Part shown: piece after piece, positions 1 to 24,189 of the stretch
Layout: each line of letters begins with the position of its first letter
How positions within the stretch are numbered: position 1 is the stretch's first letter
Assembly (NCBI GenBank): GCA_001563335.1
Contig: LRSL01000020.1
Coordinates: 1-24,189 of the forward strand
Direction: 5' to 3'
DNA: 24,189 bases
Source: Candidatus Thorarchaeota archaeon SMTZ1-45
GTDB taxonomy: Archaea > Asgardarchaeota > Thorarchaeia > Thorarchaeales > Thorarchaeaceae
Notes under the pieces: model-generated
What the model was told of the DNA's origin: nothing
The model's database searches: none
What the model saw: only the letters and a program-made list of their open reading frames with translations
Position numbers and translations under genes: made by a program

Positions 1-252
1 CCATCCAAGCTGGACGAGTTTTCCTACTACATTCTCAAACGCACTCGGTTTACTTGAATGCACATCATTGAGCTCAATACTGTGCTCAATCAAGCCAAGC
101 CATTTAGCCACCTCAGGACTCTCCATCATTGCCGAGAGTGCTCTTGATACGATACCAACGTCCTGCTCATCAAAGATATCCACAAGAGTCCTGAATCTGA
201 TAATTGGTCCCCCATTGTCAAGTAGCCAATACGCTAAGTCTCTGTGGTTCAT
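1..252 (-). CDS. Partial CDS (N-terminal 84 aa, runs off the left edge); hypothetical protein, possibly alpha/alpha-toroid (prenyltransferase/squalene cyclase-like)
   Basis: Manual translation from ATG at 252 is open to position 1: MNHRDLAYWLLDNGGPIIRFRTLVDIFDEQDVGIVSRALSAMMESPEVAKWLGLIEH...KLVQLGW. Divergent from the gene at 336. The family guess rests only on the WLL..GGP.IR.RT start. Confidence 0.7.
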   Translation of the reverse strand, partial: MNHRDLAYWLLDNGGPIIRFRTLVDIFDEQDVGIVSRALSAMMESPEVAKWLGLIEHSIELNDVHSSKPSAFENVVGKLVQLGW

Positions 253-335
253 GCTTCCATAAACAGCGCTATCTCCATAAGTAATCTCTGTAATGGGGAC
301 AGAGTTAAGAACATCGACATACTCTAGTCCTCTCG

Positions 336-1046
336 GTGCTGTGGTTGGTGGATGAAGACATCAAGAAGAGCATAATGCAGGACATATATGAAAATAGGAT
401 GCTTCTGACATCCATCCGCGATAAGCCAGAGGGCTGGACACTATACTCTGGTTTGTGGAGTCCTTTCTATATTCAACTACGAATCCTCTCTTCATTCCCT
501 GTAACTCTCAAAAAGATTGGTCAAGCTCTGGGAACCCTCGTTAAGGAGGAAGCACCCCATATCAACAGACTTGTGGGTGTAGCGTTTGCTGGAATTCCAA
601 TCGCAACAGCAATGTCGATCTCAACAGGAATTCCTGCATGTCATACACGTAAGATACTCGGTGTCAGAACTGAGCAGGAACTGGAGAATGCTATCAGTAA
701 ATATGGGCAGCACTCACTCCTAGAGGGTGATGTCGAAGAGGGTGATACTATCTGTCTTGTTGATGATCTTGTGACAGGAATGGAGAGTAAGCTTGTTGCT
801 CGGGGTCAGGTCATTACAGAGCTAGAGAAACGAGGTATCACTGATTTTTCTGTCGATGACATCGCGGTGGTTGTGGATCGCCAACAGGGTGCACGACAGC
901 GTGCCAAAGAGCTGAAGATCAGGCTTCATTCTCTCATTAATCTGGTTGATGAAGGTCTTCCTCTGATTAGAGATAGAATGACCAAAGAGGAGTATAGAAT
1001 AGTTACAGAATATCTTACTGACCCGACTGGATTCAAGATGGAATGA
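336..1046 (+). CDS. pyrE: Orotate phosphoribosyltransferase-like type I PRTase
   Basis: N-terminal L.SG..SPFYI.LR motif, GVAFAGIPIA, PRPP-binding loop CLVDDLVTG, C-terminal VVVDRQQGA. True start could be GTG 348. Confidence 0.75.
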   Translation: MLWLVDEDIKKSIMQDIYENRMLLTSIRDKPEGWTLYSGLWSPFYIQLRILSSFPVTLKKIGQALGTLVKEEAPHINRLVGVAFAGIPIATAMSISTGIPACHTRKILGVRTEQELENAISKYGQHSLLEGDVEEGDTICLVDDLVTGMESKLVARGQVITELEKRGITDFSVDDIAVVVDRQQGARQRAKELKIRLHSLINLVDEGLPLIRDRMTKEEYRIVTEYLTDPTGFKME

Positions 1047-1109
1047 GTACATCACATCCAATGTACCACAGAAACCCATTTCTTAACAAAAGAAACTCCC
1101 TGCACAACT

Positions 1110-1562
1110 ATGAGTAGTAAGAATCCCCTTGACCCGCTATTGAACATGGCAATGGCGATGTCCACACGACACTATGAGTACTATAGTGAAACTGCAGAAC
1201 AGGTTCAGACTCCAAAGGTGAAGGCTCTACTGCTCGTTCTTGCTGAAACTGAGCAAGAACTAATCGCTCACATTCGTCACATGATGGTCACTGGAGTTCT
1301 TGATGAGATAGAGGTTTTGGATAGAGTTAAGGTGGGAGATGAACCACCAGACGACTCTCCAATCGCACCTGAGCGAAAAGACTCTGATCCTAGAATATTT
1401 GTCTGCAACAAGGCTTTGGAACAGGAGGTCAAAGGCTACACCTTCTATCTGTCTATTGCAGCCAGAGCAAAGACAGAGCTTGCTAGTCGTCTTTTTGAAT
1501 ACTTGGCTTTTGTTAAATCCCAGCAGATTGAACAAATCAGAAAGGTCTGTACGACCTTCTAA
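1110..1562 (+). CDS. Ferritin-like/rubrerythrin-like four-helix protein with degenerate diiron motifs (paralogue 1)
   Basis: Internal two-fold pattern YY...AE.....VK.LL..LA..E and ALEQE...Y.FY...A.......RLFEYLA typical of rubrerythrin-type ferritin-like proteins; the ExxH histidines are absent. Confidence 0.7.
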   Translation: MSSKNPLDPLLNMAMAMSTRHYEYYSETAEQVQTPKVKALLLVLAETEQELIAHIRHMMVTGVLDEIEVLDRVKVGDEPPDDSPIAPERKDSDPRIFVCNKALEQEVKGYTFYLSIAARAKTELASRLFEYLAFVKSQQIEQIRKVCTTF

Positions 1563-1628
1563 TGAAACATAATCCCAGTTGAATACCTAATAGAAAGTGC
1601 TTTCTTCTATAGTGTATTATGTTTTCCA

Positions 1629-2102
1629 ATGAGCGAAGCGACCTCTCACCAACATCTACTCAAGCTTGCATTGACAACCGCAGCCAATCAGTACGACTTC
1701 TATCTGAAAGCCGCTGACGCCGCCACCACACCCCAGGTAAAGGCACTTCTCATGGTACTGGCTGACACAGAAGGTGAACTCGTAGAGAGAATTCGCCTCA
1801 TGATGTCCACGGGTATTCTCGATGCAATTGAAGAGGTTGCCAAAGACACATTTTCATATGACGAGCCAGACCCAACTCCCTTCGGTATGGACCGGACTCC
1901 ATTTGCAAGGTCAAACCCAGACACTGATCCACGCCTCTATGTATGCAACAAAGCTCTAGAGAAAGAATTCTCAGGATTCACGTTCTACAGATCAATCAGC
2001 TCTCGAGCAAAGTCCGAAGTGATCAGACGCCTCTTTGAATACTTTGTATCGATCAAATCACAACAGATCAAGAGGATTCGCAGAGTCTGCTCCACTTTCT
2101 GA
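1629..2102 (+). CDS. Ferritin-like/rubrerythrin-like four-helix protein with degenerate diiron motifs (paralogue 2)
   Basis: Aligns by eye with 1110-1562 (TP.VKALL.VLA.TE.EL, DPR..VCNKALE.E, RLFEY, KSQQI..IR.VC.TF). Confidence 0.7.
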   Translation: MSEATSHQHLLKLALTTAANQYDFYLKAADAATTPQVKALLMVLADTEGELVERIRLMMSTGILDAIEEVAKDTFSYDEPDPTPFGMDRTPFARSNPDTDPRLYVCNKALEKEFSGFTFYRSISSRAKSEVIRRLFEYFVSIKSQQIKRIRRVCSTF

Positions 2103-2142
2103 ACTCATCTATTTACTCACGTTAGAATTGTTATTTATGCTG

Positions 2143-2160
2143 TTAGAACACGTGTTCTAA
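2143..2160. promoter_or_regulatory. Perfect 18-bp palindrome, probable operator
   Basis: TTAGAACAC|GTGTTCTAA in an AT-rich intergenic region, about 45 bp upstream of a TTTATATA box. Confidence 0.55.
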
Positions 2161-2200
2161 TAGTTTATTTAGATAATTAACTATAAGAATAGATAATTAG

Positions 2201-2218
2201 AAATATTTATATATATTT
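2201..2218 (+). promoter_or_regulatory. Archaeal TATA box for the 2298 gene
   Basis: AAATATTTATATATATTT containing TTTATATA, followed by a GC-rich leader from about 2232. Confidence 0.5.
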
Positions 2219-2297
2219 GAAGCTATATACTAGGTGTGGCCGGGAGGCCGCAAACAAGAGGAGACCCTGAAAATCTCCATAGGAAACGAAGGGGATA

Positions 2298-2669
2298 GTG
2301 GGTTCTCAAAACAGCGAGATGGAAACCGTGAGTGACGAACAAAACATATTCATTCCTTCTGTACAGCTCAACAACCTTTCTGATTTCATGGAGATATCAA
2401 ATCAGGCTGCAATTATTGTCTACAGCCCTGAATATTACCAAGGCCCATTCATGGATGATCACAAAAGACTCCGAAGACTCACTCTGACTGCTGTCGGAGT
2501 AGAAAGGAAGGGTATACCTTTGACCTTCAGATACGTGCTTGATGATGTTAGGGATATTGATAGAATTGCGTCTGAAATCCTTAAGGATCTTGAGAGTCGA
2601 GGAAGCGTTGTTCAGGGCTCAATAGAGAAGTCACATTCTCTTGGTGAGTTACTAGCAACGTGGCCTTAG
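2298..2669 (+). CDS. Hypothetical protein (123 aa)
   Basis: Open frame with upstream AAGGGG purine stretch and TATA box; no recognisable motif; start could be ATG 2319. Confidence 0.7.
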   Translation: MGSQNSEMETVSDEQNIFIPSVQLNNLSDFMEISNQAAIIVYSPEYYQGPFMDDHKRLRRLTLTAVGVERKGIPLTFRYVLDDVRDIDRIASEILKDLESRGSVVQGSIEKSHSLGELLATWP

Positions 2670-2766
2670 GATGCGCCATAAAAAGCACCCACTCCTACTA
2701 GTTGGTACCGTCTCGCATCTACCGATACTGCTTTTTGTGTTTGTGTTAAGACAATAGTGAAGAACA

Positions 2767-3288
2767 GTGACCAAACCAGAACCAGCTGATATAATCGTAC
2801 CCCGCATTCTCAAACAGTACTCAGAGCGACCTCGGGGCTGGCACATAATGAGCTCCCCTCGAGGAGAGATGCTAATTCTCAGTTCTGATTCTGCATTTCA
2901 GCTGAAACTTATTCCACTAAATCCATACGAGTTCACAGGCGCTGGGGTTGAACTACCTGAGTCTTGTGATACGGTTGAATCAATTCGCGCTTCTCCAGAG
3001 TTTGGACTTCGCCCTCTTAGTGAGTCTGATTTGCAGGGTATCCTGAACTCAATCACTGGGGATGCAGGACCAAAGCTTAGTCTTAATGATATTTTGAAAC
3101 GAACTCCACACTCTATCGATGACATCTCCGCAGATATACCATCTCCAGTTCTCCGAGGTCCGGTACTGGTGAGACCAGAATTGGGTTCTCTTAGCCCTGA
3201 AATTTTGAGAAGGCAGATGTCCTTAGATCGATCAGCTGAGAAGACATTCAGGAAACGCTATCCTGAGCGTGCTGGGATGTATTTCTAG
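2767..3288 (+). CDS. Hypothetical archaeal protein (173 aa)
   Basis: Long ORF with protein-like composition (QLKLIPLNPYEFTGAG, PEFGLRPL); function unknown. Confidence 0.75.
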   Translation: MTKPEPADIIVPRILKQYSERPRGWHIMSSPRGEMLILSSDSAFQLKLIPLNPYEFTGAGVELPESCDTVESIRASPEFGLRPLSESDLQGILNSITGDAGPKLSLNDILKRTPHSIDDISADIPSPVLRGPVLVRPELGSLSPEILRRQMSLDRSAEKTFRKRYPERAGMYF

Positions 3289-3302
3289 CCAAAAAAGACT
3301 TG

Positions 3303-3330
3303 ATTTGAGATTGAGAAGGGAGTCTCAAAT
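3303..3330. other. Intergenic hairpin/inverted repeat
   Basis: ATTTGAGATT-gagaaggg-AGTCTCAAAT, 10-bp stem with one G.U, just after the 3288 stop. Confidence 0.4.
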
Positions 3331-3395
3331 ACCATCTGGCTTATCAAGCTCTTCAATGATTATTAGTATTTAACACAGAACAGGAACAAGAGATT

Positions 3396-5042
3396 ATGGA
3401 TTATGACATCATTATCAAAAATGGGAGAGTTATTGATGGTGCAGGTAATCCTTGGATGAAGTCAGATGTTGGAATTTTGGATGGACGGATTTCATCGGTG
3501 GGCGAACTAGGAATCTCCCAAGGCGAGCTTGTCATTGATGCCAGTGACTTAATAGTGACTCCAGGTTTCATTGATATTCATACACACTCGGACCTAACAC
3601 TCCTCATAAATCCTAAAGCAGAGAGCAAGGTGAGACAAGGTGTCACAACAGAGGTTCTGGGTAACTGTGGGACCAGTCCTGCTCCAACGAGTAATTTGAC
3701 ACTTGAGTTATTGAAAAAAACATGGGGGTCTGAGGCTGATGAAGTTGACTGGAGCTGGAAATCGTTTGGTGATTATCTGAAAAAAATCGAACAGCAAGGG
3801 ACAGCTATCAATGTCGTTGGACTTGTGGGACATGGAACAGTAAGAATTTCTGTGATGGGAGCTGAAAACAGGGCGCCTTCAGACTCTGAGCTAGCTGAAA
3901 TGAAGAAACTAGTTGCCAAGTCAATGTCTGATGGGGCTTTTGGTATGTCATCTGGTCTTGTCTATCTGCCTGGTTCGTTCGCAACTACAGACGAACTCGT
4001 TGAACTCTGCAAGATTGTTGCTAAGTATGAAGGTCTCTATACTTCTCATATTCGTGGCGAACGTGAAACCATTGTGGATGCACTCAAGGAAGCTATAGAA
4101 ATTGCTGAGAGGTCAGGAGCTCGTTTGCAAGTTTCACACAATTGTCCCAAATATGGCGCCCATGGGAAATTCGAGGAAATGTCAAAGCTCTATGATGATG
4201 CAAGAAGGAGAGGTGTGGACCTCACCATCGACAATGATGCACATACTGACCTCAACCCTCGGTTGAGCCAGGTGCTTCCACAATGGGCACAAGCAGGTGG
4301 CGACCAGGCTGCAGCGGAAAGACTTAGAGATCCTACTCTGCGAGAGCGCATCAAGCAGGAAACTCTCGATGATACACTTCCTGGACCAGGTTATGTTGGT
4401 CTAGTGAAGCATGGAAGATGGGACAGAATCTTTCTCCTTCATGCTGTCGAGAACGAATCCCTGATAGGCAAGAGCTTTGAGGAGATTGCATCGCTTAGAG
4501 GTCAAGAACCTATAGATGTCTACCTTGACTTAATTGTTGAGGAGGATGGCAACGCAAGTGCACTCTTCAATTACATAGACGAGGAAGATATCAGGGCATT
4601 ACTTAGGCATCCGCTAATGATGGTTTGCAGCGATGGGAACGCAGTTGCACCATATGGTGCTCTTGGCAAGATACAGGGTTATTGGCCTTGCTCCTATGGA
4701 GAGTATCCCTACATTCTTGAGAGGTATGTTCGGGAGGAGGGCGTATTGACCCTCCAAGAGGCAATTCGTAAGATGACCTCTTTTCCCGCTCAGAAGCTTG
4801 GGTTGCGTGACAGAGGACAGATACGTGAAGGAATGTGGGCGGACATTGTGATCTTCGATTTTGACAGGATTAGAGACCGAGCTACATGTCGATTTCCATA
4901 CACATTTCCTCTATCCAACTACCCACACAAATATCCTGAGGGGATTGAATTTGTCCTAGTAAACGGCCAGATCGTTGTGATAAAGGGAGAACATAAAGGC
5001 AAACTTGCTGGTCATGTGCTTCGACACAGCACAAGAAGGTAG
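3396..5042 (+). CDS. N-acyl-D-amino-acid deacylase (D-aminoacylase), amidohydrolase superfamily
   Basis: IIKNGRVIDGAG, PGFIDIHTHSD, GNCG, GHGTVR, SHIR, VSH, CSDG, AIRKMTSFPA, ADIVIFD motifs. Confidence 0.92.
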   Translation: MDYDIIIKNGRVIDGAGNPWMKSDVGILDGRISSVGELGISQGELVIDASDLIVTPGFIDIHTHSDLTLLINPKAESKVRQGVTTEVLGNCGTSPAPTSNLTLELLKKTWGSEADEVDWSWKSFGDYLKKIEQQGTAINVVGLVGHGTVRISVMGAENRAPSDSELAEMKKLVAKSMSDGAFGMSSGLVYLPGSFATTDELVELCKIVAKYEGLYTSHIRGERETIVDALKEAIEIAERSGARLQVSHNCPKYGAHGKFEEMSKLYDDARRRGVDLTIDNDAHTDLNPRLSQVLPQWAQAGGDQAAAERLRDPTLRERIKQETLDDTLPGPGYVGLVKHGRWDRIFLLHAVENESLIGKSFEEIASLRGQEPIDVYLDLIVEEDGNASALFNYIDEEDIRALLRHPLMMVCSDGNAVAPYGALGKIQGYWPCSYGEYPYILERYVREEGVLTLQEAIRKMTSFPAQKLGLRDRGQIREGMWADIVIFDFDRIRDRATCRFPYTFPLSNYPHKYPEGIEFVLVNGQIVVIKGEHKGKLAGHVLRHSTRR

Positions 5043-5215
5043 AGAACCTCAGAAGCCATATCCAAATCAAGAAGAATTCGTAGATAATATCTTTGAAAAG
5101 AAGTGGTGGTCGTATGAACTGCAGCTTTTCTCTTGTTTCCGTATCAAATAGTCTAATACAGATGTCTTATGTGCTTACGCGGTATGCAATATTATAGTAG
5201 ATAGGAGATAGTCTG

Positions 5216-5917
5216 ATGGATTTTCCCGATGATTTGAGATTTGCAGAGGAATCTTTGAAACAGGCTGAAAAAGAATTCTTGTCTGGAAATGATGGAATAG
5301 CTGAAGCTTTGTTAGTAAAATTATCTTCAGGACCCTTTACTTCAGATACTAAAATAGCACAAGAAAAGATACAGAATCTGGATGAGTCCCGTTATGTTAA
5401 ATGGAGTCGGTGGGTGAAAAAATATGAATTCTCAGCGTCATTCTGGAAGGACGAGGGATATCCAAGTATTGATACCACTACGCATCAAGCTAGCAATCCT
5501 GATTGGTATTCAAAAAGAACAGGAACTACAACATTTGTAAAGGATTTAATGATTCATCGAAAAATATTAGCACCTACTGTTAATGGCGAGCTAAAATCGC
5601 CTCCCACTCCGCTAGGCAAACCATCAAACAGATGGCTACTTGATTTTGTTGCTCTTTCCAGTCTGCGTCTTTCTTTGAAAAACCATTGGGAGAAATTGGT
5701 ACGAGATATAGTGATGAAACGACCCCAGACCAGTCTAGTACTTGTGGCTAAAAGACTAGGTCTGGAAATTCCAGAGGTTCTTGACATCGCCCGTAAAATC
5801 AGGAATTTAGATGATCGGGTGATTGAATATGATGTAAGTGACTCGAGTAAGAATTTGACATATATATGTAGAAAACCAGATTCCAGTTTGAATCCTTTAG
5901 TAGATATAACCCTATAA
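5216..5917 (+). CDS. Hypothetical protein (233 aa), possible C-terminal HTH-like segment
   Basis: Long ORF with RBS-like AGGAGA; looks more AT-rich than its neighbours; ends 25 nt from the tRNA-Val 3' end. Confidence 0.7.
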   Translation: MDFPDDLRFAEESLKQAEKEFLSGNDGIAEALLVKLSSGPFTSDTKIAQEKIQNLDESRYVKWSRWVKKYEFSASFWKDEGYPSIDTTTHQASNPDWYSKRTGTTTFVKDLMIHRKILAPTVNGELKSPPTPLGKPSNRWLLDFVALSSLRLSLKNHWEKLVRDIVMKRPQTSLVLVAKRLGLEIPEVLDIARKIRNLDDRVIEYDVSDSSKNLTYICRKPDSSLNPLVDITL

Positions 5918-5942
5918 ACATAACCCAACTTAGAACGAAGAA

Positions 5943-6112
5943 TGGTGGGCCGGGCGTGATTTGAACACGCGACCACCGCACGTTTGAACGCGCTTGCAAA
6001 TCAAGCGTATGTGTCAATGCGGTATCTAAGCCATTTCGCAAACGAATTTGCGATACTATAGCTGTTTCGCAAACGAATTTGCAAATCCATAGCCGGGCTA
6101 GACCACCGGCCC
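5943..6112 (-). tRNA. tRNA-Val(GAC) with encoded CCA; 30-nt canonical 37/38 intron (5982-6011) and 62-nt D-arm insert at 22/23 (6027-6088) made of two tandem 31-nt introns
   Basis: Mature reconstruction GGGCCGG TG GTCT AGCCCGGCTA TGAT A CCGCA TT GAC AG TGCGG TGGTC GCGTG TTCAAAT CACGC CCGGCCC A CCA (78 nt). BHB helix TTGA/TCAA at the canonical intron; TTTTTAAT about 30 nt upstream. Confidence 0.9.
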
Positions 6113-6165
6113 AGTGAGGTCTCTCTCCCTTGTTGACGATTAAAAACATTGCGACGCAGACTTGC

Positions 6166-6600
6166 TTATCTTCCAGTACTCCCGAAACCGCCTTCTCCCC
6201 TTTCAGTATCAGACAGTTCATCAACCTCTATGAACTCCACTTCGGGCACAGGACGAATCGCCAACTGACTAATGCGCATCCCCTTTGTGATCTTGAAGGA
6301 CTCCTCATTATGGTTTATCATGATGGTCTTAACCTCACCACGATATCCATTATCAATGGTCCCTGGCGTATTGAGGACTGTTATGCCCTCTTTTAGAGCA
6401 AGTCCGCTCCTAGGTCGTACCTGTCCCTCATATCCCATAGGTATCTCTACTGCAATTCCTGTGGGTACTGCAAAACGCTCTCCTGGTCTGAGTTCATAAT
6501 CTATCGTGGAAAAGAGGTCAAATGCAACATCTCCTCTCTTTGCTGCTTTCGGTATCTTTGCATCAGGAGAGAGTCGTTTGACTCGTACAGTCACAGTCAC
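6166..6600 (-). CDS. dut: Trimeric dUTP diphosphatase
   Basis: Motifs AFDL, RPRSGLA, PGTIDNGYRGEV, RISQL, RGEGGFGSTG. Confidence 0.96.
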   Translation of the reverse strand: MTVTVRVKRLSPDAKIPKAAKRGDVAFDLFSTIDYELRPGERFAVPTGIAVEIPMGYEGQVRPRSGLALKEGITVLNTPGTIDNGYRGEVKTIMINHNEESFKITKGMRISQLAIRPVPEVEFIEVDELSDTERGEGGFGSTGR

Positions 6601-6689
6601 CGATCACGCCTCTAATTCCAACACACTCCTCTGTCAGATATAGGTGTAGGTGATAATACAGCCTAATTGGTAACATTTATATACAAATA

Positions 6690-6734
6690 ATGTATAGTAC
6701 TATATATCGCACAGTACATTGTTACACACAATGT
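6690..6734. promoter_or_regulatory. Probable PadR operator(s) just downstream of a TATA box
   Basis: ATGT-atagtact-ATAT (6690-6705; contains the palindrome TATAGTACTATA) and inverted repeat ACATTGT-N5-ACAATGT (6716-6734), after TTTATATA at about 6676-6683. Confidence 0.5.
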
Positions 6735-6774
6735 CTGTAAGAACAATGATAAAAAAGAGGTAAACTAAGTGTCA

Positions 6775-7131
6775 ATGTCAAAAAAGACACAGGAAGAATT
6801 GGACCGATGGTCCAAGGAAGTAAAGCGAGGCGCTGTCACGCTGGCCATCCTTGCTCTTCTTAGCAAGAGGAGGGCGTACGGATATGAAGCTGTCAAGCTG
6901 CTCGACGAGAAGATGTCTTTCTTGGCTCTTGAGCAAGGCACAGTCTATCCTTTGCTAAGAAGACTGGAGAAACGTGAGCTCCTAAAGTCTGAGTGGGACT
7001 ATGAAGATCCTACCAAACCCAAGAAGTACTATGAAGTATCTGAAGAGGGTCTGAAGGCACTAGGAGCAATGACGCAGACCTGGTCTATTCTCTCACGTGA
7101 AATGAGGGATGTCGTAATGGAGGTTGAATAA
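6775..7131 (+). CDS. PadR-family transcriptional regulator
   Basis: RG...LAILALL....YGYE, GTVYPLLRRLEK, KKYYEVSEEG. Alternative GTG start at 6769. Confidence 0.93.
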   Translation: MSKKTQEELDRWSKEVKRGAVTLAILALLSKRRAYGYEAVKLLDEKMSFLALEQGTVYPLLRRLEKRELLKSEWDYEDPTKPKKYYEVSEEGLKALGAMTQTWSILSREMRDVVMEVE

Positions 7132-7133
7132 TA

Positions 7134-8252
7134 ATGAGTAGTAATGATCCATTGGAACTTATTGATCAATACCTTGACCGTGTTAGGTTGTATCTTCCTC
7201 TTGACAGTGAGGATGCAATCGTCGAACTTCAGACTCACTTGATTGAGGAGGCTGAGCGAATCGGCGGAGGCATAATGACTGCTGGCTCTGCCATGATGGC
7301 CATTGAGAGAATGGGTGATCCAAAGAGTGTCGCACATGAGTATGCTGGTTCTGGGAAGAAAGTTGGACCTGTACCAGCTGAATATGTGAACCCATTAAGT
7401 CGAATGCTTATAGTACTAGCTGGAGTTGCACTAGCTCTCATCGTTGGTTTTACAATGATTGGGGCTTCTTTAACTGAGTTGTTTGGAGCAGAAATCCAGA
7501 ACTGGCCTTTCAGCATTCCAGTCATGCTGATCATCAATGTGACTATCCTTCTGATAATAATTGGTGGAATATCTCTGCTTGATCGAAGCAAGCCACTGAC
7601 CGAGAAGACAACACTTGAAACCATATTTGGAATTGGTGTTGGAGGATTCAAGCCCAAGACGAAATGGGGGGCTGCTGGCGATTTCATCATGGGTCTGATT
7701 TGGGGCGTCATTCTGATGTTACCAGTTGTTACAGTACTCTACACTGCAGCATTCCAAGCTGTCTACCTTTACGTAGTAGTGTTTCTATTACTTGGTGCTG
7801 TCAGAGGTGCCCTCTTCTATATTTGGGGTGAGAACAATCTTAATCTGGCATTTGAGGCCATCCTCAGCGTGGTCTGGATTGGTCTGGCAGTAGTACTAGT
7901 CAACGTGGGTTGGCCAATTCAATATGTCTACGTCAATGAGGGTGGTTCTTGGAGTCTATTCAATCTTGTTGAATTCTTCCAGACCAACAATATACCGTTC
8001 ATTCCCTTTGACTGGATATGGGCTTTCATCATGTTCATAACAGTTGCAATATCTGTCTGGAGAATCATTGTTTCCAGCATGAAGATCACCATGCATCTTC
8101 GCGCTGGAAGAGGCATCTGGTGGCAAGGCAATTGGGGCGAGAAACGTCGCTTGAGGAAGCCTTTCTGGAAGAGAGTCTTGGGAGACCAGGATGCAGTCCA
8201 GAGTGGTACAACATATCACGATGGTTACATAGAACCTGAAGAGTCGCAATAG
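7134..8252 (+). CDS. Multi-pass membrane protein with N-terminal HAAS-like domain, partner of PadR
   Basis: IDQYLDRV...L...EL..HL.E......AIERMGDP..VA.EY N-terminus followed by about 6 hydrophobic segments; 2 nt after the padR stop. Confidence 0.85.
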   Translation: MSSNDPLELIDQYLDRVRLYLPLDSEDAIVELQTHLIEEAERIGGGIMTAGSAMMAIERMGDPKSVAHEYAGSGKKVGPVPAEYVNPLSRMLIVLAGVALALIVGFTMIGASLTELFGAEIQNWPFSIPVMLIINVTILLIIIGGISLLDRSKPLTEKTTLETIFGIGVGGFKPKTKWGAAGDFIMGLIWGVILMLPVVTVLYTAAFQAVYLYVVVFLLLGAVRGALFYIWGENNLNLAFEAILSVVWIGLAVVLVNVGWPIQYVYVNEGGSWSLFNLVEFFQTNNIPFIPFDWIWAFIMFITVAISVWRIIVSSMKITMHLRAGRGIWWQGNWGEKRRLRKPFWKRVLGDQDAVQSGTTYHDGYIEPEESQ

Positions 8253-8264
8253 ATAATCAATCCA

Positions 8265-8294
8265 TGGGGGTGCAATTCCCCCGCTTTTTTCTTT
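8265..8294 (+). terminator. Hairpin plus U-tract between convergent genes
   Basis: GGGGG-tgcaatt-CCCCC-gc-TTTTTT. Confidence 0.5.
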
Positions 8295-8307
8295 AGAATC
8301 AGTCAAC

Positions 8308-8508
8308 TTACTCCTCTTTTTGCTTCAACACACTCACGCCATAGAGAATGCAAAAGACAATGAAGAGTGTCCCAAGAAAAGCATAGTACCATGGGAAGAC
8401 GATGAACATAGCGATTACAAGTAACGCAAGAATGAATATAGCTAGTAGAACCATTACTAGGTCACTTTCTTCAATCCCTAGTGGAAGTATTCCCCATTCT
8501 ACACTCAT
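8308..8508 (-). CDS. Small two-TM membrane protein
   Basis: MSVEWGILPL...; two hydrophobic helices and a KQKEE tail. The ORF track extends it to 8538. Confidence 0.65.
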   Translation of the reverse strand: MSVEWGILPLGIEESDLVMVLLAIFILALLVIAMFIVFPWYYAFLGTLFIVFCILYGVSVLKQKEE

Positions 8509-8612
8509 ATTCAAACTCCTAGTTTTTGGACCCATCACAGTTTGATAAGAATAAACTGGTGATGGTATTCAATTATGCTGTTTAGCAAGAAACCTACTTG
8601 AAGCAGTAATAA

Positions 8613-8691
8613 TGGTGGGATGTGGTGGGTTTGAACCACCGATCTTCGCCATATAAGAGCAATGTCATTCACCAAGCTAGACCAACATCCC
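8613..8691 (-). tRNA. tRNA with anticodon TAT (Ile-UAU) on a Val-type body; possibly a pseudogene
   Basis: GGGATGT TG GTCT AGCTTGGTGAA TGAC A TTGCT CT TAT AT GGCGA AGATC GGTGG TTCAAAC CCACC ACATCCC A CCA; full cloverleaf with two G.U pairs in the anticodon stem. Confidence 0.75.
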
Positions 8692-8693
8692 AT

Positions 8694-8767
8694 TGGTAGG
8701 CCAGGAAGGACTGGAACCTTCGATCTTCGCCATATCAGAGAGATGTCATTCGCTAGACCACTGGCCT
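8694..8767 (-). tRNA. Degenerate tRNA with anticodon GAT (Ile) on a Val-type body; likely a pseudogene
   Basis: AGGCCAG TG GTCT AGCGAA TGAC A TCTCT CT GAT AT GGCGA AGATC GAAGG TTCCAGT CCTTC CTGGCCT A CCA; D-loop lacks G18G19, T.C mismatch in the anticodon stem, T-loop TTCCAGT. Confidence 0.65.
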
Positions 8768-8868
8768 TTCACTTAGTCAAAACAAGAAACCTGAATCGGA
8801 GTCATAACAATACTATGCATTTTATATGATTTCAATTGATGTCATCTAAATCATCAAACCAAATCTTG

Positions 8869-8943
8869 TGATTTAATATAAATCAGTGGTCAACCAGAGC
8901 TAGCCCAAATGGTCGCATAACAAATTTATTAACTATTGTTAAT
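8869..8943. promoter_or_regulatory. Inverted repeats upstream of the FTR1 gene, possible metal-repressor operators
   Basis: TGATTTA-ata-TAAATCA (8869-8885) and ATTAAC-tatt-GTTAAT (8928-8943), the latter overlapping TTTATTA. Confidence 0.4.
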
Positions 8944-8962
8944 GGATTCTATGTGACTAGCT

Positions 8963-9850
8963 ATGATAATCTCACCCACTATCATTTCACTTAGAGAAGG
9001 TATAGAAGCCGCCCTCATAATAGCAATAATGTTATCCTATCTTAGGAAGACCTACCAAACGGATCTACGAAGATACGTGGTAAGAGGCACGATTTTTGCA
9101 ATATTTACCAGTCTAGGTGCGGCTATTGTTGTTGGAGTACTCTGGGGGATATTCGAAGGACCACTTCTGAATGTCTTCGAAGGTTCTGTTGTCCTCATTG
9201 CAGCAATCCTTCTCACTACAATGATTGTGTGGATGTGGAATGCTGGTGCCAAGATTACTCAAGAAATTGAGGAATCCATGGAAAGGTCTGTCACTCAACA
9301 GAGTGGAATAGGTCTTGCACTTCTGAGTTTCTCACTTGTTTTGAGAGAAGGGGTAGAGCTCTCTCTCTTCAGTATGGCACTTGTAATTCAAGAAGGAATT
9401 CAAAGTTACATTGGAATTGTTCTTGGTCTATCACTTGCTGTGATATTGGGTATAGGTTTCTACATGGGCTCTCTCAGAATCAGTTTGAAGGTGCTCTTCA
9501 AATGGACTTCCATATTTCTTATCCTGTTTGCTGCTGGGATGATTGCATATGGTATTCACGAGCTACAGGAGGCTGGTTTGCTCCTGATTGGGCCGCTTGA
9601 GATCTGGAATATCAATCCACCACTCTTGCCTGGTGGTGAATATCCATTATTACATGAGAACGGTCTAATCGGTGGAATGGCAAAGGCATTGTTTGGATAC
9701 AATGGTAATCCATCCGCACTAGAAGTAGTTGGATATGTCGCCTACTTGGGTATAGCTATTACATACTTGTTGTTGAAACAGAAGGGACTGAGTTCAAAAT
9801 TAGCTGGGGCCAAGAAACAAGCCATGCCTATTGCTATGCATGAGCAGTAG
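8963..9850 (+). CDS. FTR1/EfeU-family iron permease
   Basis: Two RExxE motifs (LREGIEA, LREGVEL), about 7 TM segments, GIHELQEAG, ALFGY. Confidence 0.93.
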   Translation: MIISPTIISLREGIEAALIIAIMLSYLRKTYQTDLRRYVVRGTIFAIFTSLGAAIVVGVLWGIFEGPLLNVFEGSVVLIAAILLTTMIVWMWNAGAKITQEIEESMERSVTQQSGIGLALLSFSLVLREGVELSLFSMALVIQEGIQSYIGIVLGLSLAVILGIGFYMGSLRISLKVLFKWTSIFLILFAAGMIAYGIHELQEAGLLLIGPLEIWNINPPLLPGGEYPLLHENGLIGGMAKALFGYNGNPSALEVVGYVAYLGIAITYLLLKQKGLSSKLAGAKKQAMPIAMHEQ

Positions 9851-10309
9851 TCATGTATAATCTTTCATCAATCCCCACTCTTCCACCTTGCTTTCTTCCG
9901 GTTTTCGAGCAATGAAATAAACCTTAATTCTCGCTTGATCCAACTTGGACTTTTTTTCGAATAATTTTCGATCACCAAAACGAAATGTTTCCAAAACAAG
10001 ACCAAGCTCTCTTCGAAAGACAGACTCCCTGAAACTAGAGGAACCAAGACCTCGACCAACCTCACAATAGACATGTAGTGTTGGTCCTTCTGTGTCATTT
10101 TTCCACTCTGCTAAGACTTCATCTCGCATTAATCGAGTGTACCACCCGCGTATCTGTTTCCTATCATAATCTGGTCCAATTGTCAAGAAAAGATCTCCAG
10201 TCCGATCAGAATGAGTTAGTGTATAGGTGCGTGGATGAATTGGTACCTCCTCGGTCGTAGGAGGATTAAACCGTACATGGAGTTTCTTTGGATTCAATCG
10301 TCGCATCAA
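9851..10309 (-). CDS. Staygreen (SGR)-family protein, Mg-dechelatase homologue
   Basis: LNPKKLHV, PRTYTLTHSDRTGDLFLTIG, RDEVLAEW, LHVYC, F.REL..VL......D, V.F......EEWG signature. Confidence 0.88.
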   Translation of the reverse strand: MMRRLNPKKLHVRFNPPTTEEVPIHPRTYTLTHSDRTGDLFLTIGPDYDRKQIRGWYTRLMRDEVLAEWKNDTEGPTLHVYCEVGRGLGSSSFRESVFRRELGLVLETFRFGDRKLFEKKSKLDQARIKVYFIARKPEESKVEEWGLMKDYT

Positions 10310-10390
10310 TCAATCAGTTTAAACTGGTCAATACCAGATAATTAGTCTTGATGTTGAACTAAAATCTCAAATGAGAAAAAATTGTTGAAA

Positions 10391-10497
10391 TGGTGCCGCG
10401 GCGCGGATTTTTCGGCCACAAACTCGTAGTGAGTCTATGTGAACCGCGGACAACACGGTCTTCAGCCGTGCGATCTCCCTGGCTGATCTACCGCGGC
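10391..10497 (-). tRNA. tRNA-Phe(GAA) with a 30-nt non-canonical T-loop intron at 56/57 (10411-10440) and encoded CCA
   Basis: GCCGCGG TA GATC AGCCAGGGA GATC G CACGG CT GAA GA CCGTG TTGTC CGCGG TTC|intron|AAAT CCGCG CCGCGGC A CCA; TTTATAT about 34 nt upstream and a T-tract downstream. Confidence 0.92.
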
Positions 10498-10555
10498 AGT
10501 GCCATTAATCAGTTCTCCACTGGTTATGTGATATAAAGATAACGCCATGGTTAGA

Positions 10556-11038
10556 TTACGCTAGTTTTTCAACTGCCAACTTCACTTCATCAAATGGCGG
10601 TAGCGTGCCAGGATTATCACTCACCCAAGTGTACACAACTGTCTTGTCTACATCAATAACAAAGACAGCTCTCTTTGCAACTTCACTCATACCTGCAAGA
10701 TTGTCAAGAACAACATCATAGTCCCTAATTACGGTTTTATCCCAGTCAGAGAGAAGTGGAAATTGAATATCGTTTGCTTCCTTGAACGCCTTATGACTGA
10801 AGATTCCGTCCACAGAGATACCCAGAACATTGGCTCCCATGTCATTGTAGTCAGCTAGCACATCTCTAAACCTACAAAGTTCCTCTTGACATACTGACGA
10901 GAAATCTGCAGGATAGAACACAAGCACTACTGGTCCTTTCAGGAGCTCTTCATTCAAAGTGACAGTCTTTCCTGGAGCTTCCAAGAGCGCAAACTCTGGA
11001 GCTTCACTTCCTACTTCCAATCCTGACAAGAATTGCAC
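10556..11038 (-). CDS. Peroxiredoxin (BCP/AhpE-like, AhpC/TSA family)
   Basis: APEF.L, FYPADFSSVC..E, GISVD, FPLLSD, KRAVFVID. Confidence 0.92.
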   Translation of the reverse strand: MQFLSGLEVGSEAPEFALLEAPGKTVTLNEELLKGPVVLVFYPADFSSVCQEELCRFRDVLADYNDMGANVLGISVDGIFSHKAFKEANDIQFPLLSDWDKTVIRDYDVVLDNLAGMSEVAKRAVFVIDVDKTVVYTWVSDNPGTLPPFDEVKLAVEKLA

Positions 11039-11095
11039 CCTAAGTAGTACGCGCTTTGCATGACTATTAAGATTTGAGATGCTACCAAGCTAAAT

Positions 11096-11623
11096 TCACT
11101 TGATCTTGTAGTTCATATAGCTTGCAATGAAGGCAGTCGCAATCGCTGCTACGTTAACTCCAAGTATATAGACGAATAATGGGTCAAGAAACGCAACAGT
11201 CGCAATCCATGATGGAAGATTACCAGCATCTGCAAAACCGAATGGAATAAAATAGAACAAGAAAAAGACACAGGTCAAGAGACCTACACCAACAAATGCA
11301 GGCATGTCTGTTTTAGACCGAGCGAATGCAGAGAGCCTACCAATCCAGTTTGTTTTGCCTCGTTGACGTCTGCGTGTTTTTCTCTTTGCTATGATGTGCG
11401 CCCAGCGATACATGGCTTCAGCCATGAGCATATATGAACCACCAAGAACCACCATGACGCCGATGGAAACCAAAATCTGAAGCTCCGCACTTAGAACATT
11501 CACGTAAACCTGTGCATGCCAAATGATTGGTATCTGAACAAAACCCGCAATTCCTAGAAACATCAAGATTAGTCCGGGTTTGCTACCGCGTCTCCACCAT
11601 ACTGCAAGGCTCATCATTTTCAC
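11096..11623 (-). CDS. Hypothetical four-TM membrane protein
   Basis: Four hydrophobic segments with a basic central loop (KRKTRRRQRGK). Confidence 0.75.
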   Translation of the reverse strand: MKMMSLAVWWRRGSKPGLILMFLGIAGFVQIPIIWHAQVYVNVLSAELQILVSIGVMVVLGGSYMLMAEAMYRWAHIIAKRKTRRRQRGKTNWIGRLSAFARSKTDMPAFVGVGLLTCVFFLFYFIPFGFADAGNLPSWIATVAFLDPLFVYILGVNVAAIATAFIASYMNYKIK

Positions 11624-11682
11624 CCAGCTTGTGACTGTCCGCTCAGATTTGAGTCTGTACTTTAAGGTTTTGGATTAAATAG

Positions 11683-12255
11683 CTACGACTTCTGTGATTC
11701 AACTTTGAACCACTCGCCATGGTCTTCACACTGGTGTAGATCAAATCCCACTTCTGAAACAATCTCCAAAATTCTTGGAAGAGTCTGGTTCTGTCCTCCT
11801 CTCAGACCATACCCAGTCTTGGATAGTGTTCCATCAGGGAAAGTAAAAGTAACCCAGAAAATTAGACTATCCCCAATTTCTGGAATGCGACTAGCCAGTA
11901 TTGATAGTTTACCATTCCTCTTGAGAACCCGATATGCCTCTTCAAGGACTGTACGTTTTGTGTTCCAGTCACTCATAAAACCCAGTGAGAACCATAAGGT
12001 CACAGTATCGAAAACTGAGTCCTTGAAACAAAGATGTCCACCATCTGCGACGAACCAATTTGATGAATTACCGTGAATCTGAGCCTCTTTAATCTCACTC
12101 ATTCTGATATCTAGAGCACAGACCCTCTCTCCCTCAATCCTAGACACAAGACCCTCTCCGCCACCCCCAATGTCTAAAATTAGACCTTCAGTGGTCACCC
12201 TTTCAAGTTTGATTTTTTGAGGAGGAGTCTCGATATGAGTTTGAGATTCCGACAT
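11683..12255 (-). CDS. Class I SAM-dependent methyltransferase
   Basis: ILDIGGGGEG motif I, ALD, FKDSVFDTV, EAYRVLK..G. Confidence 0.88.
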   Translation of the reverse strand: MSESQTHIETPPQKIKLERVTTEGLILDIGGGGEGLVSRIEGERVCALDIRMSEIKEAQIHGNSSNWFVADGGHLCFKDSVFDTVTLWFSLGFMSDWNTKRTVLEEAYRVLKRNGKLSILASRIPEIGDSLIFWVTFTFPDGTLSKTGYGLRGGQNQTLPRILEIVSEVGFDLHQCEDHGEWFKVESQKS

Positions 12256-12258
12256 GGT

Positions 12259-12888
12259 TTATTCCCCATCGACATCCTCTATAAAATCAGCCAAATCCTC
12301 GAGAATCTGATCAAAATTAGGTATATGCTCAAGTGCGTGTTGATGGGCTTCTTCGGCATCTCTGCTTCGTCCCTCCTCCTCATAAAAATTGATCAAATTC
12401 AACCATCCAACAAAGTGCTCTGGTCTAATCTCTATAGCCCTCTTCAATGCCTGTTCGGCTTCGTCAGTCCTTCCAAGATTAGAAAGGATGACACCTAGAT
12501 TACACCATGTATCAGAGTCCTCTGGATTTATCTCAGATGCCCTCCTGAATGCAACCTCTGCCTCCTCAAGTCGATCCGTGGCATTATAGACACACCCAAG
12601 ATTATACCACACATCTGACTCATCATTGTTATGCTCTAATGCTCCCTTGAGTGCCTGCTCCGCATCATCAAAGCGATTCTGGACAAATAATACAGCCCCC
12701 AAATCTCGCCATGCATCCACAAAAACGGGATTCAGGTCCAAAGCTGTTTGGAATGCAACCTCAGCCGCTTTCAAGTCCCCCTCATCATAATGAATTCCTC
12801 CAAGTTCATACCAGCTCTCTGGGTCTTTTGTATCCCTTTTCCTCTCTTGAAGTTCTTTACCTAGGGTTTCTCGGATTGAATCATTCAT
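12259..12888 (-). CDS. Tetratricopeptide repeat protein (about 5 TPRs)
   Basis: 34-aa periodic W..LG......A...F..A....P units. Confidence 0.92.
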   Translation of the reverse strand: MNDSIRETLGKELQERKRDTKDPESWYELGGIHYDEGDLKAAEVAFQTALDLNPVFVDAWRDLGAVLFVQNRFDDAEQALKGALEHNNDESDVWYNLGCVYNATDRLEEAEVAFRRASEINPEDSDTWCNLGVILSNLGRTDEAEQALKRAIEIRPEHFVGWLNLINFYEEEGRSRDAEEAHQHALEHIPNFDQILEDLADFIEDVDGE

Positions 12889-13025
12889 GTCTATTTCTCG
12901 CGTTGTGTCATCTAATATATCCTTGATTGTGTATCCCTCTTATCAAAAGTCTGAAAAAATGACCGAAAATAAGGAATATTACGTCGTTTCACAGACATGC
13001 ATAATGAGTAAAGGGCTTGAAAACA

Positions 13026-13655
13026 ATGGATCTCACAGATGTCACAAACATGATAATCGAGCTTGATATCGATAACGTAGCTAGTGCTGTTCAAGAGCAG
13101 ATTGATGCTGGCGCGAAACCACAGGATCTCCTGAAGGCACTCACAATAGGAATGGAAGAGGTGGGAAGAAGATACGAGAACGATGAGTACTTCCTTGCCG
13201 AGCTCGTTCTAGCTGGAGATACGATGAAAACAGCCTTTGAGATTCTCAAGCCACACTTAAAGTCTGATGCTGCTATTGATAAGTCGCCTATTGTTGCTGC
13301 TACTGTGAAAGGCGACAACCATGACATTGGTAAGAATATCCTAATCTCCATGCTTGTTTCTGCAGGTTTAGAAGTGGTTGACCTGGGCACGGATTGTCCC
13401 CCTGAGAAAATCGTTGAGGCTGTGAGGGAAACTAATGCGAAAGTTGTTGCACTCAGTGCTTTACTTACAATGACCATGAGAGAGATAGCTACAGTTGAAA
13501 AAGCACTCCGAGAAGCTGGTCTTCGGGATAGTGTGAAGATAATTGTGGGGGGTGCTCCACTCTCTATGGAACTTGCTAAGGAATTAGGGGCGGATGATTA
13601 TAGCCCAGATGCAATTGACGGAGTGAAACGGATTAAGGTTCTATTAGAGAAATAA
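13026..13655 (+). CDS. Corrinoid (B12-binding) methyltransferase protein
   Basis: N-terminal cap GMEEVG.RY...EYFLAEL, base-off motif GDNHDIGKN, DLG.D.PPE, SALLT.TM, VGGAP. The ORF track starts at TTG 13017. Confidence 0.93.
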   Translation: MDLTDVTNMIIELDIDNVASAVQEQIDAGAKPQDLLKALTIGMEEVGRRYENDEYFLAELVLAGDTMKTAFEILKPHLKSDAAIDKSPIVAATVKGDNHDIGKNILISMLVSAGLEVVDLGTDCPPEKIVEAVRETNAKVVALSALLTMTMREIATVEKALREAGLRDSVKIIVGGAPLSMELAKELGADDYSPDAIDGVKRIKVLLEK

Positions 13656-13792
13656 CATCTCCACAGTACCTGGATCATCTTCAGTCTTACCTGCAAAACA
13701 CACTTTGGCACATATGCACAATGCCTAAGACCACAAGTTGCTTTGGAATTACCACTGTGTGTCACATTATCGCTATCAGGGTGTGAGTACTT

Positions 13793-13999
13793 TTGGAAGA
13801 AGATGAGCCTGATCTCGAAACAGCGTTCAAGGTAGTAGCAATAATGCAGACGATAGCAGAAGACCTTGACGAGTCTGGAAAGAGAGCATGGCGTAAGATG
13901 CTCGGTATATCAACAAACAAATCTCCAGATGCTCACATCAAGAAAAAACAAAATCAATTCAAATCTGTTAAGAAATCAAGAAACACAAAAGGATCTTGA
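13793..13999 (+). CDS. Small hypothetical protein
   Basis: 68-aa ORF with TTG start; plausible N-terminal half and low-complexity basic tail; may be a remnant. Confidence 0.4.
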   Translation: MEEDEPDLETAFKVVAIMQTIAEDLDESGKRAWRKMLGISTNKSPDAHIKKKQNQFKSVKKSRNTKGS

Positions 14000-14034
14000 T
14001 TGAAGTCAATCTCCAAAAGATAATCGAGGACTAT

Positions 14035-15015
14035 ATGAATATGACTCAAGTAGGTGTCCCATTACCACTAGATAACAGCACATCGATTATTGACATAGGG
14101 TTCTTTGATGCTGCCGGTATCTTGTCAATCTATGTCATTAAAGGAGAACGTACATGCATTATTGACTCAGGAACTGATTCAGAGTTTCAGATGTTGTTTA
14201 ATGGGCTGAAAGAAGCAGATGCATATCCTCCTGACATTGTTGCTCTTACTCACTCTCACTATGACCATAGTCAAGGGGTACCAAAGCTAAGAGAACTGGC
14301 TGGAAAAGAGGGGCAGGAGATTGAAGTAGTAGCATCTCAAGTTGCAATCTCGTTGTTGGCAGATCAGTCCTATAACAGTGTGTTCAATGAAGAAGGGAAA
14401 TTTGTAGACATTACTGATGTAACACCTCTCAAAGAGGGCGATATAATTGATCTCGGTGGAGAAACACTCAAGGTATTTGCTACACCTGGACATTCCCAAG
14501 ATCAAATCTCATTTCTACACCAAGAGACTGGAAGGTTGTATGTTGGCGACTCATTAGGCATCTATTTGGGAGAAAACAGCTATGTCCCACCTTTCATGCC
14601 TCCAAGCTGGAACTTTGAGGCTTTTCAATCAACAATAAGTAAGTTGAAACAGATTGAATTCAAACAGATTTGTTTCGCCCACTTTGGATGCCTACCAGAG
14701 GAGAAATCTAAAGAGTTTCTCGATTTTGTGTTAGAACAGACCAAACTTTGGTGGAGTATTTTTGAGAAAGCAGATAATTCAGGAAGAGCCACTGACTATG
14801 ACCACCTCACCGAGAGAATCTTGGATGAATCAGGACTCACACTACCACATATTGAACTCTTGAGCGCGAAACTCAGGATTGGATTGAAGATTTTGAATGG
14901 TGTTAAAAAGATTAGAAGGAAACCGCCCCTTCTTGCTGCCCAAGTACTGATGCGCAACTATGTGATCCCTTGGTTGTCTAGGGGATACAAAATCTATAAG
15001 GAACACAAAATGTGA
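14035..15015 (+). CDS. MBL-fold metallo-hydrolase
   Basis: IIDSG, THSHYDHSQG (HxHxDH), TPGHS, VGD, FAHFG; GAGGA precedes ATG 14035 (ORF track start 13996). Confidence 0.9.
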   Translation: MNMTQVGVPLPLDNSTSIIDIGFFDAAGILSIYVIKGERTCIIDSGTDSEFQMLFNGLKEADAYPPDIVALTHSHYDHSQGVPKLRELAGKEGQEIEVVASQVAISLLADQSYNSVFNEEGKFVDITDVTPLKEGDIIDLGGETLKVFATPGHSQDQISFLHQETGRLYVGDSLGIYLGENSYVPPFMPPSWNFEAFQSTISKLKQIEFKQICFAHFGCLPEEKSKEFLDFVLEQTKLWWSIFEKADNSGRATDYDHLTERILDESGLTLPHIELLSAKLRIGLKILNGVKKIRRKPPLLAAQVLMRNYVIPWLSRGYKIYKEHKM

Positions 15016-15022
15016 AAAGTAT

Positions 15023-15045
15023 CTGTGAATGAAGTGAGATTTCAT
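15023..15045 (-). repeat. Weak tRNA 3'-end remnant (or a terminator hairpin)
   Basis: Reverse complement ATGAAAT CTCAC TTCATTC A CAG; shares AAGTGAGATTT with the 20873 remnant and GTGAATGAA with the 15816 remnant. Confidence 0.3.
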
Positions 15046-15099
15046 CTTTTTTGAACGATTTGTTTAAATCATCTCACGCTGTTGTGGACACGTAATCAA

Positions 15100-15783
15100 A
15101 TGGTAGGAAGTGAGAAAATCAATAGTTCATTGACATTAAGGAGAGAAGTGTTGGTTTTAGTTATCTCTGCTATTGTGATTTCTAGTGTAATCATTGTTGA
15201 CATTAGTCTTGCAGGACACGAATACAAGGTTTCTGAACCAACATTCACTCACAGATTTCCTGAAACAATCTATTTCTACAATATCAGCGAGGGAGTGAAC
15301 TTCAATGAATTCAGTTTCATAGTTGAACTCCCAGTAAATCACTCCGGTCATCATCACCTCATACCAAGGGAGATCTCTCTTCTCTTTTGGTTCAGAGATA
15401 ATGACTCTGGTGTGGATCTATCAACCTTCATTTATGCAATACAGGATGGTCCTCGAAACAGCACTTTCAGTTTCTATCTTCATGATTTTGACATGGTGAA
15501 CAAGTATGAAAATGGCTGGTGGTCTCCAACCCTGCTCACTTTCATTCTCAATGAAAACCCTGATGTGGATTCCGTTAGTTTTGGACTCTATCTAGAGTTA
15601 CTTCTAGCGAACATCAATGGGGATGACTTTGATGGTCATGAACTGAATGCTCAGCTTGAGATGAACGTGACATACTCCCGCTGGTGGTTTGGACTACCAG
15701 TTAATCGAGTCCATCAGACAATCAGCTTCGTCTTCAATCTTCCAGACGATGGAGTAGCAGACGTCCAATCCTTGGAATACTGA
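15100..15783 (+). CDS. Hypothetical membrane-anchored or secreted protein
   Basis: N-terminal hydrophobic helix followed by an aromatic/Asn-rich domain with several N-x-S/T sites; ORF track start 15082. Confidence 0.75.
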   Translation: MVGSEKINSSLTLRREVLVLVISAIVISSVIIVDISLAGHEYKVSEPTFTHRFPETIYFYNISEGVNFNEFSFIVELPVNHSGHHHLIPREISLLFWFRDNDSGVDLSTFIYAIQDGPRNSTFSFYLHDFDMVNKYENGWWSPTLLTFILNENPDVDSVSFGLYLELLLANINGDDFDGHELNAQLEMNVTYSRWWFGLPVNRVHQTISFVFNLPDDGVADVQSLEY

Positions 15784-15815
15784 TCACCCTAGAATAGTAA
15801 TTGTATGCAGATTAT

Positions 15816-15838
15816 TGGTGAATGAATTAAGAGTTGAA
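15816..15838 (-). repeat. Weak tRNA 3'-end remnant
   Basis: Reverse complement TTCAACT CTTAA TTCATTC A CCA: T-loop-to-CCA spacing is exact but the T-stem does not pair. Confidence 0.3.
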
Positions 15839-15986
15839 TGATCTGCGAACGAAGGCAGAGAAGTACAGATAATGCGTTAAATAAACGATTTATATATTGG
15901 ACATCCTATATATTAATATCCGATGCCCAGATGATTCGCATGATCTCACATAGAATCTCACTTCAAGGCTACAGAGGTCATGAACT

Positions 15987-16514
15987 ATGAAAGAAGAAAT
16001 CAAAGGAAATATTCTCAACCCATTGCCAATAGCGCTAGTAGGGGCTTTAGTAAAAGGGAAACCCAACTACCTTGTGATTGGTTACATTTCCCCATTCAAT
16101 TTTGGGAAACATGTTTTCTTTAGTCTGTATAAAAAACGCTACACACGAGTTGGTATCCTAGAAAACATGACATTCAGTGTAAACATCCCCTCTATAACAA
16201 TACTTGAAGAAACACAACTATGCGGAAGTAAATCTGGTCGTGATTATGACAAGTCTTCCCTCTTTGATTCATTCTATGGAGAACTGAAAACAGCTCCAAT
16301 GATTAGAGAATGTCCCTTAAACATGGAATGCGAGGTCGACCAAATAATCGACTATGACCTTAACGAGGGAATCATTGGAAAGGTCGTCAAATCATATGCG
16401 GATTCCAACACCCTGATTGATGGCAAATTGGATATCAGAACAGTACATCCAATATTATGGTCTACTTGCGGTGACTTCAACTACTACCATATTGGAGCTC
16501 GAATAGAAACTTGA
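15987..16514 (+). CDS. Flavin reductase-like FMN-binding protein (flavoredoxin family)
   Basis: P.PIALVGA...GKPN, FSVNIP, CGSKSGR..DK, APMI.ECPLNMECEV, IGKVV. Confidence 0.9.
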   Translation: MKEEIKGNILNPLPIALVGALVKGKPNYLVIGYISPFNFGKHVFFSLYKKRYTRVGILENMTFSVNIPSITILEETQLCGSKSGRDYDKSSLFDSFYGELKTAPMIRECPLNMECEVDQIIDYDLNEGIIGKVVKSYADSNTLIDGKLDIRTVHPILWSTCGDFNYYHIGARIET

Positions 16515-16533
16515 CATTGTGGAATTGAAACTA

Positions 16534-16563
16534 TAATGAACCAGATGAAACTCGAACTAATGA
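16534..16563 (-). repeat. Decayed tRNA 3'-end remnant
   Basis: Reverse complement TC ATTAG TTCGAGT TTCAT CTGGTTC A TTA; 4 of 5 T-stem pairs, intact T-loop, correct spacing. Confidence 0.45.
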
Positions 16564-16661
16564 ACAATTGTTTAGTCATTCAAGACCAGCTTCTGTCAAT
16601 ACCATTACTTTGATGTTAGGATTGAAAGGCAATCTCTCTATGTAGGACGTGGGTTGCAGGA

Positions 16662-17405
16662 ATGTCTGATACTCTTCAAAAGCTTGACCAGATTGAGAAG
16701 ATTGTTTCACAGGACCCTAAAAAGACGCCTCCTGAAGTTCGAAAACAATTCTGGAGGATTGTACGAGAGATTAAACGCAGTCCTAATCCAGATATCACTG
16801 AAGTTGCACAAGCTGCTCGAATTAGAAATGTCCTGTTCAAGGAAAAAAGAGGACGTACCTATTCCCTTTGGCCATGCATTGTTCTGCTGACTCTGATTGG
16901 CGCACTTGGCCCAACTCTTTGGTATCTCAGACTTCTCGAGGTTTCTCTAGACTGGAATGCTTTTCTTGTTTGGACAACATCGGATTGGTGGATCTTCTTA
17001 AGACGTCTGGGAAGTTTACTTGCAGCCACTTTCTTCTTCTATCCATTGGGCAGATTGATAGCTGGAAAATGGGCTGGGATTCGGATCGACGGAATGAGTC
17101 GTGGAATGTATAATGAGCCTACATTGAAGATTGACTACGAAACATTTCTACTAACACCACCACCGAAAAGGAAGTGGTTCTTCTTCTTTGCAGGAATTTG
17201 GACAGTCATTACCTCATTTGGAATTGGTTTTGTTGGTTTCATTCTCGTTGGTGATCTATGTGGCATCATCACTGCTATTTTTCTGGGTATTAGTGAAGGG
17301 GCTGCAATCTGGAGTGGAACTACGAAGAACATCGGCGGAGAGATGGCTCACTACAATCGTGAGAGGAAGATCGAGAGAAGTTGGAAACGACAAATAGGAG
17401 CATGA
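16662..17405 (+). CDS. Hypothetical membrane protein
   Basis: Charged N-terminal domain and about 4 TM helices; GIRID.M....EPTLKIDY.TFL segment. Confidence 0.8.
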   Translation: MSDTLQKLDQIEKIVSQDPKKTPPEVRKQFWRIVREIKRSPNPDITEVAQAARIRNVLFKEKRGRTYSLWPCIVLLTLIGALGPTLWYLRLLEVSLDWNAFLVWTTSDWWIFLRRLGSLLAATFFFYPLGRLIAGKWAGIRIDGMSRGMYNEPTLKIDYETFLLTPPPKRKWFFFFAGIWTVITSFGIGFVGFILVGDLCGIITAIFLGISEGAAIWSGTTKNIGGEMAHYNRERKIERSWKRQIGA

Positions 17406-17408
17406 ATT

Positions 17409-17435
17409 TGGACCATTATGTTTCGAACTCTCGAT
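17409..17435 (-). repeat. Decayed tRNA 3'-end remnant
   Basis: Reverse complement ATC GAGAG TTCGAAA CATA ATGGTCC A; shares TGGACCA and GAACTC with the 20873 remnant; 1-nt deletion, CCA lost. Confidence 0.4.
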
Positions 17436-17532
17436 TCACAATTTGGTTGTTTTGAGAGTAAGCTAATCAAGTGATATGATTGTCCAATCCAATAAGAATT
17501 CAGATGTTTCCCTAGGTTCCGGTAGTTAAGCT

Positions 17533-18468
17533 CTACATGAATATTCTCTCTCCAGGAACTTTCGGGAACAATGTGATCTCCTTGATGTGTGACCGTTTCG
17601 TCAGGAAACGAACAAGTCTTTCAACACCAAGACCTCCGCCAGCGCTAGGACCTATCATATCTGCCTTTGCCAGCTCGAGATATGGAGTAAATTCCTCAAA
17701 TCTATGGTTTCTCTCCTTGAGTTTTCTAACGATTATTTCATACTTGTAATCTCGTTCTCCTCCAGAAAGGGCCTCACCATATCCTTCAGGATAGTACAGG
17801 TCATAATTATGGTAGTGCCCTCTTCTGACTTCATCCTCTTTATCATAGAACTCTCTCTCAAAATCAGTAATCCAGAATAAATCGTCCTCACGTTGTGAGA
17901 TACGACTACCAAACTCTTCACCAAACTCACGTCTTAGGTCCCAGCTTGAATGGACACGGAAGGGCTTTCTTGGAATCTTGATATGAGCCCTTAACTCTTT
18001 CAACTCCTTCTCGCACCTGTCCTGAACCTTAGCGAATATGTAGATGACCAAGTCTTCCATGAATGACATGAACTCATGGGCTGATGTATCTTTCAACTCA
18101 ATATCAAGTTGCGAGAACTCTAGCAGGTGATTATCACTCTGCACATCTTTCTCCAACCGAACATTCGGCGAAACAATGTAGATTCCTTTGACACCCAAGG
18201 TGGAGATTGCTACTTGCTTATGCAGAGCCATACTTTTGGTAAGCTGGAGCTTCTGATTGAGATATGTAATGGTCGCCTTGTATACTGGATGACATAGTGG
18301 ATCTGTGACAGGTGAAACAATCACAGGCATCATCTGAAGGAGCCCCTCTTGATAGAGGAACTCATGAATCGCAAGCAAAGCCTCGGACTGTATTTTAAGT
18401 ATCTCTACGATTTTTCCTTTCTCCTGTAGATATGACTCATTTGATTTCAAGACTGATGAGTAAGTCAT
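17533..18468 (-). CDS. asnA: Archaeal-type asparagine synthetase A (AsnRS catalytic-core paralogue lacking the anticodon-binding domain)
   Basis: SPVTDPL, LTKSM.LHKQ, SPNVRLE, HLLEFSQLDIE, GEALSGGER, SAGGGLGVERL; 311 aa with no N-terminal OB fold. Confidence 0.88.
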   Translation of the reverse strand: MTYSSVLKSNESYLQEKGKIVEILKIQSEALLAIHEFLYQEGLLQMMPVIVSPVTDPLCHPVYKATITYLNQKLQLTKSMALHKQVAISTLGVKGIYIVSPNVRLEKDVQSDNHLLEFSQLDIELKDTSAHEFMSFMEDLVIYIFAKVQDRCEKELKELRAHIKIPRKPFRVHSSWDLRREFGEEFGSRISQREDDLFWITDFEREFYDKEDEVRRGHYHNYDLYYPEGYGEALSGGERDYKYEIIVRKLKERNHRFEEFTPYLELAKADMIGPSAGGGLGVERLVRFLTKRSHIKEITLFPKVPGERIFM

Positions 18469-18591
18469 GTCGATAACATCCCTAGATAATATAACTCAAA
18501 ATAGTAAATCAAGAAATAGTCTTGCAACAAAAATTGGAAATAATAGCAAGAATAACAACTGAAATAAACTTTTACGGAATATTTTTCCATT

Positions 18592-19041
18592 ATGAATGAA
18601 TTAGATGATAAAGATAACAGAATCCTACTCTTACTCAAAGAGAACTCTCGCATGACTACCAAAGAGATGTCCAAAGAACTCGAAATACCACAGACAACAA
18701 TCCACAATAGAATAAAGAATCTGGCTCAGAGAGGGATTATCAAGCGATTCACAATAGATATAGACGGAAAGAAAATCGGGAAAGGACTGGTTGCCTACAT
18801 TTTATGCACAGTTTCATATCGTTCTGCAAGAGGAGAGAAGATCAATCAACTTGAGGTCGCCCAAGTAATAAAAGAACTACAGGATGTAGAAGAAGTGTTC
18901 ATTGTGACAGGTGACAATGATATGATTGTAAAAGTCGCAGTGAAAGATGTTGACGCACTGAACGACTTTGTGATTTTTACATTGAGAAACATTGAAGGTG
19001 TAGAAAGAACTGTCACTAGTGTAGTCCTCTCAGAGATATAA
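18592..19041 (+). CDS. Lrp/AsnC-family transcriptional regulator
   Basis: LDDKD.RIL.LL.ENSR....E....L......IHNRIK.L...GIIK.F; RAM domain VTGDND.IVKV...LR.IEGVERT.T.VV. Confidence 0.95.
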   Translation: MNELDDKDNRILLLLKENSRMTTKEMSKELEIPQTTIHNRIKNLAQRGIIKRFTIDIDGKKIGKGLVAYILCTVSYRSARGEKINQLEVAQVIKELQDVEEVFIVTGDNDMIVKVAVKDVDALNDFVIFTLRNIEGVERTVTSVVLSEI

Positions 19042-19168
19042 CTGCAAAGTCCGAAATAACTGCAAATTCTCTTCAGTCAGGATTGGTCTACAATAAAGTG
19101 TGTGACTCTTCTCAGAGTTAAAAAGTCTGCCAACTATTTGTGAAGTTCAAAATCCAAGAGAACAAAGT

Positions 19169-19200
19169 TGGTGAGCTAGCGTGTTTTGAACATGCGATCT
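19169..19200 (-). repeat. tRNA 3'-end remnant (Val-like), putative att scar
   Basis: Reverse complement AGATC GCATG TTCAAAA CACGC TAGCTC A CCA versus the tRNA-Val end TGGTC GCGTG TTCAAAT CACGC CCGGCCC A CCA. Confidence 0.7.
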
Positions 19201-19214
19201 CTTTAATTATTGCA

Positions 19215-19412
19215 CTATGACTCAAACAGTCTGTTAACGAGCTTACATCCATCATGGGTGGGAGGCTTGTAGAAACACATCTTCTCTGGGTCCTCCTTAG
19301 AATACCTTACACACCCCCAGCACTGACTAAACAATCGAACACCCTTCTTCTCCCTATGAGCCTTACACAACTCAAATGCTTTCTCCAAAGGAATAGAAAG
19401 TTCAGAGGTCAT
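19215..19412 (-). CDS. Small Cys-rich protein (5 Cys including CWGC), possible metal binding
   Basis: 65 aa, C-x14-CxxC-x11-C-x9-C; fills the space between two tRNA-end remnants. Confidence 0.7.
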   Translation of the reverse strand: MTSELSIPLEKAFELCKAHREKKGVRLFSQCWGCVRYSKEDPEKMCFYKPPTHDGCKLVNRLFES

Positions 19413-19479
19413 AATCTAGCTTCTCTTCTTTCTGGGAATTAAACATTTTTGCTTTTTTTAAAGGGGAAATCAATAGAGA

Positions 19480-19499
19480 TGGTTGGCCATATGAGATTC
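19480..19499 (-). repeat. tRNA 3'-end remnant truncated in the T-loop, putative att scar
   Basis: Reverse complement GAAT CTCAT ATGGCCA A CCA followed by a pyrimidine-rich tail. Confidence 0.55.
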
Positions 19500-19605
19500 A
19501 GTTTATGTGCTCTCTTTGCTTCATTGGAGTCTAAATTTCAATAATCATACTGGTTAGAACATCTAGTTCACTAGAGCAAACCATTGTCTACGCTGACTCT
19601 CAATG

Positions 19606-20733
19606 TCACTTCTCCTCAAACTGAACACATCTAACTTTTCCTTTCAATCCCGCCGCAAGACAATGGTTGCAAGAAATACACCGAGCAGGTTCCTGGTTGC
19701 CAATTTTCGCTTCTTCAGTCCAACGAGATAGAAGTGCCGGCTCACTAATCAAGGGACGACTAAGCTGAACCACATCGAAAGCAGCCTGGGAATTTCCATC
19801 TCCAGTTAGAAGCCTAACAACAGTTTCCGGAGACCGGATTCCACCCACCAGTCCAACTAAGACCTCACTGCCACGTACGATCGACTGGATAACCGTTGCA
19901 TCATCAAAGAAATATGCCTCCCCTTCATCTTTCGGATTTCGACTTGGGTTTGGTCCACTAATTATAATGCAATATGCTCCCGCCTCAGCGAGTTTCTTTG
20001 CCAGCTCGCCCACTTCCTTGGAACTTACGGTATCCGAGCTTGAGTTCACCTTCACCTGAATGGGAATATCAACCGCACGCCTCACAGCTATTACAGCATC
20101 CACCATCGCTTTGCAACGTCCTTCAATTGTTAATCCGGTGAATGGGTCATCCACTGGTCGTTTATTGAACGATGGGTCAAAGAATTGCCAAAGCCCATAG
20201 TTGTGAGCTCCATGTAGTTCAATCAGATCGAATCCTGCTTCAACTGCACGTTTGGCTGCATTGGCATATGCTTGAGTGACTCTTTCTATATGCTCCACTG
20301 TCATAGCTTTTACTCGAACAACATCCCCCTTAGGTTGAGGGGCATCCATCTCACTAGGTCCAAATACTGCATCGATGCCTGTCACTCTTGGAAGGCTCCT
20401 GCTCCCGCAATGAACTAATTGAGCTGCTGCAAGACCTCCTGAAGCATGAATCGCCGCAACAAGGCGTTTCAGACCTTCAACATCGCTTGGTCTTGAATTG
20501 GAAATCATGCGCTTGACTGCCTGTCCCTCATGCATTACATATTGAAAACCAGTTACCACGACACCTGCTTTGATTTTACCATACGTTTCGATGACAGTAT
20601 CTCCGCATATCCCATTCTCTTCCGCTTGACTCATCCAAGTAGCGGCTCGCATAATTCGGTTGGGAACCACCATGCCATTTGGCAATTCGAGTTTCTTGAG
20701 TACAACACGTTCCCAGGTTTCTTGCTTTACCAT
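19606..20733 (-). CDS. NADH:flavin oxidoreductase (Old Yellow Enzyme family) with a C-terminal Cys cluster
   Basis: NRIMRAAT, QLVHCG, AA.RA.EAGFD.IELHGAHNY, VGGIRS, SRPLISEP, CISCNHC-x9-C. Confidence 0.92.
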   Translation of the reverse strand: MVKQETWERVVLKKLELPNGMVVPNRIMRAATWMSQAEENGICGDTVIETYGKIKAGVVVTGFQYVMHEGQAVKRMISNSRPSDVEGLKRLVAAIHASGGLAAAQLVHCGSRSLPRVTGIDAVFGPSEMDAPQPKGDVVRVKAMTVEHIERVTQAYANAAKRAVEAGFDLIELHGAHNYGLWQFFDPSFNKRPVDDPFTGLTIEGRCKAMVDAVIAVRRAVDIPIQVKVNSSSDTVSSKEVGELAKKLAEAGAYCIIISGPNPSRNPKDEGEAYFFDDATVIQSIVRGSEVLVGLVGGIRSPETVVRLLTGDGNSQAAFDVVQLSRPLISEPALLSRWTEEAKIGNQEPARCISCNHCLAAGLKGKVRCVQFEEK

Positions 20734-20872
20734 CGAATCAACTCACATTTTCTTCTCTCTCTCGTACTCGAAAGGCAGAACTCTCCACTTTCTTTCACTC
20801 AAGCATGAAGGAGCATCTGACAAAGTGATATACACCCATTATATAGGCTTGGTGTGATGCCAAAAGAAGGAG

Positions 20873-20916
20873 TGGTGGACCAAGTGAGATTTGAACTCGC
20901 TACCTCCTATTCGCAG
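20873..20916 (-). repeat. tRNA 3'-half remnant (Ala-like: T70, TGC at the anticodon position), putative att scar
   Basis: Reverse complement C TGC GA ATAGG AGGTA GCGAG TTCAAAT CTCAC TTGGTCC A CCA followed by CTCCTTCTTTT; no D-arm or 5' acceptor strand. Confidence 0.75.
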
Positions 20917-20970
20917 ATTGTACGAATCACAACCATGTTTCTGAAACACTAGCAGTAAGAGTTTAGTGTG

Positions 20971-21171
20971 TTAACGATGCAGAGTAACAGCTGATCTCCC
21001 AGTCATCCATTTGTTATGTCGCGTAATTTGCTGCACATTTTTCCTATCTATTGGTGCAGGTATTTTATCTTCTCTAGATTGCTTTCTAGGAATTTTAATT
21101 TCTTGTGAGTAGTCTTGAACGATTACCCTATGTTGCGATTGGTTACACTCTTTTTTCCTAGCTATCATCAT
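20971..21171 (-). CDS. Small basic hypothetical protein (about 66 aa)
   Basis: MMIARKKECNQ...RHNKWMTGRSAVTLHR; the longer ORF-track extension to 21327 runs through AT-rich promoter-like DNA. Confidence 0.5.
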   Translation of the reverse strand: MMIARKKECNQSQHRVIVQDYSQEIKIPRKQSREDKIPAPIDRKNVQQITRHNKWMTGRSAVTLHR

Positions 21172-21254
21172 TATCACAAACTGATAATAAATTATCATAA
21201 AATAATATAAAGTTATCTGAAATTGAAAAGATATACTCATGAAATGATGATAAT
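21170..21254. promoter_or_regulatory. Cluster of TGATAAT/ATTATCA half-sites
   Basis: ATTATCA 21170-21176, TGATAAT 21182-21188, ATTATCA 21191-21197, TGATAAT 21248-21254. Confidence 0.5.
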
Positions 21255-21317
21255 TGATTGATGTTTTGGTCTGCAGCATTTTGAAATAACAGAACACCCG
21301 CATACTTGCAGGAATCA

Positions 21318-21977
21318 CTAAAAACAATCTTGGAGTTTCTTCACTAATTCAGGGTGATTTAAAATAATCCCCAAAAAGGCGATATAATCGAGAGTCTTAA
21401 TCATATTTCCCCATTCACCTGAGAGGATTTCATCCAATTTTCCTTTGTCGTCCGCCTCTGCAAGTTTCGTAATCTCATCGCTCATTGCTATACTAATCTC
21501 ATTTGTAACTTCACGTAGACATGACTCGGTTTCTTTTGACCCACCATGTAAAATCATTAATCCTCCCAAAACTCGATTGATTAAATCTATGCCTTCTTTA
21601 GACATTTCTGGAGGGAGGCCATAATGGAAGAGTTTTGCTGTTCGCGAGAAGAGTGTTTCAGATGCAGTCTTTCCAAACTCAACTCGCTTTCCTCCAGGTG
21701 TCACAAGACCCTCCTTTTCTAGAGCTTTGAGATATCTGTAAATTGTGTTATAAGACTTAGACCCAACAATTTCGTGGTCAGCAGCTCTTAACTTGTATGC
21801 GTATTCAATCTCTCGGATGGTCATAGGACGTTTTCGTAGAATCTCAATTATGATGTAGTAATTCGGATCTTCAAGCAGTCTTATTGCTTGAGGTGAATCT
21901 ATTATTTTCACCAATGTGGGTGTAAAATGTAGTACATCCTGCGTTTTGCCAACTTCAGGTGTCTTTCCATTCGTCAT
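21318..21977 (-). CDS. Winged-helix (ArsR-like) transcriptional regulator
   Basis: L.DP....IIEILRKRPMTIREI...KS..TIYRYLKALEKEGLV...G.R......ETLFSRTAK. Confidence 0.82.
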   Translation of the reverse strand: MTNGKTPEVGKTQDVLHFTPTLVKIIDSPQAIRLLEDPNYYIIIEILRKRPMTIREIEYAYKLRAADHEIVGSKSYNTIYRYLKALEKEGLVTPGGKRVEFGKTASETLFSRTAKLFHYGLPPEMSKEGIDLINRVLGGLMILHGGSKETESCLREVTNEISIAMSDEITKLAEADDKGKLDEILSGEWGNMIKTLDYIAFLGIILNHPELVKKLQDCF

Positions 21978-22222
21978 CTCTCATGTCACTTATTAATTGC
22001 TACCAGCTTGTGGTATAACATTTTCGTTTCAAGGCAATGAATTCTCATATTTTGGGAAAAATGAGTCCATGGAATCAGCCTGAACTACAATCACCTGGAT
22101 AGCGCAGAAGAAATGACGGACAATGCACTTGCATTTCAATGTTTATCTGGCGTTGACACAAATAATTATGAATCAACCAATCACCAGAATCGTTCAATAG
22201 AGGTCTGTGGAGGATTGGAACA

Positions 22223-22672
22223 GTGAGTAAAGCAGCATCAGAACGAAGCTTGGTCTTCTTTATTATAGCTGCAATCATGATTATACTGGTCTTAGTCCTA
22301 CCATTCGCATATCGAATAGACATTGGTCCTGGGCCTGACTCAATTAGAGCTATGACTTGGGACTACATCGAGTCAACCTGGTATTCAGGATTCAGATTTT
22401 GGAATCCTCTAGATACGCTTCCATACACTATTCTAAGGCTCGTATTTGCTGTATATTTGGCTAGATTCTGTTTAGGAAGTACCACTGCAAAGACAACAGT
22501 CCTCATAGGAATTCTTGCTGAGCTACAACCAATTATTGTTTCAGCTCCACTCGTTTACTTCATTGACTGGTCCGGGGATCCATTAGTCCCTCTATACATA
22601 CCAGTACCGATCATGTTACTATTAGGTATAATTCTTGTTCTCATCCTCAAAGGCAGGTATGCTAAAGACTAA
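22223..22672 (+). CDS. Hypothetical four-TM membrane protein
   Basis: Hydrophobic segments, IPVPIMLLLG C-terminal helix; GTG start with upstream GGAGG. Confidence 0.75.
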   Translation: MSKAASERSLVFFIIAAIMIILVLVLPFAYRIDIGPGPDSIRAMTWDYIESTWYSGFRFWNPLDTLPYTILRLVFAVYLARFCLGSTTAKTTVLIGILAELQPIIVSAPLVYFIDWSGDPLVPLYIPVPIMLLLGIILVLILKGRYAKD

Positions 22673-22693
22673 GGTTAGCTGGTGAGGCATAGA

Positions 22694-22724
22694 TGACGGA
22701 ACAGGCGAGATACGAACTCGTGAC
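22694..22724 (-). repeat. tRNA 3'-end remnant (G73), putative att scar
   Basis: Reverse complement GTC ACGAG TTCGTAT CTCGC CTGTTCC G TCA; 4 of 5 T-stem pairs and exact spacing. Confidence 0.65.
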
Positions 22725-22820
22725 GATTTCTGTCTAAGGAGCCTAAGAAACGCTTTAGCGGATGATTATTAACCAACACCTAACACTGGAATTTAGATTG
22801 GCTAGGGATAAGGGGTTGTC

Positions 22821-24189
22821 ATGAAAAGAAGTGAACTGCTTGCAATTACATCTGTTGTAGTCACGCTTTTGTTGGTTTCTCTATTGTATCTTGCATCACA
22901 AGGATTCTGGAATGGGGCAACTGATTCTTCACCTGATATAATCATATATAATGGTGAAATCGTGACTATGGAGCAATCCCCCGCCCAAGTCGAGGCTGTA
23001 GCCATCCAAGGTGAGTATATTGTTGCTGAAGGCGATGAGAATGATATCCTCGCGATGGCAGGACCAAACACCCAATTCATCGATCTTGAAGGAAGGACAC
23101 TCCTACCGGGTTTCAATGACGCTCATTCTCATCATATAGGTGACCGGAGTTATGTGAACCAATCAACAGCAGAAGAAGTGATTGAATCAGTACTTAGCTG
23201 TGGATGGACTAGCATTTCTGAACTCTTTGTGAATCAAGAACGACTGGATGGACTCATATCTTTGGATCAACAGGACAACCTTCACGTTCGTGTCAATGCC
23301 TATCTTCCACTAAGCTGGCAATTTGATAGGTTCGGCAATTGGTATCAAGCTTATCAACCCGGACAAGAATATAGTTCAAAGCTGAGGATAGGAGGAGTGA
23401 AGATCTTCATGGACGGTTGGATCACCAATTGGGACCACTATTTCGACCAGACTGAATTGGCTGGACTCGTCAAGGAAGCTCATGATGCTGGGTTCCAGAT
23501 TGCTATACATAGTGTTACGGACACTGCTACAGATGTTGTCCTGAACTCGCTCGAATCGGCCCTAGATGGGCAATCGAATGATGCGTATAGACACCGTATT
23601 GAACATCTTGTCCTACTCAGAAACGAGCAAATGCAGAGAATGAGCGACCTTGGAATTCTCGCTTCTTTCCAACTCACATGGTTCAACTCAGATGATGTAG
23701 AATATTACCAATTTCCGATTTATGAGGAGTATTCGGACCTTATAGCAAGATGGCGAGATATTGTAGAAGCGGGAATACCCTCACTCGGAAGTACTGATTT
23801 TCCGTGGAATCTGGGAGAGCATAGATCTGCTATGAGAGCGGTTTCTTTAGCAGTCACTAAAATCGGGGACAAAGGGCTCACTCCCCCTGATTGGATGTTG
23901 AATCAGTCCCTCAGCGTGGAGCAGGCCCTCCGGCTCATAACAATCGACGCGGCTTACGGCACATTTCAAGAAGACACTAAGGGGAGCATTAAGGTCGGGA
24001 AACTTGCAGACCTGGTGATGCTCTCAGACAATCCCCTGACAGTTTCGGAAGACAATTTGGCTGACATAGAGGTGCTTATGACGATGGTTGGAGGCGTTGT
24101 GGAATACACTGCTCCTGGACAACAATTTCTATCTGCAAGGTGCGTGGGAGCTGGCAGTCAAACAGAAGAGGGCGCAAACCAACCGATCA
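22821..24189 (+). CDS. Partial amidohydrolase family 3 (YtcJ-like) protein with an N-terminal TM anchor/signal; runs off the right edge
   Basis: Manual translation: MKRSELLAITSVVVTLLLVSLLYLA..., IYNGEIVTM, IDLEGRTLLPGFNDAHSH, VKIFMDG, QIAIHS, RHRIEH, GSTDFP, KGSIKVGKLADLVML. Absent from the ORF track because it has no stop in the window. Confidence 0.92.
   Translation, partial: MKRSELLAITSVVVTLLLVSLLYLASQGFWNGATDSSPDIIIYNGEIVTMEQSPAQVEAVAIQGEYIVAEGDENDILAMAGPNTQFIDLEGRTLLPGFNDAHSHHIGDRSYVNQSTAEEVIESVLSCGWTSISELFVNQERLDGLISLDQQDNLHVRVNAYLPLSWQFDRFGNWYQAYQPGQEYSSKLRIGGVKIFMDGWITNWDHYFDQTELAGLVKEAHDAGFQIAIHSVTDTATDVVLNSLESALDGQSNDAYRHRIEHLVLLRNEQMQRMSDLGILASFQLTWFNSDDVEYYQFPIYEEYSDLIARWRDIVEAGIPSLGSTDFPWNLGEHRSAMRAVSLAVTKIGDKGLTPPDWMLNQSLSVEQALRLITIDAAYGTFQEDTKGSIKVGKLADLVMLSDNPLTVSEDNLADIEVLMTMVGGVVEYTAPGQQFLSARCVGAGSQTEEGANQPI

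Follow-up and report, generated by a model that had tools for sequence, protein, structure and literature searches.

Two adjoining 31-nt introns in the D-arm of a Thorarchaeia tRNA-Val(GAC) gene, probably derived by tandem duplication in place

A tRNA-Val(GAC) gene of 170 nt, encoded on the minus strand of a Thorarchaeia (Asgard) genome at positions 6112-5943 of the window (the whole stretch of 24,189 nt analysed here), is broken up by three intervening pieces. These are probably all introns of the BHB type, one at the canonical position 37/38 and two paralogous units of 31 nt that touch each other at position 22/23 of the D-arm, with the pair most likely having arisen by tandem duplication in place of a single intron of a family that we call A. 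For the question of how archaeal tRNA introns arrive and multiply, touching paralogous introns in a gene that has one unit or no intron in close relatives suggest local duplication as one route. The locus would offer a rare snapshot of how small tRNA introns can multiply.

Splice sites of BHB introns consist of a 4-bp helix (H) with a 3-nt bulge on the 3' side of each H strand, the cut falling after the second bulge base. Read in order on the minus strand, the gene starts with the acceptor strand GGGCCGG, U8, G9, the D-stem strand GUCU, the D-loop AGCCCGGCUA and U22, after which come the 62-nt insert, GAU, A26, the anticodon stem strand CCGCA and the anticodon loop UUGACA. This loop is split by 30 nt after A37 and is continued by G38, UGCGG, the variable loop, the T-arm, the acceptor strand, A73 and CCA. 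Exon 1 (6089..6112) thus comprises the acceptor 5' strand, the D-stem 5' strand and the D-loop to U22; the same 24 nt stand at the start of orthologues in 51 loci, and the last six bases, GGCUAU, with H = GGCU at 6091-6094, are the 5' half of the BHB core. Intron unit 1 (6058..6088, family A, 31 nt, position 22/23) contains a hairpin closed by a UUCG loop, and its last bases are AGCU+AU, with the H strand at 6060-6063, and intron unit 2 (6027..6057, again family A, 31 nt and position 22/23) ends in GGCU+UA, with its H strand at 6029-6032. Exon 2 (6012..6026) carries the D-stem bases G23-U25, A26, the anticodon stem 5' strand and the loop to A37, including the anticodon GAC. The canonical intron (5982..6011, 30 nt, position 37/38) forms a strict BHB with H = UUGA/UCAA and bulges CA/C and AC/G (the stroke marks the cut), and so bears out the pairing rule within the same gene; orthologues occur with and without it. 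Exon 3 (5943..5981) holds G38, the anticodon stem 3' strand, the variable loop, the T-arm, the acceptor 3' strand and the CCA, which is encoded (5943-5945). Upstream, the first ~43 nt are 85-91% identical across nine orthologous loci, and a putative archaeal TATA box, TTTTTAAT, lies on the same strand at 6139..6146 (-34 to -27 from the mature 5' end).

Joined without the intervening pieces, the exons form a cloverleaf. When 6058-6088, 6027-6057 and 5982-6011 are taken out in silico, a 78-nt molecule remains that ARAGORN reads as tRNA-Val(gac), and no tRNA is called when one D-arm unit is removed and the other left. As the first-pass annotation had proposed, taking out both D-arm units restores GTCT AGCCCGGCTA TGAT, which is the D-arm of the intronless orthologues. 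Seven loci of relatives, and more in the species collection, have an uninterrupted 78-nt gene with the D-arm GUCU AGCCCGGCUA UGAU, and the D-arm reads GGCTATGAT with no insert in 24/64 parsed loci. For one of the intronless orthologues, L017, ARAGORN likewise calls tRNA-Val(gac), and its score with the Rfam tRNA model is 57 bits. The two positions at which the 78-nt product differs from L017 face each other in a single T-stem pair, which is A-U in L017 and G-C here.

The gene was called neither by ARAGORN in its default mode nor by Rfam in gathering and E-value modes; ARAGORN with introns allowed gives the same ends (5943..6112) and miscalls the gene as a tRNA-Lys (Lys(ctt)). Since standard tRNA finders miss it, the genome would appear to be without a tRNA for GUC and GUU codons. 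The assembly is a metagenome bin of 3.54 Mb in 119 contigs, with 42% G+C and 87.7% completeness. The remaining Val genes found in it have the anticodons UAC and CAC, and no second Val(GAC) gene was found, a result to be read with the completeness in mind, as a further copy may exist in the missing part. A decaying pseudogene, disabled by the duplication and with tRNA-Val(GAC) supplied from elsewhere, would agree with this incompleteness, with the failure of the standard finders and with the truncated tRNA-Val 5' fragments of some relatives (L016/L059 and L045, see below). We nevertheless regard it as very improbable, since the exons are intact and the T-stem change is compensated, every splice-site helix is intact, the ~43 nt upstream are conserved with the orthologues, contigs of three studies have the same sequence, and the assembly yielded no other gene for this anticodon.

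Two further observations concern the tRNA genes of this genome. A tRNA-Val(CAC) gene at C15:31187-31294, which ARAGORN did not call, has a non-canonical intron in the variable region or T-arm. The window also contains two tRNA-Ile genes, 2 nt apart, on the minus strand at 8613-8767, one with the anticodon UAU (8613-8691; 55.9 bits with Rfam) and one with GAU (8694-8767). An isoleucine tRNA with UAU is unusual in archaea, most of which read AUA with a modified CAU tRNA.

At the DNA level the D-arm insert is a tandem repeat. Tandem Repeats Finder gave one array at 6034-6093 (period 31, 1.9 copies, 86% matches, score 92), which is the better of only two arrays with a score of at least 50 in the window; the other, at 21170-21217, is A+T-rich, with a period of 21, 2.3 copies and a score of 57. 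In the intron register (6088-6058 against 6057-6027) the units are identical at 23/31 positions, and the 26/31 reported in the first-pass annotation is right in its own register (minus strand 6095-6065 against 6064-6034). Both units have an exact 18-mer in common, the longest exact direct repeat at offsets of 10-100 in the window, for which 30 shuffles gave at most 13 nt; the copies lie head to tail with no spacer, and their similarity is beyond chance. All eight differences between them are at the unit ends, and through one of these, U to C, a hairpin pair that was G-U becomes G-C. Across the whole genome Tandem Repeats Finder returned 276 rows, 227 of them with a period of 12-80 and two near a tRNA-like gene, and among these rows no other tandem repeat was found inside any tRNA-like gene.

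Short tandem repeats are prone to mis-assembly, and in a metagenome bin of 119 contigs the second unit could be suspected of being an assembly artefact, but we find this scarcely credible. Separate assemblies of three sequencing runs, one from each of three studies (X1, the possible source, X2 and X3), gave contigs that contain the gene. In X1 the match extends over 5880-6180 with 0 differences. In X2 and X3, from two further studies, it extends over 5880-6122, with 0 other letters within the gene and a single extra A beyond it. Both units are thus carried identically by all three, and the two units differ at eight positions, their common core being only 18 nt long. None of the runs listed as holding this stretch was an RNA run. 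A different tRNA-Val(GAC) gene is also present in the X2 sample; it lacks the canonical intron and has a single family-A intron, divergent and 32 nt long, so that several D-arm states coexist in one community. In a fourth run (X4), two 89-nt contigs of low depth match 6060-6113/6117 and then run into exon 2 and an uninterrupted anticodon loop; they represent a relative with one unit, matching unit 1, and with no canonical intron.

The comparison of orthologues for 0, 1 or 2 copies, which had been suggested at first pass, found all three numbers of D-arm introns in relatives, where they belong to three sequence families at positions 21/22, 22/23 and 23/24. Within the same genus, 18 genomes have a readable gene (this one included), of which five have no D-arm intron, 11 have one and two have two, namely this genome (G000) and G011. 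For a wider view we took the 51 loci of the species collection that have the exact 24-nt 5' exon and classed them by D-arm content. There was no insert at 16 loci, a family-B intron only at 12, a family-C intron only at six, a family-A intron only at two and an unclear 28-nt insert at one, while pairs were found as C+B at two loci and as A+B at one; the remainder were a 5' fragment upstream of another tRNA gene (two loci), another Val gene (six) and incomplete or masked sequences (three).

The position of each family was assigned from the single removal that restores the reference D-arm, with H scored for each. Family C lies at 21/22, with H = CGGC/GYCG and 4/4 pairs in all six distinct sequences, family A at 22/23, with H = GGCU/GGCU and 4/4 pairs in both, and family B at 23/24, with H = GCUA/UAGN and 2-4 of 4 pairs in twelve distinct sequences. 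The single-copy state at the very site of our pair is therefore present in relatives, in L004/L074 and L032, where a removal at 22/23 is the only one that restores the D-arm (H = GGCT/GGCT, 4/4), and in the X4 contigs. The single family-A intron of G011 is identical to unit 1 at 26/31 positions and to unit 2 at 25/31. Among the genomes examined only G000 has two units of one family. Taken together, the exon junction of the orthologues, the single family-A introns of relatives and the separately assembled contigs support the reading with which the first-pass annotation had started, of two tandem paralogous introns at 22/23, each with a relaxed BHB core of its own.

Other arrangements in relatives were also recorded. 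In L063 and L068 (C+B) and in L002/L065, which is G011 (A+B), the upstream intron sits inside the 5' half-site of the family-B intron (GCUA+UG). Because this splits the half-site, the second BHB core would form only after the first removal, and judged by these half-sites the C+B and A+B pairs are twintron-like, with a forced order, unlike the A+A pair. In L016/L059 (G003) and L045 a truncated 5' part of a tRNA-Val(GAC) gene is followed directly by another tRNA-Val(GAC) gene, which is complete and differs from it, and the truncated part in L016/L059 retains a family-C D-arm intron; these parts look like the footprint of an integration or partial duplication (compare the model of PMC3293823). 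In L024, L038, L062, L066 and L068 the Val tRNA genes have further non-canonical introns, which lie in the variable region or T-arm.

With GGCU+AU at the end of exon 1, AGCU+AU at the end of unit 1 and GGCU+UA at the end of unit 2, three cores can be drawn in which the central helix has 4/4 pairs (G-U included), namely exon/unit 1, unit 1/unit 2 and exon/unit 2. The first-pass annotation had named the first two of these helices, GGCU/AGCU and AGCU/GGCU, and both have 4/4 pairs and 3-nt bulges, as found on re-counting. Two 3-nt bulges and a 4-bp helix are available for unit 1, for unit 2 and for the outer option that spans both. The outer helix h of the D-arm is weak or absent, which makes the D-arm motifs of the relaxed kind (HBh'-like). 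Each unit supplies an inner helix, an 8-10-bp hairpin whose loop is UUCG, and the GCAAA-TTCG-TTTGC hairpin described at first pass is present in both. For five family-A units RNAalifold returned the H helix, the bulge and the hairpin, with the hairpin pairing surviving sequence changes, and the minimum-free-energy fold of unit 1 alone is the BHB core, made up of the 4-bp helix, the 3-nt bulge and the hairpin. By itself, a 4-bp helix is a weak guide, as dozens of chance two-step removals reach at least 3/4 pairs; with helix pairs this unspecific, the parse into introns rests on the comparison with orthologues. A different parse, in which an exon G separates the units (32 + 30 nt, at 22/23 and 23/24), was rejected, having 2/4 helix pairs for its first intron in a hand count.

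It had been proposed at first pass that introns placed back to back would need ordered splicing. This does not hold on paper, since removal of unit 1 first, of unit 2 first or of all 62 nt in one step would lead to the same mature tRNA, each with a 4/4 helix. The end of unit 1, AGCUAU, can stand in for the exon end GGCUAU, and it is for this reason that three cores are possible and an obligatory order is unneeded. As far as modelled folds can tell, a one-step excision of 62 nt would be as plausible as two excisions of 31 nt, and that the introns are spliced at all, as well as the route taken, is what we infer from sequence. Constrained folds, in which the canonical 37/38 intron was kept, gave -62.5 kcal/mol for exon/unit 1, -61.3 kcal/mol for unit 1/unit 2 and -63.8 kcal/mol for exon/unit 2, the outer option. 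Without constraints, the minimum-free-energy structure (-69.8 kcal/mol) joins the two units in a single long hairpin, and its 5' bulge is displaced by 2 nt. Every BHB-competent conformer is less stable than this structure, by 6-8.5 kcal/mol, which counts against our preferred reading.

These folds bear directly on a further explanation, that of one composite 62-nt intron in which EndA uses the outer BHB only, the two units pair with each other as a long inner helix and the internal sites are silent relics. Such an intron would account for the pairing of unit 1 with unit 2 in both the minimum-free-energy and the centroid folds, its outer central helix has 4/4 pairs, and its conformer is the most stable of the three that are BHB-competent (-63.8 kcal/mol against -62.5 and -61.3). 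However, gaps of 1-2.5 kcal/mol fall within the error of the model, and two of the pairs in the outer helix are G-U. The internal half-sites have also kept their 4/4 helices and 3-nt bulges despite divergence at 8/31 positions, and unit 1 folds to a BHB core as its own minimum-free-energy structure. We therefore consider a composite intron unlikely, while according it more weight than any other alternative discussed here.

The genome encodes the enzymes that splicing of the two units would call for, in the form of an alpha-like and a beta-like EndA (187 aa and 211 aa) and an RtcB ligase (E 3e-176). The two EndA genes lie at C29 of G000 around 33.5 kb and at C69 around 146.8 kb. In the 187-aa EndA the Tyr, His and Lys positions are present, the alignment with crenarchaeal alpha (catalytic) subunits (3p1z_B, E 1e-44) spans the whole protein, and the His stands where 3ajv_B has Ala; the beta-like paralogue of 211 aa is without that His. 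The alignment of the alpha-like protein is free of gaps through a region that we take to be the crenarchaeal-type loop. By these features the predicted EndA pair and RtcB fit what has been published for Asgard archaea, in which an (alpha-beta)2 EndA with an L1 loop goes with a broad substrate range (Kaneta et al. 2018, PMC5829648). In the proposed mechanism the heterotetrameric (alpha-beta)2 EndA would cut the 3-nt bulges flanking the 4-bp helix and RtcB would join the exons, to give one mature tRNA whether unit 1 leaves first, unit 2 leaves first or both leave as a single 62-nt piece.

As to the origin of the pair, the first-pass annotation had named duplication or re-insertion of an intron. 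Duplication in place is favoured, as no donor copy is found elsewhere, short of a strict separation from re-insertion. A search of the own genome gave no significant further match to a unit, and a scan of 87 genomes of the class turned up exact copies of the 18-mer in G000 (two) and G011 (one) and nowhere else, in both cases in tRNA-Val(GAC). With 1-2 mismatches allowed there were 21 class-wide matches outside G000 and G011, none of them in a tRNA-Val context and by eye all non-tRNA; four of the 21 matched a loose T-loop-like regular expression, with no tRNA-Val 5' exon. Metagenome matches to the 18-mer (45 loci) were set aside as chance, 0/45 being in a tRNA-Val context. The lack of a donor copy in the own genome, the class or the metagenomes, and of any other tandem repeat inside a tRNA-like gene of this genome, favours duplication in place over an intron family that spreads; among the 87 genomes, related copies are confined to tRNA-Val(GAC).

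Because the central helix of family A is nearly self-complementary (GGCU/GGCU), an intron of this family is flanked by a short direct repeat. The exon end ...GGCUAU and the intron end ...GGCUWW could serve as repeats for slippage or unequal exchange, by which a single family-A intron would be duplicated in place as a 31-bp tandem copy, the outcomes of such an exchange being a tandem copy or, reciprocally, precise loss of the intron. The middle junction, CAGCU+AU, seems to be the hybrid expected from the 3' end of the X4 one-unit intron joined to the exon end.

The same flanking repeat may be read in another way, with the second unit as a related intron that was inserted separately into this target, by transposition, by homing or with a GGCTAT target-site duplication, and not by local slippage. 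The direct repeats beside family-A introns are GGCTA(T)-like, and a series of insertions would produce an equally periodic arrangement. Both units are closer to the intron of G011 than to each other, the three intron families at three adjacent tRNA positions suggest a hot spot, and intron transposition has been proposed for Thermoproteales (PMC4033280, PMC4090602). Yet the repeat is also required by the BHB pairing rule and so need not be a target-site duplication, no copy was found elsewhere in the own genome, outside tRNA-Val(GAC) in the 87 class genomes or in a tRNA among the 45 metagenome matches, and the middle junction appears to match unequal exchange. We consider separate insertion improbable, though less so than a pseudogene.

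Duplication in place, the preferred reading, has its own difficulties. From the 23/31 identity of the units and the greater closeness of each to the G011 intron it follows that the duplication was not recent or that its history was more complex. The eight differences at the unit ends, together with an X4 unit that matches unit 1, imply asymmetric divergence, which counts against this reading. A tree of the 450-nt flank places G000 near G011 (82.8% identity over 448 nt) with supports of 0.34-0.40, at which the direction of change is not readable from it.

A more far-reaching suggestion is that the locus catches intron gain in the act, with a direct repeat carried by the intron itself leading through slippage or unequal exchange to a tandem pair, and with precise loss as the reciprocal event. 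We put this forward tentatively and would rate its chances at somewhat under even. If it is true, the duplicated unit would have been spliceable from the start because its own half-site was copied with it, and Asgard archaea would have a route at the DNA level for fast turnover of tRNA intron number with no need of a mobile element. One precursor could then be spliced by alternative routes, releasing circles of 31 nt or 62 nt. The locus is also a natural substrate with which to follow how EndA chooses among competing, overlapping BHB motifs.

Several known systems resemble the arrangement in part. The archaeal tRNA-Trp intron with a box C/D guide RNA, as described in PMC4090602, is likewise a tRNA intron with a structured insert; the 31-nt units, by contrast, have no C or D box motif by eye and are too short for such an RNA. 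Nearer in phylogeny, the tRNA genes of Asgard archaea are heavily interrupted, with D-arm introns that annotators miss (Valentin-Alvarado 2024, PMC11291895), and a preprint of October 2026 (10.64898/2026.10.13.758758) also reports heavy interruption and leaves the route of intron arrival open. Our case has in common with these accounts the superphylum, the missed D-arm introns, repeated gains and BHB-compatible sites, whereas their focus, as far as their texts present it, is on Atabeyarchaeia and Jordiarchaeia. The words 'tandem', 'adjacent', 'nested' and 'thor' have no match in the main text of the preprint, and its supplements might list Thorarchaeia cases. Subscription papers and preprint supplements aside, we found no description of tandem BHB introns in an archaeal tRNA in the literature.

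For Thermoproteales, tRNA genes with several introns, up to three in each, have been described and intron transposition has been proposed (Sugahara 2007/2008 and Fujishima 2010, as given in PMC4033280 and PMC4090602). The likeness, as these sources present it, extends to short BHB introns, non-canonical positions, no more than three introns per gene, a broad-specificity (alpha-beta)2 EndA and the recurrence of related sequences. The introns of one gene there lie at separate positions with exon between them, and related copies are found in different tRNA genes, whereas the two related copies of the present gene adjoin at a single position and no other gene has a copy.

Twintrons are introns within introns and are found as group II/III introns in Euglena plastids and as stwintrons in fungi. 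They share with the present pair the placing of two introns at one site, both of which must leave before the exon junction is restored (compare PMC11782384). Twintrons are nested, are removed in order and use a different chemistry, whereas the two units described here lie side by side, each with complete half-sites, and on paper could be removed in any order.

Follow-up and report, generated by a model that had tools for sequence, protein, structure and literature searches.

A tandem pair of tRNA genes with isoleucine anticodons and valine-like bodies, candidate accessory decoders in one Thorarchaeota family

Why does a Thorarchaeota genome carry, side by side, two tRNA genes whose anticodons (GAU and UAU) belong to isoleucine and whose bodies recall tRNA-Val? 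Archaea are thought to decode AUA by a CAU tRNA that is modified with agmatidine by TiaS or, where TiaS is lacking, by a UAU tRNA. According to the available text of two published studies, a UAU anticodon occurs in only 2 of 167 archaeal genomes (PMC6000648), and TAT genes are linked to the absence of tiaS (PMC3575796). The pair described here lies in a stretch of 24,189 bases, hereafter the window, which is the whole of contig C20 in the metagenome-assembled genome GCA_001563335.1 (labeled G000; 3.54 Mb in 119 contigs, 87.7% completeness, 5.8% contamination). Other G numbers denote genomes of relatives, L numbers denote loci of relatives, and C numbers denote contigs. tRNA genes were called with ARAGORN and with Rfam RF00005 at its gathering score of 29. 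The family sample held 86 genomes, with 28 in the genus of the window (G000 and 27 others), 17 in genus g3, and 7 in genus g4; the wider sample comprised 400 Asgard genomes together with viral contigs, GTDB species records, and metagenome contigs. We find the pair to be real, conserved, and unusual, and from sequence comparison we infer a function in decoding.

Results

Two adjacent genes with encoded CCA ends

Both genes lie on the minus strand. tRNA(GAU), at positions 8694-8767 (ARAGORN; Rfam RF00005, 50.2 bits, E = 3.3e-8), comes first in the order of transcription and tRNA(UAU), at 8613-8691 (ARAGORN; Rfam RF00005, 55.9 bits, E = 8.8e-10), comes second; each matches RF00005 over the full model length of 1-71 and above the gathering score. 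In the sequence, a 2-nt spacer (8692-8693, minus strand; AU when read as RNA) separates the CCA of the GAU gene from G1 of the UAU gene, the spacing is 1-2 nt in relatives too, and CCA is encoded in both genes, as in the other tRNA genes of G000. The first-pass annotation had described two CCA-ending cloverleaves 2 nt apart with three strings in common; ARAGORN and Rfam agree on the cloverleaves, and all three strings were found in both genes. The pair is presumably transcribed as a dicistronic precursor. In the upstream region (8768-8835, minus strand), alignment of ten genomes revealed conserved blocks, namely CAGGTYTCTTGTTTTG at ∼8-25 nt before the first tRNA (the GAU gene) and an A/T-rich block ∼46-65 nt upstream of it, which may form a promoter or leader.

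tRNA(UAU) has 79 nt, with G1-C72, A73, A37 after U36, and C32/U38. Its canonical 11-nt D-loop contains G18G19, its T-loop is UUCAAAC, and every canonical tertiary nucleotide is present, the elbow having G18, G19, U55, C56, and a purine at position 57. tRNA(GAU) has 74 nt, with A1-U72, A73, A37, and C32/U38; its D-loop is reduced to 6 nt (AGCGAA) with a single G and without G18G19, and its T-loop (UUCCAGU) carries C57. Positions 55 and 56 of tRNA(GAU) differ among species, which have the T-loops UUCCAGU, UUUCAGU, and UCUCAGU, as expected if the usual contacts between the D-loop and the T-loop are gone. A U29.C41 mismatch in the copy from the window is absent from the 8 other intact copies. The combination of C32 and U38 in both odd tRNAs is absent from the Val and canonical Ile tRNAs of the lineage. 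The annotation had pointed out that position 38 is U rather than the A usual in tRNA-Ile, and this is correct for both genes of the window; U38 occurs in 19 of 19 odd tRNAs and A38 in 14 of 14 canonical tRNA-Ile(GAU) sequences of the family. The G+C contents of the pair (0.49 and 0.53) are the lowest among 25 G000 tRNAs compared, the other 23 averaging 0.61 and going no lower than 0.55.

Single-sequence folding of the copies from the window paired GGUCU with AGAUC and gave no cloverleaf, with weak z-scores of -1.5 and -1.0, so that support for the cloverleaf comes from the covariance model and from the comparison between species. In this comparison, 98.9% of 180 cells were paired for tRNA(GAU) (9 intact copies) and 98.8% of 240 cells for tRNA(UAU) (12 sequences, with one compensatory change). 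That single two-sided change was all the covariation detected in the pair, no more than in shuffles, with variation too small for statistics.

The regular isoleucine set of the genome

The annotation had also proposed an inventory of tiaS and of the Ile and Val tRNA genes, and this yielded TiaS, tRNA-Ile(GAU), a CAU tRNA, and three Val genes. The only canonical tRNA-Ile(GAU) gene found in G000 (G000:C47:38186-38292, minus strand) was located by BLAST with the gene of a relative and bears an intron of ∼29 nt after the T-loop. The same query matched the anticodon-arm region in 9 of the 10 pair-bearers of the genus, the whole gene being read in G000, G015, and G021 only. Replacement of this tRNA by the pair was considered and rejected, as its seeming absence reflected a search pattern unable to span T-arm introns. 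Such introns are common in G000 (Ile(GAU), Val(CAC), and Phe) and defeat both standard tRNA finders and 3′-half patterns.

The CAU tRNA gene (G000:C55:73616-73692) has the acceptor GGGCCCG and A73, as in the canonical Ile gene, and the initiator tRNA is present as well. An archaeon is expected to have a third CAU tRNA, elongator Met or Ile2; three scans of the 88%-complete G000 assembly did not find it, so that the gene on C55 may be either of these two. At a locus of a relative (L097, G011:C252), a truncated second copy of the CAU tRNA (the first ∼50 nt; ∼2019-2070, minus strand) lies ∼500 nt from the intact gene and may be the scar of a tRNA-integrating element.

TiaS is encoded in G000 by an intact open frame of 444 aa that matches Pfam TiaS_FLD with 130 bits and the NCBIfam TiaS model with E = 6.3e-120 and 400.6 bits, which is under the strict cut-off of 600 for that model. 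The enzyme is present in 24 of the 28 genomes of the genus, including 8 of the 10 pair-bearers. The idea that the UAU tRNA stands in for a missing TiaS thus finds no support, since the enzyme occurs in G000 and through most of the genus and the CAU tRNA is kept.

The synthetase complement of G000 comprises one IleRS, one ValRS, one MetRS, and both an archaeal and a bacterial-type LeuRS. A second IleRS or ValRS dedicated to the pair was sought and dismissed: G000 has none, and the two IleRS types of the family do not track the pair. These two types occur within one genus and family-wide (e.g., G013:C14:66558-69290 and G018:C53:9645-12413), one being 66-100% identical to the IleRS of G000 and the other, whose frames measure 1117-1158 aa, ∼35% identical. 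In most genomes only one type is seen, which suggests that an essential synthetase has been displaced. The bacterial-type LeuRS (G000:C95:70212-73028, plus strand; TIGR00396, E = 1.6e-284 on 722 residues) is either a second LeuRS, beside the archaeal one on C29, or the product of a mis-binned contig.

With canonical tRNA-Ile(GAU), a CAU tRNA, TiaS, one IleRS, and one ValRS all in the same genome, the pair is supernumerary and replaces nothing; the three Val genes and the canonical Ile(GAU) gene all persist. Among 815 long ORFs, Ile codons make up 77.5 per 1000, and AUA accounts for 19.6 per 1000, or 25% of the Ile codons. The demand for isoleucine is high and AUA is no rare codon, against which stands the one canonical tRNA-Ile(GAU) gene found, itself interrupted.

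Affinities of the tRNA bodies

The tRNA-Val noted at position 5943 in the first reading is a real gene, tRNA-Val(GAC) (5943-6112, minus strand), which is split twice, by an intron in the D-arm and by a second that follows position 37; ARAGORN miscalls it as Lys, and at the gathering score Rfam does not detect it. Its D-arm intron of 61 nt contains a ∼20 nt direct repeat (GCAAATTCGTTTGCGAAA, twice) and shares TTTGCAA with the second intron. Another Val gene, tRNA-Val(CAC), lies at G000:C15:31187-31294 (plus strand), with an intron that falls within the T-loop or directly behind it.

Val and canonical Ile tRNAs of the family are mutual nearest relatives in the maximum likelihood (ML) tree. With the anticodon loop and CCA masked, tRNA(UAU) is best matched by Val(CAC) of G000 (50/69), with the nearest canonical Ile at 48/69, and tRNA(GAU) by a Val(UAC) from another family (48/67), just ahead of its nearest Ile (47/68); no further isotype exceeds an identity of 0.57 to either odd tRNA. 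Only at the pairs 6-67 and 11-24 do the 9 Val and the 14 canonical Ile sequences of the family divide cleanly. At 11-24, both odd tRNAs and Val have U11-A24 and canonical Ile has C11-G24. At 6-67, Val has G-C in 8 of 9 sequences and A-U in 1 of 9, canonical Ile has C6-G67 in 14 of 14, and the odd tRNAs have G6-C67 or, in the GAU member, the A6-U67 seen in one Val gene. The odd tRNAs also match the Val D-stem GUCU/UGAY with its U11-A24. None of the 19 odd sequences has the canonical Ile body (GGGCCCG, C6-G67, C11-G24, A38), and none of the intact copies has the Val anticodon NAC (A35, C36), all of them carrying U36.

A phylogeny of the tRNA bodies, one of the checks put forward with the annotation, placed both odd tRNAs with Val in the ML tree from 68 columns (29 rows, support 99/96) and left 13 Thorarchaeota Ile genes outside. 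A tree constrained to group the odd tRNAs with Ile was 11-12.5 log-likelihood units worse, although the AU test (p = 0.15-0.27) did not reject it. This result bears on a rival origin, in which the lineage's own tRNA-Ile(GAU) gave rise to the pair as diverged duplicates, one of them with U in place of G34, and the Val-like pairs are convergent. The anticodon arm speaks for such duplicates, being Ile-like in C32, U31.G39, and a 3′ strand of GGCGA plus AGAUC as in the Ile gene L125 of genus g5, to which overall identity (48/69 for UAU and 47/68 for GAU) comes near that of the best Val match; the AU test leaves room for them, and Korarchaeum tRNA-Ile(UAU) arose in such a way according to the available text of PMC6000648. 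The ML clade of odd and Val tRNAs (99/96), which leaves out all 13 Thorarchaeota Ile genes, the likelihood cost of the constrained tree, and the Val state of both discriminating base pairs weigh against duplication from Ile, which we consider very improbable and the least credible of the alternatives treated here.

Profile scores temper the valine affinity as well. On the Val profile the odd tRNAs score 58-77 bits, like Ala, Pro, and Thr genes, whereas true Val tRNAs score 106-126 bits, and both odd tRNAs are far from true Val and true Ile. A log-odds comparison of Val and Ile profiles (+25 to +42 bits on the Val side) was given little weight, since a control exposed a bias of the comparison, many unrelated isotypes favouring Val as well. 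The remolding from Val to Ile that the annotation proposed is only partly borne out: the tree and both discriminating pairs favour it, whereas the AU test, the near-tied identities, and the low Val-profile scores do not. On balance, we consider a valine-type origin of the bodies probable, with moderate confidence.

A further change of identity may have occurred in genus g3, where the tRNA(UAU) homologue of G090 (L169, C105, 2436-2514, minus strand) has the anticodon UUU and the discriminator G73. G73 is the discriminator of tRNA-Lys in this lineage, and the gene suggests, from one genome, that the scaffold switched identity toward Lys.

Selection, patchy distribution, and decay

Homologous pairs were found in 13 of 86 genomes of the family (G000 and 9 of the 27 other genomes of its genus, 2 of 17 in g3, and 1 of 7 in g4), in 12 of the 400 Asgard genomes, where every bearer belongs to the Thorarchaeota family, in 9 further GTDB species records, all Thorarchaeota, and in 11 metagenome contigs. 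An origin from other Asgard classes was rejected, as there was no match outside the family among the 400 genomes. Across ten genomes the mean identities of the two tRNAs are 91% and 94%; the flanks, compared as four 100-nt blocks per side, are 35-64% identical, the 100 nt upstream of the pair reaching a mean of 0.64 and the downstream flanks 0.35-0.53. This difference between genes and flanks in ten species indicates that both tRNAs are under selection.

All species whose copy of tRNA(UAU) is intact (10 of 10) have TAT, as do 11 of 11 metagenome contigs retrieved with an anticodon-masked pattern; this pattern required exact flanks and so favours well-kept copies. GAU is constant in 9 of 9 intact species copies. 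Decay of tRNA(GAU) was recorded in G022, L206/L207, L208, G086, and G090: the gene is broken and has a GAC loop in G022 and two metagenome contigs, is changed to UAU in one metagenome contig, has stem mismatches in another, and is degenerate in both g3 genomes. It is lost in G009. Homologues with a Val anticodon were considered as a possible ancestral state and set aside, GAC or UAC-like loops occurring only in broken copies (G022, L206/L207, and G009); we read these loops as secondary because their genomes nest among GAU/UAU bearers by IleRS identity. The UAU member is the better kept of the two, and it is probably the selected part of the pair. The weakened elbow and repeated loss of tRNA(GAU) fit its duplication of canonical tRNA-Ile(GAU) function.

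When genomes are ordered by IleRS identity to G000, bearers and non-bearers interleave, and the same intergenic region is without the pair in L021, L022, and L063, the closest FTR1 relatives of the window. The pair is thus dispensable, given its patchy distribution and its absence from the same site in these relatives. The annotation had suggested decaying acquired copies; this is at odds with ten species in which 91-94% identity contrasts with 35-64% in the flanks, and its kernel of truth is that decayed copies do exist in other lineages.

We considered in this light whether the pair is the remnant of a tRNA cluster from a mobile element or virus, decaying slowly in the descendants, with any function incidental. 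The genes are intron-less, while the three Val genes, Ile(GAU), Phe(GAA), and others are interrupted in G000; A1-U72, low G+C, the 2-nt spacing, the patchy distribution, and the decayed copies would also suit such a source, as would tRNA arrays of 9 and 11 genes, Ile(GAU) and Ile(UAU) among them, found on contigs that binning assigned to related genera. The search of viral contigs yielded 0 stretches that match the pair, and on this ground a viral origin was rejected. Furthermore, no mobile-element gene was seen among the 17 ORFs scanned at window positions 336-15015, the pair resembles the array tRNAs no more than it does chromosomal Val or Ile tRNAs (0.73 versus 0.74), and conservation across ten species is strong. 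We give descent from a mobile cluster a small chance. The arrays themselves, L200 (G072:C338:417-1411) and L201 (G081:C26, locus 1220-6122), hold 9 and 11 genes that are dense, intron-less, and low in G+C, with a resolvase, a TnpB-like gene, a bacterial-type CCA-adding enzyme, and an HNH endonuclease as neighbours; they are probably mobile-element or viral tRNA clusters.

A constant iron-permease neighbour

In all 8 loci that have both, the pair adjoins an FTR1 iron-permease gene in divergent orientation; in the window FTR1 occupies 8963-9850 (plus strand). A near-palindromic box, TTATTAACNATNGTTAA, lies just 5′ of the FTR1 start (8925-8945) and is conserved in 7 of 7 aligned loci; a metal-responsive repressor may use this box as its operator. 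Beyond FTR1 lies a Staygreen-family ORF (9851-10309, minus strand; full-length PF12638 match, E = 8.9e-45), a member in an Asgard archaeon of the plant Mg-dechelatase family, for which some relatives (e.g., L058) have no gene at that place. It is followed by a hidden tRNA-Phe(GAA) (10391-10497, minus strand), recognized from a 5′ 17-mer match and read by eye, that has a ∼29 nt intron within the T-loop and was missed by ARAGORN and by Rfam at the gathering score; in relatives an intron-less Phe gene directly follows FTR1. On the other side, 75 nt downstream of tRNA(UAU) and on the same strand, a small ORF (8308-8538, minus strand; 76 aa from GTG, or 66 aa from the ATG at 8508-8510) is predicted to encode a two-helix membrane protein and is conserved in relatives without the pair.

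The constancy of the FTR1 neighbour is one of the observations that would suit a role outside decoding for one or both RNAs, be it as an amino-acid donor, a regulator, a nuclease decoy, or a processing signal for neighbours. Others are the non-canonical elbow of tRNA(GAU), with its 6-nt D-loop devoid of G18G19, C57, and variable positions 55/56, the low G+C, and the patchiness and dispensability of the pair. Yet tRNA(UAU) keeps all canonical tertiary nucleotides and an invariant anticodon, which would be unneeded outside decoding, and no partner enzyme was recognized in the window. A non-decoding role is, in our estimation, improbable, although it is the least so of the rivals that we weigh against decoding.

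Discussion

The explanation that we favour, and to which we give an even chance of being right as a whole, is that the pair consists of accessory isoleucine decoders of one Thorarchaeota family, which would have come from Val-type genes shifted at position 36 from C to U. A C36-to-U change in Val-type tRNA genes would constitute an alloacceptor anticodon shift, and a Val-type tRNA with U36 would leave ValRS for the single IleRS of G000. tRNA(GAU) would then serve AUU and AUC, and tRNA(UAU) would serve AUA, as extra decoders on the ribosome, the latter offering a route to AUA that needs neither TiaS nor agmatine and runs alongside the normal TiaS route. Unmodified U34 would read AUG as well, which counts against our explanation; avoidance of AUG by tRNA(UAU) would depend on a modification of U34.

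Charging by IleRS is most likely because Ile and Val identity have A73 and A35 in common and differ mainly at position 36. The available text of PMC9976931 names the discriminator and the anticodon as strong determinants for Ile; for Val, A73 and A35 are again identity elements, joined there by C36. The same common determinants leave some scope for ambiguous decoding, in which ValRS would charge the pair partly or mainly and valine would enter at Ile codons as conservative statistical mistranslation. In its favour, both tRNAs have the Val state in the D-stem and at 6-67, efficient mischarging of tRNA-Ile by ValRS has been reported (PMC9976931, available text), and G000 has no extra IleRS or ValRS gene to police the pair. 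Set against this, conferring valine acceptance in Escherichia coli requires transplantation of a Val determinant set that includes C36 (PMC9976931, available text), whereas intact copies have U36; the strict maintenance of two different Ile anticodons fits recognition by IleRS, and conservation of 91-94% would not be expected of mistranslating genes. We rate mistranslation slightly below the mobile remnant in probability, and thus as rather unlikely.

If the bodies are indeed valine-type, the case differs from the classical form of remolding, at the end of which the ancestral gene is gone. The three Val genes and canonical tRNA-Ile(GAU) are still in place, so that the event would be duplication plus shift without replacement, on an archaeal chromosome. 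Alloacceptor remolding or anticodon shift is known from metazoan mitochondria and eukaryotic nuclei (PMC4783518 and PMC3923123, available text); in the main texts of the literature searched, we found no report of it in an archaeal chromosome. Likewise, we found neither the pair nor the co-occurrence of UAU and TiaS in Asgard archaea in these main texts, including a preprint on Asgard tRNA introns (10.64898/2026.10.13.758758).

The closest archaeal counterparts are the elongator tRNAs of Nanoarchaeum equitans and Korarchaeum cryptofilum, which likewise have a genomic UAU, A73, and A37 and are expected to read AUA directly. Unlike these organisms, G000 keeps TiaS and the CAU tRNA, making UAU an addition, and its UAU gene is Val-like rather than a copy of its own tRNA-Ile(GAU), intron-less, and in tandem with an odd GAU tRNA. 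A bacterial parallel reportedly comes from Fabret et al. (2011), a Bacillus subtilis tilS-deletion suppressor in which a tRNA-Ile gene was recruited to a UAU anticodon. That change took place in the laboratory, in response to losing the enzyme that modifies C34, and its starting point was tRNA-Ile1; the Thorarchaeota case is natural, the enzyme is still present beside it, and a Val-type gene appears to have been its source. In Bacillus subtilis, a point-changed tRNA gene with UAU reads AUA in the tilS-deletion suppressor (PMC3919564, available text).

The Thorarchaeota tRNA also resembles the minor tRNA-Ile(UAU) of eukaryotes in coexisting with a major Ile tRNA, and it does so in a relative of the eukaryotic host lineage. 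The eukaryotic tRNA-Ile(UAU) has an intron that is needed for pseudouridine at positions 34 and 36; the Thorarchaeota gene, by contrast, is intron-less. Since only one Thorarchaeota family has it (12 of 400 Asgard genomes), we regard the Thorarchaeota UAU as a recent parallel to the eukaryotic one and not as an ancestral trait.

A more far-reaching proposal, which we put forward tentatively and judge unlikely to hold in full, is that the pair is an evolvable cassette whose members would have passed from Val to Ile twice and to Lys in one relative, with the UAU member providing agmatidine-independent AUA decoding beside TiaS. If this proposal is true, the family would display the redundant intermediate that has to precede any loss of TiaS, in parallel with the way eukaryotes read AUA. 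Should the RNAs prove not to carry isoleucine, the pair would rather be a natural cause of ambiguity between Ile and Val, or else a tRNA-like RNA without a part in decoding. If the valine origin holds, the pair would be a natural example of archaeal chromosomal tRNAs whose acceptor identity was changed through the anticodon, and if both systems for AUA are kept, these Thorarchaeota would show how a swap of AUA decoders, of the kind that sets eukaryotes apart from TiaS-bearing archaea, can come about without a lethal gap.

Follow-up and report, generated by a model that had tools for sequence, protein, structure and literature searches.

The DNA analysed here (the window, 24,189 nucleotides) is the entire contig C20 of a metagenome-assembled Candidatus Thorarchaeota genome (SMTZ1-45, hereafter G000; 88% complete). 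In its right-hand part, units of one or two genes facing both ways are bounded by minus-strand candidate fragments of tRNA 3' ends (Table 1). The repeat begins at the T-loop's 5' edge, passes CCA and extends into a pyrimidine tail, and is a copy of the last 23 letters of the tRNA-Ala gene. Fragments were scored with a PWM of tRNA positions 49-76, trained on 35 tRNA genes of G000, and by identity to a 24-mer tRNA-Ala 3' consensus.

Table 1. Genes and tRNA 3' fragments of the window, listed from right to left, with the anchor tRNA gene and its fragments on contig C15
Feature	Coordinates	Strand	Evidence
Amidohydrolase gene, cut by contig end	22821..24188	+	Pfam Amidohydro_3, E = 4.7e-50
tRNA-Ala-type 3' fragment	22694..22721	-	PWM 17.4 bits; 19/24 to consensus
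Membrane-protein cassette gene, 149 aa	22223..22672	+	No Pfam or PHROG match
Heavily decayed fragment (stub at 22113)	22114..22140	-	Not above chance on sequence
Two-gene cassette: wHTH (21318-21977), small ORF (20971-21327)	20971..21977	-	wHTH: HTH_5 match below cut-off, no PHROG
Best-preserved tRNA-Ala 3' fragment	20873..20900	-	PWM 32.1 bits; 21/24
OYE-type flavin oxidoreductase cassette gene	19606..20733	-	Pfam Oxidored_FMN, E = 4.1e-31
Decayed fragment closing OYE cassette	19480..19503	-	14/24
Small Cys-rich ORF, 65 aa, putative gene	19215..19412	-	ORF list; no Pfam or PHROG match
tRNA 3' fragment	19169..19195 (start also 19168)	-	16/24
Two-gene cassette: AsnA-type class-II aaRS-like protein (17533-18468, -), Lrp/AsnC regulator (18592-19041, +)	17533..19041		Pfam tRNA-synt_2, E = 5e-36; AsnC_trans_reg, E = 1.3e-16
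Decayed fragment with indel	17409..17436	-	Not above chance (0.12)
Membrane-protein cassette gene, 247 aa	16662..17405	+	No family (Pfam, PHROG)
Decayed fragment	16534..16561	-	16/24; mismatches mostly G-to-A
Flavin-reductase cassette gene	15987..16514	+	Pfam Flavin_Reduct, E = 2.2e-14
Weak candidate fragment, right end of secreted-protein unit	15816..15839	-	14/24
Putative secreted/membrane-anchored protein cassette gene, 233 aa	15082..15783	+	No family (Pfam, PHROG)
Weak candidate fragment just past MBL-fold gene stop	15023..15046	-	14/24
Metallo-beta-lactamase (MBL)-fold protein gene	13996..15015	+	Pfam Lactamase_B, E = 9.5e-18
tRNA-Ala(GGC)	C15: 51490-51566
Co-oriented fragments after tRNA-Ala	C15: 52109, 52675, 54940, 57000, 58531, 59377; weaker 56257

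The amidohydrolase gene is the window cassette nearest the tRNA side and continues on contig C15 (reverse complement). The fragment at 22694 comprises a T-arm, the 3' acceptor strand and a degenerate CCA, and relatives carry fragments at the same spot adjoining the amidohydrolase gene (L010 1723, L015 13135). The 149-aa membrane protein has homologues with a conserved 5' region in L055, L049 and L057 and adjoins the OYE gene in L017; a PWM match at 22198 (7.0 bits) sits in that conserved region and was rejected as a fragment. The stub at 22113 aligns with L013 1981-2008 (30.6 bits), directly upstream of the homologous wHTH cassette, and in L013 the wHTH/small ORF pair has fragments at both ends. 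The fragment at 20873 reaches a few bases further 5', into variable-loop-like sequence. Other genomes carry the OYE cassette with an upstream fragment that aligns to it, and a TATA-like box belonging to the cassette stands between this fragment and the OYE gene. At the other end of this cassette, 19480 aligns column for column with strong fragments 3' of the OYE gene in L046, L053 and L048, and fragments at the equivalent position in these loci and L009 score 12-29 bits. In the fragment at 19169 the T-arm is almost complete; its acceptor strand, 6 nt long, is unlike tRNA-Ala in sequence and nearer to the fragments of the C39 array.

Further left, L009 also has the AsnA/Lrp pair as a unit, bordered on the left by a fragment and placed differently among the other cassettes; 17409 aligns with a 21.4-bit fragment there, L009 768-795, which lies downstream of the AsnA-like gene. 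As the earlier note on this DNA had observed, neither this pair nor the small ORF/wHTH pair contains a candidate fragment. In L013, the gene homologous to that of the 247-aa membrane protein has a partial fragment upstream and lies beyond the wHTH pair, in another order than here. The flavin reductase is preceded in five relatives by an extra gene that is missing in the window. The secreted-protein gene lies in an 836-bp segment that is absent between the same flanks in G010:C168, the gene being present in L061 and L057. The 15023 and 15816 sites stand at the two ends of this segment and have a 9-nt direct repeat in common, with 15816 lying about 30-50 nt inside the right junction of the 836-bp indel relative to L011. 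A 28.9-bit fragment occupies the place equivalent to 15023 in L009, after the homologous MBL gene. The MBL-fold gene, outside the range of the earlier note, is probably the cassette farthest from the tRNA; the interval 13656-13995 yielded no fragment.

The gene order of the window is no assembly artefact, because Logan contigs span its junctions: those of run X1, which may be the source sample, cover positions 12000-17194, 17168-21899 and 21901-23083 with at most one mismatch, and several of these junctions also lie within contigs of X2 and X3, two runs from other studies.

tRNA 3' fragments exceed the background

Genome-wide, 61 PWM sites of at least 15 bits were found versus none in the reversed genome. 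Nineteen sites at this threshold in G000 are orphans (reversed genome, 0), and for 13 of these a tRNA or another orphan in the same orientation lies no more than 5 kb upstream, two more being the first sites at contig ends. Between positions 15,000 and 22,800, four minus-strand sites match at least 16 of the 24 consensus letters (16534, 19168, 20873 and 22694), all of them intergenic, versus none on the plus strand; the genome-wide rate predicts 0.24 per strand. The strand bias and excess over background implied by the earlier note were thus borne out. Against a null for gapped local scores drawn from 4000 random 44-nt windows, the scores of 22694 and 20873 were reached by 0/4000 each, that of 19168 by a fraction of 0.0008, 16534 by 0.0105, 19480 by 0.035, 17409, 15816 and 15023 by 0.12 each, and 22110 by 0.76. 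By these fractions, five of the nine window sites are inseparable from chance on sequence alone. An Ala-specific nhmmer model gave 20873 as its sole convincing match (E = 1.4e-6), with 22694 at 3.7 bits, and the Rfam tRNA model reported none of the fragments. No matching 5' acceptor strand was found within 400 nt upstream of 20873 or 22694, and they are therefore fragments rather than genes.

The nine fragments claimed by the earlier note fare differently. Those at 20873 and 22694 are unambiguous minus-strand tRNA 3' fragments, and 19168 and 16534 stand above chance by their letters. The candidates at 19480, 17409 and 22113 draw their backing solely from positional orthology to strong congener fragments, 15023 and 15816 are weak, bounding the indel described above, and individual confirmation is not possible for several scars at the far left. 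The farther a fragment lies from the tRNA, the lower its score (Spearman rho = -0.78, n = 16, weak eye-picked sites included).

In a boundary analysis of 65 Ala-type fragments from congeners, T-stem pairing (0.28-0.46) is at chance (0.375 expected), and the T-loop shows a sharp boundary, with identity of 0.68 at T54 and at least 0.92 from T55 on. The tail after the fragments is pyrimidine-rich for about 11 nt. Since the 5' strand of the T-stem is lost, the repeat cannot form an attC-type hairpin, and with the 5' acceptor strand also absent no tRNA-like fold is possible.

A tRNA-Ala gene as the probable anchor of the array

An intact minus-strand tRNA, for which the earlier note had suggested looking to the right, is present there as tRNA-Ala(GGC) on contig C15, 7.9 kb past the right end of the window. 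The join of C15 to C20 is based on a 9-nt overlap and protein homology, the amidohydrolase ORF continuing in frame; in tblastn to relatives, its alignments reach residues 479-483 versus 456 for the window. In G010 and G005, window cassettes and tRNA-Ala lie on one contig (L010, L015). One C15 cassette holds a truncated DNA methylase fragment, and in L010 and L016 cassettes from C15 and from the window stand in common arrays. The window probably holds the older, distal half of a cassette array of about 17-18 kb anchored on the 3' end of tRNA-Ala(GGC), a locus larger than the earlier note could see.

The same cassettes recur in permuted order

In congeners, the locus consists of a conserved core, a variable array and tRNA-Ala, with the same cassettes in permuted order, and an Ala 22-mer (at most two mismatches) has 4-17 matches per genome in 28 of 28 congeners (control, 0). 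The OYE cassette occurs at 29 distinct loci, with an upstream fragment of at least 16/24 at 21 of 27 usable loci and a downstream one at 15 of 28. Where 18 of these loci were aligned, the sequences become homologous within the T-loop and stay so across CCA, tail and TATA-like box into the gene, up to the next fragment; 5' of the T-loop they are unrelated. Homology breakpoints therefore coincide with the fragments at both ends, and gene order across them is unconserved in relatives, both in keeping with the earlier note: the OYE cassette has 15 groups of upstream neighbours over 25 loci and 10 groups of downstream neighbours over 26. The MBL gene comes before AsnA/Lrp in the window and after it in L009, where it lies between the AsnA/Lrp and OYE cassettes; the OYE gene comes before the amidohydrolase gene in the window and after it in L010, L012 and L014, and before the membrane gene in the window and after it in L017. 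Each cassette keeps its orientation relative to the fragments. Loss alone cannot give such an order.

Spacing in the congener arrays has a median of 1346 bp (interquartile range 805-1940; 69 spacings). Units measure about 0.3-4 kb and number at least 15 per array. The cargo comprises GNAT acetyltransferases, oxidoreductases, hydrolases, an AbiV-like HEPN protein and small unknowns. Similar arrays stand at tRNA-Leu, Gln, Cys, Thr and another tRNA gene, several per genome, each with cognate fragments. One cassette, for a thioesterase, belongs to arrays at tRNA-Leu(GAG) whose fragments are of Leu type (G000, L102, L104), and the first fragment and the intact gene of the Leu array have 17 nt of flank beyond CCA in common. 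Cassettes of the Leu, Gln, Cys, Thr and C39 arrays have no homologue in the Ala-array loci examined.

No recombinase was found alongside the arrays

The earlier note had looked for a tyrosine recombinase; none was found in G000, nor a serine recombinase or Cas1 (PF00589, PF16795, PF00239 and PF01867, 0 matches). A conventional integrase may simply be missing from a genome at this level of completeness, mobile elements often being unbinned. Six-frame searches recovered no integrase remnant in G000 or on 20 array-region contigs, and Pfam searches of about 30 cassette ORFs and PHROG searches of 10 gave no recombinase or viral family. A tyrosine recombinase is present in 8 of 28 congeners, in one case adjoining a tRNA-like 3' end (L074), and the 18 PF00589-bearing contigs among the genus matches listed include none of the 20 array-region contigs. 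As no recombinase was identified, the catalytic step is without a candidate. Neither circular cassettes nor empty sites nor joints from scar to scar were seen: four runs gave contigs free of joints, and 16 metagenome loci included no small circle. The earlier note's mobilization in trans and circular cassettes enter what follows as suppositions.

Origin of the array

The best reading, to which we give a probability of about 0.7, is that tiny cassettes lacking an integrase were inserted one after another, site-specifically, at the T-loop. A unit of one or two genes would enter as a small circle bearing a copy of the T-loop-to-CCA segment of the tRNA and a short pyrimidine tail. Site-specific recombination, with a crossover at the 5' edge of the T-loop, would allow the incoming copy to restore the tRNA and displace the old 3' end outward as a 23-nt scar. 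Repetition would give tRNA, newest cassette, scar, older cassette, scar, with the scars more decayed the farther out they lie. Two scars recombining with each other would free a circle of one cassette and one scar, able to re-enter, and such release and re-entry would account for the same cassettes with the same boundaries in different orders among species. The enzyme, presumably acting in trans, might come from the host, an unbinned element or an unrecognized family.

An unlikely alternative is that integrase-bearing viruses or plasmids of 5-40 kb entered serially at tRNA-Ala and that deletions spared a gene or two between att scars. Precedents are described in the accessible text on Prochlorococcus islands, with tandem integration, partial tRNAs and degraded elements (10.1101/2020.12.28.424599), and in that on streptococci, where decay leads to att-flanked integrase-less CIMEs (PMC5704250); the congener tyrosine recombinases, including that of L074, and the DNA methylase fragment on C15 also fit. 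However, random decay is unlikely to leave one gene with the same two boundaries at 21 of 27 loci in 15 contexts, the spacing is small and tight, no integrase remnant was found in G000 or on the contigs searched, and 10 unknown cassette proteins match no viral family.

A shade less likely still, the scars could be ancient and the cassettes now gained, lost and reordered by general recombination between repeats of 23-40 bp, with no site-specific enzyme. Near-identical short repeats do flank every cassette genus-wide, no recombinase was found, and the common 17-nt flank in the Leu array fits as well, but this would leave unexplained the cassettes' own tRNA-derived ends and the step-like T54/T55 boundary, and the outward decay gradient is more readily explained by insertion at the tRNA end than by exchange at any point of the array. 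That the fragments are selected signals (terminators or RNA-processing sites derived from tRNA ends) rather than recombination scars is very improbable: the pyrimidine/T-rich tail and the TATA-like box just after the OYE fragment would suit such a role, yet the fragments decay freely with distance from the tRNA, cannot fold like a tRNA, and selection would not yield permuted gene order; a signal role may be less an alternative than a by-product. Chance similarity or an artefact of assembly, suggested by the five chance-range sites and the silent Rfam model, is barely credible and already refuted for the strong sites by the 61-to-0 and 4-to-0 counts, the same order in contigs of other samples and the architecture of all 28 congeners.

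Comparison with known systems

Integrons are cassette arrays built on IntI, attI and attC, and they are reportedly present in archaea. The Thorarchaeota array looks like a chromosomal gene-collecting site that resembles an integron and docks at a tRNA gene. In both, short cassettes of one or two genes line up behind a docking site that is fixed in the chromosome, each with one copy of the recombination site and the newest apparently closest to the dock; related genomes arrange the same cassettes differently, and the cargo is of accessory type. The term integron-like used by the earlier note therefore suits the array pattern but not the family: the window genome lacks IntI or any tyrosine recombinase, the repeat is a tRNA 3' end incapable of an attC-type hairpin, and cassette genes face both ways, at least one with its own promoter-like box. 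Moreover, the docking site here is a working tRNA gene, needing to be rebuilt at each insertion, and one genome holds several arrays at different tRNA genes with cognate fragments.

We found no earlier description of such arrays in the literature searched. Tandem accretion at tRNA genes is known from streptococcal ICEs/IMEs, and their cis-mobilizable elements (CIMEs), as the accessible text presents them, are decayed ICEs/IMEs beside functional integrase-bearing elements (PMC5704250); here the units are small, at least 15 per array, defined single-gene units recur across species, no functional partner element was seen and the host is an archaeon. Archaeal elements integrated at tRNA genes include Thermococcales islands of about 9-23 kb (PMC9897764) and the heimdallarchaeial HeimV1 and aloposons (PMC8813620), the latter being, according to a 2024 paper, the sole non-viral integrated elements reported in Asgard archaea up to then (PMC11529989). 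In the accessible portions of these sources, they share tRNA 3' integration and complete and partial tRNAs as direct repeats with the present arrays, but each of them is one large element bringing its own integrase or giant genes, and arrays of gene-sized units were not found described in those portions. Similar in layout are the tycheposon islands of Prochlorococcus, which in the accessible text have flexible genes anchored at a handful of tRNA genes, scattered partial tRNAs, arrivals that push older material inward, and niche-adaptive cargo. Tycheposons carry a tyrosine or large serine recombinase (tyrosine in 910/937) and often replication genes, and fragmented integrases are seen in the islands (same portions; 10.1101/2020.12.28.424599). 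In the Thorarchaeota arrays, by contrast, no recombinase or fragmented integrase was found, and partial tRNAs bound nearly every gene or gene pair.

Orphan tRNA 3' ends form arrays downstream of tRNA genes

The SMTZ1-45 assembly (3.54 Mb in 119 contigs, 88% complete, with the window as one contig in full) is, like all genomes compared here, metagenome-assembled. With introns allowed, ARAGORN predicted 41 tRNA genes, and 38 of the 41 have an encoded CCA end, so that copying the end of a gene at the DNA level is enough to give a CCA-ended fragment. Using a weight matrix of positions 49-76 derived from 35 tRNA genes of this genome, we scanned both genome strands and found 61 sites of at least 15 bits, versus none in a reversed, non-complemented control. 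Nineteen sites at this threshold are orphans, that is, copies of a tRNA 3' end from T-loop to CCA; 13 of them lie no more than 5 kb downstream of a tRNA or another orphan in the same orientation, and another two stand first at a contig end. Arrays of such fragments lie downstream of tRNA-Ala(GGC) on contig C15, tRNA-Leu(GAG) on C34, tRNA-Gln(TTG) on C101 and tRNA-Cys on C18, with a further Thr-type array at the end of C47 and another at an intron-bearing tRNA on C39. Side-by-side comparison shows that copies within these arrays agree from the T-loop through CCA into the flank; in the first fragment of the Leu array, 17 nucleotides beyond CCA are identical to the flank of the intact gene.

The three fragments of the C39 array share an acceptor-strand type unlike that of the adjoining intact tRNA, and window fragment 19168 is closer to this type than to tRNA-Ala. 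Such acceptor strands could reflect replacement of the tRNA 3' end, or cassettes moving between sites. An Arg-type orphan on C69 lies 1.3 kb upstream of its parent gene and is inverted relative to it, in contrast to the co-oriented arrays.

An intact tRNA-Ala gene on a contig that probably adjoins the window

The earlier note predicted an intact minus-strand tRNA gene to the right of the window. On C15, tRNA-Ala(GGC) is followed by co-oriented Ala-type fragments to within 47 nucleotides of the contig end, which, in reverse complement, overlaps the end of the window by 9 nucleotides. A contig-end search at 15 nucleotides or more found no overlap, and the 9-nucleotide overlap was detected only once protein homology indicated the join. 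The amidohydrolase ORF cut at the window end stays in frame across it, with homologues aligning to residues 479-483 as against 456 encoded in the window. Homologous cassettes and an intact tRNA-Ala occupy a single contig in two congeners (G010, locus L010; G005, locus L015), and the arrays in L010 and L016 combine C15 cassettes with window cassettes. We infer that C15 adjoins the window; with this join and the single-contig congener loci, the predicted tRNA gene is accounted for.

The joined array spans about 17-18 kb and ends, on the side away from the tRNA, at about 13.7-15.0 kb in the window. The farther a fragment lies from the tRNA, the lower its quality (Spearman rho = -0.78, n = 16, with weak distal sites chosen by eye). 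The joined amidohydrolase ORF runs through a C15 fragment to 493 codons, and alignments of relatives stop at 468-483. The scanned ORFs upstream of the C15 tRNA-Ala include a PUA protein and a DEAD-box helicase; three further ORFs there are small (86, 94 and 88 aa). Within the C15 array, an ARAGORN call of tRNA-Tyr with a 1,245-nucleotide intron is false, stitching unrelated sequence to an orphan; this orphan has a fully paired T-arm and is a variant unlike the resident tRNA-Ala.

Fragments in the window

An integron-like array of gene cassettes between 15,023 and 22,724, delimited by nine decayed minus-strand tRNA 3' ends, had been proposed from the sequence. Besides three annotated tRNA genes, two sites, 20873 and 22694, stand out in the weight-matrix scan of the window; for both, the 400 nucleotides upstream contain no complementary 5' acceptor strand, which makes them orphan 3' ends. 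Between 15,000 and 22,800, four minus-strand sites (16534, 19168, 20873 and 22694) and no plus-strand site match the 24-mer tRNA-Ala consensus at 16 or more positions, where the genome-wide rate predicts 0.24 per strand; the proposed density and strand bias are thus borne out. Under a null of gapped scoring against 4,000 random windows, three of the nine scars are clear and two marginal, and the remaining four fall within chance by sequence (see table).

An nhmmer model of 78 congener Ala fragments confirms only 20873 among the window sites; it fails on the weak ones, and sequence alone cannot settle them. For several scars it is positional orthology that suggests their identity: alignments put 19480, 17409 and the stub at 22113 each at the position of a strong fragment in other genomes, and 15023 and 15816 lie at opposite ends of an 836-bp segment missing from congener contig G010:C168. 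An all-family Rfam search of the window (E up to 10) reported two annotated tRNAs, no fragments and a weak SNORD27-like match overlapping site 15023, the last most likely due to chance.

Coordinates of tRNA genes, tRNA 3' fragments and neighboring features (gapped null, value against 4,000 random windows)
Sequence	Position	Strand	Feature	Remarks
Window	5943-6112	-	tRNA gene	Perfect 3' end (39.3 bits); about 95 nt extra sequence with internal direct repeat; ARAGORN, Lys(ctt) with 70-nt intron; Rfam reports nothing
Window	8613-8691	-	tRNA gene	ARAGORN, Ile(tat); Rfam tRNA match
Window	8694-8767	-	tRNA gene	ARAGORN, Ile(gat); Rfam tRNA match
Window	9851-10309	-	Staygreen-family protein	PF12638, E = 8.9e-45
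Window	10391-10497	-	tRNA-Phe(GAA)	27-28-nt insertion inside T-loop, after TTC
Window	14991-15060	+	SNORD27-like Rfam match	24.2 bits, E = 4.6; gathering score 52
Window	15023	-	Proposed scar	Within chance, gapped null 0.12
Window	15816	-	Proposed scar	Within chance, gapped null 0.12
Window	16534	-	Proposed scar	Marginal, gapped null 0.0105
Window	17409	-	Proposed scar	Within chance, gapped null 0.12
Window	19168	-	Fragment	Clear by gapped null
Window	19480	-	Proposed scar	Marginal, gapped null 0.035
Window	19606-20733	-	OYE cassette	
Window	20873-20900	-	Orphan fragment	32.1 bits; clear by gapped null
Window	22110	-	Proposed scar (22113 stub)	Within chance, gapped null 0.76
Window	22694-22721	-	Orphan fragment	17.4 bits; clear by gapped null
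Window	22821-24188		Amidohydrolase ORF	Continues into C15 end
C15	51490-51566		tRNA-Ala(GGC)	Intact
C15 (L039)	53628-54967		ARAGORN tRNA-Tyr call	Rejected
C15	54940-54967		Orphan fragment	
C15	59377-59404		Fragment	Inside joined amidohydrolase ORF
C39 (L041)	1953-5143		Three fragments	
C69	168627-168654	-	Arg-type orphan	33 bits
C69	169948-170055	+	tRNA-Arg(ccg)	Parent of Arg-type orphan
L021 (G016)	924-951		Phe-type fragment	
L021 (G016)	1486-1562		tRNA-Phe	Uninterrupted orthologue
L048/L020	about 2519-2626		tRNA-Ala(GGC)	Interrupted
L012	2139, 5876		tRNA-Ala(GGC)	Interrupted
L016	6674		tRNA-Ala(GGC)	Interrupted
L018	15424		tRNA-Ala(GGC)	Interrupted
L019	8258		tRNA-Ala(GGC)	Interrupted

Cassettes are reordered among relatives

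Parts of this region have matches in every one of the 18 genomes of the genus searched, and the 20 contigs fetched have a constant layout: conserved core genes, homologous to those at 7-13.6 kb of the window, lead to an array that varies but whose Ala fragments are co-oriented, and beyond it stands tRNA-Ala(GGC). Gene order across the scars, by comparison, is not kept. The MBL-fold gene, before the AsnA-like/Lrp pair in the window, follows it in L009; the OYE (old-yellow-enzyme-type flavin oxidoreductase) cassette, before the amidohydrolase in the window, follows it in L010, L012 and L014; the same cassette precedes a membrane gene in the window and follows it in L017; and in L013 the wHTH pair has traded places with the other membrane gene. 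Throughout these reorderings, the orientation of each cassette relative to the fragments is constant. Judged from these alignments, the cassette order is permuted beyond what loss alone would yield. A 22-mer of the Ala fragment occurs in 4-17 copies in each of the 28 genus genomes, with no control matches. In a phylum-wide search of 121 genomes, the Ala pattern has 3-13 matches in other genera of the family; outside the genus it is not a clean measure, as it also hits genuine tRNAs from other lineages.

The OYE cassette was aligned across 18 distinct loci; adding metagenome contigs brings the loci to 29. Upstream, the aligned sequences are unrelated up to the T-loop of an Ala fragment; homology then covers CCA, a pyrimidine tail and a conserved TATA-like box before entering the gene. 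Downstream, the 3' untranslated stretch aligns as far as the next fragment and then diverges, unless the next cassette is also in common. The homology breakpoints therefore coincide with the scars, as expected of cassettes that the fragments delimit. A fragment matching at least 16/24 positions lies within 300 nucleotides upstream in 21 of 27 loci (22/29 before we dropped L056 and L096, whose upstream windows were wrong because the gene is cut by a contig end) and downstream in 15 of 28, against a chance of about 0.009 per 300-nucleotide window at the genome-wide rate. Beyond these fragments, 15 groups of flanks can be told apart in 25 loci upstream and 10 in 26 loci downstream. The OYE-bearing metagenome contigs (16 loci) include no small circle.

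Repeat boundary, unit size and cargo

To define the boundary of the repeat, we examined 65 fragments from congeners, all with a T-stem that is not paired along its full length. The frequency at which its five pairs are conserved (0.28-0.46) is that of chance (about 0.375). Within the T-loop, the match to consensus is 0.68 at T54 and at least 0.92 from T55 on, positions 61-76 match at 0.62-1.0, and the 11 nucleotides past CCA are 65-97% pyrimidine. Since the sites were chosen by the weight matrix over positions 49-76, all match values are inflated, and the step from position 53 to 54/55 is the informative part. Classical tyrosine-recombinase core geometry, according to what Williams reportedly described in 2002 for integration sublocations in tRNA genes, is a 7-nucleotide loop with a flanking 5-bp inverted repeat.

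Successive co-oriented fragments are spaced at a median of 1,346 bp (interquartile 805-1,940, range 298-4,322; 69 spacings in 31 congener loci), an upper bound because decayed fragments are missed. Cargo in the window, C15 and other arrays is of accessory type: flavin reductase, OYE oxidoreductase, an AsnA-like protein with an Lrp regulator, amidohydrolase, MBL-fold hydrolase, a serine beta-lactamase-family protein, a NosD-like beta-helix protein, CAAX protease, a methylase fragment, GNAT acetyltransferases, acyl-CoA thioesterase, an AbiV-like HEPN protein, CxxCxxCC proteins and membrane proteins. Ten family-less cassette proteins gave no PHROG match.

Of 28 congeners, 8 have the thioesterase cassette of the C34 array. 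L102 and L104 likewise place it among fragments of tRNA-Leu(GAG) type, but at another rank in the array. No homologues of cassettes from the non-Ala arrays of SMTZ1-45 were found in the fetched Ala-array loci, so that each array may have its own cassette pool, as expected if an incoming site must rebuild its cognate tRNA.

Proposed mode of insertion and search for a recombinase

The anatomy of the arrays agrees with units having been inserted one after another, site-specifically, at the T-loop of a functional tRNA gene; each incoming unit would bring a new tRNA 3' end and the old end would be displaced as a scar. Single-gene units recur with fixed boundaries in many contexts, which argues for movement or exchange of the gene-sized units themselves, and it is in this trait that the arrays are integron-like. 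The earlier note also expected a tyrosine recombinase, and this expectation failed: six-frame searches of the SMTZ1-45 genome gave no match to PF00589, although 14 of 14 control genomes matched, and none to PF16795, PF00239 or PF01867, again with matches in control genomes. Pfam scans of about 30 cassette ORFs detected no integrase in the elements. Across the genus, PF00589 matches occur in 8 of 28 genomes, and the 18 contigs listed for them have none in common with the 20 fetched; of 15 congener integrase loci inspected, one (L074) has a tRNA-like end nearby, and as most lie on short contigs they could not be tied to the arrays.

Yet the Ala 22-mer is present in all 28 genomes of the genus, so that the arrays also endure in genomes in which these searches detect no site-specific recombinase of a known kind. 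The plain alternative is that the recombinase was missed, owing to incomplete bins or to mobile elements left unbinned. These incomplete genomes also revealed no decayed ICE/IME remnants or integrase-bearing partner element at the site. Seven viral contig stretches carry the Ala 22-mer, and no attP candidate was seen among them: six are in or beside tRNA gene clusters on contigs of 33-304 kb, and L081 was judged on about 1.1 kb. Logan contigs of four runs carrying the window stretch contain no joints or skipped cassettes, which says nothing about excision because such contigs drop rare variants. With no PF00589 match anywhere in SMTZ1-45, not even a XerA-type recombinase is seen; if this absence is real, the lineage lacks the usual archaeal chromosome-dimer resolvase.

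A more far-reaching reading, to which we give a probability of roughly 0.3, is a dedicated chromosomal gene-capture platform of Thorarchaeota. The T-loop-to-CCA segment would be the docking site in the intact tRNA gene and the cassette-borne site in each scar, and single-gene circles would be excised and re-inserted by a recombinase that belongs to none of the families searched (tyrosine, serine, Cas1). Should this enzyme be new, its target sequence is present in every tRNA gene, with a bearing on recombinase evolution and genome engineering.

Comparison with known systems

The integron-like character proposed earlier holds in part. Short cassettes with one recombination site each vary in order between relatives, as in integrons. 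Membership fails: no IntI-type gene was found beside the array by the PF00589 search, and attC hairpins are absent, the repeats pairing with the five nucleotides upstream at chance. Integron cassettes are mostly promoterless and co-oriented behind a common promoter, whereas here genes lie on both strands and the OYE cassette has a putative promoter in its TATA-like box. As in Islander-type elements, an intact tRNA stands at one end and a displaced 3' fragment forms a direct repeat (C15, L010, L015); unlike them, no array unit was found to carry an integrase gene. The att-like fragments on both sides of cassettes, with no PF00589 recombinase in the genome, resemble a CIME. Tycheposons carry a tyrosine or large serine recombinase and a replication module; the genome searches gave no such recombinase, and the scanned cassette ORFs no such domain. 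The Cas1-family integrase of casposons had no match in the genome.

As far as the consulted portions of the sources describe them, the closest systems in logic are att-flanked integrase-less elements stacked by accretion (PMC5704250) and tRNA-anchored islands remodelled by tycheposons (10.1101/2020.12.28.424599); unit size, regularity, host and the lack of an integrase-bearing partner all set the present arrays apart. Large tRNA-integrated elements are described in parts of reports on Thermococcales (PMC9897764) and Heimdallarchaeia (PMC8813620), and a further source gives aloposons as the sole integrated elements of a non-viral kind that had been reported from Asgard archaea by 2024 (PMC11529989). 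In the portions of the literature searched, arrays of gene-sized cassettes set between tRNA fragments are described neither for Asgard archaea nor for any other group.

This type of locus, which comprises several arrays in each genome and accessory genes by the dozen, would explain part of the genus-wide flexible genome, and each array would be a natural directional record of acquisition, newest beside the tRNA. The matter bears on how Asgard archaea, the closest known relatives of eukaryotes, gain and shuffle genes.

Interrupted tRNA genes and the conserved core

The window tRNA-Phe(GAA) was missed by ARAGORN and Rfam, and no other tRNA-Phe was called in the genome. Its insertion lies at the position where the cassette repeats start. 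The uninterrupted orthologue in congener G016 has a 0.5-kb cassette and a Phe-type fragment downstream, and the window has neither. Several congener tRNA-Ala(GGC) genes carry an insertion of roughly 26-30 nucleotides, with the 5' T-stem strand on one side and a duplicate of it on the other; ARAGORN miscalled one of them as an intron-bearing tRNA-Glu. It is an old idea that archaeal tRNA gene introns protect against integration. It becomes testable here: within one genus, alleles of the same tRNA occur with an intron or lacking one, and with cassettes or lacking them. If the arrays are indeed a capture platform, these T-loop and T-arm insertions would be a defence that breaks the docking site.

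The window also contains two tRNA genes only 2 nucleotides apart, a tRNA gene enlarged by extra sequence and, in the conserved core next to tRNA-Phe, a protein of the Staygreen family, which is known mainly from plants.

Follow-up and report, generated by a model that had tools for sequence, protein, structure and literature searches.

The part of the window from 13.7 to 24.2 kb, the window being the 24,189-nt stretch of Candidatus Thorarchaeota archaeon SMTZ1-45 DNA analysed here, i.e., the whole contig LRSL01000020.1 (C20), is probably the far, older part of a single hypervariable cassette array of about 18 kb, built on the 3' end of a tRNA-Ala(GGC) gene. The right end of the window joins contig C15, with a 9-nt overlap between the window end and the start of reverse-complement C15. 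An amidohydrolase gene cut by the contig end (22821..24189, +; PF07969) continues in frame across this join, as ...NQPI on the window side followed by KMEMISTPNQKEKWWTGRD..., in agreement with the C-terminus of its G010 orthologue (...NPLIKMEMIDTPNKNEEWRTGLD...), and in five relatives the DNA that directly follows the amidohydrolase gene matches the initial 65 nt of reverse-complement C15 at 76-91%. The join, based on this overlap and on orthology rather than on a spanning read, places an intact tRNA-Ala(GGC) (C15:51490-51566; minus strand in the window orientation) about 7.9 kb beyond the right end, co-oriented with the short tRNA 3' fragments, or scars, of the window. Such a tRNA to the right had been anticipated in the original prediction, and the same array, closed by tRNA-Ala(GGC) on the same strand, can be found in G010 (L020) and G005 (L022). 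Seven further Ala fragments lie on C15 in the orientation of the window scars. The far side of the tRNA is a housekeeping core (proteasome subunit, FttA, SepF), whose gene order is shared with G014 along 13 kb of DNA with 78% identity, and the genes beside the tRNA also include a helicase and a PUA protein; the opposite end of the array adjoins another conserved core, from Prx to B12-binding genes.

Each cassette harbors one or two genes and extends from directly after the preceding CCA to its own last 22-35 nt of tRNA-Ala. Array units measure 0.3-2 kb, and up to about 17 can be found per array. From left to right, the window displays a metallo-beta-lactamase-fold (MBL) hydrolase gene (13996..15015, +; Pfam PF00753), located between other cassettes in G011 and G022; a cassette gene without Pfam match (o15082; 15082..15783, +), with orthologues in the arrays of G020 and G019; a flavin reductase-like gene (15987..16514, +; PF01613), present in six to eight congeners; and a membrane protein gene without Pfam match (16662..17405, +), with full-length matches in three congeners. 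The next cassette (17533..19041; PF00152, PF01037) combines a class II aaRS-like gene of the AsnA type (-) with an Lrp/AsnC regulator (+), a pair that stays together in G011 and G012. It is followed by a mini-cassette with a 65-aa Cys-rich ORF (19215-19412, -), closed by scar 19169, and by an NADH:flavin oxidoreductase gene of the old yellow enzyme (OYE) family (19606..20733, -; PF00724), which can be found in 13 of 24 congeners at differing array positions. One or two cassettes occupy 20971..22672, with an HTH protein gene (21318-21977, -) and a small membrane protein gene (22223-22672, +); no scar is recognisable in the spacer between them (21978-22222; best 1.5 bits, P 0.39), and the two genes stand apart from each other in relatives. 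Both strands carry cassette genes, in the window as well as in other arrays, and the array genes seen include redox enzymes, hydrolases, a small methyltransferase, and TIR and PLD proteins. In the amidohydrolase, OYE, and AsnA-Lrp units, homology between species starts and stops at the fragments.

The scars of the original prediction are all present, on the minus strand. A general profile of 28 nt, built from 38 tRNA 3' ends of the same genome and searched over the whole genome, yields 92 non-tRNA matches above 8 bits, among which scars 20873 (31.8 bits) and 22694 (18.8 bits) rank 6th and 19th. With a second, gapped tRNA-Ala profile (null of 3.0 million genome positions, P per spacer), the P values are 4e-4 for 20873, 2.4e-3 for 22694, 0.033 for 19169, 0.065 for 16534, 0.08 for 17409, and 0.16 for 15023, and the top minus-strand position of each scar spacer coincides with the coordinate initially given. 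Judged by sequence, 20873 and 22694 are strong individually, 19169 is borderline, and 16534, 17409, and 15023 are near background. In relatives, 17409 corresponds to an orthologous tRNA-Ala fragment, and fragments stand at the places corresponding to 16534 and 15023.

Read from right to left, the series begins with a tRNA-Ala-type 3' fragment at 22694..22721 (-; 17.3 bits with the Ala profile), where the amidohydrolase cassette ends on the left; it comprises T-arm, acceptor strand, G73, and TCA (minus strand ACGAG-TTCGTAT-CTCGC + CTGTTCC-G-TCA). The best-kept tRNA-Ala 3' fragment, of about 35 nt with a CCA end, is found at 20873..20907 (-) and bounds the HTH/o22223 cassette or cassettes on the left; it reads GCGAG-TTCAAAT-CTCAC + TTGGTCC-A-CCA (20873-20900, minus strand), and the OYE cassette begins just left of its CCA. 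The flank downstream of this CCA is conserved in four relatives, in one of which it follows what is read as a putative intron-bearing tRNA-Ala, called Glu by ARAGORN. The OYE cassette is closed by a decayed Ala fragment absent from the original prediction (19480..19503, -; 6.3 bits), whose columns line up one by one with those of intact fragments found in the same place, behind the OYE stop, in G012, G001, and G014. Scar 19169..19196 (-; 11.6 bits), a decayed tRNA 3' fragment of Ala or Val type, reads GCATG-TTCAAAA-CACGC + TAGCTC-A-CCA on the minus strand, with 17 of 24 positions matching and one gap. As had been described, the T-arm is mostly paired at 19169, 20873, and 22694 (four of five T-stem pairs each), and both stem pairing and CCA are gone from the left-hand scars. 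On its left, the AsnA-like/Lrp cassette ends in a strongly decayed Ala fragment (17407..17430, -; 4.5 bits); this fragment and its upstream flank align with G011 DNA in which a good Ala fragment (L019:768-795) stands to the left of the orthologue. The decayed Ala fragment 16534..16557 (-; 5.5 bits) lies immediately to the right of the flavin-reductase stop, and G020 has a good fragment at equal spacing from the orthologous stop codon; the C-to-T excess reported for this scar is real, since its eight changes relative to the genome's own tRNA-Ala(GGC) end are all transitions, six of them C to T. The nearly erased candidate 15024..15050 (-; 0.8 bits), 8 nt past the MBL gene stop, has AAATCTCACTT in common with scar 20873, and a good fragment follows the MBL orthologue in G011, its alignment to the candidate being ambiguous. 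A possible erased fragment, likewise new (15816..15841, -; -0.9 bits, P 0.61, non-significant), follows ORF 15082-15783, and in G020 a good fragment adjoins the orthologue of this ORF.

Regarding identity, all scars in the window fit tRNA-Ala, and the initial proposal that they come from different tRNAs did not hold. Scar 20873 is Ala, as proposed (30/33 positions, 91%, identical to tRNA-Ala(TGC)), the 'TGC' invoked for it lying upstream, outside the stretch that aligns with tRNA-Ala. Judged by eye, scar 19169 fits Val, again as proposed, and fits the 'CACGC' variant of the Ala T-stem roughly as well. It is very improbable that the scars stem from several tRNAs (Val, Ala, and one with G73) through one recombinase reading a generic T-arm/acceptor shape. 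Scar 19169 does match the T-arm of the window tRNA-Val(GAC) at 18/21 positions (by eye), 22694 does carry G73, the same genome has arrays at Leu-GAG and Gln-TTG, one Cys copy, and Gly-like and Thr-like stacks, and no specific integrase (PF00589, PF00239, PF07508) was found in it. However, 22694 and its upstream flank align to Ala fragments of the same cassette, beside the orthologous amidohydrolase gene of G010 and G005, one of them also with G73, so that this base marks a diverged tRNA-Ala fragment rather than another identity; many Ala fragments and the G005 tRNA-Ala(GGC) share the GCGTG/CACGC T-stem; and each array observed has one identity, that of its own anchor tRNA. Because the scars share one identity, the recombinase of generic specificity put forward in the original prediction is not needed for the tRNA-Ala array. 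Of 52 fragments from 18 relative loci, all selected by their Ala-like acceptor end, the majority terminate in ...CCCGGTCCACCA and about a dozen are off by one to three letters.

An array restricted to 19169-22724, with chance scars at 15023-17409, ordinary chromosomal genes left of about 19 kb, and a gradient reflecting the array edge, is improbable. It would accommodate the four leftmost scars, which are each non-significant (P 0.065 to 0.61; Fisher-combined about 0.055, hand arithmetic), the chance matches of up to 12 bits inside the window (12722, plus; 13375, minus), and the genome-typical codon usage of the genes left of about 19 kb. It agrees poorly with the good Ala fragments that flank the same genes elsewhere (MBL and AsnA-Lrp in G011, flavin reductase and o15082 in G020), with the occurrence of these left-hand genes in other orders, with the absence of any transversion among the eight changes of 16534, and with the best match of every spacer lying on the expected strand and adjoining a gene end. 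It is harder still to believe that the fragments persist because they have a role themselves, as a transcription stop or an RNA processing signal mimicking a tRNA end, with the intact ones close to the tRNA under selection. While each fragment has the downstream T-rich tract of the tRNA (CCA, then ttct or cttc) and fragments are close to gene ends, cassette genes have no fixed orientation relative to the fragment, most fragments begin within the T-loop and therefore allow no T-arm hairpin, orthologous fragments decay freely (e.g., 19480 and 17407), and Rfam gives no match on the scars except a weak SNORD27 (E 4.6) overlapping 15023.

With the whole right-hand part of the window taken as array, its decay gradient is a step more than a slope: fragments near the tRNA are almost intact, and those in the 5-6 kb beside the conserved core are eroded, mostly from G/C to A/T. 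Scores rise rightwards, with a Spearman coefficient of 0.89 (p 0.019) for the six scars and of 0.73 (p 0.025; other strand 0.02) for nine window spacers. The predicted tie between score and distance from the intact tRNA was recovered in the source genome (Spearman -0.60, p 0.007, n=19 spacers; other strand +0.24; -0.57, p 0.022, n=16 minus three artefactual spacers), in G005 (-0.77, p 0.002, n=13), and in G010 (-0.60, p 0.009, n=18), these three gradients being non-independent because some core-proximal cassettes are common to all three. The six scars show 25 transitions and 11 transversions, vs. 2215 and 2032 in 753 chance matches (Fisher p 0.027), and 27 of the 36 changes are from G/C to A/T. 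Codon usage is more host-typical farther from the tRNA (rho +0.51, n=21; +0.56, n=18 after cleaning), in accordance with the expected amelioration of the left-hand cassettes. The expectation that these cassettes would be more widely shared failed (Spearman +0.18, p 0.63; 24 congeners). Moreover, the same cassettes occur in different orders across the 24 congeners, and the array is therefore reshuffled rather than the clean chronological record originally proposed; its scar series serves as a rough internal clock of insertion order. Assembled contigs of four public runs, which cannot show rare variants, display a single fixed cassette order and no excision joints.

Cassettes would enter as circles with one attachment site identical to the tRNA tail, and a circle would recombine with the tRNA 3' end in the Campbell manner, restoring the tRNA and pushing older cassettes away. 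Later recombination between any two fragments could excise, delete, or re-insert cassettes, which would scramble their order between species, and disused fragments would erode neutrally toward the genomic G+C content of 42%. The cassette-moving enzyme would act in trans. Chances are about even that the small cassettes are moved by a recombinase encoded elsewhere, in an unbinned element or by an undescribed family. It is rather unlikely that the units are what is left of larger elements that had an integrase and were stripped down, with short-homology recombination reshuffling the remains. An integron-like capture is a doubtful reading, in which several tRNA 3' ends of this Thorarchaeota family serve as docks for one- or two-gene cassettes, whose 22-nt tail is the only mobility signal and which are excised, re-inserted, and exchanged by a trans-acting recombinase of no detectable tyrosine or serine family. 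In the source genome, neither the tyrosine recombinase domain PF00589, even at E<=10, nor the serine recombinase domains PF00239 and PF07508 gave a match, an absence that is not proven because this genome is 87.7% complete. PF00589 matches occur in only 8 of the 28 genomes of the genus; in 14 contexts around these matches and two G020 arrays, none stands beside an Ala fragment, and one integrase (G018:C202) adjoins a fragment of another tRNA type. Pfam recombinase families had no match among 100 ORFs taken from relatives' arrays at 12 loci.

The array is a variant of tRNA-anchored islands. Direct repeats of the tRNA 3' end lie downstream on the strand of the tRNA (22694, 20873, 19480, 19169, 17407, 16534), the intact co-oriented tRNA-Ala(GGC) stands at the array end, and unit borders coincide with repeats, the units moving as blocks between genomes; no tyrosine or serine integrase was found in element or genome. 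The tycheposon islands of Prochlorococcus are likewise hypervariable, beside a tRNA gene, with partial tRNA copies between elements, but tycheposons encode a tyrosine or serine recombinase themselves and, in many cases, replication genes, integrase fragments being found in the islands (bioRxiv 10.1101/2020.12.28.424599), whereas the Thorarchaeota units are of 0.3-2 kb, with one or two genes and no integrase or integrase fragment found in arrays or genome. According to a review that covers accretion at tRNA genes in Streptococcus, CIMEs (cis-mobilizable elements) have similarly lost their integration genes and kept attL and attR (PMC5704250), as the array units have att-type repeats on their flanks and no integration genes of their own. 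However, CIMEs are described there as decayed ICEs or IMEs, many kb long, bacterial, and mobilised by a related ICE (PMC5704250), in contrast to an archaeal array with up to about 17 very small units and no known helper. In work on archaeal integrated elements and 'gene capture' at tRNA genes, the elements have a partial 3' copy of the tRNA at their far end, and both tandem integration and integrase gene loss are reported; unlike the single-gene units here, these elements are viruses or plasmids of 9-23 kb, and the text of these sources makes no mention of arrays of single-gene units or of Asgard archaea (PMC8371274, PMC9897764).

Integrons, which are also reported in Archaea (PMC9668308), resemble the array by an ordered stack of mostly single-gene cassettes at a fixed site, each closed by a recombination site, and by the reshuffling of cassettes between relatives. 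In contrast to integrons, no IntI-type integrase is found among the neighbors of the tRNA, i.e., the genes listed above, and PF00589 gives no match. A tRNA gene takes the place of attI as the entry point, and the repeat is a linear 22-nt tRNA tail, most Ala fragments being devoid of the 5' half of the T-stem, instead of the imperfect inverted repeat of the attC hairpin. Furthermore, cassette genes point either way, unlike the co-oriented integron cassettes with their common promoter.

The arrays would be a main route of accessory-gene gain and shuffling in these Asgard archaea. With very small units and no recognisable recombinase, either a helper element that escapes binning or an undescribed enzyme would be implied, and either one would bear on gene flow in the archaeal relatives of eukaryotes. 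When supernumerary tRNA-Ala tails are defined as at least four copies of the 22-nt tail with at most two mismatches, they occur in none of the 157 genomes sampled elsewhere in the phylum and in 19 of the 44 sampled genomes of the source family, Thorarchaeaceae.

The SMTZ1-45 genome (GCA_001563335.1; 3.54 Mb, 119 contigs, 87.7% complete), in which the window constitutes the entire contig C20 (24,189 bp), encodes an FttA protein with 93-96% identity to those of close relatives (Candidatus Thorarchaeota MAGs). The cassettes in the right-hand part of the window are separated by fragments of tRNA 3' tails (scars), and the original prediction placed an intact tRNA in the same orientation beyond the right edge. 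Such a tRNA is present on contig C15. The last 9 nt of the window (24181-24189) recur at the very start of the reverse-complemented C15 (C15:59443-59451), inside the amidohydrolase gene, whose frame runs 37 codons past the join and shares its C-terminal motif with the orthologue in the congener G010. The first 65 nt of the reverse-complemented C15 match, at 76-91%, the DNA after the amidohydrolase gene in five relatives. Seven more Ala fragments follow on C15, then an intact tRNA-Ala(GGC) at 51490-51566, 7.9 kb from the junction, and beyond this anchor a housekeeping core that is collinear with the congener G014 over 13 kb. In G010 (locus L020) and another congener, G005 (locus L022), the stack likewise terminates in an intact tRNA-Ala(GGC), which has the same strand as the fragments. 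In Logan contigs of four public runs, the order over 12000-24189 is unchanged and no joints are seen; these assembled contigs are uninformative on excision, and none extends beyond the end of the window, so that they have no bearing on the join to C15. As in relatives, the final codons of the amidohydrolase gene run through the tRNA-Ala fragment that comes next (WWTGRD). The anchor tRNA-Ala(GGC) of several congeners has an apparent T-arm insert of ~26 nt (L025, i.e., G014:C57:2519-2626; L017:15424; L018:8258), located where fragment homology begins, and ARAGORN miscalls or misses these genes.

The scars themselves were scored with two profiles. A general profile of 28 nt (T-arm, acceptor strand and CCA, the latter being encoded in the tRNA genes of this genome), derived from 38 of its own tRNAs and run genome-wide, gave 92 matches above 8 bits beyond called tRNAs, including the scars at 20873 (31.8 bits, rank 6) and 22694 (18.8 bits, rank 19), while all remaining claimed scars scored below 8 bits. 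With a gapped tRNA-Ala profile made from 52 Ala-type fragments of relatives, and 3.0 million genome positions as the null, the minus-strand P values per spacer were 4e-4 for 20873, 2.4e-3 for 22694, 0.033 for 19169, 0.065 for 16534, 0.08 for 17409, 0.16 for 15023 and 0.61 for an additional candidate at 15816-15841; no fragment was found with this profile in the spacer 21978-22222 (P 0.39). In every spacer, the best minus-strand match coincides with the coordinate originally predicted, and the plus strand yields background only. From these P values and the strand pattern, it follows that 20873, 22694 and, as a borderline case, 19169 stand on their own, and that the left-hand scars are not significant by sequence alone (P 0.065-0.16). 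The original observation was largely right. Only the three good scars exceed background when 41 tRNA 3' ends are compared with the window by BLAST. No Rfam family was found on the scars; a weak SNORD27 match at 14991-15060 (E 4.6) was taken as chance.

Comparison with relatives adds information on individual scars. Junction alignments show 22694, together with the flank upstream of it, to be the orthologue of Ala fragments next to the amidohydrolase gene in G010 and G005. They also show an eroded scar at 19480-19503, absent from the original list, whose orthologues in G012, G001 and G014 are good fragments past the stop codon of the OYE (NADH:flavin oxidoreductase) gene. In G011, a good fragment on the left of the AsnA-like gene can be aligned with the scar at 17409 and its flank, and the spacing of 16534 from the flavin reductase stop codon equals that of a good fragment in G020; the alignment of 15023 to relatives is ambiguous. 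Relative to the Ala tail, 16534 shows eight transitions and no transversions. Taken together, the six scars that run from 16534 through 22694 show 25 transitions and 11 transversions, vs 2215 and 2032 in 753 chance matches to the same profile (Fisher p 0.027), and 27 of their 36 changes are from G/C to A/T. A test against an expectation of one third transitions (p 1e-5) was set aside as overstated because chance profile matches already have 52% transitions, and the comparison with chance matches is used alone.

The scars had been proposed to derive from different tRNAs, with 19169 likened to the tRNA-Val of the window (the tRNA at 5943-6112). The scar at 20873 is Ala, with 91% identity over 33 nt to tRNA-Ala(TGC) by BLAST and, counted by eye, three mismatches to the TGC, four to the CGC and five to the GGC tRNA-Ala genes. 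Its neighbor at 22694 is also Ala, judging from its orthology to Ala fragments, and the G at position 73 is present in the G010 copy as well. The scar at 19169 does match the T-arm of tRNA-Val; an identical GCGTG/CACGC stem is found in the tRNA-Ala(GGC) of G005 and in many Ala fragments, so that Val and Ala would both fit, the acceptor part being too eroded for a choice. A mixed identity is therefore not supported, and the idea that a recombinase recognizes generic T-arm/acceptor structure does not hold, given the Ala identity of the array scars.

The expected fall of scar score with distance from the tRNA is borne out. The best fragment score per spacer correlates negatively with distance from the anchor in the SMTZ1-45 genome (C20 and C15; Spearman -0.60, n=19, p 0.007; other strand +0.24), in G005 (-0.77, n=13, p 0.002; other strand -0.35) and in G010 (-0.60, n=18, p 0.009; other strand +0.11), these three tests not being independent because some core-proximal cassettes are shared among these genomes. 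Without three artefactual spacers, the value for SMTZ1-45 is -0.57 (n=16, p 0.022), and within the window alone the score rises rightwards (0.73 over nine spacers). The gradient is step-shaped: in a tRNA-proximal zone of 4.5 kb in G005, ~10 kb in G010 and up to 13 kb in SMTZ1-45, most spacers score 17-42 bits and a few are near zero, and over the 5-7 kb on the core side scores stay under 9 bits. Synonymous codon choice is more genome-typical farther from the tRNA (rho +0.51, n=21; +0.56, n=18 without doubtful ORFs), with the caveat that short ORFs are noisy and that certain core genes score as low as atypical cassettes. No trend along the array was found for G+C or GC3.

A clean chronological record, with left-hand cassettes more widely shared, was not recovered. 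Pieces of 14000-24189 occur in all 24 congeners searched, at 65-83% identity and in varying order. In the 18 fetched loci that were mapped, a conserved core (tRNA-Phe, peroxiredoxin, o11096, methyltransferase, TPR and B12-binding genes) is followed by a variable gene stack with fragments between the genes, which mostly end in ...TCGAATCTCGCCCGGTCCACCA and without exception share the strand of the scars in the window; the relatives' fragments were chosen for an Ala-like acceptor end. In G001 and G012, fragment direction is reversed relative to the core genes. At the DNA level, roughly 3, 2, 7, 3, 2, 13, 1-2, 5 and 6 congeners have the successive cassettes from left to right, which is no trend (rho +0.18, p 0.63). 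Order differs between species: OYE, HTH, o22223 and amidohydrolase succeed one another in the window, while the amidohydrolase precedes OYE in G010, G004 and G002, o22223 adjoins OYE in G018 and G019, and OYE lies directly behind an apparent intron-bearing tRNA-Ala in G014 (our reading; called Glu by ARAGORN). Identity to relatives is in the same range for cassettes (64-84%) and core genes (67-82%), which fits with old, rearranged cassettes.

Cassette borders are exact, interspecies homology starting right past the preceding fragment's CCA and stopping with the cassette's own fragment. This is the structure expected if a circle with one attachment site were to recombine with the tRNA 3' end. 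The cassettes are mostly single-gene, on either strand, and the cargo of arrays includes FMN reductases, beta-lactamase-fold and NosD-like proteins, a small methyltransferase, and TIR and PLD proteins. In the SMTZ1-45 genome, at 87.7% completeness, no match was found to PF00589, even at E<=10, nor to PF00239 and PF07508. PF00589 is matched in 8 of 28 genomes of the genus; in 14 fetched contexts (12 around integrase matches and two arrays of G020), no integrase lies beside an Ala fragment, and the sole one adjoining a tRNA fragment, G018:C202, has a fragment of non-Ala type. Among 100 array ORFs, no match to a recombinase family was found. A recurrent array protein of ~225 aa (C15:56281-56943) was rejected as the mobilizing enzyme on account of its methyltransferase motifs (FxGxG, TSPIF), only PF01555 being matched; its paralogues in the same genome, located away from fragments, also speak against such a role. 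The array is a variant of tRNA-anchored island in which a recombinase was not detected. The gene for this methyltransferase-like protein (L002:5779-6444 in locus coordinates; also in loci L020, L022, L024, L032 and L033) occurs in 5 of 12 scanned arrays, in two of them as two copies, with two conserved flank types beside its fragment. The cassette closest to the tRNA in G010 (L020:10048-11688) has adjacent genes for a TIR-domain protein and a PLD-like nuclease, resembling a defence pair.

Related systems have been described. These include Prochlorococcus tycheposon islands, with a polar push model and scattered partial tRNAs (bioRxiv 10.1101/2020.12.28.424599), integrase-less att-flanked units and accretion in Streptococcus (PMC5704250), and archaeal elements of 9-23 kb with tandem integration and integrase loss (PMC8371274, PMC9897764); large elements at tRNA genes were reported in a Heimdallarchaeum paper. 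Among the papers listed by searches of the literature outside subscription journals, none describes, in its title or abstract opening, stacks of one-gene cassettes that end in tRNA tails in Asgard archaea. Of the genomes sampled, 19 of 44 from the family and 0 of 157 from elsewhere in the phylum have at least four copies of the 22-nt Ala tail. In the SMTZ1-45 genome, the same kind of stack lies behind tRNA-Leu(GAG) and tRNA-Gln(TTG), with one copy behind tRNA-Cys and with Gly-like and Thr-like stacks; a scan flagged 6 of its 38 tRNAs, one being a false ARAGORN call within the Ala array and one merely a neighboring tRNA gene. Three of these other arrays have cassettes of 0.5-1.7 kb with one gene each, which end in 3' fragments of tRNA-Leu(GAG) (L001, C34:10448-12586), a Gly-type tRNA (L003, C39:1953-5143) and tRNA-Gln(TTG) (L004, C101:2011-3491); on C34, the first fragment repeats also 12 nt 3' of the tRNA.

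The window has four tRNA genes of its own, all on the minus strand. Two, at 8613-8691 and 8694-8767 (ARAGORN and Rfam), are separated by 2 nt; their anticodons are TAT and GAT, and they have nearly alike D-arms and anticodon arms but unlike acceptor stems and T-arms. In the second, the T-loop is unusual (TTCCAGT) and the anticodon stem contains a mismatch. The third, at 5943-6112, was recovered by ARAGORN with introns allowed and labeled Lys(CTT) with one intron; by eye, it is a tRNA-Val(GAC) with two, a repeat-containing insert past the D-arm and another at the anticodon loop. The fourth, an apparently intact tRNA-Phe(GAA) at 10391-10497 with a T-loop insert of ~30 nt, was missed by both ARAGORN and Rfam; relatives have a tRNA-Phe at the equivalent place, beside the peroxiredoxin gene, in some cases with a second Phe-type 3' fragment after it. 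The Staygreen family is mainly known from plants and hence unexpected in an Asgard archaeon; a 152-aa protein encoded at 9851-10309 on the minus strand gives a strong full-length match to it (PF12638, E 9e-45).
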